Positions 1-64,000 of a stretch of DNA of 64,000 nt are shown one piece after another. Both the position numbers and the translations under genes were made by a program. The notes under the pieces were generated by a model. The model was given only the letters and a program-made list of their open reading frames with translations, was not told the DNA's origin and made no database searches. Numbering within the stretch: position 1 is the stretch's first letter; each line of letters starts with the position of its first letter. This DNA comes from Patescibacteria group bacterium (GTDB lineage Bacteria; Patescibacteriota; Microgenomatia; UBA8517). The DNA is taken from positions 3,151-67,150 of the forward strand of contig JBGSJG010000001.1 in the NCBI GenBank assembly GCA_041742135.1, written 5' to 3'.

Positions 1-92
1 AATATGTGATTATTTAAGTTTGAACACAATTATTCCAAGTAATAACAATATATCCTCTGGAATTCTCTATGAATTAGCAAAATCTGTAAAAA

Positions 93-905
93 ATGGATAG
101 AAAAATTATTGTAATTACCGGCGTAAGTTCAGGAATTGGAATGGCTTTTGTAAAAAAGGCTCTTAATTCTGGTGAATTTACTGTGATTGGATTAGGTAGA
201 AAAGACAATAAAGAGGTTAACGATCCAAATTATTTTTTCTATAAAGTTGATTTATTAGATGAGAGAACAATTAAGGTCGCTGTGGACAAAGTAATAAAGA
301 AATTTAAAAGGGTTAATGTTCTGATTAACAACGCTGGCTTTGCATATAGAAGCACATTCGAGGATCTGTCTTCTAAAGAAATGAGGGAACAATTTGAAGT
401 AAACCTTTTTGGCCCAGCAGTATTGGTTAATCTTATATTGTCTATTATGAGAAAACAGAATACAGGACATATTATAAATGTTAGCTCTGTTGCCTCAAGT
501 GTGAATACTCCAACTTTAGGATATTATGCTGCCACAAAAGTTGCATTAGATAAGCTAAGTGAGGTTCTAAGACAGGAAGTTAAAGCTTTTGGCATATCTG
601 TGAGTCTTCTAATCCCTGGTGCTGTTAAAACTAACTTTGGGAAGAACATTAAATTACCAAAAAACTATAAAAAGTCATCTTATAATAATTTATATTCCGA
701 ATGGGAAAATAGATTCCGTAATTTTTTCAATATAAGAAATACATCTGATGACGTTGCAGAAGGAATACTCTCCCTTATTAATAAACCGCAGAATATTAAA
801 TATATAAATAATCGTGATTGGGTTATGTGCACTCTGGAAAAATATCTACCAAGACAACTATTTCATTATTTATTTTTAAATTATTTTTACAGAAATGAAG
901 GCTAA
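93..905 (+). CDS. short-chain dehydrogenase/reductase (SDR) family oxidoreductase
   Basis: Rossmann motif ITGVSSGIGMA near N-terminus, NNAG motif, catalytic YAATK (YxxxK) in translation. Confidence 0.8.
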   Translation: MDRKIIVITGVSSGIGMAFVKKALNSGEFTVIGLGRKDNKEVNDPNYFFYKVDLLDERTIKVAVDKVIKKFKRVNVLINNAGFAYRSTFEDLSSKEMREQFEVNLFGPAVLVNLILSIMRKQNTGHIINVSSVASSVNTPTLGYYAATKVALDKLSEVLRQEVKAFGISVSLLIPGAVKTNFGKNIKLPKNYKKSSYNNLYSEWENRFRNFFNIRNTSDDVAEGILSLINKPQNIKYINNRDWVMCTLEKYLPRQLFHYLFLNYFYRNEG

Positions 906-1470
906 AAAATTTGGGTTTTTCTTTACAGTTAAATATATCGACAAAAACATCGAGGCCTATCGAGAAGTGTTAAAAGCTACAGATAAGCTTGGTGCTCAAA
1001 TGTATAATTCAAAACTTATTGAAGACTATCCAAAGTCAGTAAGCAAATTAAAAAACGATGGTAAATCTTTGGTTGATGGTACACAAAGGCTACTGCGTTC
1101 TGTAGATTTCGTAATTTCCTTTTTCAGCGACAAATCACGCATTGTCTTTTTGCAAACAATAATGGCGCTAGAGAACAAGACGCCAGCATTGTGTTTAGTC
1201 CATGAAAGTGCGTATAACAACTTTCCAGAAACTCTGCTTTCTTACGGCAAAGACTATGTAAAAGTTAGGAAATATAGTTCGACAAATCAGCTTCAGGAAA
1301 TTGTTACTGAATATATTGAAGATCTTGAACCCCCCAAACGAAGATTCAATGTTGTACTAAAAACAAAGACTTTAAAGCAACTTGAACAGCTAACCCGTGA
1401 GCTTGACATGACTAAGGCAGAACTATTAAGACGACTGATAGATAAAGAATACAGGAGGATGTTTGATTGA
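895..1470 (+). CDS. hypothetical protein; N-terminal nucleoside 2-deoxyribosyltransferase-like (Rossmann-like) region, C-terminal ribbon-helix-helix-like tail
   Basis: Pattern VDFVISFF..., ALENKTPALCLVHES resembles NDT/Rcl-like nucleoside-binding fold; C-terminal KTLKQLEQLTRELDMTKAELLRRLI is RHH-like; 11-nt overlap with upstream SDR gene. Confidence 0.35.
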   Translation: MKAKKFGFFFTVKYIDKNIEAYREVLKATDKLGAQMYNSKLIEDYPKSVSKLKNDGKSLVDGTQRLLRSVDFVISFFSDKSRIVFLQTIMALENKTPALCLVHESAYNNFPETLLSYGKDYVKVRKYSSTNQLQEIVTEYIEDLEPPKRRFNVVLKTKTLKQLEQLTRELDMTKAELLRRLIDKEYRRMFD

Positions 1471-1979
1471 TGAAAAAAAATGATGGTCAAAACCAAGTTC
1501 AGTTAGTTAAGGACTACGTCAGTAAGTGTCATAAAAAAGGTAAAACTGTTCTTATTGTCAAAGGTGTATTTGATCTTATCCACCCTGATCATATACAAAC
1601 ACTTGAGCGATTAAGCAAACTTGCCGATGAACTCATCGTCTTACTAATCCCTGATTGGGCTGCGTCACTCATAAAGCCTGGTAGACCTATCTTGCCAGAA
1701 TCTGCCCGACAAAAGGTTGTAAGTAACTTAAGACCTGTAAAAAAGTGTTTTATTGATTATGATTCACGAGATAGCAAAACGAATAAGTACTCTAAAGATA
1801 AAGATATCGAGCTGTTGAAACAAATTTCACCTGATATGTGGGCTTTAAGTGAAAACAACTTTTCCAAATTTGAAAAATATGATTTAGGTAAAATTGAGCT
1901 CATTAAGTATGAGGAAGGAGTGAATTATTCCACAACCAAAATTATTAGTAAGATTTTAGAAAAATATGCAAAAGCTTAA
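1467..1979 (+). CDS. cytidylyltransferase-like nucleotidyltransferase (RfaE domain II / glycerol-3-phosphate cytidylyltransferase family)
   Basis: HxGH motif in GVFDLIHPDH, downstream ESARQKVVSNLRPVKKC matching ERxxxLxxLxxVDxV pattern of CTP_transf_like family; 4-nt overlap with upstream gene. Confidence 0.6.
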   Translation: MMKKNDGQNQVQLVKDYVSKCHKKGKTVLIVKGVFDLIHPDHIQTLERLSKLADELIVLLIPDWAASLIKPGRPILPESARQKVVSNLRPVKKCFIDYDSRDSKTNKYSKDKDIELLKQISPDMWALSENNFSKFEKYDLGKIELIKYEEGVNYSTTKIISKILEKYAKA

Positions 1980-2817
1980 GAATTCCTTAATTTCCATTAT
2001 TATTCCTACTCACAACAGGGATTATATTTTGTGGAAAGCCATTCAAAGTATTCAGCAGCAAACTTACTCAAACTGGGAGTTGATAATAGTAGATGACAGA
2101 TCTACTGATGCAACCTACAAAATGATGCGTGAGTTCAAGCAAGACAAACGTATAAAATATATTCTTAATGAGTATAAACACAGTCCAGCCGGTGCCCGTA
2201 GATTTGGACAGAAAAATGCAAAAGGTGATCTGATTGCATACCTTGATAGCGATAACAGTGCTTCTAAATTGTGGTTACAAGAAATAGTCAATTTGTTTGA
2301 AAGCGATAGCAGTGCAGTTTTTGCGTATACCGCATTAAATTTTAAGGTTGATTATGTTGATAAGAATGAAAATATAGTAACACTGATTTCAGAAGTGAGA
2401 TTTGCGAACCCTCCTACAGTAGCCATGTTATGGTCTCATGAGTTTGAGGGAGATCCGAATGGTTTTGTTCACCGGTCTGATGTAGACAAAGCAATTGTCT
2501 GGGATGAAAAACTGGATTTGTATGAAGATTATGATTTTTCACTTCAACTTGCCAAGAAATACCCCAAGGGTATGCGATACATAAATCAAGCATTGGTGAA
2601 TTATGTCAGGAGATATGGTGAAGCAGGTATTTGCAACGATGCTACTTATAAATCTCTGTTGAAAAACCTTAAATACCTTAACAGAAAACACAGTAACCTC
2701 CCTCAATGGAACAAAAGTGACTGGCACAAAGAGGAAATAAGAAAGTTCAAAGAATTAGCTGACCAAGGACTAAAACCTATAGATAGGATATTGGCTAAGT
2801 ATGGAAACAAAAATTAA
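1966..2817 (+). CDS. family 2 glycosyltransferase
   Basis: Canonical GT2 N-terminus ISIIIPTHNRDYILWKAIQSIQQQTYSNWELIIVDDRSTD. Confidence 0.8.
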   Translation: MQKLKNSLISIIIPTHNRDYILWKAIQSIQQQTYSNWELIIVDDRSTDATYKMMREFKQDKRIKYILNEYKHSPAGARRFGQKNAKGDLIAYLDSDNSASKLWLQEIVNLFESDSSAVFAYTALNFKVDYVDKNENIVTLISEVRFANPPTVAMLWSHEFEGDPNGFVHRSDVDKAIVWDEKLDLYEDYDFSLQLAKKYPKGMRYINQALVNYVRRYGEAGICNDATYKSLLKNLKYLNRKHSNLPQWNKSDWHKEEIRKFKELADQGLKPIDRILAKYGNKN

Positions 2818-3682
2818 AAAGGCACTTCTCTATAATCCCAGCATTGGAATTGACGTCAAAAATATTACAGTCACTTCTCTACTTGGAGGAAAAGAATCCA
2901 GTATCTATAAAGTCACGAATCAAAATGACAAATGTGTTGTTGTAAAAATTCCAAAAACTGATTGGCAAAAGAGAGAGATCCATGTTTTTCGAGATTATTT
3001 AAGTAAACTTGATATCAGTACTCCAAGATTTTTAGGTGAGTACAATAACGAAGTTTTGATTATAGAGTTCTTAGAGGATTGCAAAACTTTAAACAAGCTG
3101 TCTTTGAGTGAACTAAAGCTTCTGAGAGAGTGGATTATTAATAAACATAGTAAGTCGTGCAAATTATTCACAAATGAATCAAGGAGTTTATTAAAACATG
3201 CTGAATGGATGGTGAATCATCCTATCAAGCAAATCTTAAGTAATAAAAGTATAGAATCTGATGTTAAAGGGAAGTTGTTAGAGTTGCAACCCAATTTACT
3301 TAAGGCATTAGACAAAATTGATCTGCCAATGGTGCTCGATCACTCTGATCTGGAAATCCAGAACTTACTTTTTGACACTAAGAAAGAGGATGTTTGTGTT
3401 TTAGATTGGGCAAATGCAATTAAGTCACCAGGTTTTTATGATATTGCACAATTTAGAAAATTAGCAAGACAATATGTTTCAAATGATGCCGATAGTTTAG
3501 TGTCCGAGCTAATGAAAGAAGTCGGACTCGCAGATAATAATGATCTATTGGAGACATTTGCACTTATAAAAGAAATCAATCTATTAAGTTATTATTTAAA
3601 AGAAAGAGGTGTAGAAAAAGATAATAAAAGTGAAATTGACTATGCGCGTAATATAATTACAGAATATGAAGAACAAAATTAA
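2801..3682 (+). CDS. phosphotransferase enzyme family (APH/choline-kinase fold) small-molecule kinase
   Basis: Brenner motif region VLDHSDLEIQNLLFD and downstream VLDWANA (D of DFG-like) typical of aminoglycoside-phosphotransferase fold kinases. Confidence 0.6.
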   Translation: METKIKKALLYNPSIGIDVKNITVTSLLGGKESSIYKVTNQNDKCVVVKIPKTDWQKREIHVFRDYLSKLDISTPRFLGEYNNEVLIIEFLEDCKTLNKLSLSELKLLREWIINKHSKSCKLFTNESRSLLKHAEWMVNHPIKQILSNKSIESDVKGKLLELQPNLLKALDKIDLPMVLDHSDLEIQNLLFDTKKEDVCVLDWANAIKSPGFYDIAQFRKLARQYVSNDADSLVSELMKEVGLADNNDLLETFALIKEINLLSYYLKERGVEKDNKSEIDYARNIITEYEEQN

Positions 3683-4121
3683 AGTTAGACTACGACTAAT
3701 AATTATCAAGGAAGAAAAGTTGTTGGCATATTATGATTCGATGGATGATTATTATTTCTACATTGGCGGTAAGCTTGAGTTTGGAGAAACCATTGAAGAT
3801 GGATGGAAAAGAGAAATTCAAGAAGAATTGGGCGACGATGTTGAATTCAAATTCAAGAAGATCTTATACATTAGAGATTTTATCCTCCCAGAGAAAAATG
3901 AACACAGCCTTGAGCTATTTATTTTAGGAGACATTAACAAGTTTATGGAGATAGATGAAAGACCAGATCCAGAATATGATGGCAAAAAGTGGCCAAAATG
4001 GTTGAATCTTAATAATTTGCCAGACAACCTCTACCCTAAGCCCTTAACTAAAAAGATCGTACAGGATTATAAAAATGGATTTCCAAACAGCGGAGAGTAT
4101 GTTGGCAGAATGGATAGTTAA
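3666..4121 (+). CDS. NUDIX hydrolase
   Basis: Nudix box GGKLEFGETIEDGWKREIQEELG (GX5EX7REUXEEXGU). Confidence 0.75.
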   Translation: MKNKIKVRLRLIIIKEEKLLAYYDSMDDYYFYIGGKLEFGETIEDGWKREIQEELGDDVEFKFKKILYIRDFILPEKNEHSLELFILGDINKFMEIDERPDPEYDGKKWPKWLNLNNLPDNLYPKPLTKKIVQDYKNGFPNSGEYVGRMDS

Positions 4122-4125
4122 GTAT

Positions 4126-5061
4126 CTATAAAGAAGCGAGTGTATTAACCACAGAGTTTAAAATAAGCTTGTCTCTGTTTAACTTTCCATTAGTAAAGTG
4201 TTGATAAGGGTCTTTTGTTTTTATTCCAAACTTCTTCTGAACTAACACTCCTAAGTCTGGGTATTCAGATGGAACTAAATCAGTCAGTGCTTTAGGTATT
4301 TCCAGATCAGTATCAATTGTAATTGACCTTTCCTGCTTCTCATTTTCTATTACACAAACGCTAAGACCAAAAGTGTTGTGTTTTTCATGCAAGATCGCAT
4401 TCCCGCTTTCAATAGAGACCAAAAACTTTGCTTTCTTATTTTTTATTTTCTTCTTCAAGTCTTCTAACCTGTTTATCGCACCTTGGTATGTTTCCTCGAT
4501 TGAATAAGGCTGCTCTGATATACCAGAGTCGGTTTTTACACCTACTACATTGCATCTATGTCCAAATTCTCGCAGCGCAAGAGAAGTGGCTGAAGTCTTT
4601 ATTATATTCTCAGAGCTAATATATACATTTGGCAAGCTTTTGTAGTAATCTGTGATTGCGTCAATTTTATTGTTTATTACAATTGGTTGCATAGCATTTA
4701 TTTCAGAATCGTAGCTAATTTCAGGAGCTGGGTTGAGCAAAAATATATCTCTGTTTAGTGTGAAGGCAAATCCCATCTCCATTAAACTATTTCCTCCAAT
4801 GTAGTTTTTAATTTCATTCTTATCGTAATTGAGAACCAAAATCCCTTCACTTTGTTTTATAAAATCATAATGTTTGCGGATGTAGTTATTTTCAACCTTC
4901 CTTTTGACAGCTTCTTTTGAAGATCCAGCCTCTTTATATCCTTGTAGTTCATTTGCACTTCCAGGCACATACACATTGAAGCCTTTTTCGGTAAGTCTAT
5001 CCTTCCACTCAAGCATCTCTTTGTGGAATTTCATGCTTCCACAGATTGTTATATTTATCAT
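4126..5061 (-). CDS. fusion protein: N-terminal nucleoside 2-deoxyribosyltransferase-like domain + C-terminal YjjX-type inosine/xanthosine triphosphatase-like domain
   Basis: N-term ICGSMKF...GILVLNY...GGNSLMEMGFAFTLNRDIFLL (NDT/DUF4406-like); C-term GISEQPYSIEETYQGAINR resembles YjjX GVPEQPFGSEETRxGAxNR. ORF-track start 5157 trimmed to internal Met (MINITICG) to avoid overlap with divergent CYTH gene. Confidence 0.45.
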   Translation of the reverse strand: MINITICGSMKFHKEMLEWKDRLTEKGFNVYVPGSANELQGYKEAGSSKEAVKRKVENNYIRKHYDFIKQSEGILVLNYDKNEIKNYIGGNSLMEMGFAFTLNRDIFLLNPAPEISYDSEINAMQPIVINNKIDAITDYYKSLPNVYISSENIIKTSATSLALREFGHRCNVVGVKTDSGISEQPYSIEETYQGAINRLEDLKKKIKNKKAKFLVSIESGNAILHEKHNTFGLSVCVIENEKQERSITIDTDLEIPKALTDLVPSEYPDLGVLVQKKFGIKTKDPYQHFTNGKLNRDKLILNSVVNTLASL

Positions 5062-5112
5062 CTCAAATATTCTAACATAGGCCGGGGGTTGCAGGGTGAT
5101 ATAATCAGATTT

Positions 5113-5691
5113 ATGTACACAGAATTTGAGGCAACTTTTACAAAAATTAATAAGCAAGAAATAAGAGAAAAGCTGAAAGCGATTGGCGCCAAACTAGAGC
5201 GGAAAGAATTTCTTCAAAAGAGAGTTGTCTTTAACCTTCCAAATGGTCATGAAATTGATGGTGGCTGGCTACGAGTTCGAGATGAGGGAGATAAAATTAC
5301 CATGAGTTTAAAGGTTGTTAAAGAAGGCAAAATAGAGGATCAAAAAGAAATCCAGCTTAATATAGATAGTTTTGATAATGCTGTATCACTTTTAGAAACA
5401 ATAGGTTGCGAAAACAAAGCATATCAAGAGACTAAGCGCGAGCTTTGGAAAATCGACGATATAGAAGTAACTATTGATGAATGGCCTTTCTTGGAACCAT
5501 TTGTGGAAATTGAGGGAAAGTCAGAGGCAGAAGTAAAATCTGTTTCTGAAAAACTGGATTTTGATTATTCACTAGCAAAGTTTTGTGCAGTGGATACGCT
5601 CTATGCAGAAAAATATGGTATTACAGAGGATAGAATAAACAATAACACTCCTAAAATTTTGTTTGGAGGGGCAAATCCTTTTACTGATTAA
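5113..5691 (+). CDS. CYTH-domain protein (class IV adenylate cyclase / triphosphatase fold)
   Basis: N-terminal EFEATFTKINKQEIREKL (ExExK-type CYTH motif) and overall 190-aa size; ORF-track start 5023 trimmed to Met at 5113. Confidence 0.55.
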   Translation: MYTEFEATFTKINKQEIREKLKAIGAKLERKEFLQKRVVFNLPNGHEIDGGWLRVRDEGDKITMSLKVVKEGKIEDQKEIQLNIDSFDNAVSLLETIGCENKAYQETKRELWKIDDIEVTIDEWPFLEPFVEIEGKSEAEVKSVSEKLDFDYSLAKFCAVDTLYAEKYGITEDRINNNTPKILFGGANPFTD

Positions 5692-6250
5692 GATACTCAG
5701 CCAATTTCTCCCAATAGCTTTCTACTTGTGCCCAATATTTAACCATGTCTTCTCTTGAAATTTCTGACTCCACTTTTCCATTATATCCATCTGGAATAAA
5801 CAATTCATTAATAGGTGTGTTTCCTTCTTTGTCTGTTTTTACTGCTTTTTTAGATATGATTCCTGTAACTTGGCTTGGGAAAGTGAGAGGTTCTTTGTTT
5901 GGTTCACAATATGCTAAACAACCTTTAATAGTTACACTTCTATCTGTTTTGCCTTCCATTAGTTTCAAGATGTCTTCAGAAGTGAGCCATTGGTTAATAT
6001 ATTTGATAAAAGGTCCTGGGAATCCATTTAGTGCATTGATGTACCAACCTGCATCAGTAAGGGCAACAGGTTTGCCTAATTTTTCAGCTGCAAATTTGGC
6101 AGAGTAGGAAGCAATTTTTTCTACATCAGTTGATTGAATTTCAGGAGTTTCAATTTTTTGTTGAATTAACTCAACATTAGAATTCTCAAGTACTTTCTGA
6201 GCAATTTCAAACTTATATTTATTTCCTGTTACAAAGATTATTTGTTTCAT
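5681..6250 (-). CDS. Ham1/RdgB-family non-canonical purine NTP pyrophosphatase (ITPase)
   Basis: IIFVTGNKYKFEIAQ N-terminus and TDAGWYINALNGFPGPFIKY core typical of Ham1/ITPA. Confidence 0.7.
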   Translation of the reverse strand: MKQIIFVTGNKYKFEIAQKVLENSNVELIQQKIETPEIQSTDVEKIASYSAKFAAEKLGKPVALTDAGWYINALNGFPGPFIKYINQWLTSEDILKLMEGKTDRSVTIKGCLAYCEPNKEPLTFPSQVTGIISKKAVKTDKEGNTPINELFIPDGYNGKVESEISREDMVKYWAQVESYWEKLAEYLNQ

Positions 6251-6253
6251 AGT

Positions 6254-6553
6254 TTACTTATTAGATTTTACTATTTTTTTAGTTACTTCACCCGCAAATA
6301 ATCTATATGCTGGACGTTTTTCTTTTGGGTACAGATAATATACTCCTAGTGTATCTTTACAATTCGGACAAATTAAATTCTTGTCAGATTGTTTTTCAAA
6401 ATCGACTATTCTGTCTAAATAAATTCGTTTTAAAATGCCTGGGCCATCTTTTTGATAATAAAAAAGATGAGTAGTACAAGACTCACAAGAAATATCATAA
6501 ACTTTTGAAGTTCCTCCTCTGGTTCTCCTAAATTTATCTTTTTTAATTTTCAT
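6254..6553 (-). CDS. small zinc-ribbon protein (CxxC...CxxC), hypothetical
   Basis: CESC...CPNC pair in 99-aa basic protein. Confidence 0.4.
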   Translation of the reverse strand: MKIKKDKFRRTRGGTSKVYDISCESCTTHLFYYQKDGPGILKRIYLDRIVDFEKQSDKNLICPNCKDTLGVYYLYPKEKRPAYRLFAGEVTKKIVKSNK

Positions 6554-6893
6554 TTATTTCAACCTTTATTCCCAGAACTCCATATTTTTCTTCATCTTCT
6601 TCAGAATAGTATTTTCTCATATCGTCGGACATTTTTTCTGGAGTATCGTCTTCGCTCCAACCAGCGTCGTTGCCTTTTATTTTTGAGAACATCTCAACAA
6701 AGTTTTTGAACTGATTTAAGTCAACGATTTTAGTATGAATACGTTCGTTTGTTTCTGTATTTGTAAAAACAATATTGTCTTCAACTTTCAACTTCTGTCG
6801 TTTTTCATCAAACAACCTGATTTCTATTGTTTTTTTGCCAGATTTAATTTTGTTAAATGGCTCTGGTCGCAAGCTCATTTGATGAGTGTTCAT
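6543..6893 (-). CDS. ASCH (PUA-like) domain protein
   Basis: MSLRPEPFNKIKSGKKTIEIR N-terminal pattern typical of ASCH domain. Confidence 0.5.
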   Translation of the reverse strand: MNTHQMSLRPEPFNKIKSGKKTIEIRLFDEKRQKLKVEDNIVFTNTETNERIHTKIVDLNQFKNFVEMFSKIKGNDAGWSEDDTPEKMSDDMRKYYSEEDEEKYGVLGIKVEINEN

Positions 6894-7552
6894 AGTGAGG
6901 AAATTATATCATCCAGTAAGTTTAATGTGGCTGAAGTTCGAGTTGACAAATCACCAGCTAAGGCATCTTTCCAAAGGCTTTCAAAACTTTCTGGTAGTTC
7001 CTCTAAATCATTAATTCTTCTAAAAGCAGTCGTACTTGGTGGTAATGGTTTATTGTTTGATAAATACAAGCCTCTAACTATTTGCCATAAAACATTTGAA
7101 ACATTGAAACCGATGGCTAAGTCATCGTCGTTTTGTTGAGCCGATTCGATTTTTATCTTTGCACTCTTTAGCCACTTTTTAACTCCAGTTATTTCTTTCG
7201 GATCTGGCTTGTAATTATCATAAATATCTTTAGCTTCATTAATTGCTTTTTCGGCAAAGTTGTCTTTATCAAATATCACTTTTGCATCTAGCCACTGGTA
7301 AACGTTCATTGGGTCGTCATGCATTTTTCGAATAAAACCATCTGACGTGTTTGTTTTGATCTCTACAACTATTCCTTCAATTAATTCTTCTTTAAAAGGT
7401 TGTTTTTCATTTGCAATAAGAAGCAAGTCTAAGTCTGAATTTTCAGATTGTTCATCTCTTGCAACACTACCCGTAACTAACAATGTAAGATTATTTTCAT
7501 TACTTCGATAAGTTGAAGCCAGTCTTTCAATTATCTGTTTGTGCTTAGACAT
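6890..7552 (-). CDS. Pol-beta superfamily nucleotidyltransferase (kanamycin/ANT(4')-like fold)
   Basis: LVTGSVARDEQSENSDLDLLLIANE = GS...D.D nucleotidyltransferase motif; 220 aa with helical C-terminal half. Confidence 0.6.
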   Translation of the reverse strand: MSKHKQIIERLASTYRSNENNLTLLVTGSVARDEQSENSDLDLLLIANEKQPFKEELIEGIVVEIKTNTSDGFIRKMHDDPMNVYQWLDAKVIFDKDNFAEKAINEAKDIYDNYKPDPKEITGVKKWLKSAKIKIESAQQNDDDLAIGFNVSNVLWQIVRGLYLSNNKPLPPSTTAFRRINDLEELPESFESLWKDALAGDLSTRTSATLNLLDDIISSL

Positions 7553-7554
7553 AG

Positions 7555-8523
7555 TTGAATTATATAATAAACCTCATGAAAATAATTCTAGGATCAAATA
7601 ACCATGACAAAGTTGAAATAATTAAGAAAGCATTAGAGCAACTACATTTGGAAATTGAGGTTGAAGGCGTGAAAGTTGCTTCTGAAATAACAGACCAACC
7701 TCTGGATAAAGAAACTACTTTAAAAGGTTCTCAAAACAGAGCTAGAAACGCTAGAAAGGCAAAACCAAATGCAGAATTCTACTTTGGCTTAGAAGGTGGG
7801 CTTCACGATTACGGAGAAGGATATCATCTTGTAACATTTGCTACTTTAATCGACAAAAGTGGTAATGAATATACTGGTGAAGGTGTAGAAATCCATCTCC
7901 CAGAAAAAGTTTCAGCGGAAGTTAAAAATGGTGGTTGGTTTGGAGAAGTAATTAGAATTTATGCAAAAGAGTATGACATTGATGAGAACTTAATTACAAG
8001 AGAAACTCCATTTATTGAAGCGATAGAAAGAGCATATGCAAATTACTTAAAAGCCAACGATAAACTTGCAGTCAGAAAAAAATCTATAGCTTTTATTTTT
8101 AATGAGGATAAAGAATTCTTACTAGTCCAACTTCAAACATACGGTCCAGACCATTGGAACATGCCTGGTGGTGGAATAGATGAAGGAGAAGATGCACAAA
8201 CTGCAATGAAAAGAGAATTGAAAGAAGAACTTGGCACAGACAAATTTGAAGTAATTGAAGAATCCAAGATTAAGAATCAATATGATTGGCCAGATTTTGT
8301 AATTGCGGACAGAATTGTTAGGAAAAATGAATATTTTAGCGGGCAGGAACAAACACAATTTATTGTTAAATTTACTGGCGTTAAAGATGAGATTAAAATT
8401 CAAGAAGAAGAAATAAAACAACACAAGTGGGTGAAATATGACGATCTAGAACAATACTTAATATTTCCTGACCAATGGGATAATTTCAAAGTTGTGGTTG
8501 AAACTTCATCATTTGAGCTATGA
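7555..8523 (+). CDS. fusion protein: N-terminal YjjX-type ITPase/XTPase (DUF84) + C-terminal NUDIX hydrolase
   Basis: N-term ILGSNNHDKVEI...ITDQPLDKETTLKGSQNRARNARK matches YjjX NPxK...GAxNRxxNA pattern; C-term Nudix box GGGIDEGEDAQTAMKRELKEELG. Confidence 0.6.
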   Translation: MNYIINLMKIILGSNNHDKVEIIKKALEQLHLEIEVEGVKVASEITDQPLDKETTLKGSQNRARNARKAKPNAEFYFGLEGGLHDYGEGYHLVTFATLIDKSGNEYTGEGVEIHLPEKVSAEVKNGGWFGEVIRIYAKEYDIDENLITRETPFIEAIERAYANYLKANDKLAVRKKSIAFIFNEDKEFLLVQLQTYGPDHWNMPGGGIDEGEDAQTAMKRELKEELGTDKFEVIEESKIKNQYDWPDFVIADRIVRKNEYFSGQEQTQFIVKFTGVKDEIKIQEEEIKQHKWVKYDDLEQYLIFPDQWDNFKVVVETSSFEL

Positions 8524-9014
8524 AATATCCCGTATCAACATTCTCATGGCAAGGCACAGATGTTACTAATACTTGGATAAAGACCACTGAGGTTGAAAAT
8601 TATTCTCCTATCACCCAAGCATACGCAGTTATTTTTAATGATAAAAATGAGATATTAATAGGTAGAGAGAAAGGTAAAGGCAAATGGTGTTTGCCAGGTG
8701 GTCATCCTGAAGATGGTGAGAGTTTAGTTGAAACTTTGTGTCGAGAAGTAGATGAGGAAGTTGATGTTGAAATTGATAATGTTAAGCCACTGGGAGTAAT
8801 TAAAGTAGAATTTGAAGATGCACCAAATAAACCTATTTATCAATCAAGATTTATAGCTAAACTGAAAAAACTGCTTCCTCAGACTCCTGATCCAGCAAAT
8901 AACAATATTTGGGAAAGAAAATTTGTTCCGGCAAAAGACATCAATGAATATGTTAAATGGGGTGAAACGGGGAAAGCAATGTTTAAAGATGCTATTGAAT
9001 TATCCGGACACTAA
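8520..9014 (+). CDS. NUDIX hydrolase
   Basis: Nudix box LPGGHPEDGESLVETLCREVDEEVDV. Confidence 0.75.
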   Translation: MKYPVSTFSWQGTDVTNTWIKTTEVENYSPITQAYAVIFNDKNEILIGREKGKGKWCLPGGHPEDGESLVETLCREVDEEVDVEIDNVKPLGVIKVEFEDAPNKPIYQSRFIAKLKKLLPQTPDPANNNIWERKFVPAKDINEYVKWGETGKAMFKDAIELSGH

Positions 9015-9107
9015 GGCAGCGGTGAGAATGTTTTGAAAAAAAACAACAAAATAGCCAACCTTCATGGGCTATTCTAGAGACCACGGTCTTGCCGCTAGAA
9101 TCTCAGC

Positions 9108-9176
9108 TGCGGGACAGGGACTCGAACCCCGATACCATCCTCCAGAGGGATGTGTCCTACCATTAGACGATCCCGC
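9108..9176 (-). tRNA. tRNA-Gln (anticodon CUG)
   Basis: Reverse complement GCGGGAT-CG-TCTAATGGTAGGA-CACATCC-CTCTGGA-GGATG...GGTTCGAGTCCCTGTCCCGCA folds as cloverleaf; anticodon loop CTCTGGA gives CUG; no encoded CCA. Confidence 0.85.
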
Positions 9177-9230
9177 AATATTAGATCGGCTAACTGGCAA
9201 GCTGTGCTTACCATTAGACGATCCCGCAAT
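9158..9230. repeat. direct repeat: ~22-bp copy of the tRNA-Gln 5' end (taccattagacgatcccgcaat) duplicated 51 bp away
   Basis: Identical 22-mer at 9158-9179 (inside tRNA) and 9209-9230; second copy does not continue into a tRNA. Confidence 0.7.
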
Positions 9231-9326
9231 GTGAGGCAATTTTATCACAATCGCAACCCCATTCAGGAATCACCTGGCAAAATAGAGCTTCAAATAGCCT
9301 AGCTTGCGGCATTCTCACCCCTATCG

Positions 9327-9533
9327 CTAAGATGCTTTTAGCAATTCAGGTTTATCTCCCTGACCATCAGCTGGTTGAGTTCTCTCGACCAGTGGCTGTT
9401 CAACCTGCACTCGACTAGGATACGAAGGCTCTCTCCTTCCACGGTAATTACTCATCCCAGGCAAGGTTATGTGCATAGTGTAAAGCAGCCTTTCGCTCAC
9501 GTCTTGAAAATACGACCCTCTTTCAACACTCAT
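9327..9533 (-). CDS. hypothetical 68-aa sORF within GC-rich non-coding stretch (may be non-coding)
   Basis: ATG preceded by AAAGGGGGTGAG Shine-Dalgarno-like run immediately after a terminator; no recognisable family. Confidence 0.2.
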   Translation of the reverse strand: MSVERGSYFQDVSERLLYTMHITLPGMSNYRGRREPSYPSRVQVEQPLVERTQPADGQGDKPELLKAS

Positions 9534-9553
9534 TCATCTCACCCCCTTTCCAT

Positions 9554-9577
9554 AAAAAAAGAGCCCTTTTGGGGCTC
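9554..9577 (-). terminator. rho-independent terminator (minus strand) downstream of DUF4258 gene
   Basis: Minus-strand GAGCCCCAAAAGGGCTC hairpin followed by TTTTTTT (plus strand shows aaaaaaa-gagccc-tttt-ggggctc). Confidence 0.6.
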
Positions 9578-9670
9578 AATACCTTATGTCTTATAAACCT
9601 ACAATCAGGTGGTGAAATTACAATCTTGAACCAGTTTATACCTGAAGGCGCCAAACAGCTGTAACGGCCG

Positions 9671-9913
9671 TTACAAGGCTCGGTTCCAGACCGAGAGGAT
9701 CAACCACTGTTTTTTTTCGTTTTGCTTAGCCACTACTTCAATCAATTGACTACCAATTTTTTTCTTATACACCCACGCTCCTTTGTTGGCTGCAAAATTT
9801 GATTCATCTGGAGAATACCATGTAGCCCAAGCATCACTTTGAGAAACACCCCGCTCAACTAAACGCTTAAGCGCGTGGTTTGTCCAAATCGTCCCTTTGA
9901 AGTCTTGCATCAA
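9671..9913 (-). CDS. DUF4258-family toxin-like small protein
   Basis: HALKRLVERGVSQSDA... and C-terminal ILSVWNR resemble DUF4258 (H-A-x-x-R-M-x-E-R-G-I ... V-V-T-V-Y-W) architecture. Confidence 0.5.
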   Translation of the reverse strand: MMQDFKGTIWTNHALKRLVERGVSQSDAWATWYSPDESNFAANKGAWVYKKKIGSQLIEVVAKQNEKKQWLILSVWNRAL

Positions 9914-10223
9914 ACATTTCCAAAATTTCTCGGCCCACTAAATAAATTTCATGCTTAATAAATTCCTCAACGTCATCACTCACACGCTCGCGGATGAAAT
10001 CCAAAATTGTTTCATCGTGAGCACGCGTTGCTACGTGATCAATAAATTCCTTGTGGTGCTCGCCCGGCAAGCGCTCCAAGATACAACCCACAACCCTGTG
10101 ATGGACAATTTCGTCAATTAGGCGATAAATTTCACCACGAGCCTCTTGGTCTTTAACGTTCTTTTTGATGAGTGCCTCAAGCTCGGACAAGTCCAGAAGA
10201 TGATCATAAAAGAGCTTAGACAT
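9867..10223 (-). CDS. hypothetical acidic protein, 47-nt overlap with downstream DUF4258 gene (possible antitoxin/partner)
   Basis: ORF only; overlaps toxin-like gene in different frame. Confidence 0.35.
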   Translation of the reverse strand: MSKLFYDHLLDLSELEALIKKNVKDQEARGEIYRLIDEIVHHRVVGCILERLPGEHHKEFIDHVATRAHDETILDFIRERVSDDVEEFIKHEIYLVGREILEMFDARLQRDDLDKPRA

Positions 10224-10243
10224 GATACGTACTTATTGAATCA

Positions 10244-11179
10244 TTATACATCGTTATAGCTAACTGGGCCAAGAGGTATTTTGTTCTCGGCATCATCCAC
10301 AAAAAACAAAATCACTGGTCCTTTTTTATACCTTGGGCCTCCCAGATAATCCATAACCTCCGGGCTTCCACCGAAATGTTTGCCAGTCCATGCTGCAGGA
10401 CCTGAATCAGCAATCGCAGCTACTACAGCCTTGCCATTATCGGTATTTACAATAATAACCTTTCGATATTTATACCAATCACGTAGATAACGAAAGCGAG
10501 TGTTCCAATCTGGAAGATAAAGTGTTTGAACGACCGCGTACCAACGCTCAGTTTCTTCCAAGTCAGGAGTTAGGGCCTCTTGGCTGGGTGCAAAATACCC
10601 CCAAGCTCCCAAGCCCGGAGCGATTCCTTCTTTGAGTATCTCCTCTGGGTCTTCCCCACCGTAATCTGTCGTTTCAGGTTTTTGGGCCGCCAACGTATCT
10701 CCAGGGTAACGGCGCAAATGCTGCTCGGCACCTATTCTGCCGTACGTTTGGTTTAAGTGCTCGCCTTCTAAAGTGGCACGTACTGGAATGCCCGTAAGCT
10801 CACTAATTATTTTTTCCAAATATTTTTCTTCAGTTTCGCTTAAAGGCCTAACTTGCTCCGGTAAAATTTTATGTAAAGCTTCTCTCAAAGACACCGCCCG
10901 GCTCACAGGTGGAAGGTTACTTTTGGCTTTTTCAATTACCTCGTGAGGTGGAGGCAAAAGCGCAAGGGACAAGTTTGGCGAAGAAAGCGCTAAACTACCA
11001 GCCAGTGCTCCGGCCGAAATAAGTTTTGTCGAGTGCTCACGGATTTTTGACAAATCAATCCCTTTTGAGATTAAAAACTGATTGGCATCATGGTATTTAT
11101 CCGAAAAATCCTTTTTAGTCTGAAGGTGTTTTAGTTTTAGTTTGTTACGAAGATCTTCGTGATCAAAGACAGGTTTCAT
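10244..11179 (-). CDS. RlpA-like double-psi beta-barrel (DPBB/3D-like) domain protein, probable cell-wall lytic transglycosylase-related
   Basis: C-terminal KVIIVNTDNGKAVVAAIADSGP...GKHFGGSPEVMDYLG resembles RlpA VxVtNlxNGrsvvvRINDRGP...DLSxaA; start moved to MKPVF (11179) to abut gltX stop. Confidence 0.45.
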   Translation of the reverse strand: MKPVFDHEDLRNKLKLKHLQTKKDFSDKYHDANQFLISKGIDLSKIREHSTKLISAGALAGSLALSSPNLSLALLPPPHEVIEKAKSNLPPVSRAVSLREALHKILPEQVRPLSETEEKYLEKIISELTGIPVRATLEGEHLNQTYGRIGAEQHLRRYPGDTLAAQKPETTDYGGEDPEEILKEGIAPGLGAWGYFAPSQEALTPDLEETERWYAVVQTLYLPDWNTRFRYLRDWYKYRKVIIVNTDNGKAVVAAIADSGPAAWTGKHFGGSPEVMDYLGGPRYKKGPVILFFVDDAENKIPLGPVSYNDV

Positions 11180-11180
11180 T

Positions 11181-12629
11181 CTACCTTTTATTGTACACCG
11201 AAAGGGCATCGGTGAGACGCGTAAGCGTCACGTCTTTGCCTAAAATCTCCATTGATTCGTTAATCGGCGGAGTGCTACGGCTTCCGGCAATTGAGCATCG
11301 CAAGTCCATATAAAAATCGCCAGTTTTAAAATTATTCTCGCCAATTAAATTCGTTAGCTGGCTATTTATGGTTTCCAAATTCCAATCGTTAGTTTTCTCC
11401 AAAGCTTCTAAAGCTTTTGTGACATGCTCTTTATACTTATCAGTCAAGTCGAAAATTGGTTCTTTTTGTTTGTAAAAATATTCAAGATATTCTCCCAATT
11501 CAGATAGTTTTTTAACTCTGGTTTTGACCAAAGGCACAATTTTGTGAAGTATTTCATCTGAGATTTCTTTTGAAACAAATGGTCTAGCCGACACGAAAAA
11601 ATCCTCATCTGAAAGCTTTTGGAGATATTGACTATTAAACCAATCAAGCTTGGCAGCATTAAAAGTTGGGTTTGCTTTTTGTACACCGTTTTGGTCAAAC
11701 GCCGCAACGAATTCAGAAAGCGTAAAAAGCTCTTGATTATCCTTCGGAGCCCAGCCTAAAAGCATGAGGTAATTTAATATCGCGGCTGGTAAATAGCCTT
11801 GCGAAGTCCAAGTATTGACCCCAAAAAGAGCAGTCATGTCGCGCTTGCTGAACTTTTTACCAGTTCTTGGGTCAAGAATCACACTGAAGTGGCCAATGTT
11901 TGGGACAGATTCTCCGAGTCCTTCGTAAACATGCAAGTGAATCGGGGTTGAGGAAATCCATTCTTGGCCCCGAAACACATGTGATATTTTCATCGCGACA
12001 TCATCAACCACCACAGCAAGATGGTATGTAGGAAAACCGTCTGACTTAAGAAGGATCATGTCGGGAACTTCTTTGCCAAAAAATTTAACTTTCTTTTTTA
12101 ATATCCAATCTTCGTACTCAAACACACGATCTTCAGGAATTTTTGCACGGACAACATAAGGCTCTCCATTTTTAACCCTTTCCAATGCGGCTTCAGGGCG
12201 CTCGTCTCGAGCTTTGGGCCGGATTTTTAGTTCTTTGAGTTTTTCATCCGAATCATAAGCGGCCTTAATTTCTTCTTTTTCCCTTTGTGGTGCTTCAAAG
12301 TCATAATAAGCATAGCCATTTTCCACGAGCTTGCGAGCTGCCTCTTGGTAAAGCGTGAGCCTTTCCGATTGCCTGTACGGAGCGTATGGACCACCTTTGT
12401 CTGGGCCTTCATCCCAATCAATCCCAAAACTTCTTAGCACCTTAAATATTTCGGCTTCGGTGTCCGCTCTTGAGCGTTTCTGGTCCGTGTCTTCAATACG
12501 AAGCACAAATTGGCCACCATTTTTTTTGGCATATGCATAATTCCACAGTGCTCTAATCACAAAACCCAGGTGAATGCTTTCTGGTGTTCCTGTTGGTGAG
12601 GGTGCAAAACGAGTTCTGACATCTGCCAT
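11181..12629 (-). CDS. gltX: glutamyl-tRNA synthetase
   Basis: RFAPSPTGTPESIHLGF (HIGH-class motif), VLRIEDTDQKRS, KFSKRD (KMSKS). Confidence 0.9.
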   Translation of the reverse strand: MADVRTRFAPSPTGTPESIHLGFVIRALWNYAYAKKNGGQFVLRIEDTDQKRSRADTEAEIFKVLRSFGIDWDEGPDKGGPYAPYRQSERLTLYQEAARKLVENGYAYYDFEAPQREKEEIKAAYDSDEKLKELKIRPKARDERPEAALERVKNGEPYVVRAKIPEDRVFEYEDWILKKKVKFFGKEVPDMILLKSDGFPTYHLAVVVDDVAMKISHVFRGQEWISSTPIHLHVYEGLGESVPNIGHFSVILDPRTGKKFSKRDMTALFGVNTWTSQGYLPAAILNYLMLLGWAPKDNQELFTLSEFVAAFDQNGVQKANPTFNAAKLDWFNSQYLQKLSDEDFFVSARPFVSKEISDEILHKIVPLVKTRVKKLSELGEYLEYFYKQKEPIFDLTDKYKEHVTKALEALEKTNDWNLETINSQLTNLIGENNFKTGDFYMDLRCSIAGSRSTPPINESMEILGKDVTLTRLTDALSVYNKR

Positions 12630-12667
12630 TTGCTAGAATTTTAGCATACCTTTATACTCGAAGGTGT

Positions 12668-13744
12668 ATGGCACAATCACTTACCTTAATCGCAATTAAA
12701 GCGCGGCAAGTAATCAAATATGGAATAGTGGCATTTTTTGCCATTATCTTCGGCCGCCTTCTGATTATTTTTCTAATTAACGCTTATAACACTTTGGTCC
12801 CAAAGCCACCTCCTCCTCCAACAGTAGGATTTAATCGTTTGGCGGTTTTGCCCTTTCCTGAGCAGACATCAGAGCTTCCTGCTATCCAATATACGGTGAA
12901 TACACCCGACGGTAATTTGCCCAAATACCCCGGACAAATCAATGTTTATTACATGCCTCAAAAAACTGCTAACTTGTTTTCTTTTGATCGAATGAAAACC
13001 TTGGCCGCCTCGTTTGGCTTTACTGGAGCTCCGCTACAAATATCAGAAACACAATATTCCTTTAACCATCCTAAAGTTTCTTCGACCTTTAAGGCTGATC
13101 TTATATACGAGTCTTTCTCGTTGGCATTTAACTTGGCCGAGGACACCAGCCCTCTAAGCCAACGCGCGCCAGATGTTTCCTCTGCTACTGGGACAGTTAC
13201 CTCGGCACTTGTAGCCGCACAGAGTAAGCCTGAAGATCTCTCAGGGCCTGTTACCCACGAATATCTTCGAGCAGAAGGCCAAAGCCTGGTGACAGCACTT
13301 TCGCTTTCAGATGCACAATTAACCAAAATTAATCTTCACCGCGCGCCGGTAATAATCAACGAGGTTGAATATCCCAGTGTTACTGCCGACACTAAAGAAG
13401 CTAATGTTTGGTTTATAGTAAGTGGAAGTGCGGATCGCCAAAAGAAGCTTATCGCTGGTGAATATCATTATTTTCCAATTGATTACACACGAGTCGAAAC
13501 CTATCCTATCAAAAACACCTCTGAGGCTCTAGAGCAGCTTCGTGCTGGAGGTGGCTATATCGCTAATTTGGGGCTTAATCCCGAGGGCGAAATTACAATA
13601 AGATCAATTCGCTTGGCGTACTACGACCCAGCAGTACCATATCTTTTCTATCAACCAGTTTACTCTTTTGAAGGCGATGACGGTTTTGTAGCTTATGTTC
13701 CCGCTGTCACAAGCGAGTATTACGGAGAAGAAACTTCAGAATAA
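12668..13744 (+). CDS. hypothetical membrane-anchored protein (N-terminal TM helix, Pro-rich linker)
   Basis: Hydrophobic N-terminus GIVAFFAIIFGRLLIIFLI followed by PKPPPPPT linker; no family recognised. Confidence 0.4.
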   Translation: MAQSLTLIAIKARQVIKYGIVAFFAIIFGRLLIIFLINAYNTLVPKPPPPPTVGFNRLAVLPFPEQTSELPAIQYTVNTPDGNLPKYPGQINVYYMPQKTANLFSFDRMKTLAASFGFTGAPLQISETQYSFNHPKVSSTFKADLIYESFSLAFNLAEDTSPLSQRAPDVSSATGTVTSALVAAQSKPEDLSGPVTHEYLRAEGQSLVTALSLSDAQLTKINLHRAPVIINEVEYPSVTADTKEANVWFIVSGSADRQKKLIAGEYHYFPIDYTRVETYPIKNTSEALEQLRAGGGYIANLGLNPEGEITIRSIRLAYYDPAVPYLFYQPVYSFEGDDGFVAYVPAVTSEYYGEETSE

Positions 13745-14649
13745 TCAAGCTCTTTCCACTCGAAATTGGTAAAAATCCACTCTAAAAGCTCCTGGCTTTC
13801 TCCAAAGCGGTCTTGGCTTCCCATAAGTGCAATCATCACACGCCTGCCATCACGGTTTGCGTAAGTTACCAAATTTTCACGAGCTTCAGGAGTCCAACCG
13901 GTTTTTACTCCCAGCACGCCAGGCACCTCCCCAAGCAGTTCGTTTCGGTTGGTCATGTGGTGTAAAATCGTTCCGTCTTCATTTTTAGCCACATATTCTT
14001 TTGTGCCTACAATATTGGCAAAGTCTCGCTCAAGCATCGCCTGCGACGCGATTCTTGCCAAGTCTTTTGGGGTAATTTCCTGGCCAGAATCATCAAGTCC
14101 TGAAGGATTTTCAAAATTAGTGGCGTAAGCGTGAAGCTCACGAGCTTTACTATTCATCGCGGCCACAAAGGCACTTTTGCCACCCGGATAACTATTTGCC
14201 AAAACCTCGGCCGCATCGTTAGCTGAGTGAACTAGAAGGCCATACACCAAGTCACGCGCAGATATGTTTTCGTTCCAAGACAGCCCCATTTGAGACCCGG
14301 TAGCTTTGAATACTCCGGTGTTGACTATCTGATCAAGATCGTAATAATCCAAAGCAACAAGCGCTGTAACTATTTTTGTCGTTGATGCCGGGAAAAAAGG
14401 TGACTGGGCATTTTTCTCATAAAAAACCACACCAGAATCAAGGTCGTAGGCATAAACTCCTTGTGCGGAAAGAACTGGAAAAGAGCTCGAGTCCATAAGG
14501 ACGGGAAGCTTACTTACGTTGTAAGTTTTGGCACGAGTTACATATACTGGTGGCTTTTTTGTAAGCGTTAAGCCAAAGGTCGTTACAAACAAAAGCGAAC
14601 AAGCGCTTATAGGAAGTATTCTGGCCTTTATAAATTCAAGCAGTTTCAC
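13720..14649 (-). CDS. D-alanyl-D-alanine carboxypeptidase (S11 serine peptidase, PBP5/DacA-like)
   Basis: SxxK (PASTTK), SxN (HSAND) and KTG (VKTGWT) motifs in order. Confidence 0.8.
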   Translation of the reverse strand: MKLLEFIKARILPISACSLLFVTTFGLTLTKKPPVYVTRAKTYNVSKLPVLMDSSSFPVLSAQGVYAYDLDSGVVFYEKNAQSPFFPASTTKIVTALVALDYYDLDQIVNTGVFKATGSQMGLSWNENISARDLVYGLLVHSANDAAEVLANSYPGGKSAFVAAMNSKARELHAYATNFENPSGLDDSGQEITPKDLARIASQAMLERDFANIVGTKEYVAKNEDGTILHHMTNRNELLGEVPGVLGVKTGWTPEARENLVTYANRDGRRVMIALMGSQDRFGESQELLEWIFTNFEWKELDYSEVSSP

Positions 14650-16049
14650 TGGGCTTTTTTTACCACTTTTAGCCCTAACTCATCAAGTTGCTCCTTTGAA
14701 GTCGAAGCCGGAGCATCCATTACTGCAGTCCTACCTGTCGAAGTCATTGGGAAGGCTATTGCTTCTTTAAGTGATGATTCGCCAGACAGAAGCATCACTA
14801 GCCTATCGAGCCCCAAAGCAATACCTCCATGCGGTGGGGCACCGTAGCTTAAAGCCTCGATCATATAACCAACACTTTTCTCAGTCTCTTCATCTGAATA
14901 ACCCATGATACGATAAGTAGCCTTAAGGCCTTCAGGTGTGTGCGCCCTTATGCTGCCTCCTCCAACCTCGTAACCATTGCAAACTAGATCGTACTGCGAG
15001 GTCAAAATCTGTTCTATATTCTCTCCTTTAAGGTGCCATTCCTTGTGTTCTGGCTTTGGGCTACTGAAAGGATTGTGGGTAAATGTCCAACCGCTTTTTC
15101 CATCCCTTACTTCAGCCGCGTCACTCTTGTCCACCTTTTTGAAAAAAGGGAAGTCGACAACCCAAGCAAAAGCGAGAGTGCCATCGCTTTTTTCTTCTTC
15201 ACTTCTTAAATCGAACTTATCCGCACCAAATTTCTCCATCGCCTCGCTGTATGTAAAAACTGGGAAATTTTCTTTTTGAAGCCTGCTTCCAACTTTCTTA
15301 ACTGCCTCTTTAACAACACCTTCTACAGTCGACATCACTTCGTCTCTGTCAACAAAGCTCATTTCTAAATCCAACTGTGTGAATTCAAAACCACGATCAG
15401 CTCTCAAGTCCTCATCTCGAAAACATTTGGCAAATTGAAAATAATTTTCAATTCCGCCAACCATCAGCAACTGTTTATATTGTTGTGGAGATTGCGGCAA
15501 GGCATAAAATTTCCCGGGTTGAAAACGGGAAGGAACAAGAAAGTCTCGCGCGCCTTCCATTGTAGCCTTGGACAAAACTGGCGTTTCCACTTCACAGAAA
15601 TCACGGCTAACCAATGATTGCCTAAGTTCGTGAACAAATTTGCTTCTAAATCTCATGATTTTCGCGAAACGTTCACGTCTCATGTCAAGGTATCTATATT
15701 TCAGACGGTGCTCTTCGTTGATATCCAAACCGTTTCCTTGTATTTGAATGGGGAGCTCTGGTGCTTCAGCCAAAATATTTAGTGATTCAATTTGAATTTC
15801 AATGATACCGGTGTCTAAATCAGGATTTATTAATTTTTCAGGACGCTTAGCAACTTTTCCTGAAATCTCAATGATGCTTTCCACGCTGACTTTTGATAAA
15901 TTCTGGCCAACACATTGAACTACACTCGTACGGTCCCTCAGGTCAATAAATGTTATTTTTCCGTGATCGCGGACTGAGCTGACCCAGCCACGAAGAAGGA
16001 CTTCTTCTCCAATTTTACCTACTGTCTCGCCAATTAGTGTTCTGTCCAT
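14646..16049 (-). CDS. aspS: aspartyl-tRNA synthetase, short (archaeal/non-GAD-insert) form
   Basis: N-terminal OB fold, QSPQQYKQLLMVGG and FRDEDLRADRGFEFTQLD class-II motif 2 diagnostic of AspRS; 467 aa lacks bacterial GAD insertion. Confidence 0.85.
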   Translation of the reverse strand: MDRTLIGETVGKIGEEVLLRGWVSSVRDHGKITFIDLRDRTSVVQCVGQNLSKVSVESIIEISGKVAKRPEKLINPDLDTGIIEIQIESLNILAEAPELPIQIQGNGLDINEEHRLKYRYLDMRRERFAKIMRFRSKFVHELRQSLVSRDFCEVETPVLSKATMEGARDFLVPSRFQPGKFYALPQSPQQYKQLLMVGGIENYFQFAKCFRDEDLRADRGFEFTQLDLEMSFVDRDEVMSTVEGVVKEAVKKVGSRLQKENFPVFTYSEAMEKFGADKFDLRSEEEKSDGTLAFAWVVDFPFFKKVDKSDAAEVRDGKSGWTFTHNPFSSPKPEHKEWHLKGENIEQILTSQYDLVCNGYEVGGGSIRAHTPEGLKATYRIMGYSDEETEKSVGYMIEALSYGAPPHGGIALGLDRLVMLLSGESSLKEAIAFPMTSTGRTAVMDAPASTSKEQLDELGLKVVKKAQ

Positions 16050-16071
16050 TGAGCTTGATTGTACCGCGCTT

Positions 16072-17514
16072 CTAGCCTTTCCTCAACTGCTTATTTATTT
16101 CGCGTTTCGCGGCTGAAGTCACAACAAAGTCTAGCCAGTCTCGATTTAGAGGCTTTTTGGTTTTTGATTTAACAATCTCCACGATGTCGCCACCGTTTAA
16201 TTTATAACTTAGAGGCACCATTTTTCCATTAACCTTGGCTGCAGAAATATAATCCGGCAAATCGGTGTGAACGCTAAAAGCATAATCCACAGGTGTTGCG
16301 CCGCTTGGTAGATCATACACATCGCCTTTCGGAGAGAAGACGAAGTTGCGATTATTCAAAGCATCAAATTTAACAGCTTCCAAAAATTCTTTTGAATCTG
16401 TGATTTCATTTTGCCAATCAACTAACTGCTTAACCCAAGACAATTTTGAGTCAACTCGCACGCCATGCTTCTCTAATTTTTTGTCCGAAGCGCCGGCACT
16501 TTTTGCGTTAGCATATGCCCAATGCGCTGCTACGCCATGCTCTGCCTGATCGTGCATCCCCTGTGTCCTGATTTGTACTTCAACAATCCTCCCGTGAGGA
16601 CCAAATACTTTTGTATGAATTGACTGGTAGCCATTCGGTTTAGGTTGCGCTATAAAATCGGAAATGCCAAAAGCAGGACTCGGACGAAATTCCGAGTGAA
16701 CAATCCCGAGGGCACTATAGCAATCGGAAACGCTCTCAACTAAAATCCTAAGAGCCATAATGTCGTGGATTCGATCCAAATCCCCTGCAATTTCAGGCCT
16801 GTTTAGCTTTTTCCACAAGGAATACAGCCCTTTTTTTCGGCCAAAAACTTTGGCACGTATGCCCTGTTGGCCAAGCTTGCCTAAAATTACGTGGCGCATT
16901 TTTTTAATGTCATTTAAGGTCGCTGCATAATAAGACTTACTATCTTTTTTTAGTTTTTTATAATCGCTGGGGAACAGGTACATAAAGGCCAAATCGCTCA
17001 GCTCTTCACTTGCCGTACCCATTCCAAGTCGATCCGCCAAAGGGGCATAAACTTCCAGAGTTTCTTTTGCTATGCGCTTTATTTTGTCTTTTGGAAGCGG
17101 CCAGAGTGTTCGCATGTTGTGAAGCCTATCTGCGATTTTAATTATTACCACTCGAATATCGCGTGCCATAAACAAAACCATCTTGCGTAGGTTCTCGACA
17201 AAGTGCTCTTCTGTTCCCTTTTGCCAACGGATAGTAGCAACGCGTGTTACACCATCAACCAGATTTGCAACATCTTCTCCAAAAAGTTCAACCAAATCCT
17301 CGCGTTTCGCGCCCCCGTCCTCGATTGTGTCGTGAAGTAGACCTGCGATAATTGAATCCTCATCAAGGTTCCAAGCAGCTAAGATGCGTGATACTTCGAT
17401 GGCATGGTTTATATAGTCTTCGCCGGTTTTTCGCTTTTGCCCGGTGTGTGCTAAAGTCGCAAACTCCAACGCTTTCGTAATTCTTTTGCTTTCTTTGTAA
17501 CTTGTTTCATCCAT
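16072..17514 (-). CDS. rel: (p)ppGpp synthetase/hydrolase RelA/SpoT homolog, C-terminally reduced
   Basis: HD hydrolase motif GLLHDTIED, synthetase region RILVESVSDCYSALGIVH, TGS-like C-terminus; only 480 aa. Confidence 0.8.
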   Translation of the reverse strand: MDETSYKESKRITKALEFATLAHTGQKRKTGEDYINHAIEVSRILAAWNLDEDSIIAGLLHDTIEDGGAKREDLVELFGEDVANLVDGVTRVATIRWQKGTEEHFVENLRKMVLFMARDIRVVIIKIADRLHNMRTLWPLPKDKIKRIAKETLEVYAPLADRLGMGTASEELSDLAFMYLFPSDYKKLKKDSKSYYAATLNDIKKMRHVILGKLGQQGIRAKVFGRKKGLYSLWKKLNRPEIAGDLDRIHDIMALRILVESVSDCYSALGIVHSEFRPSPAFGISDFIAQPKPNGYQSIHTKVFGPHGRIVEVQIRTQGMHDQAEHGVAAHWAYANAKSAGASDKKLEKHGVRVDSKLSWVKQLVDWQNEITDSKEFLEAVKFDALNNRNFVFSPKGDVYDLPSGATPVDYAFSVHTDLPDYISAAKVNGKMVPLSYKLNGGDIVEIVKSKTKKPLNRDWLDFVVTSAAKREINKQLRKG

Positions 17515-17517
17515 ATT

Positions 17518-19134
17518 TTATTTAATCTCCTTAACAGTTAACTCCAAAGTTTTATTTCCTCGCCATTCATTTTGGCTAAGCCTGTAAACAATATCTGCCT
17601 TTCCTTTCTTGATGGCGTCAATAAAATTAAAAGCGATACCACCAATTTTAAGCCCGTTTTTACCCATGAGCAATTTTTTATGCTTTCCACTCTCGCCAAC
17701 GTCGCGAGCTTCAATAATTTCTACATCCCGAGTTACAAAAACTGGCGAAGGATTTTTTGCTCCAAAAGGCTCAAGACGCAAAATTTCATCGTAAGTTTCT
17801 TGGTTTAATAGACTAAAGTCAAGCTCACAGTCTACGGTAGTTTTTCTTTTTAAAACTTCATCTGTTAAAAGTGGTTTAGCAACTTCCTGAATTTTTTCAA
17901 TAAACAGATGAACCTTTGCGGCTTCGATAGTAAAGCCGGCGGCCCCTTCATGTCCACCTCCTTCTAAAATAAACTCCTCGGCTGATCGAATAACTTTTAT
18001 AATATTTAGTCCTGAAATTGATCTTGCAGACGCTTTGTAGACATCTTTTTGTGCAGAAAAAACTATAGATGGCAAATAATATTTTTCGGTAAGCCGACTT
18101 GCGATTAAACCAATAATGCCTTCGTGATAGCTCGCGTGGACTGCTGTAACAATGGTGCCAGGCAAAACCTTAGTTTCATTCTCAGCAATTTTTAAGGCTT
18201 CATCAACAGTAGATTGGCGCTTAGTGTTAAGTTTATTTAGCAAAGCCGCAAGCTTCTCTGCACGAGCTCGATCGGTAGTACACAGAAGACGCAGTGCATC
18301 AAGCCCTTCGGCAAGTCTTCCTGCGGCGTTGATGCGCGGTGCAATTGCGAAGTTTATTTCATACGTTCCAATCTTTTTACCCAAAAGGCCTGCTGTTGCG
18401 AATAGTTTTTTAAGTCCTAAATTTGAGGTTTCATTAAGACTTTCTATTCCATGTTTGGCAAGAGAACGGTTAAAGCCCAAAAGTGGAAGCTGGTCTGCAA
18501 TGACACCAATGGCCGCCAATTCCAAATCACTATCATAGCCGTGGATCGCGTGAGATAAAAACCAAGAAATCCCTGCCCCGCTAGTGATAGTTGTGTGGAC
18601 AATGCAGAAAGCATCGGGCAATTTTTTAAGGTTTGCATGATGATCTGTGACAATCACTTGTATGCCGAGTTTATTAGCCTGGGCTATGCCTTCAAATGCT
18701 ACTATTCCGTTATCGACGGTAACAATTAAGGAGACCTCTGGATATTGTTTTTTTATTTTTTCAACCGAGTGAGGATTAATTCCATAGCCATCTTCAAATC
18801 TGTCGGGAATATATGGAAAAACCTTCGCGCCCAGTGCGTGAAGCGCTCTCCACATTATTGCAGTTGCGCATATGCCGTCAGCATCATAGTCGCCAAAAAT
18901 TACTATCAACTCTTGCCCGCTAACTGCTTTTTTAATCCGAGTTATCGCCTTTTTTAGTGCCTTGCTATCAATCTCTATATCCGCAGGCTTATACTCGGTC
19001 GGGCTTAGTGGCGTCAGGAACGCGTCACGGTCTTTTTTTGAAATCAGCCCGCGGTTTTTTAGTAAGACATCTAGAACTTGTTTAATATTTTTGGGGGTGA
19101 CAGTGCTTTTTACCTCCCAGTCCTTTTCTTGCAT
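17518..19134 (-). CDS. recJ: single-stranded-DNA-specific exonuclease RecJ
   Basis: DHH motif VIVTDHHANL, DHHA1 GGGHEGAAGF. Confidence 0.85.
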   Translation of the reverse strand: MQEKDWEVKSTVTPKNIKQVLDVLLKNRGLISKKDRDAFLTPLSPTEYKPADIEIDSKALKKAITRIKKAVSGQELIVIFGDYDADGICATAIMWRALHALGAKVFPYIPDRFEDGYGINPHSVEKIKKQYPEVSLIVTVDNGIVAFEGIAQANKLGIQVIVTDHHANLKKLPDAFCIVHTTITSGAGISWFLSHAIHGYDSDLELAAIGVIADQLPLLGFNRSLAKHGIESLNETSNLGLKKLFATAGLLGKKIGTYEINFAIAPRINAAGRLAEGLDALRLLCTTDRARAEKLAALLNKLNTKRQSTVDEALKIAENETKVLPGTIVTAVHASYHEGIIGLIASRLTEKYYLPSIVFSAQKDVYKASARSISGLNIIKVIRSAEEFILEGGGHEGAAGFTIEAAKVHLFIEKIQEVAKPLLTDEVLKRKTTVDCELDFSLLNQETYDEILRLEPFGAKNPSPVFVTRDVEIIEARDVGESGKHKKLLMGKNGLKIGGIAFNFIDAIKKGKADIVYRLSQNEWRGNKTLELTVKEIK

Positions 19135-19151
19135 AGTAGTATAATGACCTA

Positions 19152-20516
19152 ATGTTGGTTACTTTTCCACCTGAAGTTTTAGAATTAAGTGAAAAATTTA
19201 CGAACTCGGCACACGAGCTTTACTTAATTGGTGGTGCTGTTCGAGACTTGTTGATGGGTAAAACCATTTACGACTGGGACTTCACAACAGATGCAACTCC
19301 CGAGGAAATCTTGCAAATTTTAGGGCCCGACGCTTATTACAACAACACTTTTGGCACTGTTGGCTACCCCGGGCCTGAAGGTGAGCGGCCTTTTGAAATT
19401 ACAACTTACAGAACAGAAGCAGGCTACTCTGACGCGAGACACCCAGATGAGCTCAACTGGGGAAAAAGCTTAGAAGAAGACTTGACCCGTCGGGACTTTA
19501 CGATTAACGCAATGGCCCTTCGACTCGCTTCGCTCGCTCAGGGCAAACCAACTGATCAAAATATTATAGATTTATTCGGAGGACAGCTTGATTTAAAAGC
19601 AAAATTAATCCGCGCTGTGGGTGACCCTGCTGAGCGCTTTCGCGAAGATGCTCTTCGTATGATGCGGGCAGTCAGAATTGCCTCAGAACTGGGCTTTACG
19701 ATTGAAGAAGCCACTTTCAATGCCATTAAAATGCACAGTGGCGCTACCCAAAAAGTTTCCCGAGAACGAGTGCGCGAAGAGCTTTTTAAAATTATGGCTT
19801 CAAGATATCCATACGAAGGCGTGTTACTTCTTCACGGGACAGGGCTTATGGATGAGATTTTGCCAGAGCTTTCTAAAACGTTCGGAGTTGAACAGAAATC
19901 TCCAGGAAGGCATCACATCTACGACGTTGGCACACATTGCTTAATGGCTCTAAAAAACTGTCCTTCGAGTGATCCCTTGGTCCGCTTTGCGACCTTAATT
20001 CATGACATTGGCAAGCCTCAGACTTTTGCAATCAAGGAAGGCATAACAACTTTTTATAATCACGAAGTGATCGGGGCAAGGATTGCCAAAAATATTGCCG
20101 CTCGTTTGCGTTTTCCGAAAAAGGATGCTGATCGCCTTTTTAAATTGGTTCGCTGGCACCAGTTTACAGTCACTGAAAACCAGACAGACAAAGCCATACG
20201 AAGATTTATCACAAAAGTGGGTAGAGATAATGTCGAAGATATGCTGGCGCTTCGCACCGGCGACAGGCTTGGAGGAGGTTCCTCCGAAACCAGCTGGAGA
20301 CTGGAAGAGTTTAAAAAACGGCTTGTTGAAGTTCAAAAGCAACCTTTTAGTGTGCAGGATCTTAAGGTTAACGGCAAAGACGTGATGGATACTCTTAGCC
20401 TAAAACCCGGCCCAAAAGTTGGCGAAATCTTAAACGAACTGTTCAAAAAAGTGGAAGAAAAAGAAGTAGACAACGAAAGAGAAGTTTTACTTGCAAAGCT
20501 AAGAAGTTTTAACTAA
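19152..20516 (+). CDS. cca: CCA-adding tRNA nucleotidyltransferase / poly(A) polymerase family with HD domain
   Basis: LIGGAVRDLLMGKTIYDWDFTT head motif, HD-domain LIHDIGKP. Confidence 0.8.
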   Translation: MLVTFPPEVLELSEKFTNSAHELYLIGGAVRDLLMGKTIYDWDFTTDATPEEILQILGPDAYYNNTFGTVGYPGPEGERPFEITTYRTEAGYSDARHPDELNWGKSLEEDLTRRDFTINAMALRLASLAQGKPTDQNIIDLFGGQLDLKAKLIRAVGDPAERFREDALRMMRAVRIASELGFTIEEATFNAIKMHSGATQKVSRERVREELFKIMASRYPYEGVLLLHGTGLMDEILPELSKTFGVEQKSPGRHHIYDVGTHCLMALKNCPSSDPLVRFATLIHDIGKPQTFAIKEGITTFYNHEVIGARIAKNIAARLRFPKKDADRLFKLVRWHQFTVTENQTDKAIRRFITKVGRDNVEDMLALRTGDRLGGGSSETSWRLEEFKKRLVEVQKQPFSVQDLKVNGKDVMDTLSLKPGPKVGEILNELFKKVEEKEVDNEREVLLAKLRSFN

Positions 20517-21413
20517 TTTCCTCGCCTTCCATCTCCTGTAGATAATTACTACCAGAAGCACGGGAACCCAAACTATTGAGTATACAGCAAGCCAAATTGC
20601 CAACTCTCCAATTTTTTGCAAGGTCCCTAGCATGCTTCGCACGGCCAACTTAAATATCACATCTGGCCTAAACTTTGTGTCTGGAGCATAAGGCAAAGAC
20701 AATTCGTCGGTGGATAGATAAACCGTTATCTTCACATAACTGGCATTTTCCTCCAAAGCTTTCTTTTGGCCCATCAGATTATCTATCTGGGTCTGGGTAT
20801 TAATAAGTTCTCGCTGTACAGTCAAAATATCCTGAACCAGTGTGGCATTGTCTAAAATTCCTTCGAACTTGGTCTTTACTCTCTCCAAAGAACTGAGACG
20901 GCTTTCGATATTAACGTATTGTTCTGTTACATCTTTACCAATTAAATTCTCGCTAACAACCTCAATAGCCTGAGACCGGAAGTATTCCAATGTAGCATTT
21001 AACTTGTCAGAAGGAACACGTACAGAAATGTTCGCGTACGGAGAGTCGTTCGGTCGATTGTAGTCGCTTGAAACCATAAAACCTCCCTCGGTTTCTGCTT
21101 TTTTGATAATTGAATCCCCTGCAAGCTTTACATCTTTTACCAACAAAGAAAGGCTGGAATTTTGAACTACCATCCTGTTTGTGACAGGAACGTCGGCAGC
21201 TATCCCACCGTCATAGTATGAAGGCATTGATATGCCCATACTCCCCGCACCACTTGTGCTGCCAAAACTGGCCATCTCCACCACACTACTGGAATAACTA
21301 GGAGATCGCATGAAACTTCCGGTGTTAATCCCGAAAAGTTGAGTTGATAAAAAATACGCTACTACAACCAGAAGCAAAGATGTAAGTTTGTGAGATTTAA
21401 TCCAATTTAGCAT
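20499..21413 (-). CDS. DUF4349-like membrane protein (N- and C-terminal TM helices flanking coiled-coil)
   Basis: Architecture TM - Ser-rich - coiled coil (ESRLSSLERVKTKFEGILDNAT) - TM. Confidence 0.4.
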   Translation of the reverse strand: MLNWIKSHKLTSLLLVVVAYFLSTQLFGINTGSFMRSPSYSSSVVEMASFGSTSGAGSMGISMPSYYDGGIAADVPVTNRMVVQNSSLSLLVKDVKLAGDSIIKKAETEGGFMVSSDYNRPNDSPYANISVRVPSDKLNATLEYFRSQAIEVVSENLIGKDVTEQYVNIESRLSSLERVKTKFEGILDNATLVQDILTVQRELINTQTQIDNLMGQKKALEENASYVKITVYLSTDELSLPYAPDTKFRPDVIFKLAVRSMLGTLQKIGELAIWLAVYSIVWVPVLLVVIIYRRWKARKLVKTS

Positions 21414-21423
21414 CCAATTAATA

Positions 21424-22296
21424 CTATTCCTTTTTCAATCTTTTTTGCAAGCGCGTAAGAAATACAAAAAGAGGAACTGCCACAAAAGGAGATGAATAAG
21501 TTCCTGAAACTGCCCCAACCAAAAGGGCGGCCGCAAACCATCTCACCGTGTCGCCTCCCAAGGCCACTAGTGCTATGAGCATGAATATAATCGTCAGGGA
21601 GTTAATAATCGATCTGCGCATGGTTTCGGCGATTGCGCGGTTAGCAACAGTAGTAATTTGCCCACCATGCTTTTTTTGAATTTCGCGAATTCTGTCAAAC
21701 ACCACAATCGTGTCGTGCACAGAAAATGACAAAGTTGTGAGCATCGCCGTTACAAACAAAAAGTCTATCTGCGCTCCCCAGAAGTGACCAAACAAAGCAA
21801 ACATTCCTACTAAAATCATGCTGTCATGAAGCATCGCCAAAATTGCTGAAATGCCAAAGGAGAATTTCTTAAAACTTAAAGCCACCCACAACAAGATTGC
21901 TATTGCGGCAATAACTATTGCAACAATAGTTTTGCGGACGAGCTCGGGGCCAACTGAAGGGCCTACGTTTTGAAGCTGCAATCTTGTAATTTCGAGGCCT
22001 CCGGCTATCTCTTGTGTTTTTGCTTCCTCCTCACTAGACAAATTTTTTGTTTTTACTACCAGCCGATCTTCACCTGAAGAAATTATCTGATAAACCGGAA
22101 TACCTGCTTCTTCAAATTTTACCTTCAACTCATCGGCCGATTTTCCGGCCATCTCATAATCAATTACAGCCCCGCCCGTAAAATCGAGCCCCAATGGAAA
22201 GCCCCAGTTAGCGATTGCAAAAAAACCGATGGCAATTGCAGCCAACGAAATTGCGAAATATATCTTTGTAAACTTCAACCAATTAAAGTAGTTCAT
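21424..22296 (-). CDS. secF: protein-export membrane protein SecF
   Basis: GLDFTGG motif, 6-TM layout, position after secD. Confidence 0.85.
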   Translation of the reverse strand: MNYFNWLKFTKIYFAISLAAIAIGFFAIANWGFPLGLDFTGGAVIDYEMAGKSADELKVKFEEAGIPVYQIISSGEDRLVVKTKNLSSEEEAKTQEIAGGLEITRLQLQNVGPSVGPELVRKTIVAIVIAAIAILLWVALSFKKFSFGISAILAMLHDSMILVGMFALFGHFWGAQIDFLFVTAMLTTLSFSVHDTIVVFDRIREIQKKHGGQITTVANRAIAETMRRSIINSLTIIFMLIALVALGGDTVRWFAAALLVGAVSGTYSSPFVAVPLFVFLTRLQKRLKKE

Positions 22297-23609
22297 TTTA
22301 TAAATAATCTAAGTAAATTTCTCGAAACAAATACTCCTGTAAATAAGCTGATAAGTATTCCTAAAGCTAGAGTAACTGCGAATCCACGAACAGGACCCGA
22401 GGTGTGTAAAAACGACCACCCAAATGGGTTTGCAAGCACAAACGCCGTCATCAGTGTCGCGATATTTGCATCACGAATCGAATCCCACGCTCGGCCAAAA
22501 GCGGTTTCCAGAGAAAACGCAACCGAGGCTTTCTTGGCACGCTCTTCGCGAAATCTCTCAAAAATTAAAATATTTGAATCGACCGCCATTCCAACGGACA
22601 ATAAAAAGCCCGCAATTCCTGGAAGAGTCAGAACTACTGGTACTAACTTATAAAGAGCTAGTGTGTAAATTCCAAAAAGTATTAGCCCTATGTTTGCCAC
22701 AAGCCCAAGTTTTCTATAAACCAAAACCATAAAAATCATAACGATGGCAACGCCAACCAAGCCTGCCCTTACGCTTTTATCAATCGATGCTTGCCCTAGG
22801 CTTGGGCCAATCGTTCGCTCTTCCAAAAGTTCAATTGACACAGGCAAAGCACCCGCATTAATTTGTATTGAAATCTCGCGAGCAGTTTCTATTGTAAAAT
22901 TGCCTGTAATTTGCGCAGAAGTGCCAATAATTTTTTCCTGAACTACCGGGGCCGAGATTACTTGGCCATCAAGAATTATTGGCAAGACCTTTCCAACATT
23001 TGCTTCGGTAATCGTTTCAAATTTTTTAGCTCCCTCCGGCGTAAACTCAATGCCAACCCCAGGTGAGCCGTCTACTTCACTGAATACCACCTGAGAGCTT
23101 GAAATGTCAGCTCCTGTAAGCTCAGTCGGTACAAGAATCTCTGTCGCCTCCTCGCCTTCCGGAGTGTCTGGTGCTGTTTGAACCTCGGCAAACACCAAAC
23201 TTGCTGTTTTCCCGATTAAATTTTTAGCCTCAGATGTGTCAGTCACTCCTGGAAGTTCAACGATGATTCTGTCCCTGCCTTCAAAACTTGCTGTCTGGAC
23301 ATTGGCTTCAGACACTCCAAACAGATTAATACGCTGAGAAATTACTTCGACAAGACCCGCAAGGGCATTTTCTTTCTCTACCCCGGAAAGCTCATCAGTC
23401 TTTGCTTCAAAAACAAAATGGCTTCCACCAACCAAATCAAGTCCAAGTTTTAGTTCAAAATCACGAAAAATCTCAATATTACCGAACTTGATGTTTAAAG
23501 GCTGTTTTTCAAGATTTATAAAAGGTAATTTATTCGGAAGGGCAATCAGAAGTGACACAAACGTGATGACTAAAATAATTAATACACTTTTAAGAGGATT
23601 TTTATACAT
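22293..23609 (-). CDS. secD: protein-export membrane protein SecD
   Basis: LGLDLVGGSHFVFEA motif, periplasmic domain then 6 TM. Confidence 0.85.
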   Translation of the reverse strand: MYKNPLKSVLIILVITFVSLLIALPNKLPFINLEKQPLNIKFGNIEIFRDFELKLGLDLVGGSHFVFEAKTDELSGVEKENALAGLVEVISQRINLFGVSEANVQTASFEGRDRIIVELPGVTDTSEAKNLIGKTASLVFAEVQTAPDTPEGEEATEILVPTELTGADISSSQVVFSEVDGSPGVGIEFTPEGAKKFETITEANVGKVLPIILDGQVISAPVVQEKIIGTSAQITGNFTIETAREISIQINAGALPVSIELLEERTIGPSLGQASIDKSVRAGLVGVAIVMIFMVLVYRKLGLVANIGLILFGIYTLALYKLVPVVLTLPGIAGFLLSVGMAVDSNILIFERFREERAKKASVAFSLETAFGRAWDSIRDANIATLMTAFVLANPFGWSFLHTSGPVRGFAVTLALGILISLFTGVFVSRNLLRLFIK

Positions 23610-23613
23610 AACG

Positions 23614-24198
23614 CTAGCCTACAAGAAGATCTTCGTCACCAATAATCATAATTCGGCTTGCAGCCATTATTCCTTGCAAGAACGGGTCACGGCGCTTTCT
23701 TCTAAAATCAAGCTCTTCGCGGCTCATGACGGTGTAGTTTATCTCGACTCCTCGCCTTGATTCTTCAGCACGTATCATCGTGGCCAGTTCAGGAAGTACA
23801 ACCTCTCCGACGATTAAGATATCAACTTGGTCTTCTTTTTTCCTGGGTTTGTGGCGTGCAAACCCTCCTGAAAACATCACAAATCCAAGCTTTCCCAGTT
23901 TTTGCCTATTGGCTATAAGTTCAGAACCTAGTCCTGTTGTTTTTGCTACCATTGACAATAAATCGCCAAACATAGGGTAATCGTCTCGAACCCAATAATA
24001 AACTCTATTTCCACGAGCTTCTTTTTTGATAACTCCCGCAGTTTCAAGTCGAAGTAAGTCTCTGCGCACTGCATTAATTTCTTCTTTAACTTCCCGGACT
24101 ACACCACGCACATGATACATTTCATTCGGATTAGAAAAGAACAGCTCAATGAGCTTAATCCTTACTTTTGAGGTAATAATGTCGCGTAAATCTGCCAT
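23614..24198 (-). CDS. winged-helix transcriptional regulator-like protein
   Basis: N-terminal wHTH-like VRIKLIELFFSN...VREVKEEINAVRRDLLRLETAGVI; C-terminal domain unassigned. Confidence 0.4.
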   Translation of the reverse strand: MADLRDIITSKVRIKLIELFFSNPNEMYHVRGVVREVKEEINAVRRDLLRLETAGVIKKEARGNRVYYWVRDDYPMFGDLLSMVAKTTGLGSELIANRQKLGKLGFVMFSGGFARHKPRKKEDQVDILIVGEVVLPELATMIRAEESRRGVEINYTVMSREELDFRRKRRDPFLQGIMAASRIMIIGDEDLLVG

Positions 24199-24219
24199 AA
24201 ATTCCTGGGCAGGAATTAA

Positions 24220-25437
24220 TTAATATTCTACTACATTTCCGGTGGGTACGGCTTCGATCCAAATTGTTCCTCGAACAAAACTGATTTCCTGACCGTTCTC
24301 ATCAAAAAACTTAGTACGGTCAAATTGAGAATCTTTTTCCCAAGTCCCTTCGGTGACTCCGCCATTATTGAAAACCATTGCTTCTCCTCCACCAGTAGTT
24401 TCGTAATACACATGGCCTTCTTCGTCGATGTCAGTTTCTTCGTCTACAAACATCACAGCGATATTTTTTGTAGAAAGCTGAGGCTTGTCAAACTCCCAAT
24501 CTGTGTGTTTCTGGCCCCCATTTAGCCTGAGGTAGCTATTAGTTCTCTCGTCATACTGCCACTCAACAGTATAGTCAGATTTCCCTGACCAAAAATCAAA
24601 AGCGATCTTGGTGATATCGGAGTTGATTGCGGGCGAATCGTTAGTGAACTTCCAAGGTGTAAATCCCTTGTCCCAATTTCCATCAAAACCTCGAGACACT
24701 CCAAGATCGAAAAGTAAATCGGTAGATCCCACTGCTGAGTGCTCCCATGCTGCAGGAGTTTCACTCAAACGGTACTGATCACGGACAATCGCAGGAGCTC
24801 CAGCATTTGCGCCACCATCCAAGGCGTTGCCTTTAGAATGTCGCCAGCCCATGTCGATTAACTTCTCGATGGCCATAACTCGAGGATCCACAGTGCCTTT
24901 TCGCTTTGTGCCGTTTGCTAAACAAGCTGGATCTTCTTTGTTGGTACAAATATTATTAGCCCCTCCAAAGTGCACATAAAGCGGCTCTGTGCCATACTCT
25001 GAAATCCAATCAATGAAGTAAACTCGAGCGCTTCGAATTGGCCCGATCGTAACATTCTCAGCTGCGGCTGCACAGTAATATAGTGCTAGAAATCTTGTAA
25101 TTCCGCCTTCTGCGACTGCTTCGTAAACTACATCTGCACGCGAAAGCCCTGACTGCGGACGAGAGTCTAAGTGATTTTCAATCATGACCCCCATAGGCCT
25201 TCGACCTTCCCAAATGTCGCGCTCCACTTCGCTATACATCGCGCCATTTAAAATACATTCTTCGGTTTTTGGAAGTTCGGCAATTCTTGATCGTGCTGAG
25301 TCTAGCTCGTCAGAGCTTACTCCAGCTCCTGCCCTAGTGTATGAGAAAACAATCCAAGAAACTCCTGCAACGACAAGATATAAGCCTGCGAAGCTTAAAA
25401 TTAATGTGCCTTTTTTAGACTTAAATAAATTTTTCAT
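24220..25437 (-). CDS. DUF3048 (YerB-like) domain secreted/lipoprotein
   Basis: GVMIENHLDSRPQSGLSRADVVYEAVAEGGITRFLALYY matches DUF3048 N-domain signature; N-terminal TM/signal. Confidence 0.45.
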   Translation of the reverse strand: MKNLFKSKKGTLILSFAGLYLVVAGVSWIVFSYTRAGAGVSSDELDSARSRIAELPKTEECILNGAMYSEVERDIWEGRRPMGVMIENHLDSRPQSGLSRADVVYEAVAEGGITRFLALYYCAAAAENVTIGPIRSARVYFIDWISEYGTEPLYVHFGGANNICTNKEDPACLANGTKRKGTVDPRVMAIEKLIDMGWRHSKGNALDGGANAGAPAIVRDQYRLSETPAAWEHSAVGSTDLLFDLGVSRGFDGNWDKGFTPWKFTNDSPAINSDITKIAFDFWSGKSDYTVEWQYDERTNSYLRLNGGQKHTDWEFDKPQLSTKNIAVMFVDEETDIDEEGHVYYETTGGGEAMVFNNGGVTEGTWEKDSQFDRTKFFDENGQEISFVRGTIWIEAVPTGNVVEY

Positions 25438-25438
25438 T

Positions 25439-25903
25439 TTACTTTTTTAAGGCCTCAGCAAGCGCCTTTTCTTCCTCTTGGGCAAGTTCGTACTTACTTT
25501 TGCCCCCATTCACCGGTTTAGTATACACTCTTGTGCGATCTCTGGTGTGAAGAGTTGTTAGTATAAAACCCTCCCCTTCACCATTTAACAAGCATAAAGA
25601 AAAACTTTGATCTCCGCCTGTTTCGTTAAAAGGATTAAAGCGTACCAGTCCAACTTTTTGAATAGGCACAACCTCCCTTTTAATGATTTTATCAACCTCG
25701 CCCGACAATCTTTTGATTTCAGAAGAATTTGTTTCCTCAGATTTCAAAACAGTCTCGATTGCACGAATAACATCTCCACCTTGAGCTTTTCCTGCAATTC
25801 TTCTGTAATGAACTAAAATCTTCCAAAATACATAAGACAAACCGGAAAGCCAAAGCACAAGAGCAATCAGTATTATCGGTAAAAGATCCTCTAACTCTCT
25901 CAC
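25439..25903 (-). CDS. DUF4446-like membrane-anchored protein
   Basis: N-terminal TM plus VRFNPFNETGGDQSFSLCLLNGEGEGFILTTLHTRDRTRVYTKPV core. Confidence 0.4.
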   Translation of the reverse strand: MRELEDLLPIILIALVLWLSGLSYVFWKILVHYRRIAGKAQGGDVIRAIETVLKSEETNSSEIKRLSGEVDKIIKREVVPIQKVGLVRFNPFNETGGDQSFSLCLLNGEGEGFILTTLHTRDRTRVYTKPVNGGKSKYELAQEEEKALAEALKK

Positions 25904-25968
25904 ATTAAGCGACTAGACAAATTGTGTCAAGATTGACTTCAATTGTATAGTATTATATCTCAAAATAT

Positions 25969-26571
25969 ATGATTAACTACGGGCAAGTTTTTAAAGTTTT
26001 TGAAAAAAACTATATCGAAGTCCCTCTGGAAGTTTTTGGTGACGACCCCTACAGAACCCTTGTTTCCACACTTTTATCCTCGAGAACGAATGACGACACG
26101 ACTTTAAGTGCCGCAACACGCCTCTTTCTAGAATGCCCCGACATTAAGACTCTGGAGAAGCTGCCCCAAGAGAGAATCTCAGAATTAATTTATCCAGTTG
26201 GTTTTTATAAAACCAAAGCGAAACATCTGAAAACATTGGCGAAAATTGTTCTGAATAATTTTGAAGGAAAAGTGCCTAAGACTCGAGAGGGTTTGATGAA
26301 GCTTCCGGGAGTGGGCAGAAAAACCGCGAACTTGGTTTTGAATCGAGCTTTTGGCATTCCCGCAATCGCTGTTGACACGCACGTTCATCGAATAAGTAAT
26401 TTACTCGGGTGGGTGAAAACACAAAAACCGGAGCAAACTGAGTTAAAATTGATGGAAATTATTCCTCAAAAGTATTGGCCAAAGCTTAATAAGTTGTTTG
26501 TATCAATTGGGAGACAATACAGAAGCGAGAGACAATTGAAAGAATTTCTAAATGCCAACGAGCTAATCTAG
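25969..26571 (+). CDS. HhH-GPD base-excision glycosylase, endonuclease III-like without C-terminal Fe-S cysteines
   Basis: Helix-hairpin-helix LMKLPGVGRKTANLVL and catalytic-region AVDTHVHRISNLLGW; no CxxxxxxCxxC...C cluster. Confidence 0.7.
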   Translation: MINYGQVFKVFEKNYIEVPLEVFGDDPYRTLVSTLLSSRTNDDTTLSAATRLFLECPDIKTLEKLPQERISELIYPVGFYKTKAKHLKTLAKIVLNNFEGKVPKTREGLMKLPGVGRKTANLVLNRAFGIPAIAVDTHVHRISNLLGWVKTQKPEQTELKLMEIIPQKYWPKLNKLFVSIGRQYRSERQLKEFLNANELI

Positions 26572-27200
26572 TAAGCGGCGATTCCTACGCCAAAACCATT
26601 TTGGGCATAAGTGCAACCCCAGACGTATTCACCGCCGGTTAATAACTTTTTGTGACCGAGCGTATTCTCCCACAAACCAACAGCTTCTTTAGCTGACACT
26701 GCGCCTGAAACCAAAAATTCAGAAATGTTGTATTTTTCAAATATCCATTTTAAGTCCTCTCTTCGCTCAGCAAGTGTGCCAAAACCTTCGTGGCCATCTA
26801 GCTTGCCCAAATCCAATAGTTCATTCAAACGGATAGACGCGATGGTGCAAAGCTCACCGGCATTTTCGAGTGAATTTACACCCAACTCTTTTCTTCTTTT
26901 GTTGACCTCCTCCCAAAGCTCGGGGCCAGACCAGTTTGGACTGCTGGGAGCCTGTGGAGAAATTACAATGGTTCTTGGAGTAGGTGTAGGGGCCTCACCC
27001 ACAACGGTCGAGCTAACCTGTGTCGACTCATTTAAGATTTCGTCAATTCGACTCTGAGCTTGCCCAAAACCTGTATTTATGCCATTAAAATAACCATAAA
27101 GATAAACAACATACAAAAGTGCGGTTGCGCCCACTGAAAAGACGAGAACACTAATGCTCATCTTTAAAGCTTGTTTCAACTGACTAAGCAAGTATTTCAT
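26568..27200 (-). CDS. CAP/SCP (PR-1-like, YkwD-type) domain secreted protein
   Basis: N-terminal TM/signal; C-terminal LGHKKLLTGGEYVWGCTYAQ resembles CAP GHYTQVVW...GCA signature. Confidence 0.45.
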   Translation of the reverse strand: MKYLLSQLKQALKMSISVLVFSVGATALLYVVYLYGYFNGINTGFGQAQSRIDEILNESTQVSSTVVGEAPTPTPRTIVISPQAPSSPNWSGPELWEEVNKRRKELGVNSLENAGELCTIASIRLNELLDLGKLDGHEGFGTLAERREDLKWIFEKYNISEFLVSGAVSAKEAVGLWENTLGHKKLLTGGEYVWGCTYAQNGFGVGIAAY

Positions 27201-27201
27201 T

Positions 27202-27642
27202 TTATTTTGAATCTAGTGTAATAGTAACAGGACCATCAAGTGTCGTGCTAATAGTCATATAATTTCCAAAACTACCTGTCGCAACAGCCAAACTAGACTT
27301 TTTTAAAAGCTCAACAAAATATTCATAAAGCGCTCTAGCCCTGTCGGGGTCCTCTGCCTCTACAAACGACGGGCGATTTCCACCCGCCGTATTGGCATGT
27401 AAAGTAAATTGAGAAACCACAAGCAGTTGCGCGCTGGCATCTTTCACAGAGAGATTCATTTTGTCTTGACCATCGGCCATTACACGAAGCTTGAGAAGTT
27501 TTTCACTTAAAAATTCTACTTCGGCTTTTGTGTCACCTTTTTTAAATCCCACCAAAACCAATAGGCCATTTTGGATATTGCCTACGATTTTCTCTTTTGA
27601 AGTTACCGAAGCACTTCTGACTCGCTGAATTACTAGACGCAT
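27202..27642 (-). CDS. dtd: D-aminoacyl-tRNA deacylase
   Basis: MRLVIQRVRSASVT start, SQFTLHANTAGGNRPSF motif. Confidence 0.85.
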   Translation of the reverse strand: MRLVIQRVRSASVTSKEKIVGNIQNGLLVLVGFKKGDTKAEVEFLSEKLLKLRVMADGQDKMNLSVKDASAQLLVVSQFTLHANTAGGNRPSFVEAEDPDRARALYEYFVELLKKSSLAVATGSFGNYMTISTTLDGPVTITLDSK

Positions 27643-27660
27643 TAAAAATTTTTTTGTACT

Positions 27661-27992
27661 CTGGAGGACTATAAGCCAGGTTCTGTACTCTCGCCTAAGG
27701 CGAGGCCGTAATCATCTGTCTAAGCCCTAACTTCGGAGCGGGATTCGATTCTTCGAATCGTCGAGAAAGCAATCTTCTGAAGCTTTCGCTTCACCGTTCC
27801 ATTCGTAGGTTGCAGCGGGGAGGATTGCCCGTTTCACCCTTCTGCCAGCTTTAGGCTGACACAAGACTCGTCTCTGTTGCTCTAACTAGCGGTTACCCGT
27901 TTCCGGTTTTAACCGGAACACCCTTGCTTTCTGCTGCCTGGACTTTCCTCTCGCCTAAGGCGAGCGATTACACATCCTCCAGAGTGAGTATA
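27661..27992 (-). ncRNA. rnpB: RNase P RNA, bacterial type A
   Basis: Minus-strand read shows GAGAGGAAAGTCCAGGC (P4 5' strand), AAGGGTGAAACGGG, ACAGAACCTGGCTTA (P4 3' strand) and P1 pairing CTGGAGGA...TCCTCCAG; no ORF. Confidence 0.9.
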
Positions 27993-28033
27993 TTTTATCA
28001 CGAAGTGTCCATATTTTTCACAAAATGGCTAAC

Positions 28034-29017
28034 TTACGAAGTTTTTTTGTACCAAAACTCATTTAGAAGAACCCGAACAATGATAACTATCGGAACTGAA
28101 AGTATTGCCCCTACGACTCCGGCCATGCGAAAGCCAACCACGATAGAAAGCAAAGTCACAACTGGACTGACGTGAGCGTTTTTCTGCATCACCTTTGGCA
28201 CAATTAAATAATTTTCAAGCTGCTGCACGAGAACATAGAGTGCGGCAACAGATAATCCGGTAAATGGTGAGATGCCCAAACCTACTAAGACTGCGGGGAC
28301 TGAAGCAAAAAATGGCCCAAGGTTTGGGATAACCTCAAGTATTCCAGCCAAAACAGCCAATGGAAGGGCGTACGGAACGCCAATTGCAGAAAGGCCAACG
28401 TAAGTAGTAATGCCGATAATAACCATTAAAATTACTTGAGCACGAGCCCAACCTCCAAGCTCTTTTTCCAATCTAGCAAGCAGGCCATCAAATCTCTCAG
28501 CCTGATCTTCAGAAGCTATGGTTCTCACTTGATCTTTAAATTTCTTTCGAGCCAGAAGAAAATAAAGAGCAAATATAAATACTGCCAATAGCGATACTAT
28601 GTTCGAAAACACCGAAACACCGATTCGGAGAATTTGAGAAGGCAGGCTAGAAAGCTGAGAAGTTAACTGTGTAGTAATTTGATCAACCACCTCGATGGGA
28701 ATATTGAGCTCTGCCATAATTCTAGGGATTGCGTTCGAAAACTTAGCAGTCTGGTCAACGAGTGCCGGTACAAGCGTTGCTACAGCAAAAATCAAAAATA
28801 CTACTAGGATCAAATAAACTATCAAAACCGAAGCAGCTCTGGGTATTTTATATTTTTCAAGTTTTGTGACAATTGGATTTAAAACCGCCATTATAAGAAG
28901 CGCCACAAAAAGTTGGAGGATTATATCCTTGATGTAATACAAAAAGGTAATGAAGAGAATAAACAAAACCGTAAAAACTATAGTTTTGTAGGAAATTTCA
29001 ATTTTGCGTGGCATCAC
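28034..29017 (-). CDS. AI-2E family (PerM/UPF0118) transporter
   Basis: ~8 TM helices, length and hydrophobicity pattern typical of AI-2E family. Confidence 0.55.
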   Translation of the reverse strand: MMPRKIEISYKTIVFTVLFILFITFLYYIKDIILQLFVALLIMAVLNPIVTKLEKYKIPRAASVLIVYLILVVFLIFAVATLVPALVDQTAKFSNAIPRIMAELNIPIEVVDQITTQLTSQLSSLPSQILRIGVSVFSNIVSLLAVFIFALYFLLARKKFKDQVRTIASEDQAERFDGLLARLEKELGGWARAQVILMVIIGITTYVGLSAIGVPYALPLAVLAGILEVIPNLGPFFASVPAVLVGLGISPFTGLSVAALYVLVQQLENYLIVPKVMQKNAHVSPVVTLLSIVVGFRMAGVVGAILSVPIVIIVRVLLNEFWYKKTS

Positions 29018-29871
29018 TTATTATGCCATTTTTTGACCAGCTTTTCTATTCGTTGCTCAAAATTCGAGTTTGAAACGTCAAACCAATTAATTCGCGGTTC
29101 CTTTTTAAACCAAGTCATCTGGCGTTTGGCGTACTTAACTTCCTCAGTTTTCCATTTATCCAAGTCTGGCCAATCTTTATAGCCAATAGTTTTTGCGAGG
29201 GCATCTGTATAACCCTTTTTTATTAGTGACTGCACCTCCGCCTGCATCCCATTTCTGGCACGGTTTTCCACCCGATTCTCGATTCTCATTGCGAGCTCGT
29301 CTTTTGAGGCCATGAGGCCAAGCCATAAAACATCGTCAAATCTTGGTTTTCCAGTTTTATGTGGAAGAATATCCGTATTTAAAACTTCCAAGAGTCGAGT
29401 TAATCTTCGCGGGTTAGCTTTGTCTGAGGCGTTAAGCTTTGTGGCTTCTTTTGGAAATTTTTCCAAAAGCAAAGCATACAGCTCCCTTGCCGTTTTATTT
29501 AGAAGCTCTTTTCTAAGCTTCAGATTTCGAGGAATATGAATGCGATCCAAATCGTCGACTATGGCTTTTATATAAAAGCCAGTTCCACCAACTAAAATCG
29601 GCAGTTTACCGCGCTTGTAAATATTGTTTATCTTCTTTTCGGCAAATTTCACAAACTCTGAAACACTAAATTCCCCGTCAGGGTTAACCAAATCATAGCC
29701 CCAAATTTTGATTCCCTCTGGCCAGTCTTTACCCGTGCCTATATCCATAAATTTATAAACTTGGCGGGAGTCAGCGGAGACCAGCTCACCATTAAATTTC
29801 TTGGCAAGCCTAGCCGCCAGTGCCGTTTTCCCCGTTGCTGTAGGACCACAAATAATAAGTAATTTATGCAT
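29014..29871 (-). CDS. miaA: tRNA dimethylallyltransferase
   Basis: P-loop LIICGPTATGKTALAARLAKKF...VSADSRQVYKFMDIGTGK. Confidence 0.85.
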   Translation of the reverse strand: MHKLLIICGPTATGKTALAARLAKKFNGELVSADSRQVYKFMDIGTGKDWPEGIKIWGYDLVNPDGEFSVSEFVKFAEKKINNIYKRGKLPILVGGTGFYIKAIVDDLDRIHIPRNLKLRKELLNKTARELYALLLEKFPKEATKLNASDKANPRRLTRLLEVLNTDILPHKTGKPRFDDVLWLGLMASKDELAMRIENRVENRARNGMQAEVQSLIKKGYTDALAKTIGYKDWPDLDKWKTEEVKYAKRQMTWFKKEPRINWFDVSNSNFEQRIEKLVKKWHNK

Positions 29872-30582
29872 GAGCCAATTATACCTTCATGGTATAATTT
29901 AGGCATGGAATCAGTTAAGGGTAGAGCACTCCACGCTCAGGCAATAGACGAATTGGAACATGGGCAAAATTTCCAAGAAGCTCTCAGATTGGCTAGCGAG
30001 GCCTTGGCCGCATACGAAGCAGACAGCGATTCGCTTGGGGCTTCCGAACTTTTAAGCGCGAGATCGAACATCTATAACCACATGGGCAATAAAGATGCAG
30101 CGCTTGAAGACGCTAAATCTGCGGTGGCCAAAGCCGAAAACTCTGGCATTGCCGAAGCTCAAGCCATGCCACTTTTTGATCTTGGGAAAAGGTATACCGA
30201 GAAAGAAGAATATGTTGATGCCACAGATACACTCAAAAGGGCTTTTGGTTTACCACTTCCAGAGCGCCACAACAGAACTGCCGTAAAATCCGACATGAAG
30301 GCTCATTTGGCATTCGCCCAATATATGACCGGAGACAAATCAGCCTTGGGGTTAATGGACGAGGCAATCACCGAGCTTACCGACAATGTTGGTGAGGATA
30401 AATATAACCGTGATGTTTGGCTGTCAGGAGCCCATATGCGAGCTGCAACAATGCTTTACACAGATGAGCCGAACACAGCAAAAACACACCTAGATAAAGC
30501 CAAAGAAATCGTTGAAGCAAACCCAGAATTAGTACTTCGTGCTAAACAATTAGAAGAGCTTACCTCGAAACTTGCTTTTTAA
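29866..30582 (+). CDS. hypothetical TPR-like helical repeat protein
   Basis: Ala/Leu-rich helical repeats (ALRLASEALAAYE, KDAALEDAKSAVAKAE); no family assigned. Confidence 0.35.
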   Translation: MHEPIIPSWYNLGMESVKGRALHAQAIDELEHGQNFQEALRLASEALAAYEADSDSLGASELLSARSNIYNHMGNKDAALEDAKSAVAKAENSGIAEAQAMPLFDLGKRYTEKEEYVDATDTLKRAFGLPLPERHNRTAVKSDMKAHLAFAQYMTGDKSALGLMDEAITELTDNVGEDKYNRDVWLSGAHMRAATMLYTDEPNTAKTHLDKAKEIVEANPELVLRAKQLEELTSKLAF

Positions 30583-30835
30583 ACTTTTTCCCTGGAGTAA
30601 AGCGTGGGAGTCTGTGTGATTTGATTGTTACGAATTTTTCGGTATTGGGGATTTTAACGGTTTTGCCTTTCATTGTTACTACTCTGAAAGTTCCAAAACC
30701 TGAGATAACTACTTTTTCGCCTTTGGATAAAACTCGACCAATTTCGTTGAGGAATGTATCTACCGCTTCAGTTGCGCCTCTTTTAGTTAAGTGAGCCTTT
30801 CGGGCAACTTGATCGATTAGTTGTCGTTTGGTCAT
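30560..30835 (-). CDS. hup: HU-family DNA-binding protein
   Basis: MTKRQLIDQVA..., arm region GFGTFRVV...RLPRFTPGK. Confidence 0.85.
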   Translation of the reverse strand: MTKRQLIDQVARKAHLTKRGATEAVDTFLNEIGRVLSKGEKVVISGFGTFRVVTMKGKTVKIPNTEKFVTIKSHRLPRFTPGKKFKKQVSR

Positions 30836-30876
30836 TTGAATGAAGAATACGGCAATAACGAATAAATGTCAATACA

Positions 30877-31128
30877 TCAGCAAGCTGAATCCTTATCTCG
30901 GCTCGCGTTTTCCATACGACGAAGACTTCTTGAGAGTTCTAACTGGTTTAACCCTGAGCCAACGAAAACCGCACCAAAAAAACCCGCGGCGATAATACTA
31001 GCGGGGTCACCTCTTTGATAAATTGCATTGGAAGCGCTAAGAACAGTCCCCGCAAGACTGGCCTTAGTGAGAAAACGTACACAACCTCGTTCGCTATTAA
31101 GTTGGTCAACACGCGACATCTCCTTCAT
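30877..31128 (-). CDS. hypothetical small protein with Gly/Ala-rich hydrophobic core
   Basis: ORF only; IIAAGFFGAVFVGSG segment. Confidence 0.3.
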   Translation of the reverse strand: MKEMSRVDQLNSERGCVRFLTKASLAGTVLSASNAIYQRGDPASIIAAGFFGAVFVGSGLNQLELSRSLRRMENASRDKDSAC

Positions 31129-31133
31129 GGATT

Positions 31134-32312
31134 TTATTTTGCAGAAGTAGTGTCCGAAGCACGAGTTTCGCGGATCACAGTCACTTTAATTTGCCCTGCA
31201 TACTCTGCCTCTTTTTCAAGGCGTACTGCAATGTCGTGAGCTAAAACAGTGAGCTTGTCGTCACTTACTTCGTCAGGATTTACAACCACTCGAACGTCTC
31301 TGCCTGCTTGAAAAGCCAAGGCTTCGCGAACACCCTCAAAACTCCCAGAAATTTCCTCAATTTTTTCCATTCTCTGAATATAGTTTTCGTGAGGCTCATA
31401 GCGGGCTCCCGGACGGCTTCCTGATATCGCATCAGCTGTCCAAACTATCACAGATTCCAGCGAGCTAAAGGGTTTATCTTCGTGGTGCTCTGCGATAATC
31501 GCTACCACTTTTTTTGGAAGCCCAAAACGCTTGGCAATCTCCACTCCTTTTTGAATATGCGTTCCTTCATCGTCCGTAGCAACTTTGCCAATGTCATGCA
31601 TCAAGCCTCCAAGGCGAACCGCTTCTTCGTCCGCTCCAAGTTCTCGAGCAATTGCCATGCCAATTTTGGTTTCTTCAATTGTGTGGAGTCCCAAGTTTTG
31701 GCCATAACTAGTTCTAAACTTGAATCTCCCAAGCATGCTAAGAAGCTCGGTTGGCAAGTTATACTCGCCCACTTCTTCTGCGATCTTTTTGCCCTCCTCC
31801 AAAAGCACTCCGTCCATGTCGCTTGCTACCTGTGCTACTACTTCTTCAATACGCGAAGGCTGAATACGCTTATCCCGAAGCAAAATTTCCAATGCTCGGC
31901 GAGCAATTTCGCGGCGAACGGAATCAAAAGAAGAAAGCCTTATTTCGTTTGTTTCGTCGAGTTCAATTTCCACTCCAGCAGCACGCTCAAAAGCACGGAT
32001 GTTTCGACCTTCACGGCCAATAATTCTGCCCTTTGCTTCTTCATTTTCGACTCTTACAGTAGATATTGTGTATTCAGCAACATACCCGGTAGCCCCATGC
32101 TTCATCGCGTCGATTAATATTTCGCGAGCTTTTTCTGCGGACTCGAGTTTAATACGCTCTTCTGCGTTTCTGATACGTGTTGCAATTTCGGCGGTCAAGT
32201 CCTTTTGAAGCTCATCCATAAACTCGCGCTTCGCGTCTTCACGAGTAAGCCCAGAGGCCTTCTCAAGCTTCACTAATAACTCTTCACGGATATCATCAAT
32301 TGTTTTTGCCAT
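31134..32312 (-). CDS. rny: ribonuclease Y (KH + HD domains) lacking the usual N-terminal transmembrane helix
   Basis: KH motif KGRIIGREGRNIRAFE, HD motif GGLMHDIGK, C-terminal RNase Y conserved tail. Confidence 0.8.
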   Translation of the reverse strand: MAKTIDDIREELLVKLEKASGLTREDAKREFMDELQKDLTAEIATRIRNAEERIKLESAEKAREILIDAMKHGATGYVAEYTISTVRVENEEAKGRIIGREGRNIRAFERAAGVEIELDETNEIRLSSFDSVRREIARRALEILLRDKRIQPSRIEEVVAQVASDMDGVLLEEGKKIAEEVGEYNLPTELLSMLGRFKFRTSYGQNLGLHTIEETKIGMAIARELGADEEAVRLGGLMHDIGKVATDDEGTHIQKGVEIAKRFGLPKKVVAIIAEHHEDKPFSSLESVIVWTADAISGSRPGARYEPHENYIQRMEKIEEISGSFEGVREALAFQAGRDVRVVVNPDEVSDDKLTVLAHDIAVRLEKEAEYAGQIKVTVIRETRASDTTSAK

Positions 32313-32374
32313 AAGTCACGAAGAACAAGAATCGCTATTCGGATTTACTTAATAAAAAGCAGTAATACGCCCCT

Positions 32375-32980
32375 TTAAACATTCTCATTCTCCTGTTCAT
32401 ATTGTAGCACATTCTTGATCGTTTCAAAACCAAAACCCTTCCGGGCCAAATAGGCAAAAGCTTTCTGGGAGTCACTAAATTTTCTTTTTGCGAGAAGTTT
32501 TCGGATACTCTTTTCTTCATCGATATCGCTTTCTGCTATGACTTCATCGACAACTGCGCGATCAATTCCCTTTTGTCTTAATTCAAACTTGAGTTCCTTC
32601 TTTGATTTTTGCTTAAACTCAAGCCGTTGGCCGACCCACCAACGGGCGAATTTAAGATCATCTAGTAATTCTAAGTGCTTTAGTTTGTCAAACAGCTTTT
32701 CGTAAATAGTTGGTGGCACTTTTTTGCGCTTCAGCCAATTAAAGTATTCTTTTTGAGACCTTGGGCGGGCAGTTGCAAAGTTAAGGATTCTGTTATAAGT
32801 TTTGTCAAATTCAGAAGCGTGGATTATTTTATCAATCTCCTCTTTGGTAAATTCTTTTTCAATTTTGATGCCGTACTTAACTAAATTATCCAAGTCAATT
32901 CCAAAGCTGAATTCGCCGTCCAAATATACATTTACATATTTATTATTTTTCTGAGGTTTAAGTAAGGTAACTCTTGGCAT
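32375..32980 (-). CDS. recX: recombination regulator RecX
   Basis: Three-helix repeat architecture, position downstream of recA on same strand. Confidence 0.65.
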   Translation of the reverse strand: MPRVTLLKPQKNNKYVNVYLDGEFSFGIDLDNLVKYGIKIEKEFTKEEIDKIIHASEFDKTYNRILNFATARPRSQKEYFNWLKRKKVPPTIYEKLFDKLKHLELLDDLKFARWWVGQRLEFKQKSKKELKFELRQKGIDRAVVDEVIAESDIDEEKSIRKLLAKRKFSDSQKAFAYLARKGFGFETIKNVLQYEQENENV

Positions 32981-33039
32981 TACCTATTCTAACATTCGAA
33001 TTGACAGTCGCTTTAGATTGCTGTAGTTTTTGGATATAA

Positions 33040-33462
33040 ATGTCGCCAATAGAAAATATTGAAATTGGAAACCCTCGAGGTTTTACGCTTTCAAGACCCA
33101 CTGAAAAAGAACCTTCAATTACTACCGAGCGGGAAGCTCGAGCACGAGAAATCCTTGATTTATTAAGCGCAGATTTAAAACAAAGAAATGTCGATAGACA
33201 CGAGCCAAGACAACCTGAAGATCCGATAGCTGTCGTCACAATAACAGTTGTGAAAGCCCCCGGACGGAGCGCTCCAGCATTTAACGAAGCACAATCTTAT
33301 GTTGAAAGTATCCGCGGAGATGTAAGAACTGTGATTAGGCTAGACGATTTACGTGACAACTCCCCTTGGTCAGATAAACAAATCTCTTTCAGAAGCAGGA
33401 AAGACCCTGAGGATAAAAACAAAGCTTACGTTTTGATTACAGCCTACGAGCGGGATAAATAA
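33040..33462 (+). CDS. hypothetical protein encoded antisense in the recA-recX spacer
   Basis: 140-aa ORF with balanced, non-repetitive composition filling the 485-nt recA-recX gap on opposite strand. Confidence 0.35.
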   Translation: MSPIENIEIGNPRGFTLSRPTEKEPSITTEREARAREILDLLSADLKQRNVDRHEPRQPEDPIAVVTITVVKAPGRSAPAFNEAQSYVESIRGDVRTVIRLDDLRDNSPWSDKQISFRSRKDPEDKNKAYVLITAYERDK

Positions 33463-33465
33463 AAA

Positions 33466-34554
33466 TTATTCTTCTTCACTCTCTTCCCCCAACTCCTTGG
33501 GAACCTCTTTACCTGAAGATAACGCTTTGCGAATTTCATCTTCAATTTCGTGAGCTAATTTGGGGTTTTCGCGTAAATAAATCTTGGCGGCTTCACGGCC
33601 TTGCGCAATTGTTTTATCTTTGTAACTAAAGAACGCGCCCTTCTTTTGTAAAATATCCATTTCACTAGCAACATCAATAATTCCGCCGACTTTACTTATG
33701 CCTTCATCGTTCATAATGTCAAACTCGGCAACACGAAGAGGTGGTGCTACTTTGTTTTTCACGATGCGTGCACGGTGGCGACTACCGATAACATTATCGC
33801 CATCTTTAAGTGTTTCGATGCGGCGAATATCAATTCGAACAGATGTGTAAAACTTAAGAGCCAAGCCGCCGGGGGTTGTCTCGGGGTTACCAAACATGAC
33901 TCCAATTTTCTGGCGGATTTGATTGGTAAAAATAAGAATAGTTTTTGATTTGGAAATTGCACCCGTGAGCTTTCGCAAAGCCTGGCTCATAAGGCGCGCC
34001 TGCATTCCCATAACCGCGTCGCCCATCTCGCCTTCCAGCTCGGCTCTCGGAACCAAAGCCGCAACTGAGTCGACCACTATCACGTCTAAAGCTCCAGAGC
34101 GGATCAAGGTCTCCGTAATTTCCAAAGCCTGCTCTCCACTATCTGGCTGGGAAAGCAAAAGGTCATCCAAATTAACGCCAATTGCTTCCGCACGTGTTGG
34201 GTCAAGAGCGTGCTCAGCATCAACAAACGCACACTGGCCACCTTTCTTTTGTGCTTCTGCGATTACATGAAGCGCTAAAGTGGTTTTACCAGAAGCTTCA
34301 GGACCGTAAATTTCAATGATTCGGCCACGAGGAAGCCCACCAACTCCAAGTGCCAAATCAAGCGCGATTGAGCCTGTGGGGATAGTATCGATGTGGCGAT
34401 CTGCGGCGGACTTTTCTCCAAGGCGCATTATGGATCCCGCACCATACTGCTTTTCAATCTGCTCCATAGCTAGTTTAATAGCCTGAAGTCGCGGGGATCC
34501 TGAATCCTCCTGGGTTACTACTTCCAAAGTTACGTCTTTTTTATGTCTTGCCAT
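33466..34554 (-). CDS. recA: recombinase RecA
   Basis: Walker [28 protein letters not shown]-terminal region, L2 loop. Confidence 0.95.
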
Positions 34555-34595
34555 CTCTAAAAAAAGTTATAACACCGATAGTATACAATTACAAG

Positions 34596-35090
34596 ATGGT
34601 GAAATATGATTTTTGCCCCAAATGCGGAAAGTCTGTCGACCAAAAAGACGGTGTCGTAAAATGCCCAAATTGCCATCACGCAATTTATCTTCATTCGGCA
34701 ATCACAGGTTCTGTGTTTGTAATTAATGACAAAAAAGTAATGCTGTCTAAAAGAAAATTTGATCCATACAAAGGAGCATGGGATGTGCCGGGAGGGTTTC
34801 TCAAATTTGGCGAGGACCCAGAGGTGGGTGCAATGCGCGAACTTTATGAAGAAACAGGGGTCGATGTAAAAATTACTAAACTTCTTGGAGTTTACATGGA
34901 CAAATATCCATTTCAAGACGAAGTTATTCCAACTTTAAACTGCATCTTCATTGGCACGATTGGAAACCAAACACCCGAGCCTGCGGATGATGTAGAAGAA
35001 ATCAAATGGTTTGATTTAGATAAGCCACTTCCCAAAATCCCATTCCCTGCAATTTCTAAGGCCTTGGAGGACCTTGCTAGAATTAAATAA
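34596..35090 (+). CDS. NUDIX hydrolase with N-terminal zinc ribbon (NudC-like architecture)
   Basis: CPKCGK...CPNCHH zinc ribbon then Nudix box GGFLKFGEDPEVGAMRELYEETGVDV; ORF-track TTG start 34548 trimmed to first ATG. Confidence 0.7.
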   Translation: MVKYDFCPKCGKSVDQKDGVVKCPNCHHAIYLHSAITGSVFVINDKKVMLSKRKFDPYKGAWDVPGGFLKFGEDPEVGAMRELYEETGVDVKITKLLGVYMDKYPFQDEVIPTLNCIFIGTIGNQTPEPADDVEEIKWFDLDKPLPKIPFPAISKALEDLARIK

Positions 35091-35126
35091 TCGACATCAT
35101 TGACCGTCGGGCAGTATACTTAGGTT

Positions 35127-35960
35127 GTGAAACAGTACAGATCTGTAAATTTCGTTTTGATTGCTTTATTAGTAATTGCTACAGGGTTTTATGTATATTT
35201 GTTAAGCAATTCCTCAGTTAAAAACTCTTCGGAAACAACATTGACACAAGATCCAGAATCGGCTGAAAATCGACTAGCCACAATTCCTCCATCAGCAGAC
35301 CCTATATTTCAACAAGTTAAAGAATTTATTGACGAGAAAACGCAACCTGATAACGTCTTGATAACTAAAAAATCGTATGTTTGGTGGCTAGACTCTGACG
35401 GATACAACATAATTAACAACAGAGATTTGGGCATAGAATCTCAGTTTAATTGCATGAATTATCCAGCCAGCCGCTTTGATTCTAGTTTGATAAGTTTGTC
35501 CGCATTGTTCCCAACATTTATGCAACAACAAGGATTTACCAAAAACAATCGCAATTCTTCAGCGTCATTAACTGATGATCAGTTTTACGATTATGTTCAA
35601 GCTTACGAAAAGGATGGAGTAAAGTGTATTCTGACCGCAAACCCAGACTGTTCTGGAATCACTGATGATAATATGTGGCAAACAATATCTTTCTCTTGCA
35701 CGTCCAATTATGATGAAAATCATGCGATACAGGTCCCAATTTTAAAGGATTTGGATATCAAGGATGCTGTTGTTTCAATCTCAAAGCAGGCTGGTAACTT
35801 TGCTAAGATTCAGGTTCACTACCGAAGAACTGGACATTACATGATTGCGGTGAAAGAAAACGGAATCTGGAAGGAGCTTTACCGCGGCCAAGACACTCCA
35901 AGTTGTTCGCTTATGAATCAGTACAAAGTTCCAAAAGAGGTCTACGAAAGTTGTTTCTAA
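35127..35960 (+). CDS. hypothetical secreted/membrane-anchored Cys-containing protein
   Basis: N-terminal TM (FVLIALLVIATGFYVYLL), several Cys in C-terminal half. Confidence 0.35.
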   Translation: MKQYRSVNFVLIALLVIATGFYVYLLSNSSVKNSSETTLTQDPESAENRLATIPPSADPIFQQVKEFIDEKTQPDNVLITKKSYVWWLDSDGYNIINNRDLGIESQFNCMNYPASRFDSSLISLSALFPTFMQQQGFTKNNRNSSASLTDDQFYDYVQAYEKDGVKCILTANPDCSGITDDNMWQTISFSCTSNYDENHAIQVPILKDLDIKDAVVSISKQAGNFAKIQVHYRRTGHYMIAVKENGIWKELYRGQDTPSCSLMNQYKVPKEVYESCF

Positions 35961-35968
35961 GACTTTTT

Positions 35969-36050
35969 GTCAGGGTAAGCAAAGCTTGGCCCACTACATT
36001 TCGTGTCGGGGTAAGCAAAGCTTGGCCCACTACACTTCGTGTCGGGGTAG
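35969..36050. repeat. tandem 36-bp direct repeats (2 full copies + partial) each beginning with the 3' acceptor end of tRNA-Pro
   Basis: Copy A 35969-36004 gtcagggtaagcaaagcttggcccactacatttcgt; copy B 36005-36040 gtcggggtaagcaaagcttggcccactacacttcgt; third partial copy gtcggggta is the tRNA 3' end. Confidence 0.8.
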
Positions 36051-36112
36051 GAGGAATTGAACCTCCGCCGCACGGCCCCCAGCCGCGCATTCTGCCGTTA
36101 AACTATACCCCG
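36042..36112 (-). tRNA. tRNA-Pro (anticodon GGG)
   Basis: Reverse complement CGGGGTA-TA-GTTTAACGGCAGAAT-G-CGCGG-CTGGGGG-CCGTG-CGGC-GGAGGTTCAATTCCTCC-TACCCCG-A cloverleaf. Confidence 0.8.
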
Positions 36113-36119
36113 AATGAAG

Positions 36120-36788
36120 CTATTTTAGCACGTCTGAGGTTATTATTCGCTCTTCTCCCTTTACAAGAACTTTTCCGTTCTCAACTATTATTTCTTCACC
36201 ATTTTTGACTAAATATAATTTTTTACCCTTATAAATTTTTTTAATATCTTCAATTTGGCCGTCTTCATAGTGTGGCCAGAAGTTAAAGTCAACCAAACCA
36301 AGGCCGGGGATCACTCCTGCTCCCCATTCTTCTTCACCTATATAATGCTCAACAAAGCTAAGGTCTGAAGCTGTCACCATACTACCCGCACTTGAGCCAA
36401 CATAAATTGACCGCTCAAGAAGTCTCGAGAAATGTTTATCCAGTTTGCATCTGCGGATCCAGTACATTAAATATCCACATGCACCTCCGGCCATCCAGAT
36501 AATATCTATATTTTCAAGCTTCGCAATAGCCGACTCGTCTTTGTAATCTTCAAGTTGTACAGGACTAACGTTAGCGCCTAATTCTTGAACCAATTTAAAA
36601 GTGGTGCTGTTTTCCTTCCAATCCCCAAAAGGTTCTTCGCCATTGGCTGCAGTTGGAATATAGGCGATAGCCTTGCCTTCAAATCCGCCAACATACTCCC
36701 GAAGCTTCTCGATACTCGCAGGGTTTTTGGCTTCAGAGGCAAGAAAAAGTTTCATCATTTGTAATATAACACACTTAGCACTTAGCAC
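36120..36788 (-). CDS. peptidase S51 (dipeptidase E/cyanophycinase-like)
   Basis: GSSAGSM nucleophile-elbow motif, IIWMAGGACGYL; likely true start at MKLFLAS (36755). Confidence 0.6.
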   Translation of the reverse strand: MLSAKCVILQMMKLFLASEAKNPASIEKLREYVGGFEGKAIAYIPTAANGEEPFGDWKENSTTFKLVQELGANVSPVQLEDYKDESAIAKLENIDIIWMAGGACGYLMYWIRRCKLDKHFSRLLERSIYVGSSAGSMVTASDLSFVEHYIGEEEWGAGVIPGLGLVDFNFWPHYEDGQIEDIKKIYKGKKLYLVKNGEEIIVENGKVLVKGEERIITSDVLK

Positions 36789-36812
36789 TGGAGGTGTAAT
36801 ATTGGCTTATTC

Positions 36813-37958
36813 ATGAAGAAAATTGTAGTTTTCTTGTTGGCTTTGCTTTTACTTTTTGTACCGACGGTTATCCGTGCGCAAGACGCGCCCCAGATTGACT
36901 TTTTTTACAGTGAAACATGCCCCCACTGCAGAGATGAACAAAAATTTTTGGACAACCTCGAGCGTGATTATCCCGAACTAATTATTAACCGCTACCCCGT
37001 CAAAGACTCAGTCGGCCGCGATCTGTTGGTGCAAAAAGCCAAAGAAATTGGCAACGAAGAAATCTTGGGTGTCGTGCCGATCACATTTGTTGGGAATAAA
37101 ATCTTTGTGGGCTACGACAACGAAAAAGGAATAGGGGCCAAAATCCGATCTGAAGTTGAGAGTTTCTATTCACCAGCAAACCCTCAACCAGAACTGGAAT
37201 CGGAGCTAAATGGCCCGATTGTGCCAATTTTGGGGGAAATCGACACTTCACGATACTCCTTGCCTATTTTGGCTGTGGTGCTTGGGTTTTTGGATGGCTT
37301 TAATGTATGTTCTCTGGGGGCCTTAGCCTTGATACTCGGTCTTGTAATCACACTTCATGAAAGAAAAAAGATTCTAATTTTCGGCGGCATTTTTATCTTT
37401 ACCACTGCACTAGTTTATGGGTTTTTGATTTTCTTCTGGCACAAGCTATTTGAACTCGTGTCCGGTTACAGCTTTATACTTGAACTTGGAATTGGTATCT
37501 TGGGCATAGTTGGTGGATATTATTTGTTTCGAGAATTTCTTGCCTGTCGCAAGGCAGGCCCCGCATGTAAGTTTGGTCAGATTCCTGTGGTTCGCAAAGT
37601 CTCGTCAACAGTACAGCGAGCTTTTAGTGACAAAGCAGACATGGCTCGTGTTCTTTTGGCAATCTTGGCATTTGCAGCTGTTATAACAATTGTCGAATTT
37701 CCTTGCTCCGCGGCAATTCCTGTGGTGTTTGCAGGTCTTCTAGCCGACGCTAACGTGGGTGCATTAGGATACTTGAGCCTTATCGCCATTTTCGTATTTT
37801 TCTACCTTTTAGATGAACTGGTAGTGTATATGATCGCAACAACCAAAATGACCATGTGGCTTGGTAACCCAAAATTTACTACTTGGGCTGTTTTGATTGA
37901 GTCCTTACTTCTTTTAGGAATTGGCACCTACTACCTTGCTTCACTTTTGGGTTTATAA
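36813..37958 (+). CDS. thioredoxin-fold (CPHC) domain fused to CcdA/DsbD-like polytopic membrane thiol-disulfide transporter
   Basis: Signal/TM then CPHCRDEQKFLDNL redox motif; TM domain with paired Cys (FNVCSLGALA and EFPCSAAIP). Confidence 0.5.
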   Translation: MKKIVVFLLALLLLFVPTVIRAQDAPQIDFFYSETCPHCRDEQKFLDNLERDYPELIINRYPVKDSVGRDLLVQKAKEIGNEEILGVVPITFVGNKIFVGYDNEKGIGAKIRSEVESFYSPANPQPELESELNGPIVPILGEIDTSRYSLPILAVVLGFLDGFNVCSLGALALILGLVITLHERKKILIFGGIFIFTTALVYGFLIFFWHKLFELVSGYSFILELGIGILGIVGGYYLFREFLACRKAGPACKFGQIPVVRKVSSTVQRAFSDKADMARVLLAILAFAAVITIVEFPCSAAIPVVFAGLLADANVGALGYLSLIAIFVFFYLLDELVVYMIATTKMTMWLGNPKFTTWAVLIESLLLLGIGTYYLASLLGL

Positions 37959-38012
37959 CCAAAAAATAACCCCCTTCAAGACGAAGAGGGCTATTTAAAA
38001 AACCAATTATTC

Positions 38013-38231
38013 TTAGACTTCAGGAGCACTAAGGCTATCCCAAACATCTTTGCTTACAAATTTTGTGAGTCTAGAACCGTCAACTTCAGCCTTAAGGGCG
38101 TATCTGACTTGAGTTCCACCATCTTTGGTAGGTCTCTCGTATTTGGTCTTTTTGACTTGTGAGCCGGAAACAGAAACTTTAGCTCTTTTCTTTACGTCGT
38201 AAAATTCAATATCGTTCATCTTGTGACTCAC
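38013..38231 (-). CDS. hypothetical small basic protein
   Basis: 72-aa ORF preceded by strong SD (GAGGAGGTGAG). Confidence 0.4.
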   Translation of the reverse strand: MSHKMNDIEFYDVKKRAKVSVSGSQVKKTKYERPTKDGGTQVRYALKAEVDGSRLTKFVSKDVWDSLSAPEV

Positions 38232-38306
38232 CTCCTCTTGTAGCAGACTAAGGTTAAAATAGTCTACTTGGCCTCACCTTGTCAAGCACGAATTACCTCA
38301 AAAGTG

Positions 38307-38335
38307 TTTACTCGCACGTAAAGCTCGCATATAAT
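38307..38335 (+). promoter_or_regulatory. sigma70-like promoter (TTTACT-17-TATAAT) for VIT-family gene, likely short/leaderless transcript
   Basis: TTTACT at 38307-38312, 17-nt spacer, TATAAT at 38330-38335, first ATG at 38345. Confidence 0.4.
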
Positions 38336-38344
38336 GGCTATAAC

Positions 38345-38845
38345 ATGGCTTCCGCGAAAAAAGAGGAATTTGCTACTTACGTTCGAAATTTTATTTTTGG
38401 AGTAGAAGATAGCCTTGTTTCCACCGCAGGGCTTCTCTCGGGTGTTGCCGCTGCTGGGCTTCCCAGGCAAGAAGTTTTTTTGACTGGCATGGTGCTCATC
38501 TTCGTTGAGGCTTTCTCGATGGGAGTTGGCAGCTATTTATCTGAAGAATCCGCCGAAGAATATACTGGTACCAAAAAATCACTTTCAGTTAAGAGTGCAG
38601 CCATTATGTTTGTTTCTTATTTTGCGGCAGGGTTTGTGCCGTTGTCCCCATACCTGCTTTTTGAAGTCGAGTCAGCATTCGTTGTCTCTATTATCTTCTC
38701 TCTTGCGGCACTATTTGTTTTGGGATTTGTCAGTAGCATGATCTTCCATGATCGACGCACTTGGAAACATGCGATTCGGATGTTTGTCATTGGCGGCATG
38801 GCCATACTCGTGGGAATAATTGTAGGCCAAATTGTGAATGCTTAA
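38345..38845 (+). CDS. VIT1/CCC1-family membrane protein (iron/manganese transporter-like)
   Basis: GVEDSLVSTAGLLSGVAAAG motif and 5-TM layout; ORF-track TTG start 38279 trimmed to ATG 38345 downstream of TATAAT. Confidence 0.6.
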   Translation: MASAKKEEFATYVRNFIFGVEDSLVSTAGLLSGVAAAGLPRQEVFLTGMVLIFVEAFSMGVGSYLSEESAEEYTGTKKSLSVKSAAIMFVSYFAAGFVPLSPYLLFEVESAFVVSIIFSLAALFVLGFVSSMIFHDRRTWKHAIRMFVIGGMAILVGIIVGQIVNA

Positions 38846-40063
38846 TTACTCGTAACGAATTGCCTCGATCGGGGTTAAGCTTGCGGCTCGGCGAGCCGGG
38901 AAGACTCCAAAGAAAATTCCAATTGCCGAAGAAATTCCTATTGCAATAAGTACAGCCGCCATATCCAAACCAACCGGGAAGTAAGGCTTAACTATAACCA
39001 CAACAAGTGCAGCCAATAAAAGCCCAGAAATACCACCCAACAGAGAAAGCATGATGCTTTCAGCTAAAAACTGAAAAAGTATGTCTTTTTCGGTAGCACC
39101 AATTGCGCGCCTTATGCCAATTTCTTTGGTCCTCTCGGTTACGTTGGCATACATGATGTTCATGATTCCTATTCCGCCTACGACAAGAGAAATTGAACCA
39201 ATCGCCACAAGCACAATGTTTATAACACCAAATATTTGATTGATCGCGTTAACTAGCTCCGTCTGCTTGACCACGGAAAATTCATCGTCCTCATAACGCC
39301 TTTGTAGTACTTCCTCAGCATCTTCTTTAACACGATCCACGTCTTCTTCGTTGGTAACACCTATGTAGAGCTCCTGAAACTCGCGGTCTGGGTTAAGATT
39401 CGAATATGTAGTGGTATAGGGCATATAAACTCCTTCGTCAAAGCTAGGTCCGCCAAAGCCACCTCCACCTTTTTCTTCTAAAACACCTATCACCCTGTAT
39501 CTTTGGTTGGAAAAGCGAACGTTTTGGCCTACCGCAGAATTAATATCACTAAAAAGGTTTGTGGCAAGCTTATTGCCCAATACCACCACTTTGGATTTTT
39601 TGCCGACGTCAGAATCGCTAAAAACATCGCCAATTTCAGCTTCGAGGCTAAGTGCCGCAAAAACGTCCGCCGAGCCCGCAAAAATGGTGGCACTTTCACT
39701 CTCGGCTCCCTGCTCTACCGTCACAGAGTTACTGTAAAGTGGAATAATATATTCAACTCCCTCAAGCCCTCTTTCCAAGCTACTTACATCTCTATCGTCA
39801 AAACTACCCATAAAAGCATCTGGGCTAAAGCCTTCAAAGCTTCCGTCCTCACCCAGAACGTTGCCAGGGACGACAAACAAAAGATTACTTCCCAAGCTTT
39901 CAAATTGGCCTTCTATGTAATTTCGAAGCCCGATGCCAATGGCAATTAAAATAACTACAGAAAAAACTCCGATCATAATTCCAAGAGAAGTTAAAAAGGT
40001 ACGGACCTTGCTTCGCTCGAAATCTTTCAGTGCTGTTTTAATTTGAAAAACGTAGTAATTCAT
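38846..40063 (-). CDS. ABC transporter permease, MacB/FtsX-like
   Basis: N-terminal TM, large periplasmic MacB-type domain, C-terminal FtsX 3-TM bundle. Confidence 0.75.
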   Translation of the reverse strand: MNYYVFQIKTALKDFERSKVRTFLTSLGIMIGVFSVVILIAIGIGLRNYIEGQFESLGSNLLFVVPGNVLGEDGSFEGFSPDAFMGSFDDRDVSSLERGLEGVEYIIPLYSNSVTVEQGAESESATIFAGSADVFAALSLEAEIGDVFSDSDVGKKSKVVVLGNKLATNLFSDINSAVGQNVRFSNQRYRVIGVLEEKGGGGFGGPSFDEGVYMPYTTTYSNLNPDREFQELYIGVTNEEDVDRVKEDAEEVLQRRYEDDEFSVVKQTELVNAINQIFGVINIVLVAIGSISLVVGGIGIMNIMYANVTERTKEIGIRRAIGATEKDILFQFLAESIMLSLLGGISGLLLAALVVVIVKPYFPVGLDMAAVLIAIGISSAIGIFFGVFPARRAASLTPIEAIRYE

Positions 40064-40065
40064 TT

Positions 40066-40740
40066 TTAGTATTTATTAACAATTTGTCCGTCGCGAACAA
40101 AAATTTGTCGGTCCGTTTTTTGAGCCACCGACTTGTCATGGGTCACAACAATTACAGTGACACCAAGATCATGATTTAGGGTCCCCAGAAGTTTTAAAAT
40201 TTCGTCCCCCGTTGCCGTGTCCAAGTTGCCCGTTGGCTCGTCCGCAAGAACAATGTCTGGCTTCATCACAAGCGCGCGGGCAATCGCCACTCTTTGCTGC
40301 TGTCCTCCCGAGAGCTTATTGGGAAAGCTTTTTGCTTTGTCCGCAATTCCAAATTTTTCCAAAAGCTCTAGTGCGTATTTTGCGACATCAAAATCAAGCT
40401 TTTCTTTTGAGTATTGTGTGGGCAAGAGAACATTTTCTAAAACAGAAAGTTTTTGGATTAAATTAAATTGCTGAAAGACAAAGCCAATATAGTTTCCTCG
40501 AAGTTTACTAATTTGGGCATCGCTCAAGTCTTTGGTATCTTTGCCTGAAATTACAATTATGCCGCTAGTAGGCTTGTCCAGAAGTCCAATGATGTGCATC
40601 AAGGTCGACTTGCCCGAGCCAGAAGTACCCAAAATACCAACATATTCTTTATCCTTAATGGTGAGGCTTACGTCCCTTAATGCGTAAAAATCGCCATCCG
40701 CAACCTTGTAGACTTTGTCAATGTTTTTGACGGTGATCAT
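40066..40740 (-). CDS. ABC transporter ATP-binding protein (MacB/LolD-type)
   Basis: Walker [11 protein letters not shown], signature [15 protein letters not shown], Walker B IVLADEPT. Confidence 0.9.
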
Positions 40741-40745
40741 GCATT

Positions 40746-41756
40746 TTAATAGTAAATTTTCTCGCCCTCTGAGATATCGGTAACTTCAATACTATCCTCA
40801 CCTTCCAAGCCTACTTGAACGTATTTTTTATCTTTACCTGCATTTACTAATAAATATTTCCCATCTTTGTCGCTTTTGACAAATTTTGAAGGCACATACA
40901 AAACGTCTTCTTTAGAAGAAAGCACAAAGGTTGCATCTCCGGTCATCCCAACTTTTAGCTTTTGCGCAAAGCCTGTACTGTTTAGTGAAAGGCGAATTGG
41001 GTAAACCGTTCCGCTCTCAGCGGGATTGGGGGCTGCCGAAACGGATGTAATGACCCCTTCAAATTCTTCGTCTTCAAACGCATCCAGAGCCAAAGTAGCC
41101 GTATCCCCAGCCTTAAAGTCATTAACCTCTGTCTGGTCAGCATTAACCAAAAAGTAAATAGTCGAAGGATTTACGACAACCACTTGAGGAGCCCCAGCCG
41201 TAATATTTACACCAGAAGACTCGGTATTTAATACCGCAACCACTCCATCAAATGGAGCAACTAACGTAGCATTTCTCAAGTCCTTTTGAGCGGCCACGAA
41301 AGCTTCGTAAGCTTTGTCTTTTGCGGTTTCTGCTGCAGTTCGCGTGTTTTTTTCTTCAAATGACTCGTCGCTATCATTGCCTTTCACTTCATCGTGTACC
41401 TGCGCCAAATTGGCTTCAGCAGCACGAAGGTTTGCCTGAGCCACTTGGAAAGCAGAATTAAGGACCGTCGTATCAAGCTTTATTAAAGCCTGGCCCTTTT
41501 CAACAGTGTCTCCCACTTTTACTCCCACCCAAGAAATCGTTCCGGAAGAATTAAACTGAAGCGAAGCGTAATCAGTCGCTTTTATCTCTCCTGTAAGAAC
41601 AAGAGTCTCCTCGACCGTTCCGCGCATGACTTCTGATTCTTCAAATGTTTCGCCATTACCGCGTGAGCGAAAGATAAAAAAGCCCACAGCAACAATTACC
41701 AAAATAATTGCAATTAATCTTTTTCGCCGCAATAAACCAGAAAATCGAGCTTTCAT
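40746..41756 (-). CDS. HlyD/MacA-family periplasmic adaptor (membrane fusion protein)
   Basis: N-terminal TM after MKARFSGLLRRKRLIAIIL, coiled-coil and beta-barrel segments; start trimmed from 41888. Confidence 0.65.
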   Translation of the reverse strand: MKARFSGLLRRKRLIAIILVIVAVGFFIFRSRGNGETFEESEVMRGTVEETLVLTGEIKATDYASLQFNSSGTISWVGVKVGDTVEKGQALIKLDTTVLNSAFQVAQANLRAAEANLAQVHDEVKGNDSDESFEEKNTRTAAETAKDKAYEAFVAAQKDLRNATLVAPFDGVVAVLNTESSGVNITAGAPQVVVVNPSTIYFLVNADQTEVNDFKAGDTATLALDAFEDEEFEGVITSVSAAPNPAESGTVYPIRLSLNSTGFAQKLKVGMTGDATFVLSSKEDVLYVPSKFVKSDKDGKYLLVNAGKDKKYVQVGLEGEDSIEVTDISEGEKIYY

Positions 41757-41814
41757 AGAATATAAGTATTGTACAACAATATGGCTTTTTTTGCAGTGTG
41801 AGTTAAACTTAAAC

Positions 41815-42675
41815 ATGGCAGAAGACCCCGATCCCAGAACAGATATAACAGATGCAGTTGCAAGAGCCAGACAAGATGTAATGGACAAACATGGTTGGGA
41901 CGGGTTAACCGAAGAACAAATTACAACTCAAGTAGAAGCCCATCCTGCAGTTATCGCGCAAAGAGAAAAGGATAAAATAGAGGGATACAGGAGAAAAGTA
42001 GGTGAAGCATTTGATACAGCACTAGATACAAGCCATGATGCACTAAATCAAAGGGTTATCGTTGATATGCAAAAACTAGAGAATGATGTTGAAGCAATTG
42101 ATCTAGAGACACAAGTTAAGGGTACAGTACCAAATGGGCCTGGAATTGTGACAACCGAACGAAATAAAGATTTTGAAATGCTTCTCGGTATTGTAATGAG
42201 TGAAAAACAAAGAAGAGAGGCCATCCCTTGGGACGACTGGGTAAGAATTCCACGAAGAAGTGAAGGCCGTGAGGAAAAAAGCCTTCGCACGATCCACTAC
42301 GAATATCACGACCGAATACTCCACCACGAACCCCAGCATGCAGAAGCATACAAGGGTAAGATAACCGATCCGAAAACCGGTGAGCCTGTAGACGATGAAG
42401 TCGGTATAGTTTTTGGGTTTCAAGTAGTCAAACCACAGAGTGGCAATCGATTTGACATCGTCCCATTCACTACCTACAACGGCCAAGTTCGCCTTCACGA
42501 CCTAATTGAGGCAACGGCGGCTCCAGAAGATTTGTCCAGAGCTGACAGGCGAGTTCTAGAGTTGCACGAAAGAAGATTGAAAAATGCAGGATTGATGCTT
42601 TCTGGGGAATCAATATTTAATCCCAACGACAGGGAAAGAATGTACGAAAGAAAAAGCCGCAATCATAATCGCTAA
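41815..42675 (+). CDS. hypothetical acidic soluble protein
   Basis: 286-aa ORF from MAEDPDPRTD; ORF-track start 41626 overlaps adaptor gene and was trimmed; no family recognised. Confidence 0.4.
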   Translation: MAEDPDPRTDITDAVARARQDVMDKHGWDGLTEEQITTQVEAHPAVIAQREKDKIEGYRRKVGEAFDTALDTSHDALNQRVIVDMQKLENDVEAIDLETQVKGTVPNGPGIVTTERNKDFEMLLGIVMSEKQRREAIPWDDWVRIPRRSEGREEKSLRTIHYEYHDRILHHEPQHAEAYKGKITDPKTGEPVDDEVGIVFGFQVVKPQSGNRFDIVPFTTYNGQVRLHDLIEATAAPEDLSRADRRVLELHERRLKNAGLMLSGESIFNPNDRERMYERKSRNHNR

Positions 42676-42692
42676 GATAATTACTTGGAAAA

Positions 42693-42968
42693 TTAGTCGG
42701 TAGAAAATAGGTCCACCGTATGAATAAAGGATTCTAAATCTTTGATATTTAAGTCACGTATTATTTCAGCAATAAACCTATCTGGATCCACCCCATCTAG
42801 CAAAGCAGCTTCAAGACAATGCTGGCATGTCTCTGCTGCAAAATAAGCAACTGCTACATCAGCTTTATCCAAAGTAAAGGGAATATCCGGCGTGCGTAAA
42901 AAGTCATTGCGACGTTGATCAACAATTTGTACTATTTCTCTGAAAGATGTCAGGAATTCTCCAGACAT
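42693..42968 (-). CDS. hypothetical small protein appended to rplM-rpsI operon
   Basis: 91-aa ORF 6 nt downstream of rpsI on same strand. Confidence 0.4.
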   Translation of the reverse strand: MSGEFLTSFREIVQIVDQRRNDFLRTPDIPFTLDKADVAVAYFAAETCQHCLEAALLDGVDPDRFIAEIIRDLNIKDLESFIHTVDLFSTD

Positions 42969-42973
42969 AATTC

Positions 42974-43384
42974 TTAACGCTTTGGAGACTGCTTTTGTTT
43001 GCGAGCTTTTCCACCAGTACCCACCATTCTTCGCTCTTTTTCGCGGGCATCACGAGTCAAAAGTCCTGCGGCTTTAATTACAGTTCTATGTTTTTTAACG
43101 TCAACTGCCACAACTGCTCTAGAAATGCCATGGACCAAAGCATCTATTTGGCCGTTTTTGCCGCCGCCTTCTACTTTTGCAGTAAAGTAATACTTACCCA
43201 AAAGCCCGACCAGCTCAAAAGGCTTCTGCCAAGAAAGCATGTTCACCTTTCCTGGAAAATACTTGCCAACAAGATCACCATTTACCATGTTTTCTTCATT
43301 GCCTTTATGAAGGCGAACACGAGCAGTCGCTGATTTTCTGCGGCCGATTGCAAATATATAATCTTTTTTTGTTTTTTTAGCCAT
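42974..43384 (-). CDS. rpsI: 30S ribosomal protein S9
   Basis: GRRKSATARVRL..., LLTRDAREKERRMVG...KARKQKQSPKR tail. Confidence 0.95.
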   Translation of the reverse strand: MAKKTKKDYIFAIGRRKSATARVRLHKGNEENMVNGDLVGKYFPGKVNMLSWQKPFELVGLLGKYYFTAKVEGGGKNGQIDALVHGISRAVVAVDVKKHRTVIKAAGLLTRDAREKERRMVGTGGKARKQKQSPKR

Positions 43385-43389
43385 TTTAT

Positions 43390-43773
43390 TTATGCTTTTA
43401 CAGTCAAACGCCTCATGCGTGGAGACTGCAACCTGTTTTTAGGTAACATGCGAGAAACTGCCAACTCAATAACTTTAGTAGGGGCTTCCTTCAAAAGCTT
43501 ACTAACCGCAACTTCTTTAAAGCCTCCCGGATAATTTGAATGCTTCTGGTAAACCTTTTGGGATATCTTTTTACCTGTCAAGACAATTTTTGCTGCATTT
43601 AAGACCGTTACAGTATCCCCCATATCCATGTGAGGGGTATAGGTTGGCTTATGCTTACCCATCAGTAGGATCGCAACACGCGATGCCAAGCGACCCAGAG
43701 TCTCACCTGAGGCATCAATTGTGTGATCTTCTCTTTTAATCTGTTTTTCCTTTATTTGAAACGTTTTCATCAT
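43390..43773 (-). CDS. rplM: 50S ribosomal protein L13
   Basis: IDASGETLGRLASRVAILLMGKHKPTYTPHMDMGDTV. Confidence 0.95.
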   Translation of the reverse strand: MMKTFQIKEKQIKREDHTIDASGETLGRLASRVAILLMGKHKPTYTPHMDMGDTVTVLNAAKIVLTGKKISQKVYQKHSNYPGGFKEVAVSKLLKEAPTKVIELAVSRMLPKNRLQSPRMRRLTVKA

Positions 43774-44146
43774 TTGTAACTTTTGCTGCGACCTCTACCC
43801 AGCTTATACTAACCATCGGCGCAGCATCTCCTTTTCTTGGGCCCAGTGAGCTCCAAGTAGTAAAGCCAGAATTACGGCTTTTTGCAAGTGCTTGGTATTT
43901 AGTAAACAACAATTCTGTTGCATCTTTGTCGTTACCTAAACGAGCCAGCACTTCCCGTCTCGCGACTATCGAGCTGTCGCGAGACAAGTTTATAAGCTTG
44001 TCCAGCTCGCCAACCACTGCCTGAGCCTTTGCCTTGGTAGTTTTTATGCTACCTTTGACAATCATAGACTTCATGAGTGCACGAAAAAGCGCTGTTCTGG
44101 ACCTGCGATTCCGGCTTAACTGTTTTCCAAAAACCTTCTTACGCAT
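43736..44146 (-). CDS. rplQ: 50S ribosomal protein L17
   Basis: LSRNRRSRTALFRALM N-terminus; follows rpoA. Confidence 0.9.
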   Translation of the reverse strand: MRKKVFGKQLSRNRRSRTALFRALMKSMIVKGSIKTTKAKAQAVVGELDKLINLSRDSSIVARREVLARLGNDKDATELLFTKYQALAKSRNSGFTTWSSLGPRKGDAAPMVSISWVEVAAKVTNDENVSNKGKTD

Positions 44147-45062
44147 TTTTTAGCTGCACTCCCTTCTCGGCCAAAGCTTTATTGACTATGTCGATTGATT
44201 TTTCTCCAAGGTTTCTTACCTTTACAAGCTCTTCTCTCGGGGCGTTGACGAGTCTTTCGACTGTATCAAAACCTGCTTTAGTCAATGCATTTGCTACACG
44301 AGTGGGAAGGCCAATCTCTTCAACTGAAAGCTTGCCTGCCGCACCTAGTGTGCTTTCAGTAACTTCATGAGCTACTTCAGCCACTTTTTTCGGAGTTACG
44401 ATTTGCTCAAAATATGAAAGCAAAATCTTTGCCGACTCTGTTAGTGCGTCGCTTGGGGTCATAGTACCATCTGTCCAAACTTCTAGAATAAGTTTGTTGT
44501 AGTTGGTAACTCGCCCAACTCTGGTTTCTTCAACCTTAAAGTTAACTCGCTCTACTGGTGAAAAACTGGCATCAAGAGGAATTGAATCAACTCTCTCTTT
44601 TTCGCGATCTTCAGATGAAGAATAGCCGATTCCAGTTTCAACAGTCATCTCTGCGCTAAGGCTTGCTCCATCAGCCAAGTTTGCTAAAACCAAATCAGGA
44701 TTAGCAACGCGGACTCCAGAAGGAGTTACCAAATCAGCAGCTTTAACTTCTCCAGCTTTTTTGACTGAAAGTGTAACTTTAACAGCATCAGTTCCTTTAT
44801 ATTCAAATCTAACGCGCTTTAAGTTCAAAAGAAAGTCCAAAACGTCTTCTTTCATTCCTTTGAGAGTAGAGAATTGATGCTTAACCCCACCAATGCGAAC
44901 ACTTGTGATGGCTGCACCCTTGAGACTCGAGAGCATTACTCGCCTTAAGGAGTTTCCCACGGTCTCACCGTATCCTGCTCCCAAAGGAGTAATTTCAAAT
45001 TTAGAATGATTATCTTTGTTTTCTTTTTCTGTTATTTCAAAAATTGGGTCCATAAACATCAC
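44139..45062 (-). CDS. rpoA: DNA-directed RNA polymerase subunit alpha
   Basis: EITPLGAGYGETVGNSLRRVMLSSL N-terminal domain, alpha-CTD; position rpsD-rpoA-rplQ. Confidence 0.95.
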   Translation of the reverse strand: MMFMDPIFEITEKENKDNHSKFEITPLGAGYGETVGNSLRRVMLSSLKGAAITSVRIGGVKHQFSTLKGMKEDVLDFLLNLKRVRFEYKGTDAVKVTLSVKKAGEVKAADLVTPSGVRVANPDLVLANLADGASLSAEMTVETGIGYSSSEDREKERVDSIPLDASFSPVERVNFKVEETRVGRVTNYNKLILEVWTDGTMTPSDALTESAKILLSYFEQIVTPKKVAEVAHEVTESTLGAAGKLSVEEIGLPTRVANALTKAGFDTVERLVNAPREELVKVRNLGEKSIDIVNKALAEKGVQLKNA

Positions 45063-45108
45063 CTCCTATATAAAATTGTCGATAAATACGGAAACATCAT
45101 AGTATACA

Positions 45109-45711
45109 TTATCTTGAATAGAACTCAATAATATCTTGATCCTCAATTGGCTCTGTTACGTCTTCACGAATCGGCCTTCGAACAACCTTGCCTGCTCCAC
45201 CTTTGCGCTTAAGCCAGCTAGGCAGTTCAATTTCCTTAGATTTAAGTAGCTCAGATACTTTCGGAATTTTAAGAGCCTTGGTTGTAAGTGCAATCGCGTC
45301 TTCCGCTCGTACACTGTATGAGGGGATATTCACGCGCACTCCATTAACCATGATGTGTCTGTGGCTAACCATTTGCCTTGCCTGAGTGCGGCTTGCGGCG
45401 AAACCAAGCCTGTAGATGGTGTTGTCGAGCCTGCTTTCTAAAAGTTCAAAAAGTTTGCTTTTGGTGTTGCCTTTGCTCTTGAAAGCTTGTGTCATGTAGC
45501 GAGCAAATTGCTTTTCGGTCAAGCCGTACATTCTTTTAACTTTCTGTTTTTCGCGGAGCTGACGACCATATTGAGAGCCACGGCCGCGAGTACCTTTTGG
45601 TCCGTGTACCCCAGGTGGAAGTGTCAAACGAGTAAGCTTTGCACCTTTGCCAAAAAGGTCAAAACCTTCGCGCCTACTTAATTTGTCTTTTGGTCCTGTA
45701 TATCTTGCCAT
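45109..45711 (-). CDS. rpsD: 30S ribosomal protein S4
   Basis: MARYTGPKDKLSRREG start. Confidence 0.95.
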   Translation of the reverse strand: MARYTGPKDKLSRREGFDLFGKGAKLTRLTLPPGVHGPKGTRGRGSQYGRQLREKQKVKRMYGLTEKQFARYMTQAFKSKGNTKSKLFELLESRLDNTIYRLGFAASRTQARQMVSHRHIMVNGVRVNIPSYSVRAEDAIALTTKALKIPKVSELLKSKEIELPSWLKRKGGAGKVVRRPIREDVTEPIEDQDIIEFYSR

Positions 45712-45717
45712 ACTCCC

Positions 45718-46077
45718 TTATGCTCTCCTCTTCTTTTTCGGCCTCGGCCCGTCGTGCGGCATTGGTGTTACATCAGCAATCAAACTTATCTTGACTCCAA
45801 CTGCCTTGATCGCACGAAGTGCTGCGTCTCGCCCCGGCCCTGGCCCTTTGATATAAACTTCTACTTCTTTTAAGCCATCCTCTTTTGCTTTTTTAATTAC
45901 TTTCTCCACAGCCGAGGTAGCGGCAAACGGTGTAGCTTTTCTGGTGCCTTTAAAGCCAACGTTTCCAGCTGAAGCCCATCCGAGCGTGTTTCCACCCTCA
46001 TCAGTCAGGGTCACAATTGTATTGTTAAAACTTGCCGATACGTATACTTTGCCGTTTGCTTCTTTTTTAGTTGCCAT
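45718..46077 (-). CDS. rpsK: 30S ribosomal protein S11
   Basis: [28 protein letters not shown]. Confidence 0.95.
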
Positions 46078-46080
46078 AGT

Positions 46081-46482
46081 TTATTTTGATGCCTCCGGTT
46101 TTGCTTTAGCCGCCAACTCATCTTTTCTAAATGCACCGACGGTCTTTCTTTTACCTCGTTTTGTTCTGGCATTAGATTTGGTTCTCTGCCCACGAGCAGG
46201 AAGACCACGAGAATGCCGAAGTCCGCGGTAACTATTAATCTCTTTGAGTCGTTGAATGTTTTCGCGAATTTGCCTTACCAAGTCTCCTTCGGTTACGAAG
46301 TTTTCCAAAGCTGCTGTGATTTTTGAAATGTCCTCGGTGCTTAATTCGTTAACTCTTTTGCTTGAGGCAACACCTGACGCCTTAAGTGCTTCTTGAGACT
46401 TTACCCAGCCAATGCCCTTTATTCGGGTCAAAGCCCAATCTATTTTTGCGTTATCTGGTAATTCTATTCCTGCTACTCTCAT
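46081..46482 (-). CDS. rpsM: 30S ribosomal protein S13
   Basis: MRVAGIELPDNAKIDWALTRIKGIG. Confidence 0.95.
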   Translation of the reverse strand: MRVAGIELPDNAKIDWALTRIKGIGWVKSQEALKASGVASSKRVNELSTEDISKITAALENFVTEGDLVRQIRENIQRLKEINSYRGLRHSRGLPARGQRTKSNARTKRGKRKTVGAFRKDELAAKAKPEASK

Positions 46483-46483
46483 A

Positions 46484-46597
46484 TTAACCTTGTCTTTGTT
46501 TGTGCTTTGGATTTTTGCAAATTACAAAAAGCACACCTTTTCGGCGAACTAACTTACAATCTTTACAAATTTTTTTAATTGACGATCTTACTTTCAT
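46484..46597 (-). CDS. rpmJ: 50S ribosomal protein L36 (not in ORF track, <60 aa)
   Basis: Minus-strand translation [37 protein letters not shown] between infA and rpsM. Confidence 0.9.
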
Positions 46598-46603
46598 ATA
46601 TTT

Positions 46604-46822
46604 TTAATAAGCCTTGGCTACAATCCTGCCGCGAGAATCATCGTACGGCGTCATTTCTACCTTAATTCTCTGCCCCGGCATAAGCCTCATAAAACCTCTT
46701 CTCATCTTTCCGGATGGAACGCCAATAATTTCTCGCTCCCCCTCGACTTTGACTCTAAACATCGTGTTAGGCAAAATCTGCAAAATTTCTCCCTCAATAA
46801 TAGTGTTTTTCTTGTTATCCAT
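46604..46822 (-). CDS. infA: translation initiation factor IF-1
   Basis: GEILQILPNTMFRVKVEGEREIIGVPSGKMRR. Confidence 0.95.
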   Translation of the reverse strand: MDNKKNTIIEGEILQILPNTMFRVKVEGEREIIGVPSGKMRRGFMRLMPGQRIKVEMTPYDDSRGRIVAKAY

Positions 46823-46824
46823 TG

Positions 46825-47577
46825 TCAGGCAGTTAATACAAAAGGACCGTCCTTAGTGATCGCGACGGTCTCTTCAAAAAGCGCTGATAGTTTACCATCT
46901 TTTGTGCGTATTGTCCAACCGTCAGAATCCGTTTTTACCTCACCACGTCCAAAGGTGTACATTATCTCGATCGCCAGAACCATTCCAATGCCTAAGGGAA
47001 GGTCGTCCCCGGGGTATCCTGCAAAGCAGGGTACCATAGGGTCTTCGTGAAGCTCACGGCCTATACCGTGGCCTACCAGGGCACGTACTGGATTATAACC
47101 ATTGCTAACCAGCCCTGATTCAATTGCTTCAGAAATATCTCCCAAAAATCGTCCTTTTTTGGCCTTCGAAATAGCTCGGTTTAGCGTAGATCTGCCAACT
47201 TCCAAAAACTTCTTTATCTGTGGGTCACCCCCAAGATATACGGTTACAGATGTGTCGGTGTGAAAACCCTTATAAAATACCCCTACATCAACGCTTACTA
47301 CGTCCCCTTTGGCAAAGACTAGTTCCTTTTTGGGTATACCATGAACTATACCATCATTTACATTGACACATGTTGCCCACTTATAGCCTGGAACTTTTGT
47401 AAAGGATGGTTCGGCTCCCAATTCTATGATCGTTTTGACAGCCAAAGCCTCAATATCGGCCGCACTAACTCCGACAGCAACCGCGCGAGCTAGCGTTTTC
47501 TTCACAGTAGCCAATTTAGCTCCCCCCTCGGCCATAATTTTTATTTCATCTGGTGTTTTAAGCTCGAATTTTTTCAT
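46825..47577 (-). CDS. map: type I methionine aminopeptidase
   Basis: Pita-bread fold motifs GIVHGIP, DVGV, HGIGRELHE. Confidence 0.9.
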   Translation of the reverse strand: MKKFELKTPDEIKIMAEGGAKLATVKKTLARAVAVGVSAADIEALAVKTIIELGAEPSFTKVPGYKWATCVNVNDGIVHGIPKKELVFAKGDVVSVDVGVFYKGFHTDTSVTVYLGGDPQIKKFLEVGRSTLNRAISKAKKGRFLGDISEAIESGLVSNGYNPVRALVGHGIGRELHEDPMVPCFAGYPGDDLPLGIGMVLAIEIMYTFGRGEVKTDSDGWTIRTKDGKLSALFEETVAITKDGPFVLTA

Positions 47578-48181
47578 TTATTTCCTTTTGTATAACTTCA
47601 ATAGGTTGTTCGCCATTAATTTCAACTAAAACACCGTCTTTTCTAAGAAGTTCGATCAGTGGTTGTGTGGTCTTGTGATAGTGCTCAAGACGCTCGGCGA
47701 TTGCTTCAGGAGTATCATCCTCGCGATGAACCAGCTTAGTTTGATCCACTTCAGGCCCCGGCGGATTGGTCAGCAAGTTATAGATCTCGCCAGTTGCAGG
47801 GTCTTGCCTACGAGCTGACAACCTGGCAATTGAAACTTGGTCAGAAACTTTCAAAAATATTGCGTGGTTTATACTTGCGCCATGAGCCAAAAACCAATCA
47901 TTAATTGCGTGATACTGAATAATCGAACGTGGATAACCGTCTAAAACCATGTTGTCATATCTTTTCTCGGACTCAAAAAAGTTGGTTACCATCGCGAACA
48001 TGTCGGCGTCGGGAACTAGCTCTCCGCGCTTATTTACTATCTCGTCGATCCGAGCGTCTTTTTCGGCAATTTCCCGTAAATGAGCTCCTGAGTCAAAGTA
48101 GTAATAATCGAGCTTCTCGGCCAACAGTTTCGCCTGTGTGCCCTTGCCCGAGCCTTGTGGCCCCATTACGAGGATTATCAT
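47558..48181 (-). CDS. adk: adenylate kinase
   Basis: P-loop VMGPQGSGKGTQA, LID region. Confidence 0.95.
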   Translation of the reverse strand: MIILVMGPQGSGKGTQAKLLAEKLDYYYFDSGAHLREIAEKDARIDEIVNKRGELVPDADMFAMVTNFFESEKRYDNMVLDGYPRSIIQYHAINDWFLAHGASINHAIFLKVSDQVSIARLSARRQDPATGEIYNLLTNPPGPEVDQTKLVHREDDTPEAIAERLEHYHKTTQPLIELLRKDGVLVEINGEQPIEVIQKEINEKIRA

Positions 48182-49458
48182 CGAAGTAGGCTTTCGTATC
48201 GCTTCATAACAAGTTGAGCTTCGATGTCGCGTGTTATTTCCAAAAGAACCGCCACGACGATTAGTATTCCGGTACCCCCAATAACCAAATCGGGAATGCC
48301 AATAGCAGTAGAAACTAAGGCTGGCAAAACCGCGATAAGGCCCAAAAACACAGCTCCTGCCGCAGTAATTCTGGTTAAAACATAATTTAGGTACTTAATG
48401 GTTTGAGGCCCCGGTCTGGTTCCAGGAATAAATCCTCCATTTTTTTGCAAGTTTTCGGCGATTTTTTCAGGATTAAATACTACTGAAGTGTAAAAATATG
48501 TAAAACCAACAACCAAAAGGAAATAAACTATATTATAAATTGCACTATTGGGCTGAAATGTTTGAGCCAAATTCGTAGCAAACTGCGCAATTTGCGGGTT
48601 TCCCACTCCAGACAAAAACTGCGCTAGCATTGTCGGCATAAGTACTAAAGAAACAGCAAAGATTATCGGGATCACTCCAGCCTGGTTAACTCGAAGCGGA
48701 AGATAGGAGCTTTGACTTCCTGTTGCGCTCACACGCCTTGCATAATGGATCGGAATTTGCCTTGTAGCCTCGTTTACAAAAACTATCAAAGCAATCACGC
48801 CCACTGATACAGCTAGAAAAATTCCAATATACAAAAGGTCCTCGGCACGAACTGTTGTAATTGTGCGAGTTAGAGAAACCGGCAGGCGAGCTATGATTCC
48901 TGCAAAAATTAGGAATGAAACTCCGTTACCCACACCGTATTCGGTAATCATTTCGCCAATCCAAATCGCAAGCATTGTGCCCGCGGTCATTGTGGCTACC
49001 AGTGCCGCAATACCCAAAGGCGGCAAGCCTTGGATAATCCCCTGAGATGTAAGTAGGGCATACATACCGAAGGATTGGAAAAGGGCAAAAGGGATTGTCA
49101 AAATTCTGGTGTATTGATTGATTTTCTCCTGACCAAATTCGCCTTCTTTAGACAACTCTTCAAGCTTGGGGACAACAACCGTCAAAAGCTGCAAGATAAT
49201 AGAGGCGTTAATATAAGGAGTCAATCCCAAGGCCATAATAGAAAAATTTGCCAAGGTTCCACCTGAGAAGACATCCAAAAGGCTAAGCAGTGGACTTCCG
49301 GAGAACAAAGCCTGTAGCGAATTGCGGTCGATTCCAGCGGCTGGAATATGTGCAACAAGCCTAAAAACCACAAGCGCCAAAGCGGTTATTATTATTTTTT
49401 TCCGGATTGGCGGGGACTTAAAACTACGGGTAAAAAAAGTTACTATTGCGCCAAGCAT
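48178..49458 (-). CDS. secY: preprotein translocase subunit SecY
   Basis: 10-TM protein between rplO and adk; conserved plug/TM2 region. Confidence 0.95.
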   Translation of the reverse strand: MLGAIVTFFTRSFKSPPIRKKIIITALALVVFRLVAHIPAAGIDRNSLQALFSGSPLLSLLDVFSGGTLANFSIMALGLTPYINASIILQLLTVVVPKLEELSKEGEFGQEKINQYTRILTIPFALFQSFGMYALLTSQGIIQGLPPLGIAALVATMTAGTMLAIWIGEMITEYGVGNGVSFLIFAGIIARLPVSLTRTITTVRAEDLLYIGIFLAVSVGVIALIVFVNEATRQIPIHYARRVSATGSQSSYLPLRVNQAGVIPIIFAVSLVLMPTMLAQFLSGVGNPQIAQFATNLAQTFQPNSAIYNIVYFLLVVGFTYFYTSVVFNPEKIAENLQKNGGFIPGTRPGPQTIKYLNYVLTRITAAGAVFLGLIAVLPALVSTAIGIPDLVIGGTGILIVVAVLLEITRDIEAQLVMKRYESLLR

Positions 49459-49460
49459 TT

Positions 49461-49892
49461 TTACTTAATACTTCCCCCAGCATCTATAATTTTTTTAGCA
49501 GCTGAGCCAGAAACAGGAAGAGCTACTTCAAGCTTCTTTGTAAGTTTACCATTTCCGAGAATCTTCACGCCATAAGTTTGTGCGTGAGACTCCTTAACGA
49601 TTCCAGCTTTGGCCAATGTTTCAATGGTGACCACAGCTCCATCTTTTAATAAATTTAATACTTCAAGATTAATAATAACTGGCTTAGCTTTTGCGTGGAA
49701 CTTGCCTTTACCTCGCATGAGTGGCAGTCTGTTCAGAAGAGACTTTCTAACTTTCAAGCCTTCAAACAAAATACCAACTGAGCCTCGGGACTTTTGCCCC
49801 TTCTGGCCTCGACTGGAAGTGTGTCCTCCCTTACCGCTTCCATACCCGCGCCCAAGTCTTTTTTTAGATCTGGTTTTTACTTTAAGTATCAT
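49461..49892 (-). CDS. rplO: 50S ribosomal protein L15
   Basis: RLGRGYGSGKGGHTSSRGQKGQKSR. Confidence 0.95.
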   Translation of the reverse strand: MILKVKTRSKKRLGRGYGSGKGGHTSSRGQKGQKSRGSVGILFEGLKVRKSLLNRLPLMRGKGKFHAKAKPVIINLEVLNLLKDGAVVTIETLAKAGIVKESHAQTYGVKILGNGKLTKKLEVALPVSGSAAKKIIDAGGSIK

Positions 49893-50359
49893 TTATTCTC
49901 CTTTTTATTCTTAAGCTTAGTCAAGTTCTCAAGCGCTCCGAGAGTTGCATAAACATTTGAGATTTTATTATTTGTCCCCAAGATTTTACCTACTGCGTCG
50001 CGAATACCGGCCGCTTCCAAAACGACTCGCATAGGTCCTCCTGCAATAATACCGCTTCCAGCCGGTGCTGGCTTAAGTAAAATTTTAGCAGCATTGTATT
50101 TATAATTAATCTCAAAAGGAACTGTTGTACCACGGAGAGGTACTTCTACCATACTTCTGTTAGCTACACCAATCGCTTTTTGGATTGCCCCTCGGACATC
50201 ACGAGCCTTAGCAAGGCCTGCTCCCACATGGCCATTGCGATCTCCAACCACAACTAATGCAGAAAAACGCATCTGATTTCCACCTTTTGTCTTTTTGGAA
50301 ATCCTGTTTATCTGAACAACTGTTTCGTTGCTTGGTTCTTGTGATCTTTGATTATCCAT
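49889..50359 (-). CDS. rpsE: 30S ribosomal protein S5
   Basis: VVQINRISKKTKGGNQMRFSALVVVGDRNGHVGAG. Confidence 0.95.
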   Translation of the reverse strand: MDNQRSQEPSNETVVQINRISKKTKGGNQMRFSALVVVGDRNGHVGAGLAKARDVRGAIQKAIGVANRSMVEVPLRGTTVPFEINYKYNAAKILLKPAPAGSGIIAGGPMRVVLEAAGIRDAVGKILGTNNKISNVYATLGALENLTKLKNKKENK

Positions 50360-50667
50360 TAAAATTCTAAGCCTCCCGTTCTTGCAGCTTCTGCCAAGAG
50401 CTTAACGTTACCTTGATATCTGTACCCACCACGATCAAAAACCACTCTTTTGATTTTTGCTTTAACAGCTTTTTTAGCAAGCTCTTCGCCGACCTTGGTT
50501 CCATTTGCTCCGTGAGCCTCAACCAAAGTTGCCGCCTTATCATCGTTGATTGCCTGAGCATATATGGCTGTGTTGGATCTGTAAACCGCAAGCCTTGGGC
50601 GGGCGGCTGTCCCCCACACTTTTGATCTGATTCTTTTTTTCCTGGCGAGTCTTTTTGTGCTTAACAT
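50359..50667 (-). CDS. rplR: 50S ribosomal protein L18
   Basis: RKKRIRSKV...[10 protein letters not shown]. Confidence 0.9.
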
Positions 50668-50670
50668 ATT

Positions 50671-51213
50671 TTATTCAGTCTTTCCTGCCTGCTTACCTAC
50701 TTTTCGTCTAATAACTTCATCTTGGTATTTTATTCCCGAGCCTGTGTAGGGATTGGGTCTTCGAGTGTCTCGAATAAGGGCGGAAATATGACCAACAACT
50801 TCTTTATCCACACCTTCAACCGTTAAAACATTTTTTTCCATTGTAAACTTGATATTCTCTGGTGCGGCAAAAGTAATCGGGTGGGAATGCCCGACCATTA
50901 AAGACAGGTCGCTTCCTCGAACTTCACCCCTATATCCAGGACCGTTTATTTCCAAAACTTTCTTCCAGCCTTCGGAGACACCTTTGACCATATTGGCAAT
51001 ATGGGCGCGAGTTGAGCCTTGCGCCGCCAGTGCGGCTTTAGAATTGCCCTTTTTGGAAACCTCAATATTATTTTCAACCATGGCAATACCCACAAACCTT
51101 GGAAAAACTCGACTGAGATTCCCTTTGGGTCCGCTAACAGCAAAGCTTGTGCCATTAAGCTCAACTTTGACACTTTCAGGAACTGAAACTGGTAAATTTC
51201 CTAATCTTCCCAT
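50671..51213 (-). CDS. rplF: 50S ribosomal protein L6
   Basis: Two-domain L6; start trimmed to MGRLGNLPVSVPESVKVELNG. Confidence 0.9.
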   Translation of the reverse strand: MGRLGNLPVSVPESVKVELNGTSFAVSGPKGNLSRVFPRFVGIAMVENNIEVSKKGNSKAALAAQGSTRAHIANMVKGVSEGWKKVLEINGPGYRGEVRGSDLSLMVGHSHPITFAAPENIKFTMEKNVLTVEGVDKEVVGHISALIRDTRRPNPYTGSGIKYQDEVIRRKVGKQAGKTE

Positions 51214-51217
51214 ATTT

Positions 51218-51601
51218 TTACCAAACCTCCGCAATAACTTCTCCTCCAAGACTCTTTTTAGCCGCTTCTTGCCCAGTCATTACTCCGCTAGAAGTAGACA
51301 AAATAAGCTCGGTTGCATTTCTTCTTTTTCTTTTCTTCATGTCATCTTGCGAAACATAGCGCCTTAAGCCCGGTTTTGAAACCAGCTTAAGATCTATAAG
51401 CATTGGTTCCTTTTTGTGATAAGTTAGTGTCGAAATTAGTTTTCCGTCGACGACTTCAGAGGAATCAAGTACCTGCATTTTTTTAAGTACCTCTGAGACT
51501 TTGACTAAAAATTTGGTGCTTTCCACTTCGACGGTTTTCCTTCGTGCGCGAGCCGCATTTTTAATCTGAATTAAATAATCTCCAACTCTATAGTTTGTCA
51601 T
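51218..51601 (-). CDS. rpsH: 30S ribosomal protein S8
   Basis: MTNYRVGDYLIQIKNA. Confidence 0.95.
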   Translation of the reverse strand: MTNYRVGDYLIQIKNAARARRKTVEVESTKFLVKVSEVLKKMQVLDSSEVVDGKLISTLTYHKKEPMLIDLKLVSKPGLRRYVSQDDMKKRKRRNATELILSTSSGVMTGQEAAKKSLGGEVIAEVW

Positions 51602-51605
51602 AATA

Positions 51606-51791
51606 TTACCAACTTGCCTTTCTTACTCCCGGAATTTCGCCTTTTAAGGCATGTTCTCGGAAGCATGCTCGGCAAAGGCCAAATCGCCTCATGTAGCCGC
51701 GGGGACGGCCGCACAATCGGCATCGATTACGATACCTAGTCTCGTATTTTAATTTCTTTGTTTCGCGAACTACCTTAGATGTTTTAGCCAT
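51606..51791 (-). CDS. rpsZ: 30S ribosomal protein S14, zinc-binding type Z (61 aa)
   Basis: [23 protein letters not shown]. Confidence 0.95.
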
Positions 51792-51792
51792 A

Positions 51793-52338
51793 TTATTCCT
51801 TTACAAAAGGCATTCCCAATGTCCCCAGTAAAATCTTGGACTTTTCAGGACTAGAATTTGAAAGCACAATCGTGATTTCCATGCCTTGTGACTTGTCCAC
51901 TTTTGCCAAATCAATTTCTGGAAAAACAGTATGTTCTACCAAACCCAAAGTATAGTTTCCTGCCGAATCAAACCTCGCTGGTACTCCTCGGAAATCGCGG
52001 AGTCGAGGCAACACTACTGACATCAATTTGTCCAGAAAGTGGTACATTCTATCACGTCGCAAGGTTACAGTAAGCCCCACAGGCATGCCTTCGCGCAAAT
52101 TAAACCCAGAGATCGACATACGCGCAGGTTGAACTTTAGGCTTTTGACCGGTTATCGCAGCCAAATCCGCCATAAGCTTCTCTTTAGTATCTTTATTGCG
52201 AAGCTTCTCACCAGTACCCATATTCACCACGACTTTAGTGATTTTGGGCAATGCCATTACGTTTTTAACTTCCAAATCCTTCATAAGCTGGTCTGAAAGA
52301 CTTTTGTATTTTTCTTTTAATGCTATGTGTTTATTCAT
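51793..52338 (-). CDS. rplE: 50S ribosomal protein L5
   Basis: Position and [14 protein letters not shown] motif. Confidence 0.95.
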
Positions 52339-52340
52339 AA

Positions 52341-52658
52341 TTATTTTATTTTATCGAGCATTACGCCACTTTTTTTACTTATTCTTACTTTTTTATCTCC
52401 CTCGAGCCTGAACCCAACTCTGGTTGGTTTACCTGTTTTTGGGTCCAAAACGGAAAGTCTGGACAAATCAATCGGGCGGGGAATATCAAAAATTCCACCT
52501 TTATTATCTTTTGTTAAGCTTTTTTTGACGTGTTTTTTGTAAACATTTACGCCTTGAATTAGGGCCTTACCGGACACGATAGACTCTATAGACCCTTCAC
52601 GTCCGCGGTCTTTGCCTGATCGCACTCTTACTTTGTCACCAACTTTAAATTTATTCAT
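52341..52658 (-). CDS. rplX: 50S ribosomal protein L24
   Basis: KVGDKVRVRSGKDRGREGSI KOW motif. Confidence 0.95.
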   Translation of the reverse strand: MNKFKVGDKVRVRSGKDRGREGSIESIVSGKALIQGVNVYKKHVKKSLTKDNKGGIFDIPRPIDLSRLSVLDPKTGKPTRVGFRLEGDKKVRISKKSGVMLDKIK

Positions 52659-52659
52659 A

Positions 52660-53025
52660 TTAGATTACCTCTCGTGCAAGTGATGCAATTTTAGTGTATC
52701 CCGCTTCACGCACTTCTCGCGCAATCGGCCCCATTACACGGGTTCCTCGTGGCAAACCCTGCTTATCGATAACCACGGCCGCATTGTCGTCAAAGCGAAC
52801 ATAAGTTCCATCTTTTCGGCCTACTTCTTTTCTAGTTCGGACTACAACTGCTGTAACCAGCTCTTTGTTGGCAACAGCCCCGTTTGGATCAGCACCATGA
52901 ACTGAGCAGCGGACCACTTGGCCAACTGTCGCTTTTTTGCCAATTTTATGGGAAATACCAACAACCATTAAGGCTTTAGCCCCTGAGTTGTCAGCCGGAT
53001 TAAGAACACTTCTAAGCTGTATCAT
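52660..53025 (-). CDS. rplN: 50S ribosomal protein L14
   Basis: MIQLRSVLNPADNSGAK. Confidence 0.95.
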   Translation of the reverse strand: MIQLRSVLNPADNSGAKALMVVGISHKIGKKATVGQVVRCSVHGADPNGAVANKELVTAVVVRTRKEVGRKDGTYVRFDDNAAVVIDKQGLPRGTRVMGPIAREVREAGYTKIASLAREVI

Positions 53026-53309
53026 TATTTTTTAGCTCCTTTTTTGGCAGTTGCCGATTCTTTCTTAGCTGGCTTTTTGACGGCCTTCACAGATTCATAA
53101 ATTTTCCATTTTTTAAGCTTACTAATAGGCTTGCAAGCGATAAAATGAACCGTCTGGCCAACTTTTACACCCACTTCATCGTGGACTTGATATTTCTTGG
53201 TTCGCTTAACACGCTTACCATAAACCGGATGCTGCATTTCGCGCAGCACCTCAACGGTTGCAGTTTTGGCCATTTTCATCGAAACTACTTTACCTGTAAA
53301 AATTTTCAT
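53025..53309 (-). CDS. rpsQ: 30S ribosomal protein S17
   Basis: GKVVSMKMAKTATVEV. Confidence 0.95.
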   Translation of the reverse strand: MKIFTGKVVSMKMAKTATVEVLREMQHPVYGKRVKRTKKYQVHDEVGVKVGQTVHFIACKPISKLKKWKIYESVKAVKKPAKKESATAKKGAKK

Positions 53310-53310
53310 A

Positions 53311-53520
53311 TTATTTTTTCTCTTCCTTCCTCGGTTCTGCTATTATACTCAAAATTTGGGCAATATCACGGCGTAAATTCTTAAAAACCTTAACGTTCTT
53401 TTCTTTACCAGAAACTTCCGCCACCAAAAGCTCTGTTTGCTTGGTGCGAAGGCTTGAAAGCTGGCTTTCTAGCTCTTCTTTTGTCTTGTTGTGTAATTCC
53501 TTCAGTTCTTTTGTTTTCAT
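53311..53520 (-). CDS. rpmC: 50S ribosomal protein L29
   Basis: MKTKELKELHNKTKEELESQL. Confidence 0.9.
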   Translation of the reverse strand: MKTKELKELHNKTKEELESQLSSLRTKQTELLVAEVSGKEKNVKVFKNLRRDIAQILSIIAEPRKEEKK

Positions 53521-53521
53521 A

Positions 53522-53929
53522 TTAAGCTTTATAAATAAGTTTTGTCTTAAATGGAATCTTGTCGCTGGCTTTTCTCAAAGCTTCCTCGGCAACTGTTTTT
53601 TCAACTCCTGCAATCTCATACAAAATCCTTCCCGGTCGCACGACTGCAGAGTGATGATCAACCTCTCCTTTACCGCTTCCCATACGCTGACCAGCGGCGC
53701 GAAGAGTTATTGGTTTGTCAGGAAAAACGCGAATCCAGATTCTACCTTTTCTTTTGAGTGAATTGGTAATGGCACGTCGCCCTGCCTCGATTTGATTTGC
53801 GCTCATCCATCCACAACCTAAAGACTTAAGGCCAAACTCTCCAAAAGAAAGGCTGTTTCCTCGAAGAGCCATTCCTCGCCTCTTGCCGCGGAACTGTTTT
53901 CTAAATTTCTCTCGTCTTGGTGCTATCAT
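53522..53929 (-). CDS. rplP: 50S ribosomal protein L16
   Basis: RREKFRKQFRGKRRG, RVFPDKPIT. Confidence 0.95.
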   Translation of the reverse strand: MIAPRREKFRKQFRGKRRGMALRGNSLSFGEFGLKSLGCGWMSANQIEAGRRAITNSLKRKGRIWIRVFPDKPITLRAAGQRMGSGKGEVDHHSAVVRPGRILYEIAGVEKTVAEEALRKASDKIPFKTKLIYKA

Positions 53930-53931
53930 AT

Positions 53932-54585
53932 TTATTCTTCTTTCGGTTTATTTATCCAGACTTTCACTCCGACATAGCCTCTTTTCAAAAGAGCTGGAAC
54001 CTGTGCATAGTCAATATTTCCTCTAAGCGTTTGAGTAGGAACTGCACCAACATGGTACTTCTCGGTTCTAGCAATATCAGTTCCCCCGATTCTACCGGAT
54101 AGGACCACTTTTGCGCCTTTAGCTCCCGAGGCCATAATTCGCTCAAGATTTTTGGCAATTACACGTCTATGTGGGAGTCTTCGCTCAAGCTCCCCGACAA
54201 TTCGAACTGCTACTAATTGAGCTGAAATTTCCGGATTTTTAATTTCGCGCACTTGTAAATCAATCTTCTGATCTTTGGGCAAACTGCCACGAACTTCTTT
54301 AATTATCCCAACAACTTGTCTTTTAAGCTCCTCAATACCTGAGCCTCCACGGCCAATAACAACCCCCGGCCTTGAAACTATTGCTGTGATTACCAAGCTC
54401 TTGGTCAAGCGAGCAATTTCGATTTTGTCGACTCCAGCCACTTTTAAGCGCTCCATCAAAAACCTTCTAATTTTGATGTCTTCCAAAAGAAGGTCTTTAA
54501 AATTCTTTTTGTCCTCAAACCACATTGACTTCCAAGGTATCAAGTGCCCCGTCCTAAAACCTACTGGATTAACTTTTTGGCTCAT
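53932..54585 (-). CDS. rpsC: 30S ribosomal protein S3
   Basis: MSQKVNPVGFRTG, KH domain. Confidence 0.95.
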   Translation of the reverse strand: MSQKVNPVGFRTGHLIPWKSMWFEDKKNFKDLLLEDIKIRRFLMERLKVAGVDKIEIARLTKSLVITAIVSRPGVVIGRGGSGIEELKRQVVGIIKEVRGSLPKDQKIDLQVREIKNPEISAQLVAVRIVGELERRLPHRRVIAKNLERIMASGAKGAKVVLSGRIGGTDIARTEKYHVGAVPTQTLRGNIDYAQVPALLKRGYVGVKVWINKPKEE

Positions 54586-54973
54586 TTTTTCTCACTTTCT
54601 TTTTTGAAACGGCCTTTGTTTTTGGCTCTTTAACTGGCTCCTTAGCGATAGTCTCAACAATGACTTTGATATTGCTCATCTTGTGAACATAACTATGAGC
54701 CTGTCCTCTCGAAACCGGTCTAAATCTTTTTAGTCTTGTCCCTTCTTCGATTTCAATTGTTTTAACAAACAAGTCAGCTGGATTAGCGCCTTTCACAGTT
54801 GCATTAGCTACGGCGGTTTTAATTACCTTTGAAATTGGTAAAGAGGCGGCCCTATTCACAAAAGGCAAGGCGGCCAACACCTCATCAGCTTTTTTGCCAC
54901 GAACCAAATCCGCAACAAGTCTTAACTTGATCGGACTCATTCTGATAAATTTTTGTGTCGATATTGCGTCCAT
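54569..54973 (-). CDS. rplV: 50S ribosomal protein L22
   Basis: IRMSPIKLRLVADLVRGK. Confidence 0.95.
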   Translation of the reverse strand: MDAISTQKFIRMSPIKLRLVADLVRGKKADEVLAALPFVNRAASLPISKVIKTAVANATVKGANPADLFVKTIEIEEGTRLKRFRPVSRGQAHSYVHKMSNIKVIVETIAKEPVKEPKTKAVSKKKVRKNEPKS

Positions 54974-54975
54974 GT

Positions 54976-55257
54976 TTATGTCTTTTCAATAATTCTCTTA
55001 ACAACTTGTCCGTGACCTCTAAACATTCGAGTTGGCGAAAATTCACCAAGCTTGTGGCCTACCATGTCTTCGGTAACGAATACCTCGGTAAATGCTCGAC
55101 CGTTATGAACCATAAAATATTTACCCACAAATTCGGGTGAAATCTCAGATGCACGCGACCAGGTCTTGATTGGGTTTGCCTTGTCTCCCATTCCCTTTTC
55201 AACTTTTGCAACAAGTCTCGGGTCAACGCTTGGTCCTTTTTTTATACTTCTGCTCAT
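54976..55257 (-). CDS. rpsS: 30S ribosomal protein S19
   Basis: MSRSIKKGP...HNGRAF...[11 protein letters not shown]. Confidence 0.95.
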
Positions 55258-55262
55258 ATTAT

Positions 55263-56039
55263 TTAAATATTTTTCTGATGCGGTCCAGCTTTTCTGCGAT
55301 TAACAATTAAACCATTTGAATACTTGTATTTTTTACGAGTTCTTCCCACTGCTGGAGTTCCGGTGTATCTTTTCGGATACTTAAGCCCTACTCCACTTCG
55401 GCCTTCTCCCCCTCCATGAGGATGAGAGCCTGGGTGCTGGGCAACTCCACGAACAGTTGGCCTAATTCCCCGCCTACGATTGACCCCCGCGTTTTTAACG
55501 CGCTCGAGCCTGTAGCCGATATTGCCAACGGTACCGATTGTAGCATAAGCGTCAGGTAAAAAGCGCCTAAGCTCACCAGATGGCAACTTGACCAACACAT
55601 AACTAGCTTCAACTCCTTGAACGACCGCTGCCGAGCCTGCGCCGCGCACCATCTGGCCACCTTTTCCGGGCCTAATCTCGATGTTGTGAATCGGGCTTCC
55701 AGCTGGGATCTTTCCCAAAGGCAATGCGTTACCCGGCTCAATGGCCGCAAATTCTGATGCCATGACGCTTGCGCCAACCTTAAGGCCGTCAGGGGCGATA
55801 ATGTATCTTTTTTGACCATCAGGATAAAGAATCAACGCAACTCCTGCATTTCTATTTGGATCATACTCCAAAGCGATAACTTTACCCATGACATCACGCT
55901 TGTCACGCTTGTAATCAATTTCGCGTAAGAAGCGCTTTTGGCGGCCACCTTGATGTCGCACAGTTACACGCCCGCCCGAGCGTCCTGATTTTTTAGGTAG
56001 TATGGTTTTAAGTCTCATTTTATTTTTTCTGAGCTTCAA
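55263..56039 (-). CDS. rplB: 50S ribosomal protein L2 (true start may be internal Met at 56018)
   Basis: [11 protein letters not shown]..., [10 protein letters not shown] motif. Confidence 0.95.
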
Positions 56040-56298
56040 AGATATTTATAGATTCTTTAGCTTTAAGTGTAACCACTGCCTTCTTTCTGGCGGGAACCGT
56101 AACTTTTTTTCTGGCAAGCGATAAAAACTTTCTCCCTGCTCGTTTTTGAGTACTTACAGAAACTGTGTGAACTTTAAAAGTTTTATTGACTAGCTCTTTT
56201 ATTTGAAACTTATTAAAACTTACAGGAACCCAAAATGAATACTTACCGTTTTTAGCGGCATTCATGGATTTTTCGGTAAGAATTGGTGTTAATATCAT
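56020..56298 (-). CDS. rplW: 50S ribosomal protein L23
   Basis: ILTPILTEKS start; position L4-L23-L2. Confidence 0.9.
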   Translation of the reverse strand: MILTPILTEKSMNAAKNGKYSFWVPVSFNKFQIKELVNKTFKVHTVSVSTQKRAGRKFLSLARKKVTVPARKKAVVTLKAKESINIFEAQKK

Positions 56299-56936
56299 TT
56301 TGTTTTCGCAGGTGTTGCTTTGGCTGGCTTAGCTTTTTCAAAATTATCGACGTCAAGGACAAGTGTCCCTCCGAAATAAACTTTATAGGCATTAAGGTCG
56401 CTAAATCGCTCAAAACTAACTTCCTCGATGTTTTTCAAAAACGTATGAACCGGATGATTTTTGTCTGAAACTGCAAAGGTAGCTCTTTTGGCTTTGTTGT
56501 CAGTTAGAATTTTATTTACCAAATCCTGAGCTTCTTTGGTTTTTTTAATTGCCGACAGATCACTCACTGCTACAACTTGGCTTTCGTGAGCCTTGGCAAT
56601 AAAGCTACTTTCCAGGGCCTTTATCTTCATCTTCTTTGGAAGATCCAAAATTCGCTTGTTACCCTTTGGTCCATGAGTCACACCTCCACCAACAAATATC
56701 GGAGCTGACTGGGCACCGTGTCTGGCATGCCCTGTTCCTTTTTGTTTAAACCACTTGGCTTTAGTTAAAGTAACTTCGGCTCGAGTTTTTACCTTGGAGT
56801 TCCCTGCATGCGAGCGGTCGCGGTAAACATGGATCGCTTGTGCCAACAGATCGGTATTAACTTTACCTTCAAAAACTTTGGGCAACGCAAAGCTTCCCGG
56901 GTTTTTGGTTTTGGTTGAATATAAATTAACTTTCAT
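56295..56936 (-). CDS. rplD: 50S ribosomal protein L4
   Basis: KQKGTGHARHGAQSAPIFVGGGVTHGP. Confidence 0.95.
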   Translation of the reverse strand: MKVNLYSTKTKNPGSFALPKVFEGKVNTDLLAQAIHVYRDRSHAGNSKVKTRAEVTLTKAKWFKQKGTGHARHGAQSAPIFVGGGVTHGPKGNKRILDLPKKMKIKALESSFIAKAHESQVVAVSDLSAIKKTKEAQDLVNKILTDNKAKRATFAVSDKNHPVHTFLKNIEEVSFERFSDLNAYKVYFGGTLVLDVDNFEKAKPAKATPAKTK

Positions 56937-57609
56937 TTGCCTCCTTAGCTACTTCAACCACTTCTGGTTCCTGCTTCTCTGAGATTCTTCTAATTATGAG
57001 GAGTGATCCGGGAACTCCTGGGACAGGCCCTGAAAGATGAAGTTCATTTTGATCAGGGTCCACTGCAACTACATGAAGATTTTTTACACTGATTGTTTCA
57101 TTACCCATTCTTCCAGCCATTCTTTTGCCTTTCCACACACGCCCCGGGCTTGTTCCTTGGCCGATTGATCCTGGTGCTCGGTGACGGTCCGACTGGCCGT
57201 GAGTCTTTGGGCCTCCGGCAAAGCCGTGTCGCTTCATGCCTCCTGCGAAACCTTTACCTTTAGAGACTCCGGTAACAGAGACTGTGTCTCCGACCGTAAA
57301 TATGTCAGAAACTTTGACAACATCGCCAGCCTTTTCAGTAGGCTCCGCATACACTCTTACCTCACGCAAAAAACGAGGGGCCTTGTTTTCGTGAATGGCC
57401 CCTTTTAAATGTCCTTGTAGTGGCTTGGTAATGTTTTTAATTCTTTTAGTACCCATACCAAGCTGAACTCCGAAGTATCCGTCAGTAGCTTCAGTTTTAA
57501 CTTGGGTGACAACGCAAGGCCCAGCGTTTATTACACTCACTGGTACACGATTGTTATCCACAAACGCTTGTGTCATTTTTGCTTTTGTGCCTAAAATTGT
57601 ATTCAACAT
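56926..57609 (-). CDS. rplC: 50S ribosomal protein L3
   Basis: GFAGGMKRHGFAGGPKTHGQSDRHRAPGSIG. Confidence 0.95.
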   Translation of the reverse strand: MLNTILGTKAKMTQAFVDNNRVPVSVINAGPCVVTQVKTEATDGYFGVQLGMGTKRIKNITKPLQGHLKGAIHENKAPRFLREVRVYAEPTEKAGDVVKVSDIFTVGDTVSVTGVSKGKGFAGGMKRHGFAGGPKTHGQSDRHRAPGSIGQGTSPGRVWKGKRMAGRMGNETISVKNLHVVAVDPDQNELHLSGPVPGVPGSLLIIRRISEKQEPEVVEVAKEANES

Positions 57610-57625
57610 ATTAGTAACTTAATCC

Positions 57626-57649
57626 AAAAAAACAGCGCCCGAAGGCGCT
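57626..57649 (-). promoter_or_regulatory. leader hairpin plus U-run (terminator/attenuator-like) 17 nt upstream of rplC start
   Basis: Minus-strand AGCGCC-TTCG-GGCGCT followed by TTTTTTT; lies downstream of the promoter below, so within rplC 5' UTR. Confidence 0.55.
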
Positions 57650-57708
57650 AGCTAGCTTCCTTCAAACTAAACTTCGAGGTTACGGGCTAATCCACCTCAT
57701 GTGAGAGG

Positions 57709-57737
57709 ATTATATCAAATGAGGGGAGCTTAGGCAA
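57709..57737 (-). promoter_or_regulatory. sigma70-like promoter TTGCCT-17-TATAAT for the rplC-led ribosomal operon
   Basis: Minus-strand cTTGCCTaagctcccctcatttgaTATAATc; -35 at 57732-57737, -10 at 57709-57714. Confidence 0.55.
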
Positions 57738-57747
57738 GAAATACTCA

Positions 57748-58230
57748 CTAACAGAATAACAACCCAAGAGTTTTGTGGATTTCTTCACGAGATCCTTGTA
57801 AGGCGCATAGACCGTCAACTTTTTTCACTAACCTTGGAGCTGTTTCCTGAAGTTTCCTAATCCTATCTCCCCTGTTTAGTCCCTCGTTATCTGGTTCAAT
57901 GAACTGACCTGGAGTCAGACATAATATTTCACCGTCTTTTCTCAGCGCATATGTGTGGTACATTGGCTTACCTCCATCTCTCGACACGACAGCACCAGTG
58001 CTTATCTCAAACCCATATGGCAAAACATTGAGGGCTCGAGCCCAAAACCCGCACACAGGCATCTCACCATACTCCCTCTTGTTAAGATCAAATGCTGCTA
58101 AATAGTCCGGGAAGGCTGACAGGTTTTTTCTTCTATCAATTCTTTCCTCTTCCATGGCACCAACAATAGTATCCCGATTCTCAATAATCCAAGTATCAAC
58201 AGATAAAAGTCTTTCAGCGTTGAGTGACAT
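57748..58230 (-). CDS. hypothetical protein inserted between rpsJ and rplC
   Basis: 160-aa ORF, no recognisable family; interrupts universally adjacent S10-L3 pair. Confidence 0.45.
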   Translation of the reverse strand: MSLNAERLLSVDTWIIENRDTIVGAMEEERIDRRKNLSAFPDYLAAFDLNKREYGEMPVCGFWARALNVLPYGFEISTGAVVSRDGGKPMYHTYALRKDGEILCLTPGQFIEPDNEGLNRGDRIRKLQETAPRLVKKVDGLCALQGSREEIHKTLGLLFC

Positions 58231-58285
58231 AACAATATATTATCTCAGAAACATGGGGTAAAATGCAAAAAACTATAGGGGAAGA

Positions 58286-58594
58286 TTACATCTTCACTTC
58301 AATCGATACTCCTGCTGGGAGATCGAGATTAGAAAGCATGTCAATTGTGCGCTCCGAGGGGTCTAAAATATCGATAAGTCTTTTGTGAACCAAAATTTCA
58401 AAATGTTCTTGGGCGTCTTTATGCTTAAAGGGCGACTCAAGTGTAGGGATAATTGTTCGCTTGGTTGGAAGAGGAATAGGACCGATAATTTTAGCACCAG
58501 AAGCCATAGCGCTGTCGAGAATTTTCGCAGCTGCTTCGTCTATGACCCTGTGGTCGTAGCTTTTTAGCTTAACTCTTAGTCTGCCTGCTGGCAT
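58286..58594 (-). CDS. rpsJ: 30S ribosomal protein S10
   Basis: RLRVKLKSYDHRVIDEAAAKI... Confidence 0.95.
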   Translation of the reverse strand: MPAGRLRVKLKSYDHRVIDEAAAKILDSAMASGAKIIGPIPLPTKRTIIPTLESPFKHKDAQEHFEILVHKRLIDILDPSERTIDMLSNLDLPAGVSIEVKM

Positions 58595-58636
58595 ATATCG
58601 GTTCCTTTAATGTGCTTGCCGCTTACGCGGTGGGGA

Positions 58637-59833
58637 TTATTTAAGAATCTTGGCAATGGCTCCTGCCCCAACAGTGTGGCCACCTTCACGAATTGCAAAT
58701 CTCATACCTTCTTCCAAAGCGACTGGGACAATAAGTTTCACAGTCATCTTGGCGGAATCCCCCGGCATAATCATCTCAACACCTTCCTGCAGTATTACTT
58801 CACCTGTGATGTCAGCAGTTCGGATAAAGAACTGAGGCTTATAACCTGTAAAGAATGGCGAATGGCGTCCACCCTCGTCTTTGCTTAGAATATAAACTTC
58901 TGCTTCAAATTCTGTGTGAGGTGTAATTGAGCCTGGCTTAGCTAAAACTTGTCCGCGCTCGACATCGTCTTTCTCTTTACCTCTCAAAAGAACTCCTACG
59001 TTGTCACCAGCTTGTGTTTCATCAAGTGTCTTTCTAAACATTTCAAGACCTGTAACTGTAACTTTCTCTGTGGCCTTAAGTCCAACGATTTCAACTTCCT
59101 CGTTTACCTTCAAAACTCCGCGCTCAACTCTGCCTGTGACGACTGTACCTCGACCCTTGATCGAGAAAACATCCTCGACAGACATCAAAAATGGCTTGTC
59201 TGTTTCGCGAGCTGGCTCCGGAATATACTCATCGACCTTGTTCATAAGCTCCATAATCTGCTTTTCAGCTTCAGGGTCACCTTCCAAAGCCTTTAGAGCA
59301 CTCCCACGAATTACTGGAATCTCATCTCCTGGGAATTCATATTTCTTGAGAAGATCGCGTACATCTTGCTCAACCAAATCGACGATTTCAGGATCATCAA
59401 CTGTGTCGACTTTGTTAAGAAAGACAACCAATGCTGGGACGTTGACCTGTCTGGCCAAAATAACGTGTTCACGAGTCTGAGGCATAGGACCGTCTGCAGC
59501 AGAGATGACAAGAATAGCTCCGTCCATCTGAGCCGCACCGGTGATCATGTTCTTAATATAATCGGCGTGTCCTGGGGCATCGATGTGAGCATAATGCCTT
59601 TTCTCTGTTTCGTATTCAATGTGAGTAATATTGATTGTGACTCCACGCTCTTTTTCTTCAGGAGCATTGTCAATTTCATCAAATCTGTAAGCTTTATTTC
59701 CGGGAACGTGCTTGGAGAGAACTGTTGAAATAGCTGCAGTTAAAGTGGTTTTACCATGATCAACGTGACCAATGGTGCCAATATTAACGTGTGGCTTGGT
59801 TCTGTTAAATTTCTGCTTTGTGTCAGCGGCCAT
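58637..59833 (-). CDS. tuf: elongation factor Tu
   Basis: [22 protein letters not shown] motifs. Confidence 0.97.
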
Positions 59834-59895
59834 ATATGTATTATAAGTATTTTCTGGGCAAATTCAACTCCCGATTTCATCTCAGGATAAATGCA

Positions 59896-59924
59896 AGTAT
59901 ATTGAGGCCAAATAATTCTGTCAA
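59896..59924 (-). promoter_or_regulatory. sigma70-like promoter TTGACA-17-TATACT upstream of tuf
   Basis: Minus-strand cTTGACAgaattatttggcctcaaTATACTtgc; also TATAAT immediately before the tuf ATG. Confidence 0.5.
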
Positions 59925-59944
59925 GAGCTAAATTTGGTTAACGC

Positions 59945-60541
59945 CTAAGCATCCATGTGATCATAATCGGCCATGGACCATGAGGGGTATTCGCTGTATT
60001 TTGGAGCTAGAAGTTCGAGAGATCCCGTTGCGTTGGCTGGTACGAACAGTCTTGCATCTATGTATCTATCCTGGTGAGCATATGGGGCATGCTCAATCGA
60101 GCCAAAAAACGGCGTGTAAAGCGATGGGTAGTAGCAAATACTTACCGGCGTAGCCTGCACGCCTGTAGGATCAAAGATTAATCTTGTTTCTGGCATCGTG
60201 CCTGCTTCACCACTCGGCCCGACAAGCTCGAGCCAACAATGCGAGCTTGTCAGTGCCCACACCAGCCGCCTATCGGCCACAGAAGCTGGCAAGCTTCCTT
60301 CCGACAGAGCAACCATTGCTTGATTAAAAAAGCTTTCGCAATATTTTGGCCTCCAGTACTGACCGGTGGACCGATAAAGACCTTCCAAATAGCCAACGAT
60401 CGGTGTATCTGCCAATAATTGAGGGGTGAAAAATCCTAAATACTCTTCAAATGGAGGCATGTGGGTTGCCAAATAATCGGCAGGTAAATCTCGTTGGGTA
60501 TATACGATCTGGTCATAACCGGGGTGAACCGTTTCTACCAT
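59945..60541 (-). CDS. hypothetical protein inserted between fusA and tuf, locally higher GC
   Basis: 198-aa ORF, Trp/Tyr/Pro-rich, no family recognised; region noticeably more GC-rich than flanks. Confidence 0.45.
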   Translation of the reverse strand: MVETVHPGYDQIVYTQRDLPADYLATHMPPFEEYLGFFTPQLLADTPIVGYLEGLYRSTGQYWRPKYCESFFNQAMVALSEGSLPASVADRRLVWALTSSHCWLELVGPSGEAGTMPETRLIFDPTGVQATPVSICYYPSLYTPFFGSIEHAPYAHQDRYIDARLFVPANATGSLELLAPKYSEYPSWSMADYDHMDA

Positions 60542-60552
60542 GAAGTCAAAAA

Positions 60553-62718
60553 TTACGCAGCGTTCGCCATACCACGCTTGGCGATAATGTTTTCAGTGAT
60601 ATTCTTGGGTACTTCCTCATAGTGGGAAGGCTCCATGTAAAAGCTTGCACGCCCTTGGGTGATGGAACGTAGTGTTGTTGCATAACCACTCATTTCCGCA
60701 AGTGGCACAGTTGCGTTTATCGCCGTAAATATGCCTTTTTGTTCAGTTCCAGAGATTTGTGCGCGCTTACTGCTTAAGTCCCCGATGATGTCTCCCATGA
60801 AGTCTTCTGGTGTAGAAACTTCAACTTTCATAATAGGCTCAAGCATTACCATATCAGCTTGGCGTGCCGCGGTTTCAACTGCCATCGATCCCGCGATCTT
60901 AAAGGCAATTTCAGACGAGTCGACATCGTGGTAGGATCCATCAAAAACGGTGACTTTAAGATCCACCATCGGGAACCCTGCCAAGATTCCGTTTTCAAGC
61001 TTTTCAACTACACCCTTTTGAATTGGTGAAATGTATTCTTGAGGAATTGCGCCACCTTTAATTGCAGAAATAAACTCAAAACCTTCACCCCTACCTTTAG
61101 GCTCAACTTTGAGCCAACAATGGCCATACTGCCCGCGGCCACCGGTTTGCCTGATATACTTGCCTTCACCTTCGGCATTTTTCTTAATTGTTTCTTTGTA
61201 AGCAACTTGCGGGGCACCGATTGACGCTTCAACGTTAAATTCACGTTTCATGCGATCTACTAACACTTCAAGCTGAAGCTCTCCCATTCCCGAGATTATG
61301 GTTTGGGCAGTTTCTGGGTTACTTTTAATCTTAAAAGTTGGATCTTCGTCCGAAAGCTTGTTTAGTGCCAAGCCCATTTTCTCTTGATCTGTTTTAGTTT
61401 TAGGCTCAATTGCAAGAGAGATAACCGGCTCTGGAAATTCTATCGACTCCAAGAGAATTGGATGCGCCGGGTCACTAATTGAGTCTCCAGTTGAAGTGTC
61501 TCGAACTCCCACAACAGCCACGATTTCTCCTGCATAAGCTTCGTCAATAAGCTCCCTTTGATCAGCATGCATAAGAACGAGCTTTCCAATACGCTCAGAA
61601 GTTTGTTTACTTACGTTATACACGGCCTGGCCCGCCTTTACAGTCCCTGAATAAATTCGCATATAAACCAAGCGGCCTACGTGAGGGTCTGTTATGACCT
61701 TAAAGCCCAGTGCCGCGAGCGGCTCTTTGTTGTCGGTTTTGCGCTCTTCTTCAGCACCGGTTTTAGGATTAGTACCTTTGATTGACGGGACATCAATAGG
61801 AGAGGGCAAATACTCAACAACTGCATCAAGCATAAGCTGCACGGTTGCTGTCCTGTTGTCTCCACCCAAAATCGGGAAAAACTTGACGGCAATCACACCT
61901 TTTCTGATGGCTTTTTTAATGTCTGCCTCAGATAATTCCGCGCCTTCAAGATATTTTTGCAAAACCTCGTCGTCAAACTCAGCAACTTTTTCGATTAATT
62001 CCTCGCGGTACTTTTTGGCCGCTTCGAGCATATCTGCCGGAATTTCTTCTTCGGTAAGCTTGTTATCCTCAATAGCGGCATAGGTATAAGCCTTCATACG
62101 GAGAAGGTCCACCACTCCACGGTGGGCGTGTTCCTGCCCTATCGGCAAAATTACAGGGTGAGCATTAGCTCCAAGCCTGTCATGAATTGATTTGATGCTA
62201 CTTTCAAAATCCGCACCTATTAAATTAAGTTTGTTTAAAACACAAATGCGTGGAACGTGATAACGATCTGCTTGTCTCCAAACAGTTTCAGATTGGGACT
62301 CAACACCTGTTCTGCCATCAAACACCATAACTGCGCCATCCAAAACTCGAAGTGATCTTTCAACTTCAGCCGTAAAGTCAATGTGCCCGGGAGTGTCAAT
62401 TATGTTTATTCGATAATGTCCATTTTCAACTGAAGATGGTGACTGCAAATCCCAAAAGGTGGTAATGGCTGCAGAGACAATAGTAATTCCACGCTCGCGC
62501 TCCTGCTCCATCCAGTCGGTCGCGGTTGTTCCATCATCAACGGACCCCAACTTATAAGTCTTACCAGTTTCATACAAAATGCGCTCTGTGGTTGTGGTTT
62601 TACCGGCATCAATGTGAGCGATAATGCCGATATTTCGGATCTTTTCAAAAGGCACCAAGCGATCCTTGGTAATCGTACTGACGATGGCTGATTTTTTCTT
62701 GGTGACTTGTGCTGGCAT
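60553..62718 (-). CDS. fusA: elongation factor G
   Basis: [28 protein letters not shown] GTPase motifs; 5 domains. Confidence 0.97.
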
Positions 62719-62788
62719 ATCCGCTTACAAAAATAATCCCCTCACTGGGGAACTCAATTGTATCAAGCGAGCGTGGTAAAATCAATAA

Positions 62789-63073
62789 ATGAAAGAGCAT
62801 CTCACACGAATGATCTCCTTATTGATAGTTTGTCTGATTCTCTTCGTTGTGTGGGAGTTTTTGCTGTTTCTGAGAGTCGTACCTAGCACACTTAACCATC
62901 GCACAATCTCAAATTGCGAAAGCGCTCAATGCTTCCTTGGAACTACATGTGTTAATGATAAAAAATTATACGTACTCCGAGACACTGGCTTCATGGGCAC
63001 CTCACCATCAGAAACATATAGCTGTATATCTTGGATAGAAAATGGATTAATTAGCTTGGGTATTAAGCAATGA
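62789..63073 (+). CDS. small N-terminally membrane-anchored Cys-containing protein (paralog 1)
   Basis: TM helix ISLLIVCLILFVVWEFLLFL then Cys-containing domain with LYxxxDxGFMxT...C..W. Confidence 0.4.
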   Translation: MKEHLTRMISLLIVCLILFVVWEFLLFLRVVPSTLNHRTISNCESAQCFLGTTCVNDKKLYVLRDTGFMGTSPSETYSCISWIENGLISLGIKQ

Positions 63074-63339
63074 AATCAAACAATAAACATAATCAACTCG
63101 CTTTAATTTTTTTCTTCTTTATTGCGACATTTACCGTCTTGTCTTGGCAATTATATCTTTATTTTGCTTTCAATAAATCTTTTCTATCCACATGTCCGTT
63201 TGGAATGGTAGAAGTTAAGCAAACAAACAACGAGGCTGGTTTGTACAGGTTCCATGCTCCATATGGATTTATGGAAACAAATAGATGTAACGCGTGGATG
63301 ACTCCGGCCTTTGAGGCTTTTGGTATACAGCCATTTTAG
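63070..63339 (+). CDS. small N-terminally membrane-anchored Cys-containing protein (paralog 2)
   Basis: TM helix LALIFFFFIATFTVLSW then LYRFHAPYGFMETNRCNAW matching paralog 1 pattern; 4-nt overlap with paralog 1. Confidence 0.4.
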   Translation: MKSNNKHNQLALIFFFFIATFTVLSWQLYLYFAFNKSFLSTCPFGMVEVKQTNNEAGLYRFHAPYGFMETNRCNAWMTPAFEAFGIQPF

Positions 63340-63385
63340 CAATTTACCACGGTTCGTATTATATATTACAACCACAGAGGCCAAG

Positions 63386-64000
63386 TGCCGTTCATTTGCT
63401 GTGGATGGTATAATTGTTTCTGTGACAGAGAAAAAAACTCTCTTTAGTCGCAAAATCTTCGCAATTTTCTTTGCATTTTTGGCATTTCAGCTCCTGTTTT
63501 TCCCTTTTTATAACAACCAATTTGGCCACATAGCGGTTCCTATCTTTGGCACGATCGGATTTTTTTTGACAATACTTTCTGCCAACTTATCAAATTTAAT
63601 TATCGTACAAGGCAGAAGGTCTAGAATGTTTCTTGCTTCGGCTGCGTTCTCGGTTTTGTGTGCTGGCCTAAGTTTGTTTCGCGCAAGCACGATCGACAAC
63701 ATCCTGCTTTCATTTTTGTCTCTGCTTTGGTGGGTAATATCTTATTATCTTGCTATCGCTCCGAAATCTTTAGACTCACTTAGTAGCGTCCTCTTAGTTC
63801 CTATTGGAATTTTTAATTCTTGGGTCAAGGCCTCACAAATGCTTATATCTAAAGCTTCAAAACTTAAATCCTCCCAGTCAAAAATTAACTTCAGGTTTTT
63901 AATGTTGGCAATTGGCATTGTGATTACGATCCCTGTGGCGACAGTTATTATTCTTCTTTTGTCCTCTGCCGATCCGGTATTTCGCTTCTATGTTGAGAGG
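63386..64000 (+). CDS. polytopic membrane protein, partial (runs off window end); not in ORF track because no stop
   Basis: Open frame from GTG 63386 (or GTG 63401/63422) to window end; multiple hydrophobic helices (IFAIFFAFLAFQLLFF, MLAIGIVITIPVATVIILLL). Confidence 0.4.

Follow-up and report, generated by a model that had tools for sequence, protein, structure and literature searches.

A conserved promoter and candidate attenuator leader upstream of rplC in a Woesebacteria clade with variable cargo between rpsJ and rplC

In the 64-kb stretch of DNA analysed here (the window), the ribosomal-protein gene rplC is preceded by a promoter of its own and by a leader with a terminator hairpin in front of the rplC start codon, and the same arrangement recurs in related genomes whatever genes lie upstream. 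Judging from this layout, the leader terminator most likely acts as a transcription attenuator. The reading that we favour, with a probability of roughly 0.6, is that the rplC operon has an ancestral promoter and attenuator leader, and that ORF160, a 160-aa ORF, is separate cargo in the gap between rpsJ and rplC.

The rplC promoter and its conservation

All genes of interest lie on the minus strand, in the order fusA, a 198-aa ORF (ORF198), tuf, rpsJ, ORF160, rplC, rplD, rplW, rplB and the rest of the operon (Table 1). The gap between tuf and rpsJ is 42 nt long, without an evident promoter. A sequence-only reading of this region had listed rpsJ, a 160-aa ORF, a promoter, a hairpin with seven U and rplC in this order on the minus strand, and all of these elements are present; the hairpin and its seven U stand as described, and the distance from the U-tract to the rplC start codon is corrected from 17 to 16 nt. 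The rplC ATG (57609) has no SD sequence, the 16 nt between it and the U-tract being an AU-rich spacer. Elsewhere in the window, fusA too has a promoter, which is followed by a hairpin and a U-rich stretch before the ATG.

Table 1. Features of the fusA–rplC region (positions in the window)
Feature	Position	Strand	Basis
fusA	60553-62718	-	ORF call
ORF198 (198-aa ORF between fusA and tuf)	59945-60541	-	ORF call
tuf	58637-59833	-	ORF call
rpsJ (S10), last gene of the tuf-rpsJ unit	58286-58594	-	Pfam Ribosomal_S10 PF00338, E = 4.5e-31
ORF160 promoter	58239-58268	-	TTGCAT, 18-nt spacer, TGaGATAAT; -10 ends 8 nt before ATG
ORF160 (160-aa ORF)	57748-58230	-	ORF call
rplC-operon promoter	57709-57737	-	TTGCCT (57737-57732), 17-nt spacer, TATAAT (57714-57709), TG upstream of -10 (extended -10)
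Mini-ORF AUG AGG UGG AUU AGC CCG UAA (MRWISP*)	57680-57700	-	read from sequence
Hairpin P1 (GAGGU...ACCUC)	57676-57698	-	RNAalifold consensus
Purine-rich SD-like block GAAGGAAG	57656-57663	-	conserved positions in leader alignment A4
Terminator/attenuator UAGCGCC-UUCG-GGCGCUG + U7	57626-57650	-	stem-loop 57650-57633, U7 57632-57626; hairpin -11.4 kcal/mol
rplC (L3), opens the rplC-rplD-rplW-rplB... operon	56926-57609	-	Pfam Ribosomal_L3

The closest named L3 proteins are those of Candidatus Woesebacteria (CPR/Patescibacteria), at 63–69% identity, with one further relative at 85%. The rplC neighbourhoods of relatives were found by exact-protein look-ups and one metagenome pattern scan, and 12 distinct lineages with L3 identities of 59–85% have the promoter, leader and hairpin immediately before rplC (the window, L083, L084/L088, L086, L087, L089, L090, L093/L094, L095, L096, L100 and L103); the leader comparison thus covers about 12 sequences from one clade. 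The pattern scan returned seven true matches and one GC-rich false match. All seven lie at or beside rplC, and the rplC start follows the leader in six of them, the remaining contig, L094, stopping at its edge and duplicating L093. A contig scan with an L3 query, whose peptide patterns match universal motifs, gave no relatives and only loci from other phyla with at most 55% identity, which served as a negative control. A covariance model of the leader finds a single copy in the window and matches only these clade loci, with no match in 80 rplC loci from other phyla.

The rplC promoter is of the sigma-70 type with an extended -10 element. Its -35 core CTTGC is invariant and TG-n-TATAAT is nearly invariant across the 12 lineages (alignment A5), so the near-consensus promoter noticed earlier is real and conserved. 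Taken singly, neither the promoter nor the hairpin exceeds chance: 22 promoter-like sites occur in 14 kb, as against 22.6 in shuffled sequences, and the hairpin pattern would be matched 0.72 times per window by chance. Both count as above chance because they are conserved upstream of rplC in 12 lineages. Transcription of the rplC operon would start at A57702, ~2 nt before a mini-ORF at the 5′ end of the leader. A promoter downstream of the hairpin was considered and rejected, the 16-nt gap being too short for one and none being evident in variants with long spacers.

The position of the mini-ORF has parallels elsewhere in the window, where -10-like hexamers cluster 6–9 nt upstream of the start codons of 14 of the 82 genes. 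This leaderless class includes tuf (6 nt), ORF160 (8 nt) and the mini-ORF itself. Because -10-like hexamers pile up near start codons and SD-like 4-mers are few (present in only 23 of the 82 genes), leaderless initiation appears to be common in this window.

Architecture of the leader RNA

The leader spans ~75 nt and is composed of the mini-ORF, the hairpin P1, a purine-rich SD-like block and the terminator. Two helices, P1 and the terminator, emerge both from RNAalifold and from the covariance-model alignment. In P1, within which the mini-ORF is embedded, 92% of the cells are paired and four of the five pairs show compensatory change, all of it contributed by lineage L086.

The terminator is the best-scoring of four canonical terminator-like sites found by a scan of the 64 kb. 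One of the other three lies antisense within the rpsJ coding sequence and two are credible sites at ordinary gene ends, making the rplC-leader terminator the best of three credible canonical terminators in the window. Its stem does not vary within the ten closest variants; that of L103 reads AAGGUGCC-UCU-GGCACCUU, with two compensatory pairs. A U-tract of six to nine U (U6–U9) follows the stem in 11 of the 12 lineages. The exception is L089, where the hairpin is kept and the U-tract is absent, so that predicted termination at the leader hairpin is not universal in the clade. The GC-rich stem and U-tract lie between the promoter and the start codon, as is required of an attenuator, and hence within the rplC 5′ UTR, which bears out the earlier view that the hairpin is attenuator-like and not a plain transcript end. 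The distance from the U-tract to rplC ranges from 12 to ~120 nt among the lineages. Specifically, L087, L090, L096 and L100 have an extra 80–120 nt at this position, and in L090, L096 and L100 this stretch includes a long hairpin in which a CCCUCC-like run and a GGAGGG-like run beside the SD are base-paired.

The mini-ORF start (CA-ATG) is located 7–8 nt past TATAAT within a conserved CACATGA, which fits the leaderless class. A short ORF occupies this position in every lineage, with 6–7 codons in most and 11 in L089, and the encoded peptides are divergent (MRWISL, MRWSSS, MRWFIP, MRWFSP, MIGHIGP, MEVVCQI, (GTG)RVRRT and MVVLTNISHSS) and contain no conserved regulatory codons. Because the presence and length of the mini-ORF are kept and its sequence is not, the comparison suggests that the act of translating it matters, rather than the peptide, translation of the mini-ORF being itself putative. 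The stop codon is positioned ~30 nt before the terminator and 16–19 nt before the GAAGG of the SD-like block. A ribosome at the mini-ORF stop would therefore reach neither the terminator nor the GAAGG block, and we infer that a classic leader-peptide mechanism of the trp or pyrBI type does not fit the geometry.

In the SD-like block, G47, A49, G50 and G51 are invariant (alignment A4). The GAAGG of GAAGGAAG is complementary to CCUUC in the 5′ arm and loop of the terminator; 98% of the cells of this pairing are paired, with GGAGG:CCUCC in L086 as the single compensatory change, and folds of the nascent RNA recover it in most variants. The pairing has no statistical support, being equalled in 54 of 500 shuffles; the terminator is the stronger structure, and L103 does not retain the GAAGG block. 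These data are compatible with the GAAGG block as a candidate antiterminator. Three other arrangements were tried and rejected: a split SD, in which a hairpin would bring GAAGGAAG near the rplC AUG, leaves ~30 nt between them even with the hairpin formed; a second ORF after the SD-like block has no conserved start codon; and an alternative CGAAG:CUUCG pairing is not conserved among the variants.

The rpsJ–rplC gap and the ORF160 family

S10 and L3 had been taken to be adjacent in essentially all bacteria, which is too strong a statement: in 80 loci from other phyla the gap is mostly below ~150 nt, and in 13 of the 80, mostly from Acidimicrobiia and other Actinomycetota MAGs, the gap exceeds 1.5 kb or S10 is missing from the upstream sequence at hand (1.3–4 kb). 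Inspection of the same junction in relatives of the window reveals a variable insert beside a constant leader, and cargo that is different in nearly every lineage. In L096 there is no inserted gene, and the rpsJ stop codon is followed by 15 nt, the promoter, the leader and rplC. The gap of L084 measures 411 nt and holds only a 29-aa ORF, that of L089 holds one 331-aa ORF, that of L088 ORFs of 82 and 273 aa, and that of L083 two tandem copies of the ORF160 family, the second frameshifted. Two ORFs on the opposite strand occupy the gap in L087, a Trp-repressor-like gene and a 422-aa ORF that in L100, and opposite-strand genes for a metallophosphatase and an ABC transporter that in L103, while L086 has no rpsJ nearby.

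The leader is kept in L086, L087, L100 and L103 despite entirely different or opposite-strand upstream genes. Because L096 has the control region without an insert, and because it is kept whatever lies upstream, this comparison dates the leader and promoter to the ancestry of the clade and shows that they do not depend on the insertion. Genes of very different kinds have been inserted between rpsJ and rplC, a hot spot because an operon boundary, with a promoter for the downstream operon, already existed there.

ORF160 is a genuine gene, and the small-protein family to which it belongs is uncharacterised. A promoter of the ORF160 type (Table 1) is found before both family copies in L083 and remains in L084. 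A word-indexed search retrieved only ORF160 itself and one protein of 41% identity; an exhaustive profile search retrieved 193 cluster representatives at E ≤ 1e-3, mostly of ~150–190 aa, so that the homology search proposed earlier leads to an uncharacterised family. Consistent with the earlier statement that the ORF belongs to no described family, it has no Pfam, NCBIfam, PHROGs, PADLOC or PDB sequence match. In the family alignment (A2), C60 and G108 are invariant, H92, C104, R52, S55, E56, M57 and R123 are near-invariant, and the conserved motifs are SEMPLC, C.TPGQF and PG.RI. ORF198 likewise has no PHROGs, PADLOC or NCBIfam match, and the idea that ORF160 and ORF198 are paralogues was rejected (BLASTP E = 1.0; the ORF160-family HMM misses ORF198).

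The AlphaFold2 model of ORF160, computed with the alignment, has a pLDDT of 94.6 and a pTM of 0.88. In the model, C60 sits at a helix N-terminus and H92 on the following beta-strand, an arrangement compatible with papain-like, NlpC/P60 and transglutaminase-like enzymes. Foldseek returned nothing significant (E ≥ 0.12), its weak matches being enriched in papain-like, NlpC/P60 and C39 folds (SseI, PeiW, MOA, MepS and a C39 domain; best E = 0.4, TM ≤ 0.31). With a Cys and a His only, and no significant sequence or fold match, ORF160 cannot be assigned to the papain-like/NlpC-P60 enzymes; the model offers a lead, namely that ORF160 is possibly a papain-like Cys-His thiol enzyme.

Family members occupy the slot between rpsJ and rplC in four lineages (the window, L083, L093/L094 and L095) and occur elsewhere in non-ribosomal contexts (L001, L098 and L099). 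ORF160 and the L083 copy share 31% identity, compared with 85% for L3 of the same two genomes. This difference, together with the frameshifted tandem duplicate in L083, indicates that the family is fast-evolving, with fast turnover. The GC content of ORF160 is 0.435 against 0.417 for the window, and composition gives no support to the earlier description of the ORF as foreign.

Attenuation, its rivals and known ribosomal-protein leaders

All rplC-operon transcripts must cross the leader terminator, since there is no promoter after the hairpin and the upstream genes are divergent in several relatives, and it is this that points to an attenuator. In the proposed mechanism, every transcript of the ~25-gene ribosomal-protein operon would read through the leader terminator, and read-through would be under feedback control. 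The likeliest effector would be a ribosomal protein encoded downstream, either uL4, on the E. coli precedent, or uL3; an alternative input would be translation status, sensed via the mini-ORF and via base pairs between the SD-like block and the terminator loop (GAAGG:CCUUC). In the window, the leader terminator would also end tuf-rpsJ-ORF160 transcripts, since no other terminator intervenes. ORF160 would be transcribed independently and leaderless, its slot, bounded by the rpsJ end and the rplC promoter, being transcriptionally neutral. The leader is accordingly best described as a candidate ribosomal-protein leader with presumed regulation, and is probably a previously undescribed feedback switch.

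Several points count against this explanation: the comparison is confined to one clade, P1 covariation comes essentially from a single lineage, the antiterminator pairing has no statistical support, L089 lacks a U-tract, no mimicry of E. coli rRNA was detected, the mini-ORF geometry does not suit a leader-peptide mechanism, and 5′ hairpins like that of fusA could be a general, non-regulatory feature. The similar promoter-hairpin-ATG layout of fusA would equally suit a boundary element without regulation, in which the terminator insulates tuf-rpsJ, and any cargo, from the rplC operon with a constitutive, fixed level of read-through, perhaps serving as a 5′-UTR stabiliser as well, and the rplC promoter lies upstream of it by chance. 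In favour of such an element, no terminator is found among tuf, rpsJ, ORF160 and the leader, so that upstream transcripts must end at the leader; it agrees with L096, where the leader directly follows rpsJ, and with the lack of statistical support for the antiterminator pairing. Nevertheless, we regard it as unlikely. The order of promoter and then terminator is the reverse of the usual one in 12 of 12 lineages, and it persists also beside divergent upstream genes, with nothing to terminate (L086, L087, L100 and L103). Furthermore, P1, the mini-ORF and the GAAGGAAG block are co-conserved, and a bare terminator would not need them.

A different input to the switch is conceivable, at low odds: the leader may sense free translational capacity and not a single ribosomal protein, surplus ribosomes shutting the main operon directly. 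Here the 5′ mini-ORF would load ribosomes in the leaderless mode, and the SD-like block (GAAGGAAG or GGAGGGUGA) would pair with the anti-SD-like CCUUC or CCUCC in the 5′ arm and loop of the terminator, giving antitermination. Alternatively, the block would bind idle 30S or 70S particles through their anti-SD, and the terminator would be freed.

The leader could also be an independent gene for a small RNA of ~75 nt beside rplC, the terminated RNA being a trans-acting product, since it has its own strong promoter and strong terminator, since its U-tract lies at a variable distance from rplC (12 to ~120 nt), and since the only Rfam near-matches are sRNA models, reached via the terminator alone. 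The element is nonetheless always immediately upstream of rplC in the same orientation and nowhere else in the window or at other loci, so its position is not independent of rplC as that of a stand-alone sRNA gene should be. Moreover, the short variants leave no room for another rplC promoter, which makes the element part of the rplC 5′ UTR, and we consider a separate sRNA gene improbable. A dual role as leader and sRNA is conceivable.

Least credible is the history first proposed for this locus, in which the recent arrival of a foreign ORF separated rpsJ from rplC and rplC then acquired a new promoter and an L4-type attenuator from the S10 leader: ORF160 does sit between the two genes, its family is found in non-ribosomal contexts and the layout resembles the HD and HE hairpins of the E. 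coli S10 leader, but L096 has the promoter and leader without an insert, the leader persists beside unrelated upstream genes and is conserved down to 59–63% L3 identity with cargo differing by lineage, there is no compositional anomaly, and there is no homology to any Rfam leader.

Scans of Rfam 15 with the leader, at gathering thresholds and at E ≤ 10, returned no real family and only terminator-driven sRNA near-matches below threshold, the best-named being sbrA (22.9 bits against a threshold of 45); on these scans SRP RNA and other known small RNAs were rejected. Local alignment of the leader with E. coli 16S, 23S and 5S rRNA, used in place of the rRNA of Woesebacteria, gave no mimicry above shuffles, and a match to 23S 360–376 seen in L100 only (score 24, null maximum 27) was dismissed. 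In Firmicute-type L10, L13, L19, L20 and L21 leaders, a conserved 5′-UTR structure and then an intrinsic terminator precede a ribosomal-protein operon, and the protein-binding domains are larger and mimic rRNA. The rplC leader follows the same logic with unrelated sequence and structure; none of these leaders was matched in Rfam, and no rRNA mimicry was detected in the Woesebacteria leader.

The S10 leader of E. coli contains an upstream hairpin (HD) and a terminator hairpin (HE), directs L4/NusA-dependent attenuation, and is confined to Gammaproteobacteria (PMC3616713). Like the rplC leader, it heads an operon encoding L3, L4, L23 and L2, and has an upstream hairpin followed by a terminator and U-run near the first start codon, with the terminator inside the 5′ UTR in both. 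In contrast, it precedes rpsJ and is ~170 nt long with five or more hairpins, whereas the Woesebacteria leader is located downstream of rpsJ, before rplC, is ~75 nt long with two hairpins, and adds the leaderless-type mini-ORF and the SD-like block. No sequence or CM similarity was found (Rfam 15, which may not include an S10-leader model), and by position, size and homology alike the rplC leader falls outside the E. coli-type L4 S10 leaders.

For Archaeoglobi, a candidate L4 r-leader preceding rplC has been described (Eckert & Weinberg 2020, PMC7247131). It resembles the present leader in being a structured leader directly upstream of rplC-rplD-rplW-rplB, with its ligand assigned by precedent and not by experiment (PMC7247131), and differs in being archaeal and of different structure, with no terminator platform expected; it has no Rfam 15 match in the window. 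CPR lineages are unmentioned in the 2020 survey of new r-leaders (PMC7247131).

What the rplC leader shares with ribosomal-protein leaders in general is a conserved, structured 5′-UTR RNA across a lineage, here 12 lineages and always upstream of rplC, and it is a candidate for a new family of this type, uncatalogued in Rfam 15. In the literature and in Rfam 15 we found no ribosomal-protein leader, and no other cis-regulatory RNA for ribosomal-protein synthesis, described for the Candidate Phyla Radiation. The small-protein family represented by ORF160 is flagged here as well: it is uncharacterised and rapidly diverging, its fold is predicted with confidence, and it has a Cys/His pair. An operon boundary with its own promoter explains why the rpsJ–rplC junction, normally tight, is a permissive landing site in this clade. 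CPR organisms have reduced genomes and few regulators. If the favoured reading is true, a ~75-nt attenuator before rplC, small enough for in vitro work, would show how CPR cells balance ribosome production.

Leader variants and ORF160-family genes in relatives

The rplC leader, a promoter and a terminator hairpin with U-tract directly upstream of rplC, is a long-spacer variant in four Woesebacteria relatives (L087, L090, L096, and L100), with an additional 80–120 nt 3′ of the U-tract. In L090, L096, and L100, a CCCUCC-like run pairs with a GGAGGG-like run adjoining the rplC SD, and the resulting long hairpin may serve as a second, translational control module; the rplC leader of the window is without this module.

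The closest relative, L083, harbors two tandem genes of the family of ORF160, the uncharacterised 160-aa ORF between rpsJ and rplC in the window. The same TTGCaT...TGAGATAAT promoter stands upstream of each copy. The second copy is interrupted by a frameshift and may be a pseudogene, or the frameshift may be an assembly error.

The separation of rpsJ and rplC is not unique to CPR, since among 80 loci from other phyla, with 1.3–4 kb of upstream sequence available, 13 have rpsJ >1.5 kb from rplC or lack it in that sequence. The 13 loci (L031, L047, L049, L051, L053, L055, L059–L062, and others) belong mostly to Acidimicrobiia, Ilumatobacteraceae, and other Actinomycetota MAGs.

The fusA region

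The fusA-tuf junction of the window is occupied by a second inserted ORF, ORF198, which is unrelated to ORF160, matched nothing in the family libraries searched, and has no homologue among the fetched loci. The content of this junction varies among relatives too: L083 has a 118-aa ORF on the opposite strand, L087 encodes a Bro-N protein, L084 carries two ORFs (132 and 237 aa), and in L089 the junction is empty.

A separate promoter (TTGATT-17-TGaTACAAT) serves fusA; between it and the ATG come a short hairpin (UCCCC-AGUGA-GGGGA) and then a U-rich stretch, a layout similar to that of the window's rplC leader. The 1.3 kb upstream of fusA holds small plus-strand ORFs; neither rpsG nor rpsL was found there.

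Positions of features in the window and in relatives
Feature	Locus	Position	Strand	Detail
RNase P RNA, bacterial class A	window	27656-27983	-	Rfam, 111.9 bits
tRNA	window	9107-9177	-	Rfam
tRNA	window	36042-36112	-	Rfam
Canonical intrinsic terminator	window	37961-37993	-	ordinary gene end
Canonical intrinsic terminator	window	9554-9577	-	ordinary gene end
Tandem promoter-like sites 5′ of tuf	window	59834-59930	-	two sites
ORF198	window	59945-60541	-	198 aa
fusA upstream region	window	62719-62790	-	promoter, hairpin
ORF160-family pair	L083	4804-5860
Long-spacer leader	L087	4925-5000
Long-spacer leader	L090	1626-1545	-
Long-spacer leader	L096	2880-2985
Long-spacer leader	L100	3885-4000

Terminators, structured RNAs, and leaderless initiation

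Judged from the sequence, this genome has few canonical terminators, since 64 kb of it holds only two credible sites besides that of the rplC leader, both at ordinary gene ends. Gathering-level Rfam matches in the window are limited to RNase P RNA and two tRNAs.

Two promoter-like sites, TTGACA-17-TATACT and TTGAAT-16-TATAAT, lie 5′ of tuf; because the latter stops 6 nt short of the ATG, tuf looks leaderless. Of the 82 crude gene calls across the whole window, 14 have a −10-like hexamer 6–9 nt upstream of the start codon, where such hexamers cluster, and only 23 carry an SD-like 4-mer, which together suggests that leaderless initiation is widespread in this Woesebacteria genome.

Follow-up and report, generated by a model that had tools for sequence, protein, structure and literature searches.

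In the classical str operon, rpsL, rpsG, fusA and tuf are contiguous and co-transcribed. The stretch of Patescibacteria DNA analyzed here (64,000 nucleotides, referred to as the window) departs from that arrangement, as no rpsG precedes fusA and a 198-codon open reading frame, ORF198, precedes tuf. A preliminary description had read ORF198 as a gene of foreign origin inserted into one of the most conserved operons in the window, with a new tuf promoter compensating for the insertion and a second such event elsewhere in the window. This raises the questions of what ORF198 encodes, whether it arrived recently, and whether its arrival interrupted a transcription unit at all. On balance, we favor the view that ORF198 is a genuine accessory gene of recent arrival. 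It would sit in a variable slot where the fusA unit ends (3'), directly upstream of a promoter and leader that tuf has throughout the clade.

The genes of the locus, as taken from the list of open reading frames, lie on the minus strand. fusA, encoding EF-G (721 aa, 60553-62718), is 76-90% identical to fusA of related Patescibacteria. ORF198 (59945-60541, ATG start) follows, then tuf, encoding EF-Tu (398 aa, 58637-59833), and rpsJ, encoding S10 (58286-58594). A second orphan insertion, ORF160 (57748-58230), sits in the gap between rpsJ and the rplC promoter, and rplC, encoding L3 (56926-57609), opens an uninterrupted S10-spc-alpha row. The spacer from the fusA stop to the tuf ATG is exactly 59834-60552 and contains a single long same-strand frame, ORF198, so that the 198-aa frame reported between the two genes is indeed there. 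The nearest genomes are Woesebacteria-like metagenome-assembled genomes of Patescibacteria. The closest relative, L090, is a 277-kb JGI contig, Ga0209542_10000063 (fusA 90%, tuf 90% and rpsJ 95% identical); fusA is 78% identical in L004 (UBA5073) and 76% identical in L003. Upstream of fusA, the window has opposite-strand ORFs and a promoter-like site in place of rpsG. Downstream of this site, TTGATT-17-(TGa)TACAAT, a short hairpin and a T-run lie close ahead of the fusA ATG (62737-62785, minus strand), and a 34-nt piece of the region (62788-62755) is 88% identical in L090. L003 and L004 retain rpsL-rpsG-fusA, and the tuf promoter discussed below is nonetheless present in both.

ORF198 belongs to a family of eight known sequences, none of which is annotated. 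Five distant homologs of 161-214 aa (E 1.7e-7 to 4e-4) came out of an exhaustive HMMER comparison with 1.8 billion representatives. A word-indexed protein search with ORF198 returned only ORF198 itself, and the same kind of search with the family profile returned only three other relatives (P0004, P0005, and P0007), with P0007 alone being new. Beyond the start methionine, ten residues are invariant in the alignment: W63, P65, C68, H101, D124, P125, G127, P144, F146, and G147. The codons of the three with potential catalytic roles lie, on the minus strand, at 60338-60340 (Cys68), 60239-60241 (His101), and 60170-60172 (Asp124). An N-terminal HPG motif, conserved in four of seven sequences though not invariant, supports the annotated ATG as the start of ORF198. 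Two family members gave a dN/dS of 0.14, which indicates that the family is under purifying selection. Searches of ORF198 against Pfam, NCBIfam, PHROGs, and PADLOC produced no match and those of the other family members nothing informative, nor did matches come from searches of PDB sequences with the single protein or the family profile; PADLOC run on the family gave one weak match to a single homolog (E 0.005). By these searches, the family is new and unannotated.

Family members elsewhere occupy unrelated contexts, following dnaG (L083-L085) or tmk (L086-L088). Where a locus extends past the gene, the homolog closes a series of same-strand genes and a convergent gene comes next; the L088 locus breaks off shortly beyond its homolog. 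No neighboring gene is conserved across these contexts, and tblastn of the genes beside these homologs against the collected DNA gave no match. Because its members lie at the tails of other housekeeping runs, the family looks like an operon-end passenger rather than a translation-specific factor. We also considered a defense or toxin-antitoxin module and saw no sign of one, as PADLOC found nothing for ORF198 and there is no conserved partner gene.

What might such a protein do? An AlphaFold2 model of full-length ORF198 was poor (pLDDT 52), but its core, residues 28-172, was modeled with a pLDDT of 79.2 and a pTM of 0.78, from an alignment of seven sequences. The core model has a helix (68-81) followed by strands at 92-97, 102-107, 120-129, and 142-148. 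Cys68 opens the helix, His101 lies directly before the second strand, and Asp124 lies within the third. In papain-like proteins the core is an alpha-helix followed by an antiparallel sheet of four to five strands; the helix has Cys at its N-terminal end, strand 2 carries His, and strand 3 carries a polar residue (PMC10318531). The sheet of the superfamily has the topology 43215. Helix and strands of the ORF198 model succeed one another in an order that fits such a core. ORF198, in its model, resembles the papain-like superfamily (SCOP d.3, Pfam clan Peptidase_CA, CL0125) in the order Cys-His-Asp and in the placement of these residues on secondary structure, but it differs in having a core of only ~100 aa and in lacking any significant match to the superfamily by sequence, profile, or structure. 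Foldseek searches with the full-length and core models against PDB and viral structures gave no significant match (best E for the core model 0.95, TM ≤0.35). The top PDB matches, although not significant, were almost all papain-fold cysteine hydrolases (PaTox, tegument-like DUBs, Tse1/Tae1, and MCF).

Because no sequence or fold match reached significance, we can only infer a thiol-enzyme assignment. Judged from the core model, the ORF198 family is probably a small papain-like enzyme, and we give slightly better than even chances that ORF198 works like a papain-like thiol enzyme. Cys68, at the N-terminus of the core helix, would then be the nucleophile, acting with His101 and Asp124, and the protein would be soluble, with a papain-like or transglutaminase-like core and no hydrophobic segment seen by eye. 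It could catalyze thiol-dependent hydrolysis or transfer, as a peptidase, amidase, or acyl-transferase. The homology search and structure prediction called for in the preliminary description therefore yielded a small family and a model that is better for the core than for the full length, but no significant match to a known protein. With its clean Cys-His-Asp signature, the family is a candidate new papain-like family.

The transglutaminase-like enzymes, among them factor XIII, TG2, PNGase, and LapG-type BTLCP, have Cys at a helix start and the motifs H-x-W-x-E and D-(P/S)-T around the triad, and motifs of this kind can be seen in the ORF198 family alignment. Two short motifs of ORF198, HCWLELV and lIfDPTG, resemble HCWNEAW and aVDSTP of factor XIII, the comparison being made with a fragment of factor XIII that was checked against PDB. 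hhalign places HCWLELV on HCWNEAW, only at an E-value of 0.11 and a probability of 0.5%. In ORF198 the spacing is 33 from Cys to His and 23 from His to Asp. For factor XIII, whose catalytic residues we take to be Cys314, His373, and Asp396, the corresponding values would be 59 and 23, such that the His-to-Asp spacing is the same but the Cys-to-His spacing is not. Scans of six family members with Transglut_core (PF01841) found no match at E-values up to 10, and a pattern search of the collected DNA for transglutaminase-like proteins turned up none. Given this and the hhalign E-value, we do not claim that ORF198 is a member of Transglut_core.

The conserved Cys, His, and Asp could instead coordinate a metal or have a structural role, in a small non-enzymatic protein of a binding, regulatory, or antitoxin-like kind. 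Such a reading would fit with the absence of significant similarity to any enzyme family, and also with the cargo of neighboring slots in L090, where two pairs of ORFs sit at the rpsG/fusA and rpsJ/rplC junctions: a DUF2283 ORF with another small ORF, and a DUF5678 ORF beside an aspartyl-protease-like ORF. Judged from their families, these pairs look like toxin-antitoxin modules. However, the order and placement of the three residues in the ORF198 model match the papain-like core exactly, and ORF198 has neither a partner gene nor a PADLOC match. We consider a non-enzymatic protein unlikely, and a thiol enzyme remains the reading we prefer.

The position of ORF198 suggests how it may be expressed. 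Only 11 nt separate the fusA stop from the ORF198 ATG (TAA-TTTTTGACTTC-ATG; 60542-60552, minus strand), and they contain neither a promoter nor a Shine-Dalgarno sequence. There is no terminator between fusA and the ORF198 start, and the sole promoter-like match ahead of ORF198 is weak (9/12) and lies within the fusA coding sequence. Given the 11-nt gap without a strong promoter-like site or terminator, ORF198 would ride on the fusA transcript, and we think it is probably co-transcribed with fusA by read-through from the fusA promoter. Translation would start at the ATG without a Shine-Dalgarno sequence; of 49 window genes, only 18 have a Shine-Dalgarno-like motif.

Placement directly after fusA, probable co-transcription with it, and a predicted Cys-His-Asp core together invite the idea that ORF198 is tied to translation, as a thiol peptidase or transglutaminase-like enzyme with EF-G, EF-Tu, or a ribosomal protein as the target to be processed or modified. 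Prp offers a precedent. In Firmicutes and their relatives, this ribosomal-processing cysteine protease has its gene between rplU and rpmA and processes L27; its position is conserved across whole phyla, and it has a His-then-Cys dyad and a different fold. ORF198 shares with Prp the arrangement of a small gene for a cysteine enzyme, putative in the case of ORF198, between two same-strand translation genes. Unlike Prp, it is confined at this position to one lineage, its three residues come in the order Cys-His-Asp, and its homologs follow dnaG or tmk and are not beside translation genes. The closest relatives lack ORF198, and no Pfam match was found, including to the Prp family, at E-values up to 1-10. 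Membership in the Prp family can be rejected, as there was no Pfam or NCBIfam match and none of the relatives has ORF198 at this position, and we regard a dedicated role in translation as very unlikely.

If ORF198 is an accessory gene rather than a translation factor, related genomes should tell whether it was gained. At ~160 related fusA loci, tblastn and a search with the family profile found no homolog of ORF198. Of the 20 loci that form the clade sharing ≥75% fusA identity, 14 have a fusA-tuf spacer of ≤160 nt, and spacers of 110-160 nt are the most common. In most relatives the slot holds no gene, but those of L090 and L091 hold ORFs of 77 aa and 108 aa, the former unrelated to ORF198, and that of L101 is also filled by another ORF. 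A blastn comparison of the window with L090 showed homology that is continuous across fusA (62720-60578), resumes at the tuf promoter, and runs through rpsJ (59910-58286), stopping exactly at the rpsJ stop. TTGACTTC lies directly after the fusA stop in L090 as well. Between the two blocks, the segment from 59911 to 60577 (minus strand) is variable and has no DNA counterpart in L090.

These comparisons with related genomes show ORF198 to be inserted and to be a lineage-specific gain, in line with the earlier suggestion that it was inserted; the survey of fusA-tuf junctions proposed at that time found it conserved at this position nowhere. In principle, ORF198 could be ancestral at the slot and have been lost or replaced in all sampled relatives. 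The other ORFs in the slots of L090, L091, and L101 point to turnover and make replacement conceivable, but the ~160 loci contain no remnant of ORF198, the close-clade spacers are predominantly short, and family members elsewhere have unrelated contexts. Parsimony favors gain here over loss elsewhere, and we find the ancestral scenario highly doubtful.

We searched for traces of how the gain occurred. Direct and inverted repeats flanking the slot were short and at chance level, and there were no att repeats. No integrase, transposase, or endonuclease gene is present at the slot, and no Pfam or PHROGs domain was detected there. The fusA-tuf spacer has no tRNA gene or known RNA family, ORF198 has no match in phage and plasmid collections, and no second copy was found in the window or the collected loci. 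We thus rejected a mobile element, a homing-endonuclease gene, and an integrative cassette as explanations, given the lack of repeats, mobility genes, phage or plasmid matches, and extra copies.

A gained gene need not have disturbed tuf. Both promoter-like sites reported downstream of ORF198 are present. P1, TTGACA-17-TATACT (59896-59924, minus strand), was found by motif scan with 11/12 matches. Between P1 and the tuf ATG are a terminator-like leader hairpin (59869-59887, minus strand) and a second promoter-like site, TTGAAT-16-TATAAT (59840-59867, minus strand). With the -10 box of this second site ending 6 nt before the tuf ATG, tuf may be transcribed with a very short leader or none at all. 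Overall, the promoter scan gave 13 sites against 9.2 ± 3.2 expected from shuffles, which is no enrichment. We therefore judge P1 to be real because it is conserved in relatives, and not because of the motif match itself.

That conservation is extensive. In 20 of 21 relatives, a TTGAC(A/T)-16 to 18-TATAAT-type site precedes tuf by 48-143 nt, whatever the spacer length and with or without an inserted gene, including in bare spacers of 110-160 nt. In L003 and L004 nothing is inserted, and their spacers align with the ORF198-tuf spacer of the window and share TTGACA-17-TATAAT, the hairpin, and a TATAAT-like box near the ATG; this last box is found in L090 and L099 as well. In 13 of 15 relatives an AGGGC/GCCCU hairpin and U-tract follow the tuf promoter. 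E. coli tufA is known to have internal or secondary promoters within the str operon, and tuf in the window is similar in having its own promoter beside read-through from upstream genes. It differs from E. coli tufA in that the promoter is intergenic, is accompanied by a conserved terminator-like leader hairpin, and is found clade-wide in these Patescibacteria.

The rpsJ-rplC junction tells a similar story. An ancestral rplC promoter, TTGCCT-17-TGaTATAAT, is followed by a structured leader that ends in a GC hairpin (57650-57633) and T7 (57610-57737 in all, minus strand). This promoter and leader of ~95 nt are common to the window, L004, which has no insertion, L003, which has a different gene there (DUF7736), and six further relatives. 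ORF160 has one distant homolog, P0009, 41% identical over 108 aa and in an unrelated context, and Pfam, NCBIfam, PHROGs, and PADLOC gave nothing useful for it. We also asked whether ORF160 is kin to ORF198, but hhalign showed no similarity between ORF160 and the ORF198 family.

According to the compensation scenario, a foreign gene invaded fusA-tuf and severed tuf from its promoter, a new promoter made good the loss, and the same happened at rpsJ-rplC. ORF198 is indeed an insertion, a strong promoter-like site does follow it, and its GC content is slightly raised. Yet the same tuf promoter and leader are found in 20 of 21 relatives, bare spacers included, and the rplC promoter and leader occur in relatives without an insertion. 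The claim that each insertion was compensated by a new promoter is thus contradicted, and we consider the whole scenario highly improbable. As the tuf and rplC promoters occur in relatives lacking an insertion, they are older than the insertions, and ORF198 and ORF160 therefore entered existing boundaries between transcription units and not operon interiors. The reported pair of insertions stands to the extent that two unrelated orphans interrupt the fusA-tuf-rpsJ-rplC row, but they do so at unit boundaries rather than inside operons. Such boundaries are where tolerance is expected, and the idea of an operon invaded and then rescued fails.

We conclude that ORF198 was gained in one lineage at the boundary of an operon, an event of an ordinary kind. 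An insertion at such a boundary would lengthen the upstream transcript and leave the promoter of the downstream gene untouched. Expression of tuf would be driven by the ancestral promoter or promoters of tuf itself and should be unaffected, because its promoter sits downstream of the insertion. The leaders of tuf and rplC, each a promoter plus hairpin conserved in this clade, are also of interest in themselves; they are absent from Rfam and are candidates for regulatory RNAs.

Base composition had been the initial reason for suspecting a foreign origin. ORF198 has a GC content of 48.7%, compared to 45.3% for fusA, 44.5% for tuf, and a mean of 41.3% (sd 4.4) for genes of the window; it ranks first among the 82 ORFs of the window, with rplB nearly level at 48.6%. 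GC3 is 45.7%, against a window mean of 36.4% (sd 6.4). GC2 is raised as well, and Pro (9.1%) and Tyr (8.1%) are each the highest of the 82 ORFs. The frame had been described as rich in Trp, Tyr, and Pro, which is correct for Tyr and Pro but not for Trp, with four residues and rank 10. In synonymous codon usage ORF198 also ranks 10th of 82, which is no outlier for so short a gene. The GC content therefore exceeds that of the flanking translation genes, as had been noted, and the excess is real but small (3-4 points over the neighbors) and partly due to amino-acid content. With an excess this small and partly compositional, and with normal codon usage, composition makes a weak case for a foreign origin. 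Finally, that ORF198 is a chance or decaying ORF with no functional protein is extremely unlikely: its exact sequence is found only in this genome and two short Logan contigs, with the locus being carried by sequencing runs SRR28170473 and SRR28170474, but it shares ten invariant residues with distant homologs and the HPG motif with some of them, its family has the low dN/dS given above, and its intact frame fills the slot.

The premise that fusA and tuf are normally contiguous does not hold for this phylum. The fusA-tuf spacer exceeds 350 nt in 38 of 48 Patescibacteria-like loci, reaching up to 4.5 kb, and is filled by unrelated ORFs, compared to 32-97 nt in ten non-Patescibacteria loci. We found nothing relevant in the literature on fusA-tuf interruptions in the Candidate Phyla Radiation. 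The fusA-tuf-rpsJ-rplC row in Patescibacteria is thus far less compact than in textbooks, and its junctions turn over lineage-specific, mostly unannotated genes, which matters where marker-gene synteny guides binning or annotation. In having conserved flanks and cargo that differs among close relatives, these junctions resemble the variable hot-spot slots that hold strain-specific genes; unlike such slots, that of ORF198 has no integrase, tRNA, att repeats, or mobility signature. More speculatively, the rpsG/fusA, fusA/tuf, and rpsJ/rplC boundaries, each with a conserved promoter and leader hairpin, may in this clade be recurrent landing pads for read-through orphans. ORF198 would then be the first recognized member of a new and very rare papain-like (transglutaminase-like) thiol-enzyme family that spreads as an operon-tail passenger, possibly acting on co-expressed translation factors, a combined proposal that we would call a long shot.

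The preliminary description had also inferred a tolerated class of operon-invading genes. Positional hot spots do exist, but the cargo is unrelated and does not form a class of kindred genes. Searches with hmmsearch and phmmer ruled out the other Patescibacteria gap ORFs as homologs of ORF198 or ORF160. The spacer ORFs are mostly on the same strand as their flanking genes, and 91 of them fall into 74 clusters, with few Pfam domains among them (DUF998, APH, and DUF7736).

ORF198, the 198-aa ORF in the fusA-tuf spacer, has family members elsewhere that come after dnaG or tmk (loci L083-L088). At each of the loci whose sequence reaches beyond the gene (L083-L087; the L088 contig stops just past it), the homologue closes a same-strand run and is followed by a convergent gene, the same operon-tail position that ORF198 itself occupies. 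More broadly, the fusA-tuf, tuf-rpsJ, and rpsJ-rplC spacers of Patescibacteria fusA loci (L005-L082) are often 0.4-4.5 kb long and filled with unrelated ORFs, mostly Pfam-less. A few small families recur directly upstream of tuf, as in L018, L049, L058, L060, L068, and L081.

Downstream of the conserved tuf promoter and still ahead of the tuf start codon, the window carries a terminator-like hairpin (59869-59887, minus strand) that is present at the equivalent position in 13 of 15 relatives. In most of them it consists of an AGGGC/GCCCU stem and a U-tract, with a few compensatory changes among relatives. The hairpin could serve as an attenuator, as a terminator for fusA, or as a stabilising 5' stem. 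Closer to the gene, within 59833-59845 (minus strand), a TATAAT box ends 6 nt before the tuf ATG, and similar boxes lie 7-11 nt from the ATG in the related loci L003, L004, L090, and L099. Because the box stands so close to the start codon in the window, where no Shine-Dalgarno sequence precedes the tuf ATG, the sequence suggests that the tuf mRNA is leaderless or nearly so.

A second conserved leader precedes rplC. The rplC promoter and leader occupy 57610-57737 on the minus strand of the window, with counterparts in L003 (10330-10470), L004 (9805-9950), L093, L094, L097, L099, L139, and L148; the leader is kept in 9 of 11 related loci. Directly after the promoter, which reads TTGCCT-17-TGaTATAAT in the window, comes a conserved stretch of ~95 nt, CGTGGAGGTG ... 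CCAC ... GGAAGTGCC ..., whose 3' end is a GC hairpin plus T7 abutting the rplC ATG. In an antiterminator-like manner, a GUGCC lying farther upstream could base-pair with the terminator's 3' arm. The leader matched no Rfam family, and we regard it as a candidate ribosomal-protein attenuator.

ORF160 (57748-58230, minus strand), the orphan between rpsJ and the rplC promoter, gave no family matches. Its sole homologue, P0009, is distant (41% identity over 108 aa); the two share a conserved Cys-Gly, one His, and a TPGQFIEPDN...GDRIR block. A kinship between ORF160 and ORF198 was considered and rejected, the two being unrelated.

The upstream side of fusA also differs from that of relatives. Whereas rpsL-rpsG lie 30 nt before fusA in L003 and L004, rpsG is absent from the corresponding stretch (62719-64000) of the window. 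The space is taken by a promoter-like site accompanied by a hairpin (62785-62737) and, on the plus strand, by two small hydrophobic ORFs (62789-63073 and 63070-63339); the GC content of the region is 34-38%. At the same junction, L090 has a pair of small ORFs containing DUF2283 that, judged by its families, looks like a putative toxin-antitoxin module.

Elsewhere in the window, the minus-strand ORF at 42103-42498 (GC3 0.61) has the most deviant codon usage of all; a plus-strand ORF of greater length (41626-42675) overlaps it, and it probably does not represent a real gene. The genes at 93-9014 have a GC content of 28-36%, versus 40-49% in the remaining window, and where the two meet lies a tRNA-Gln gene (9106-9177); the stretch from 1 to 9177 may be an integrated island.
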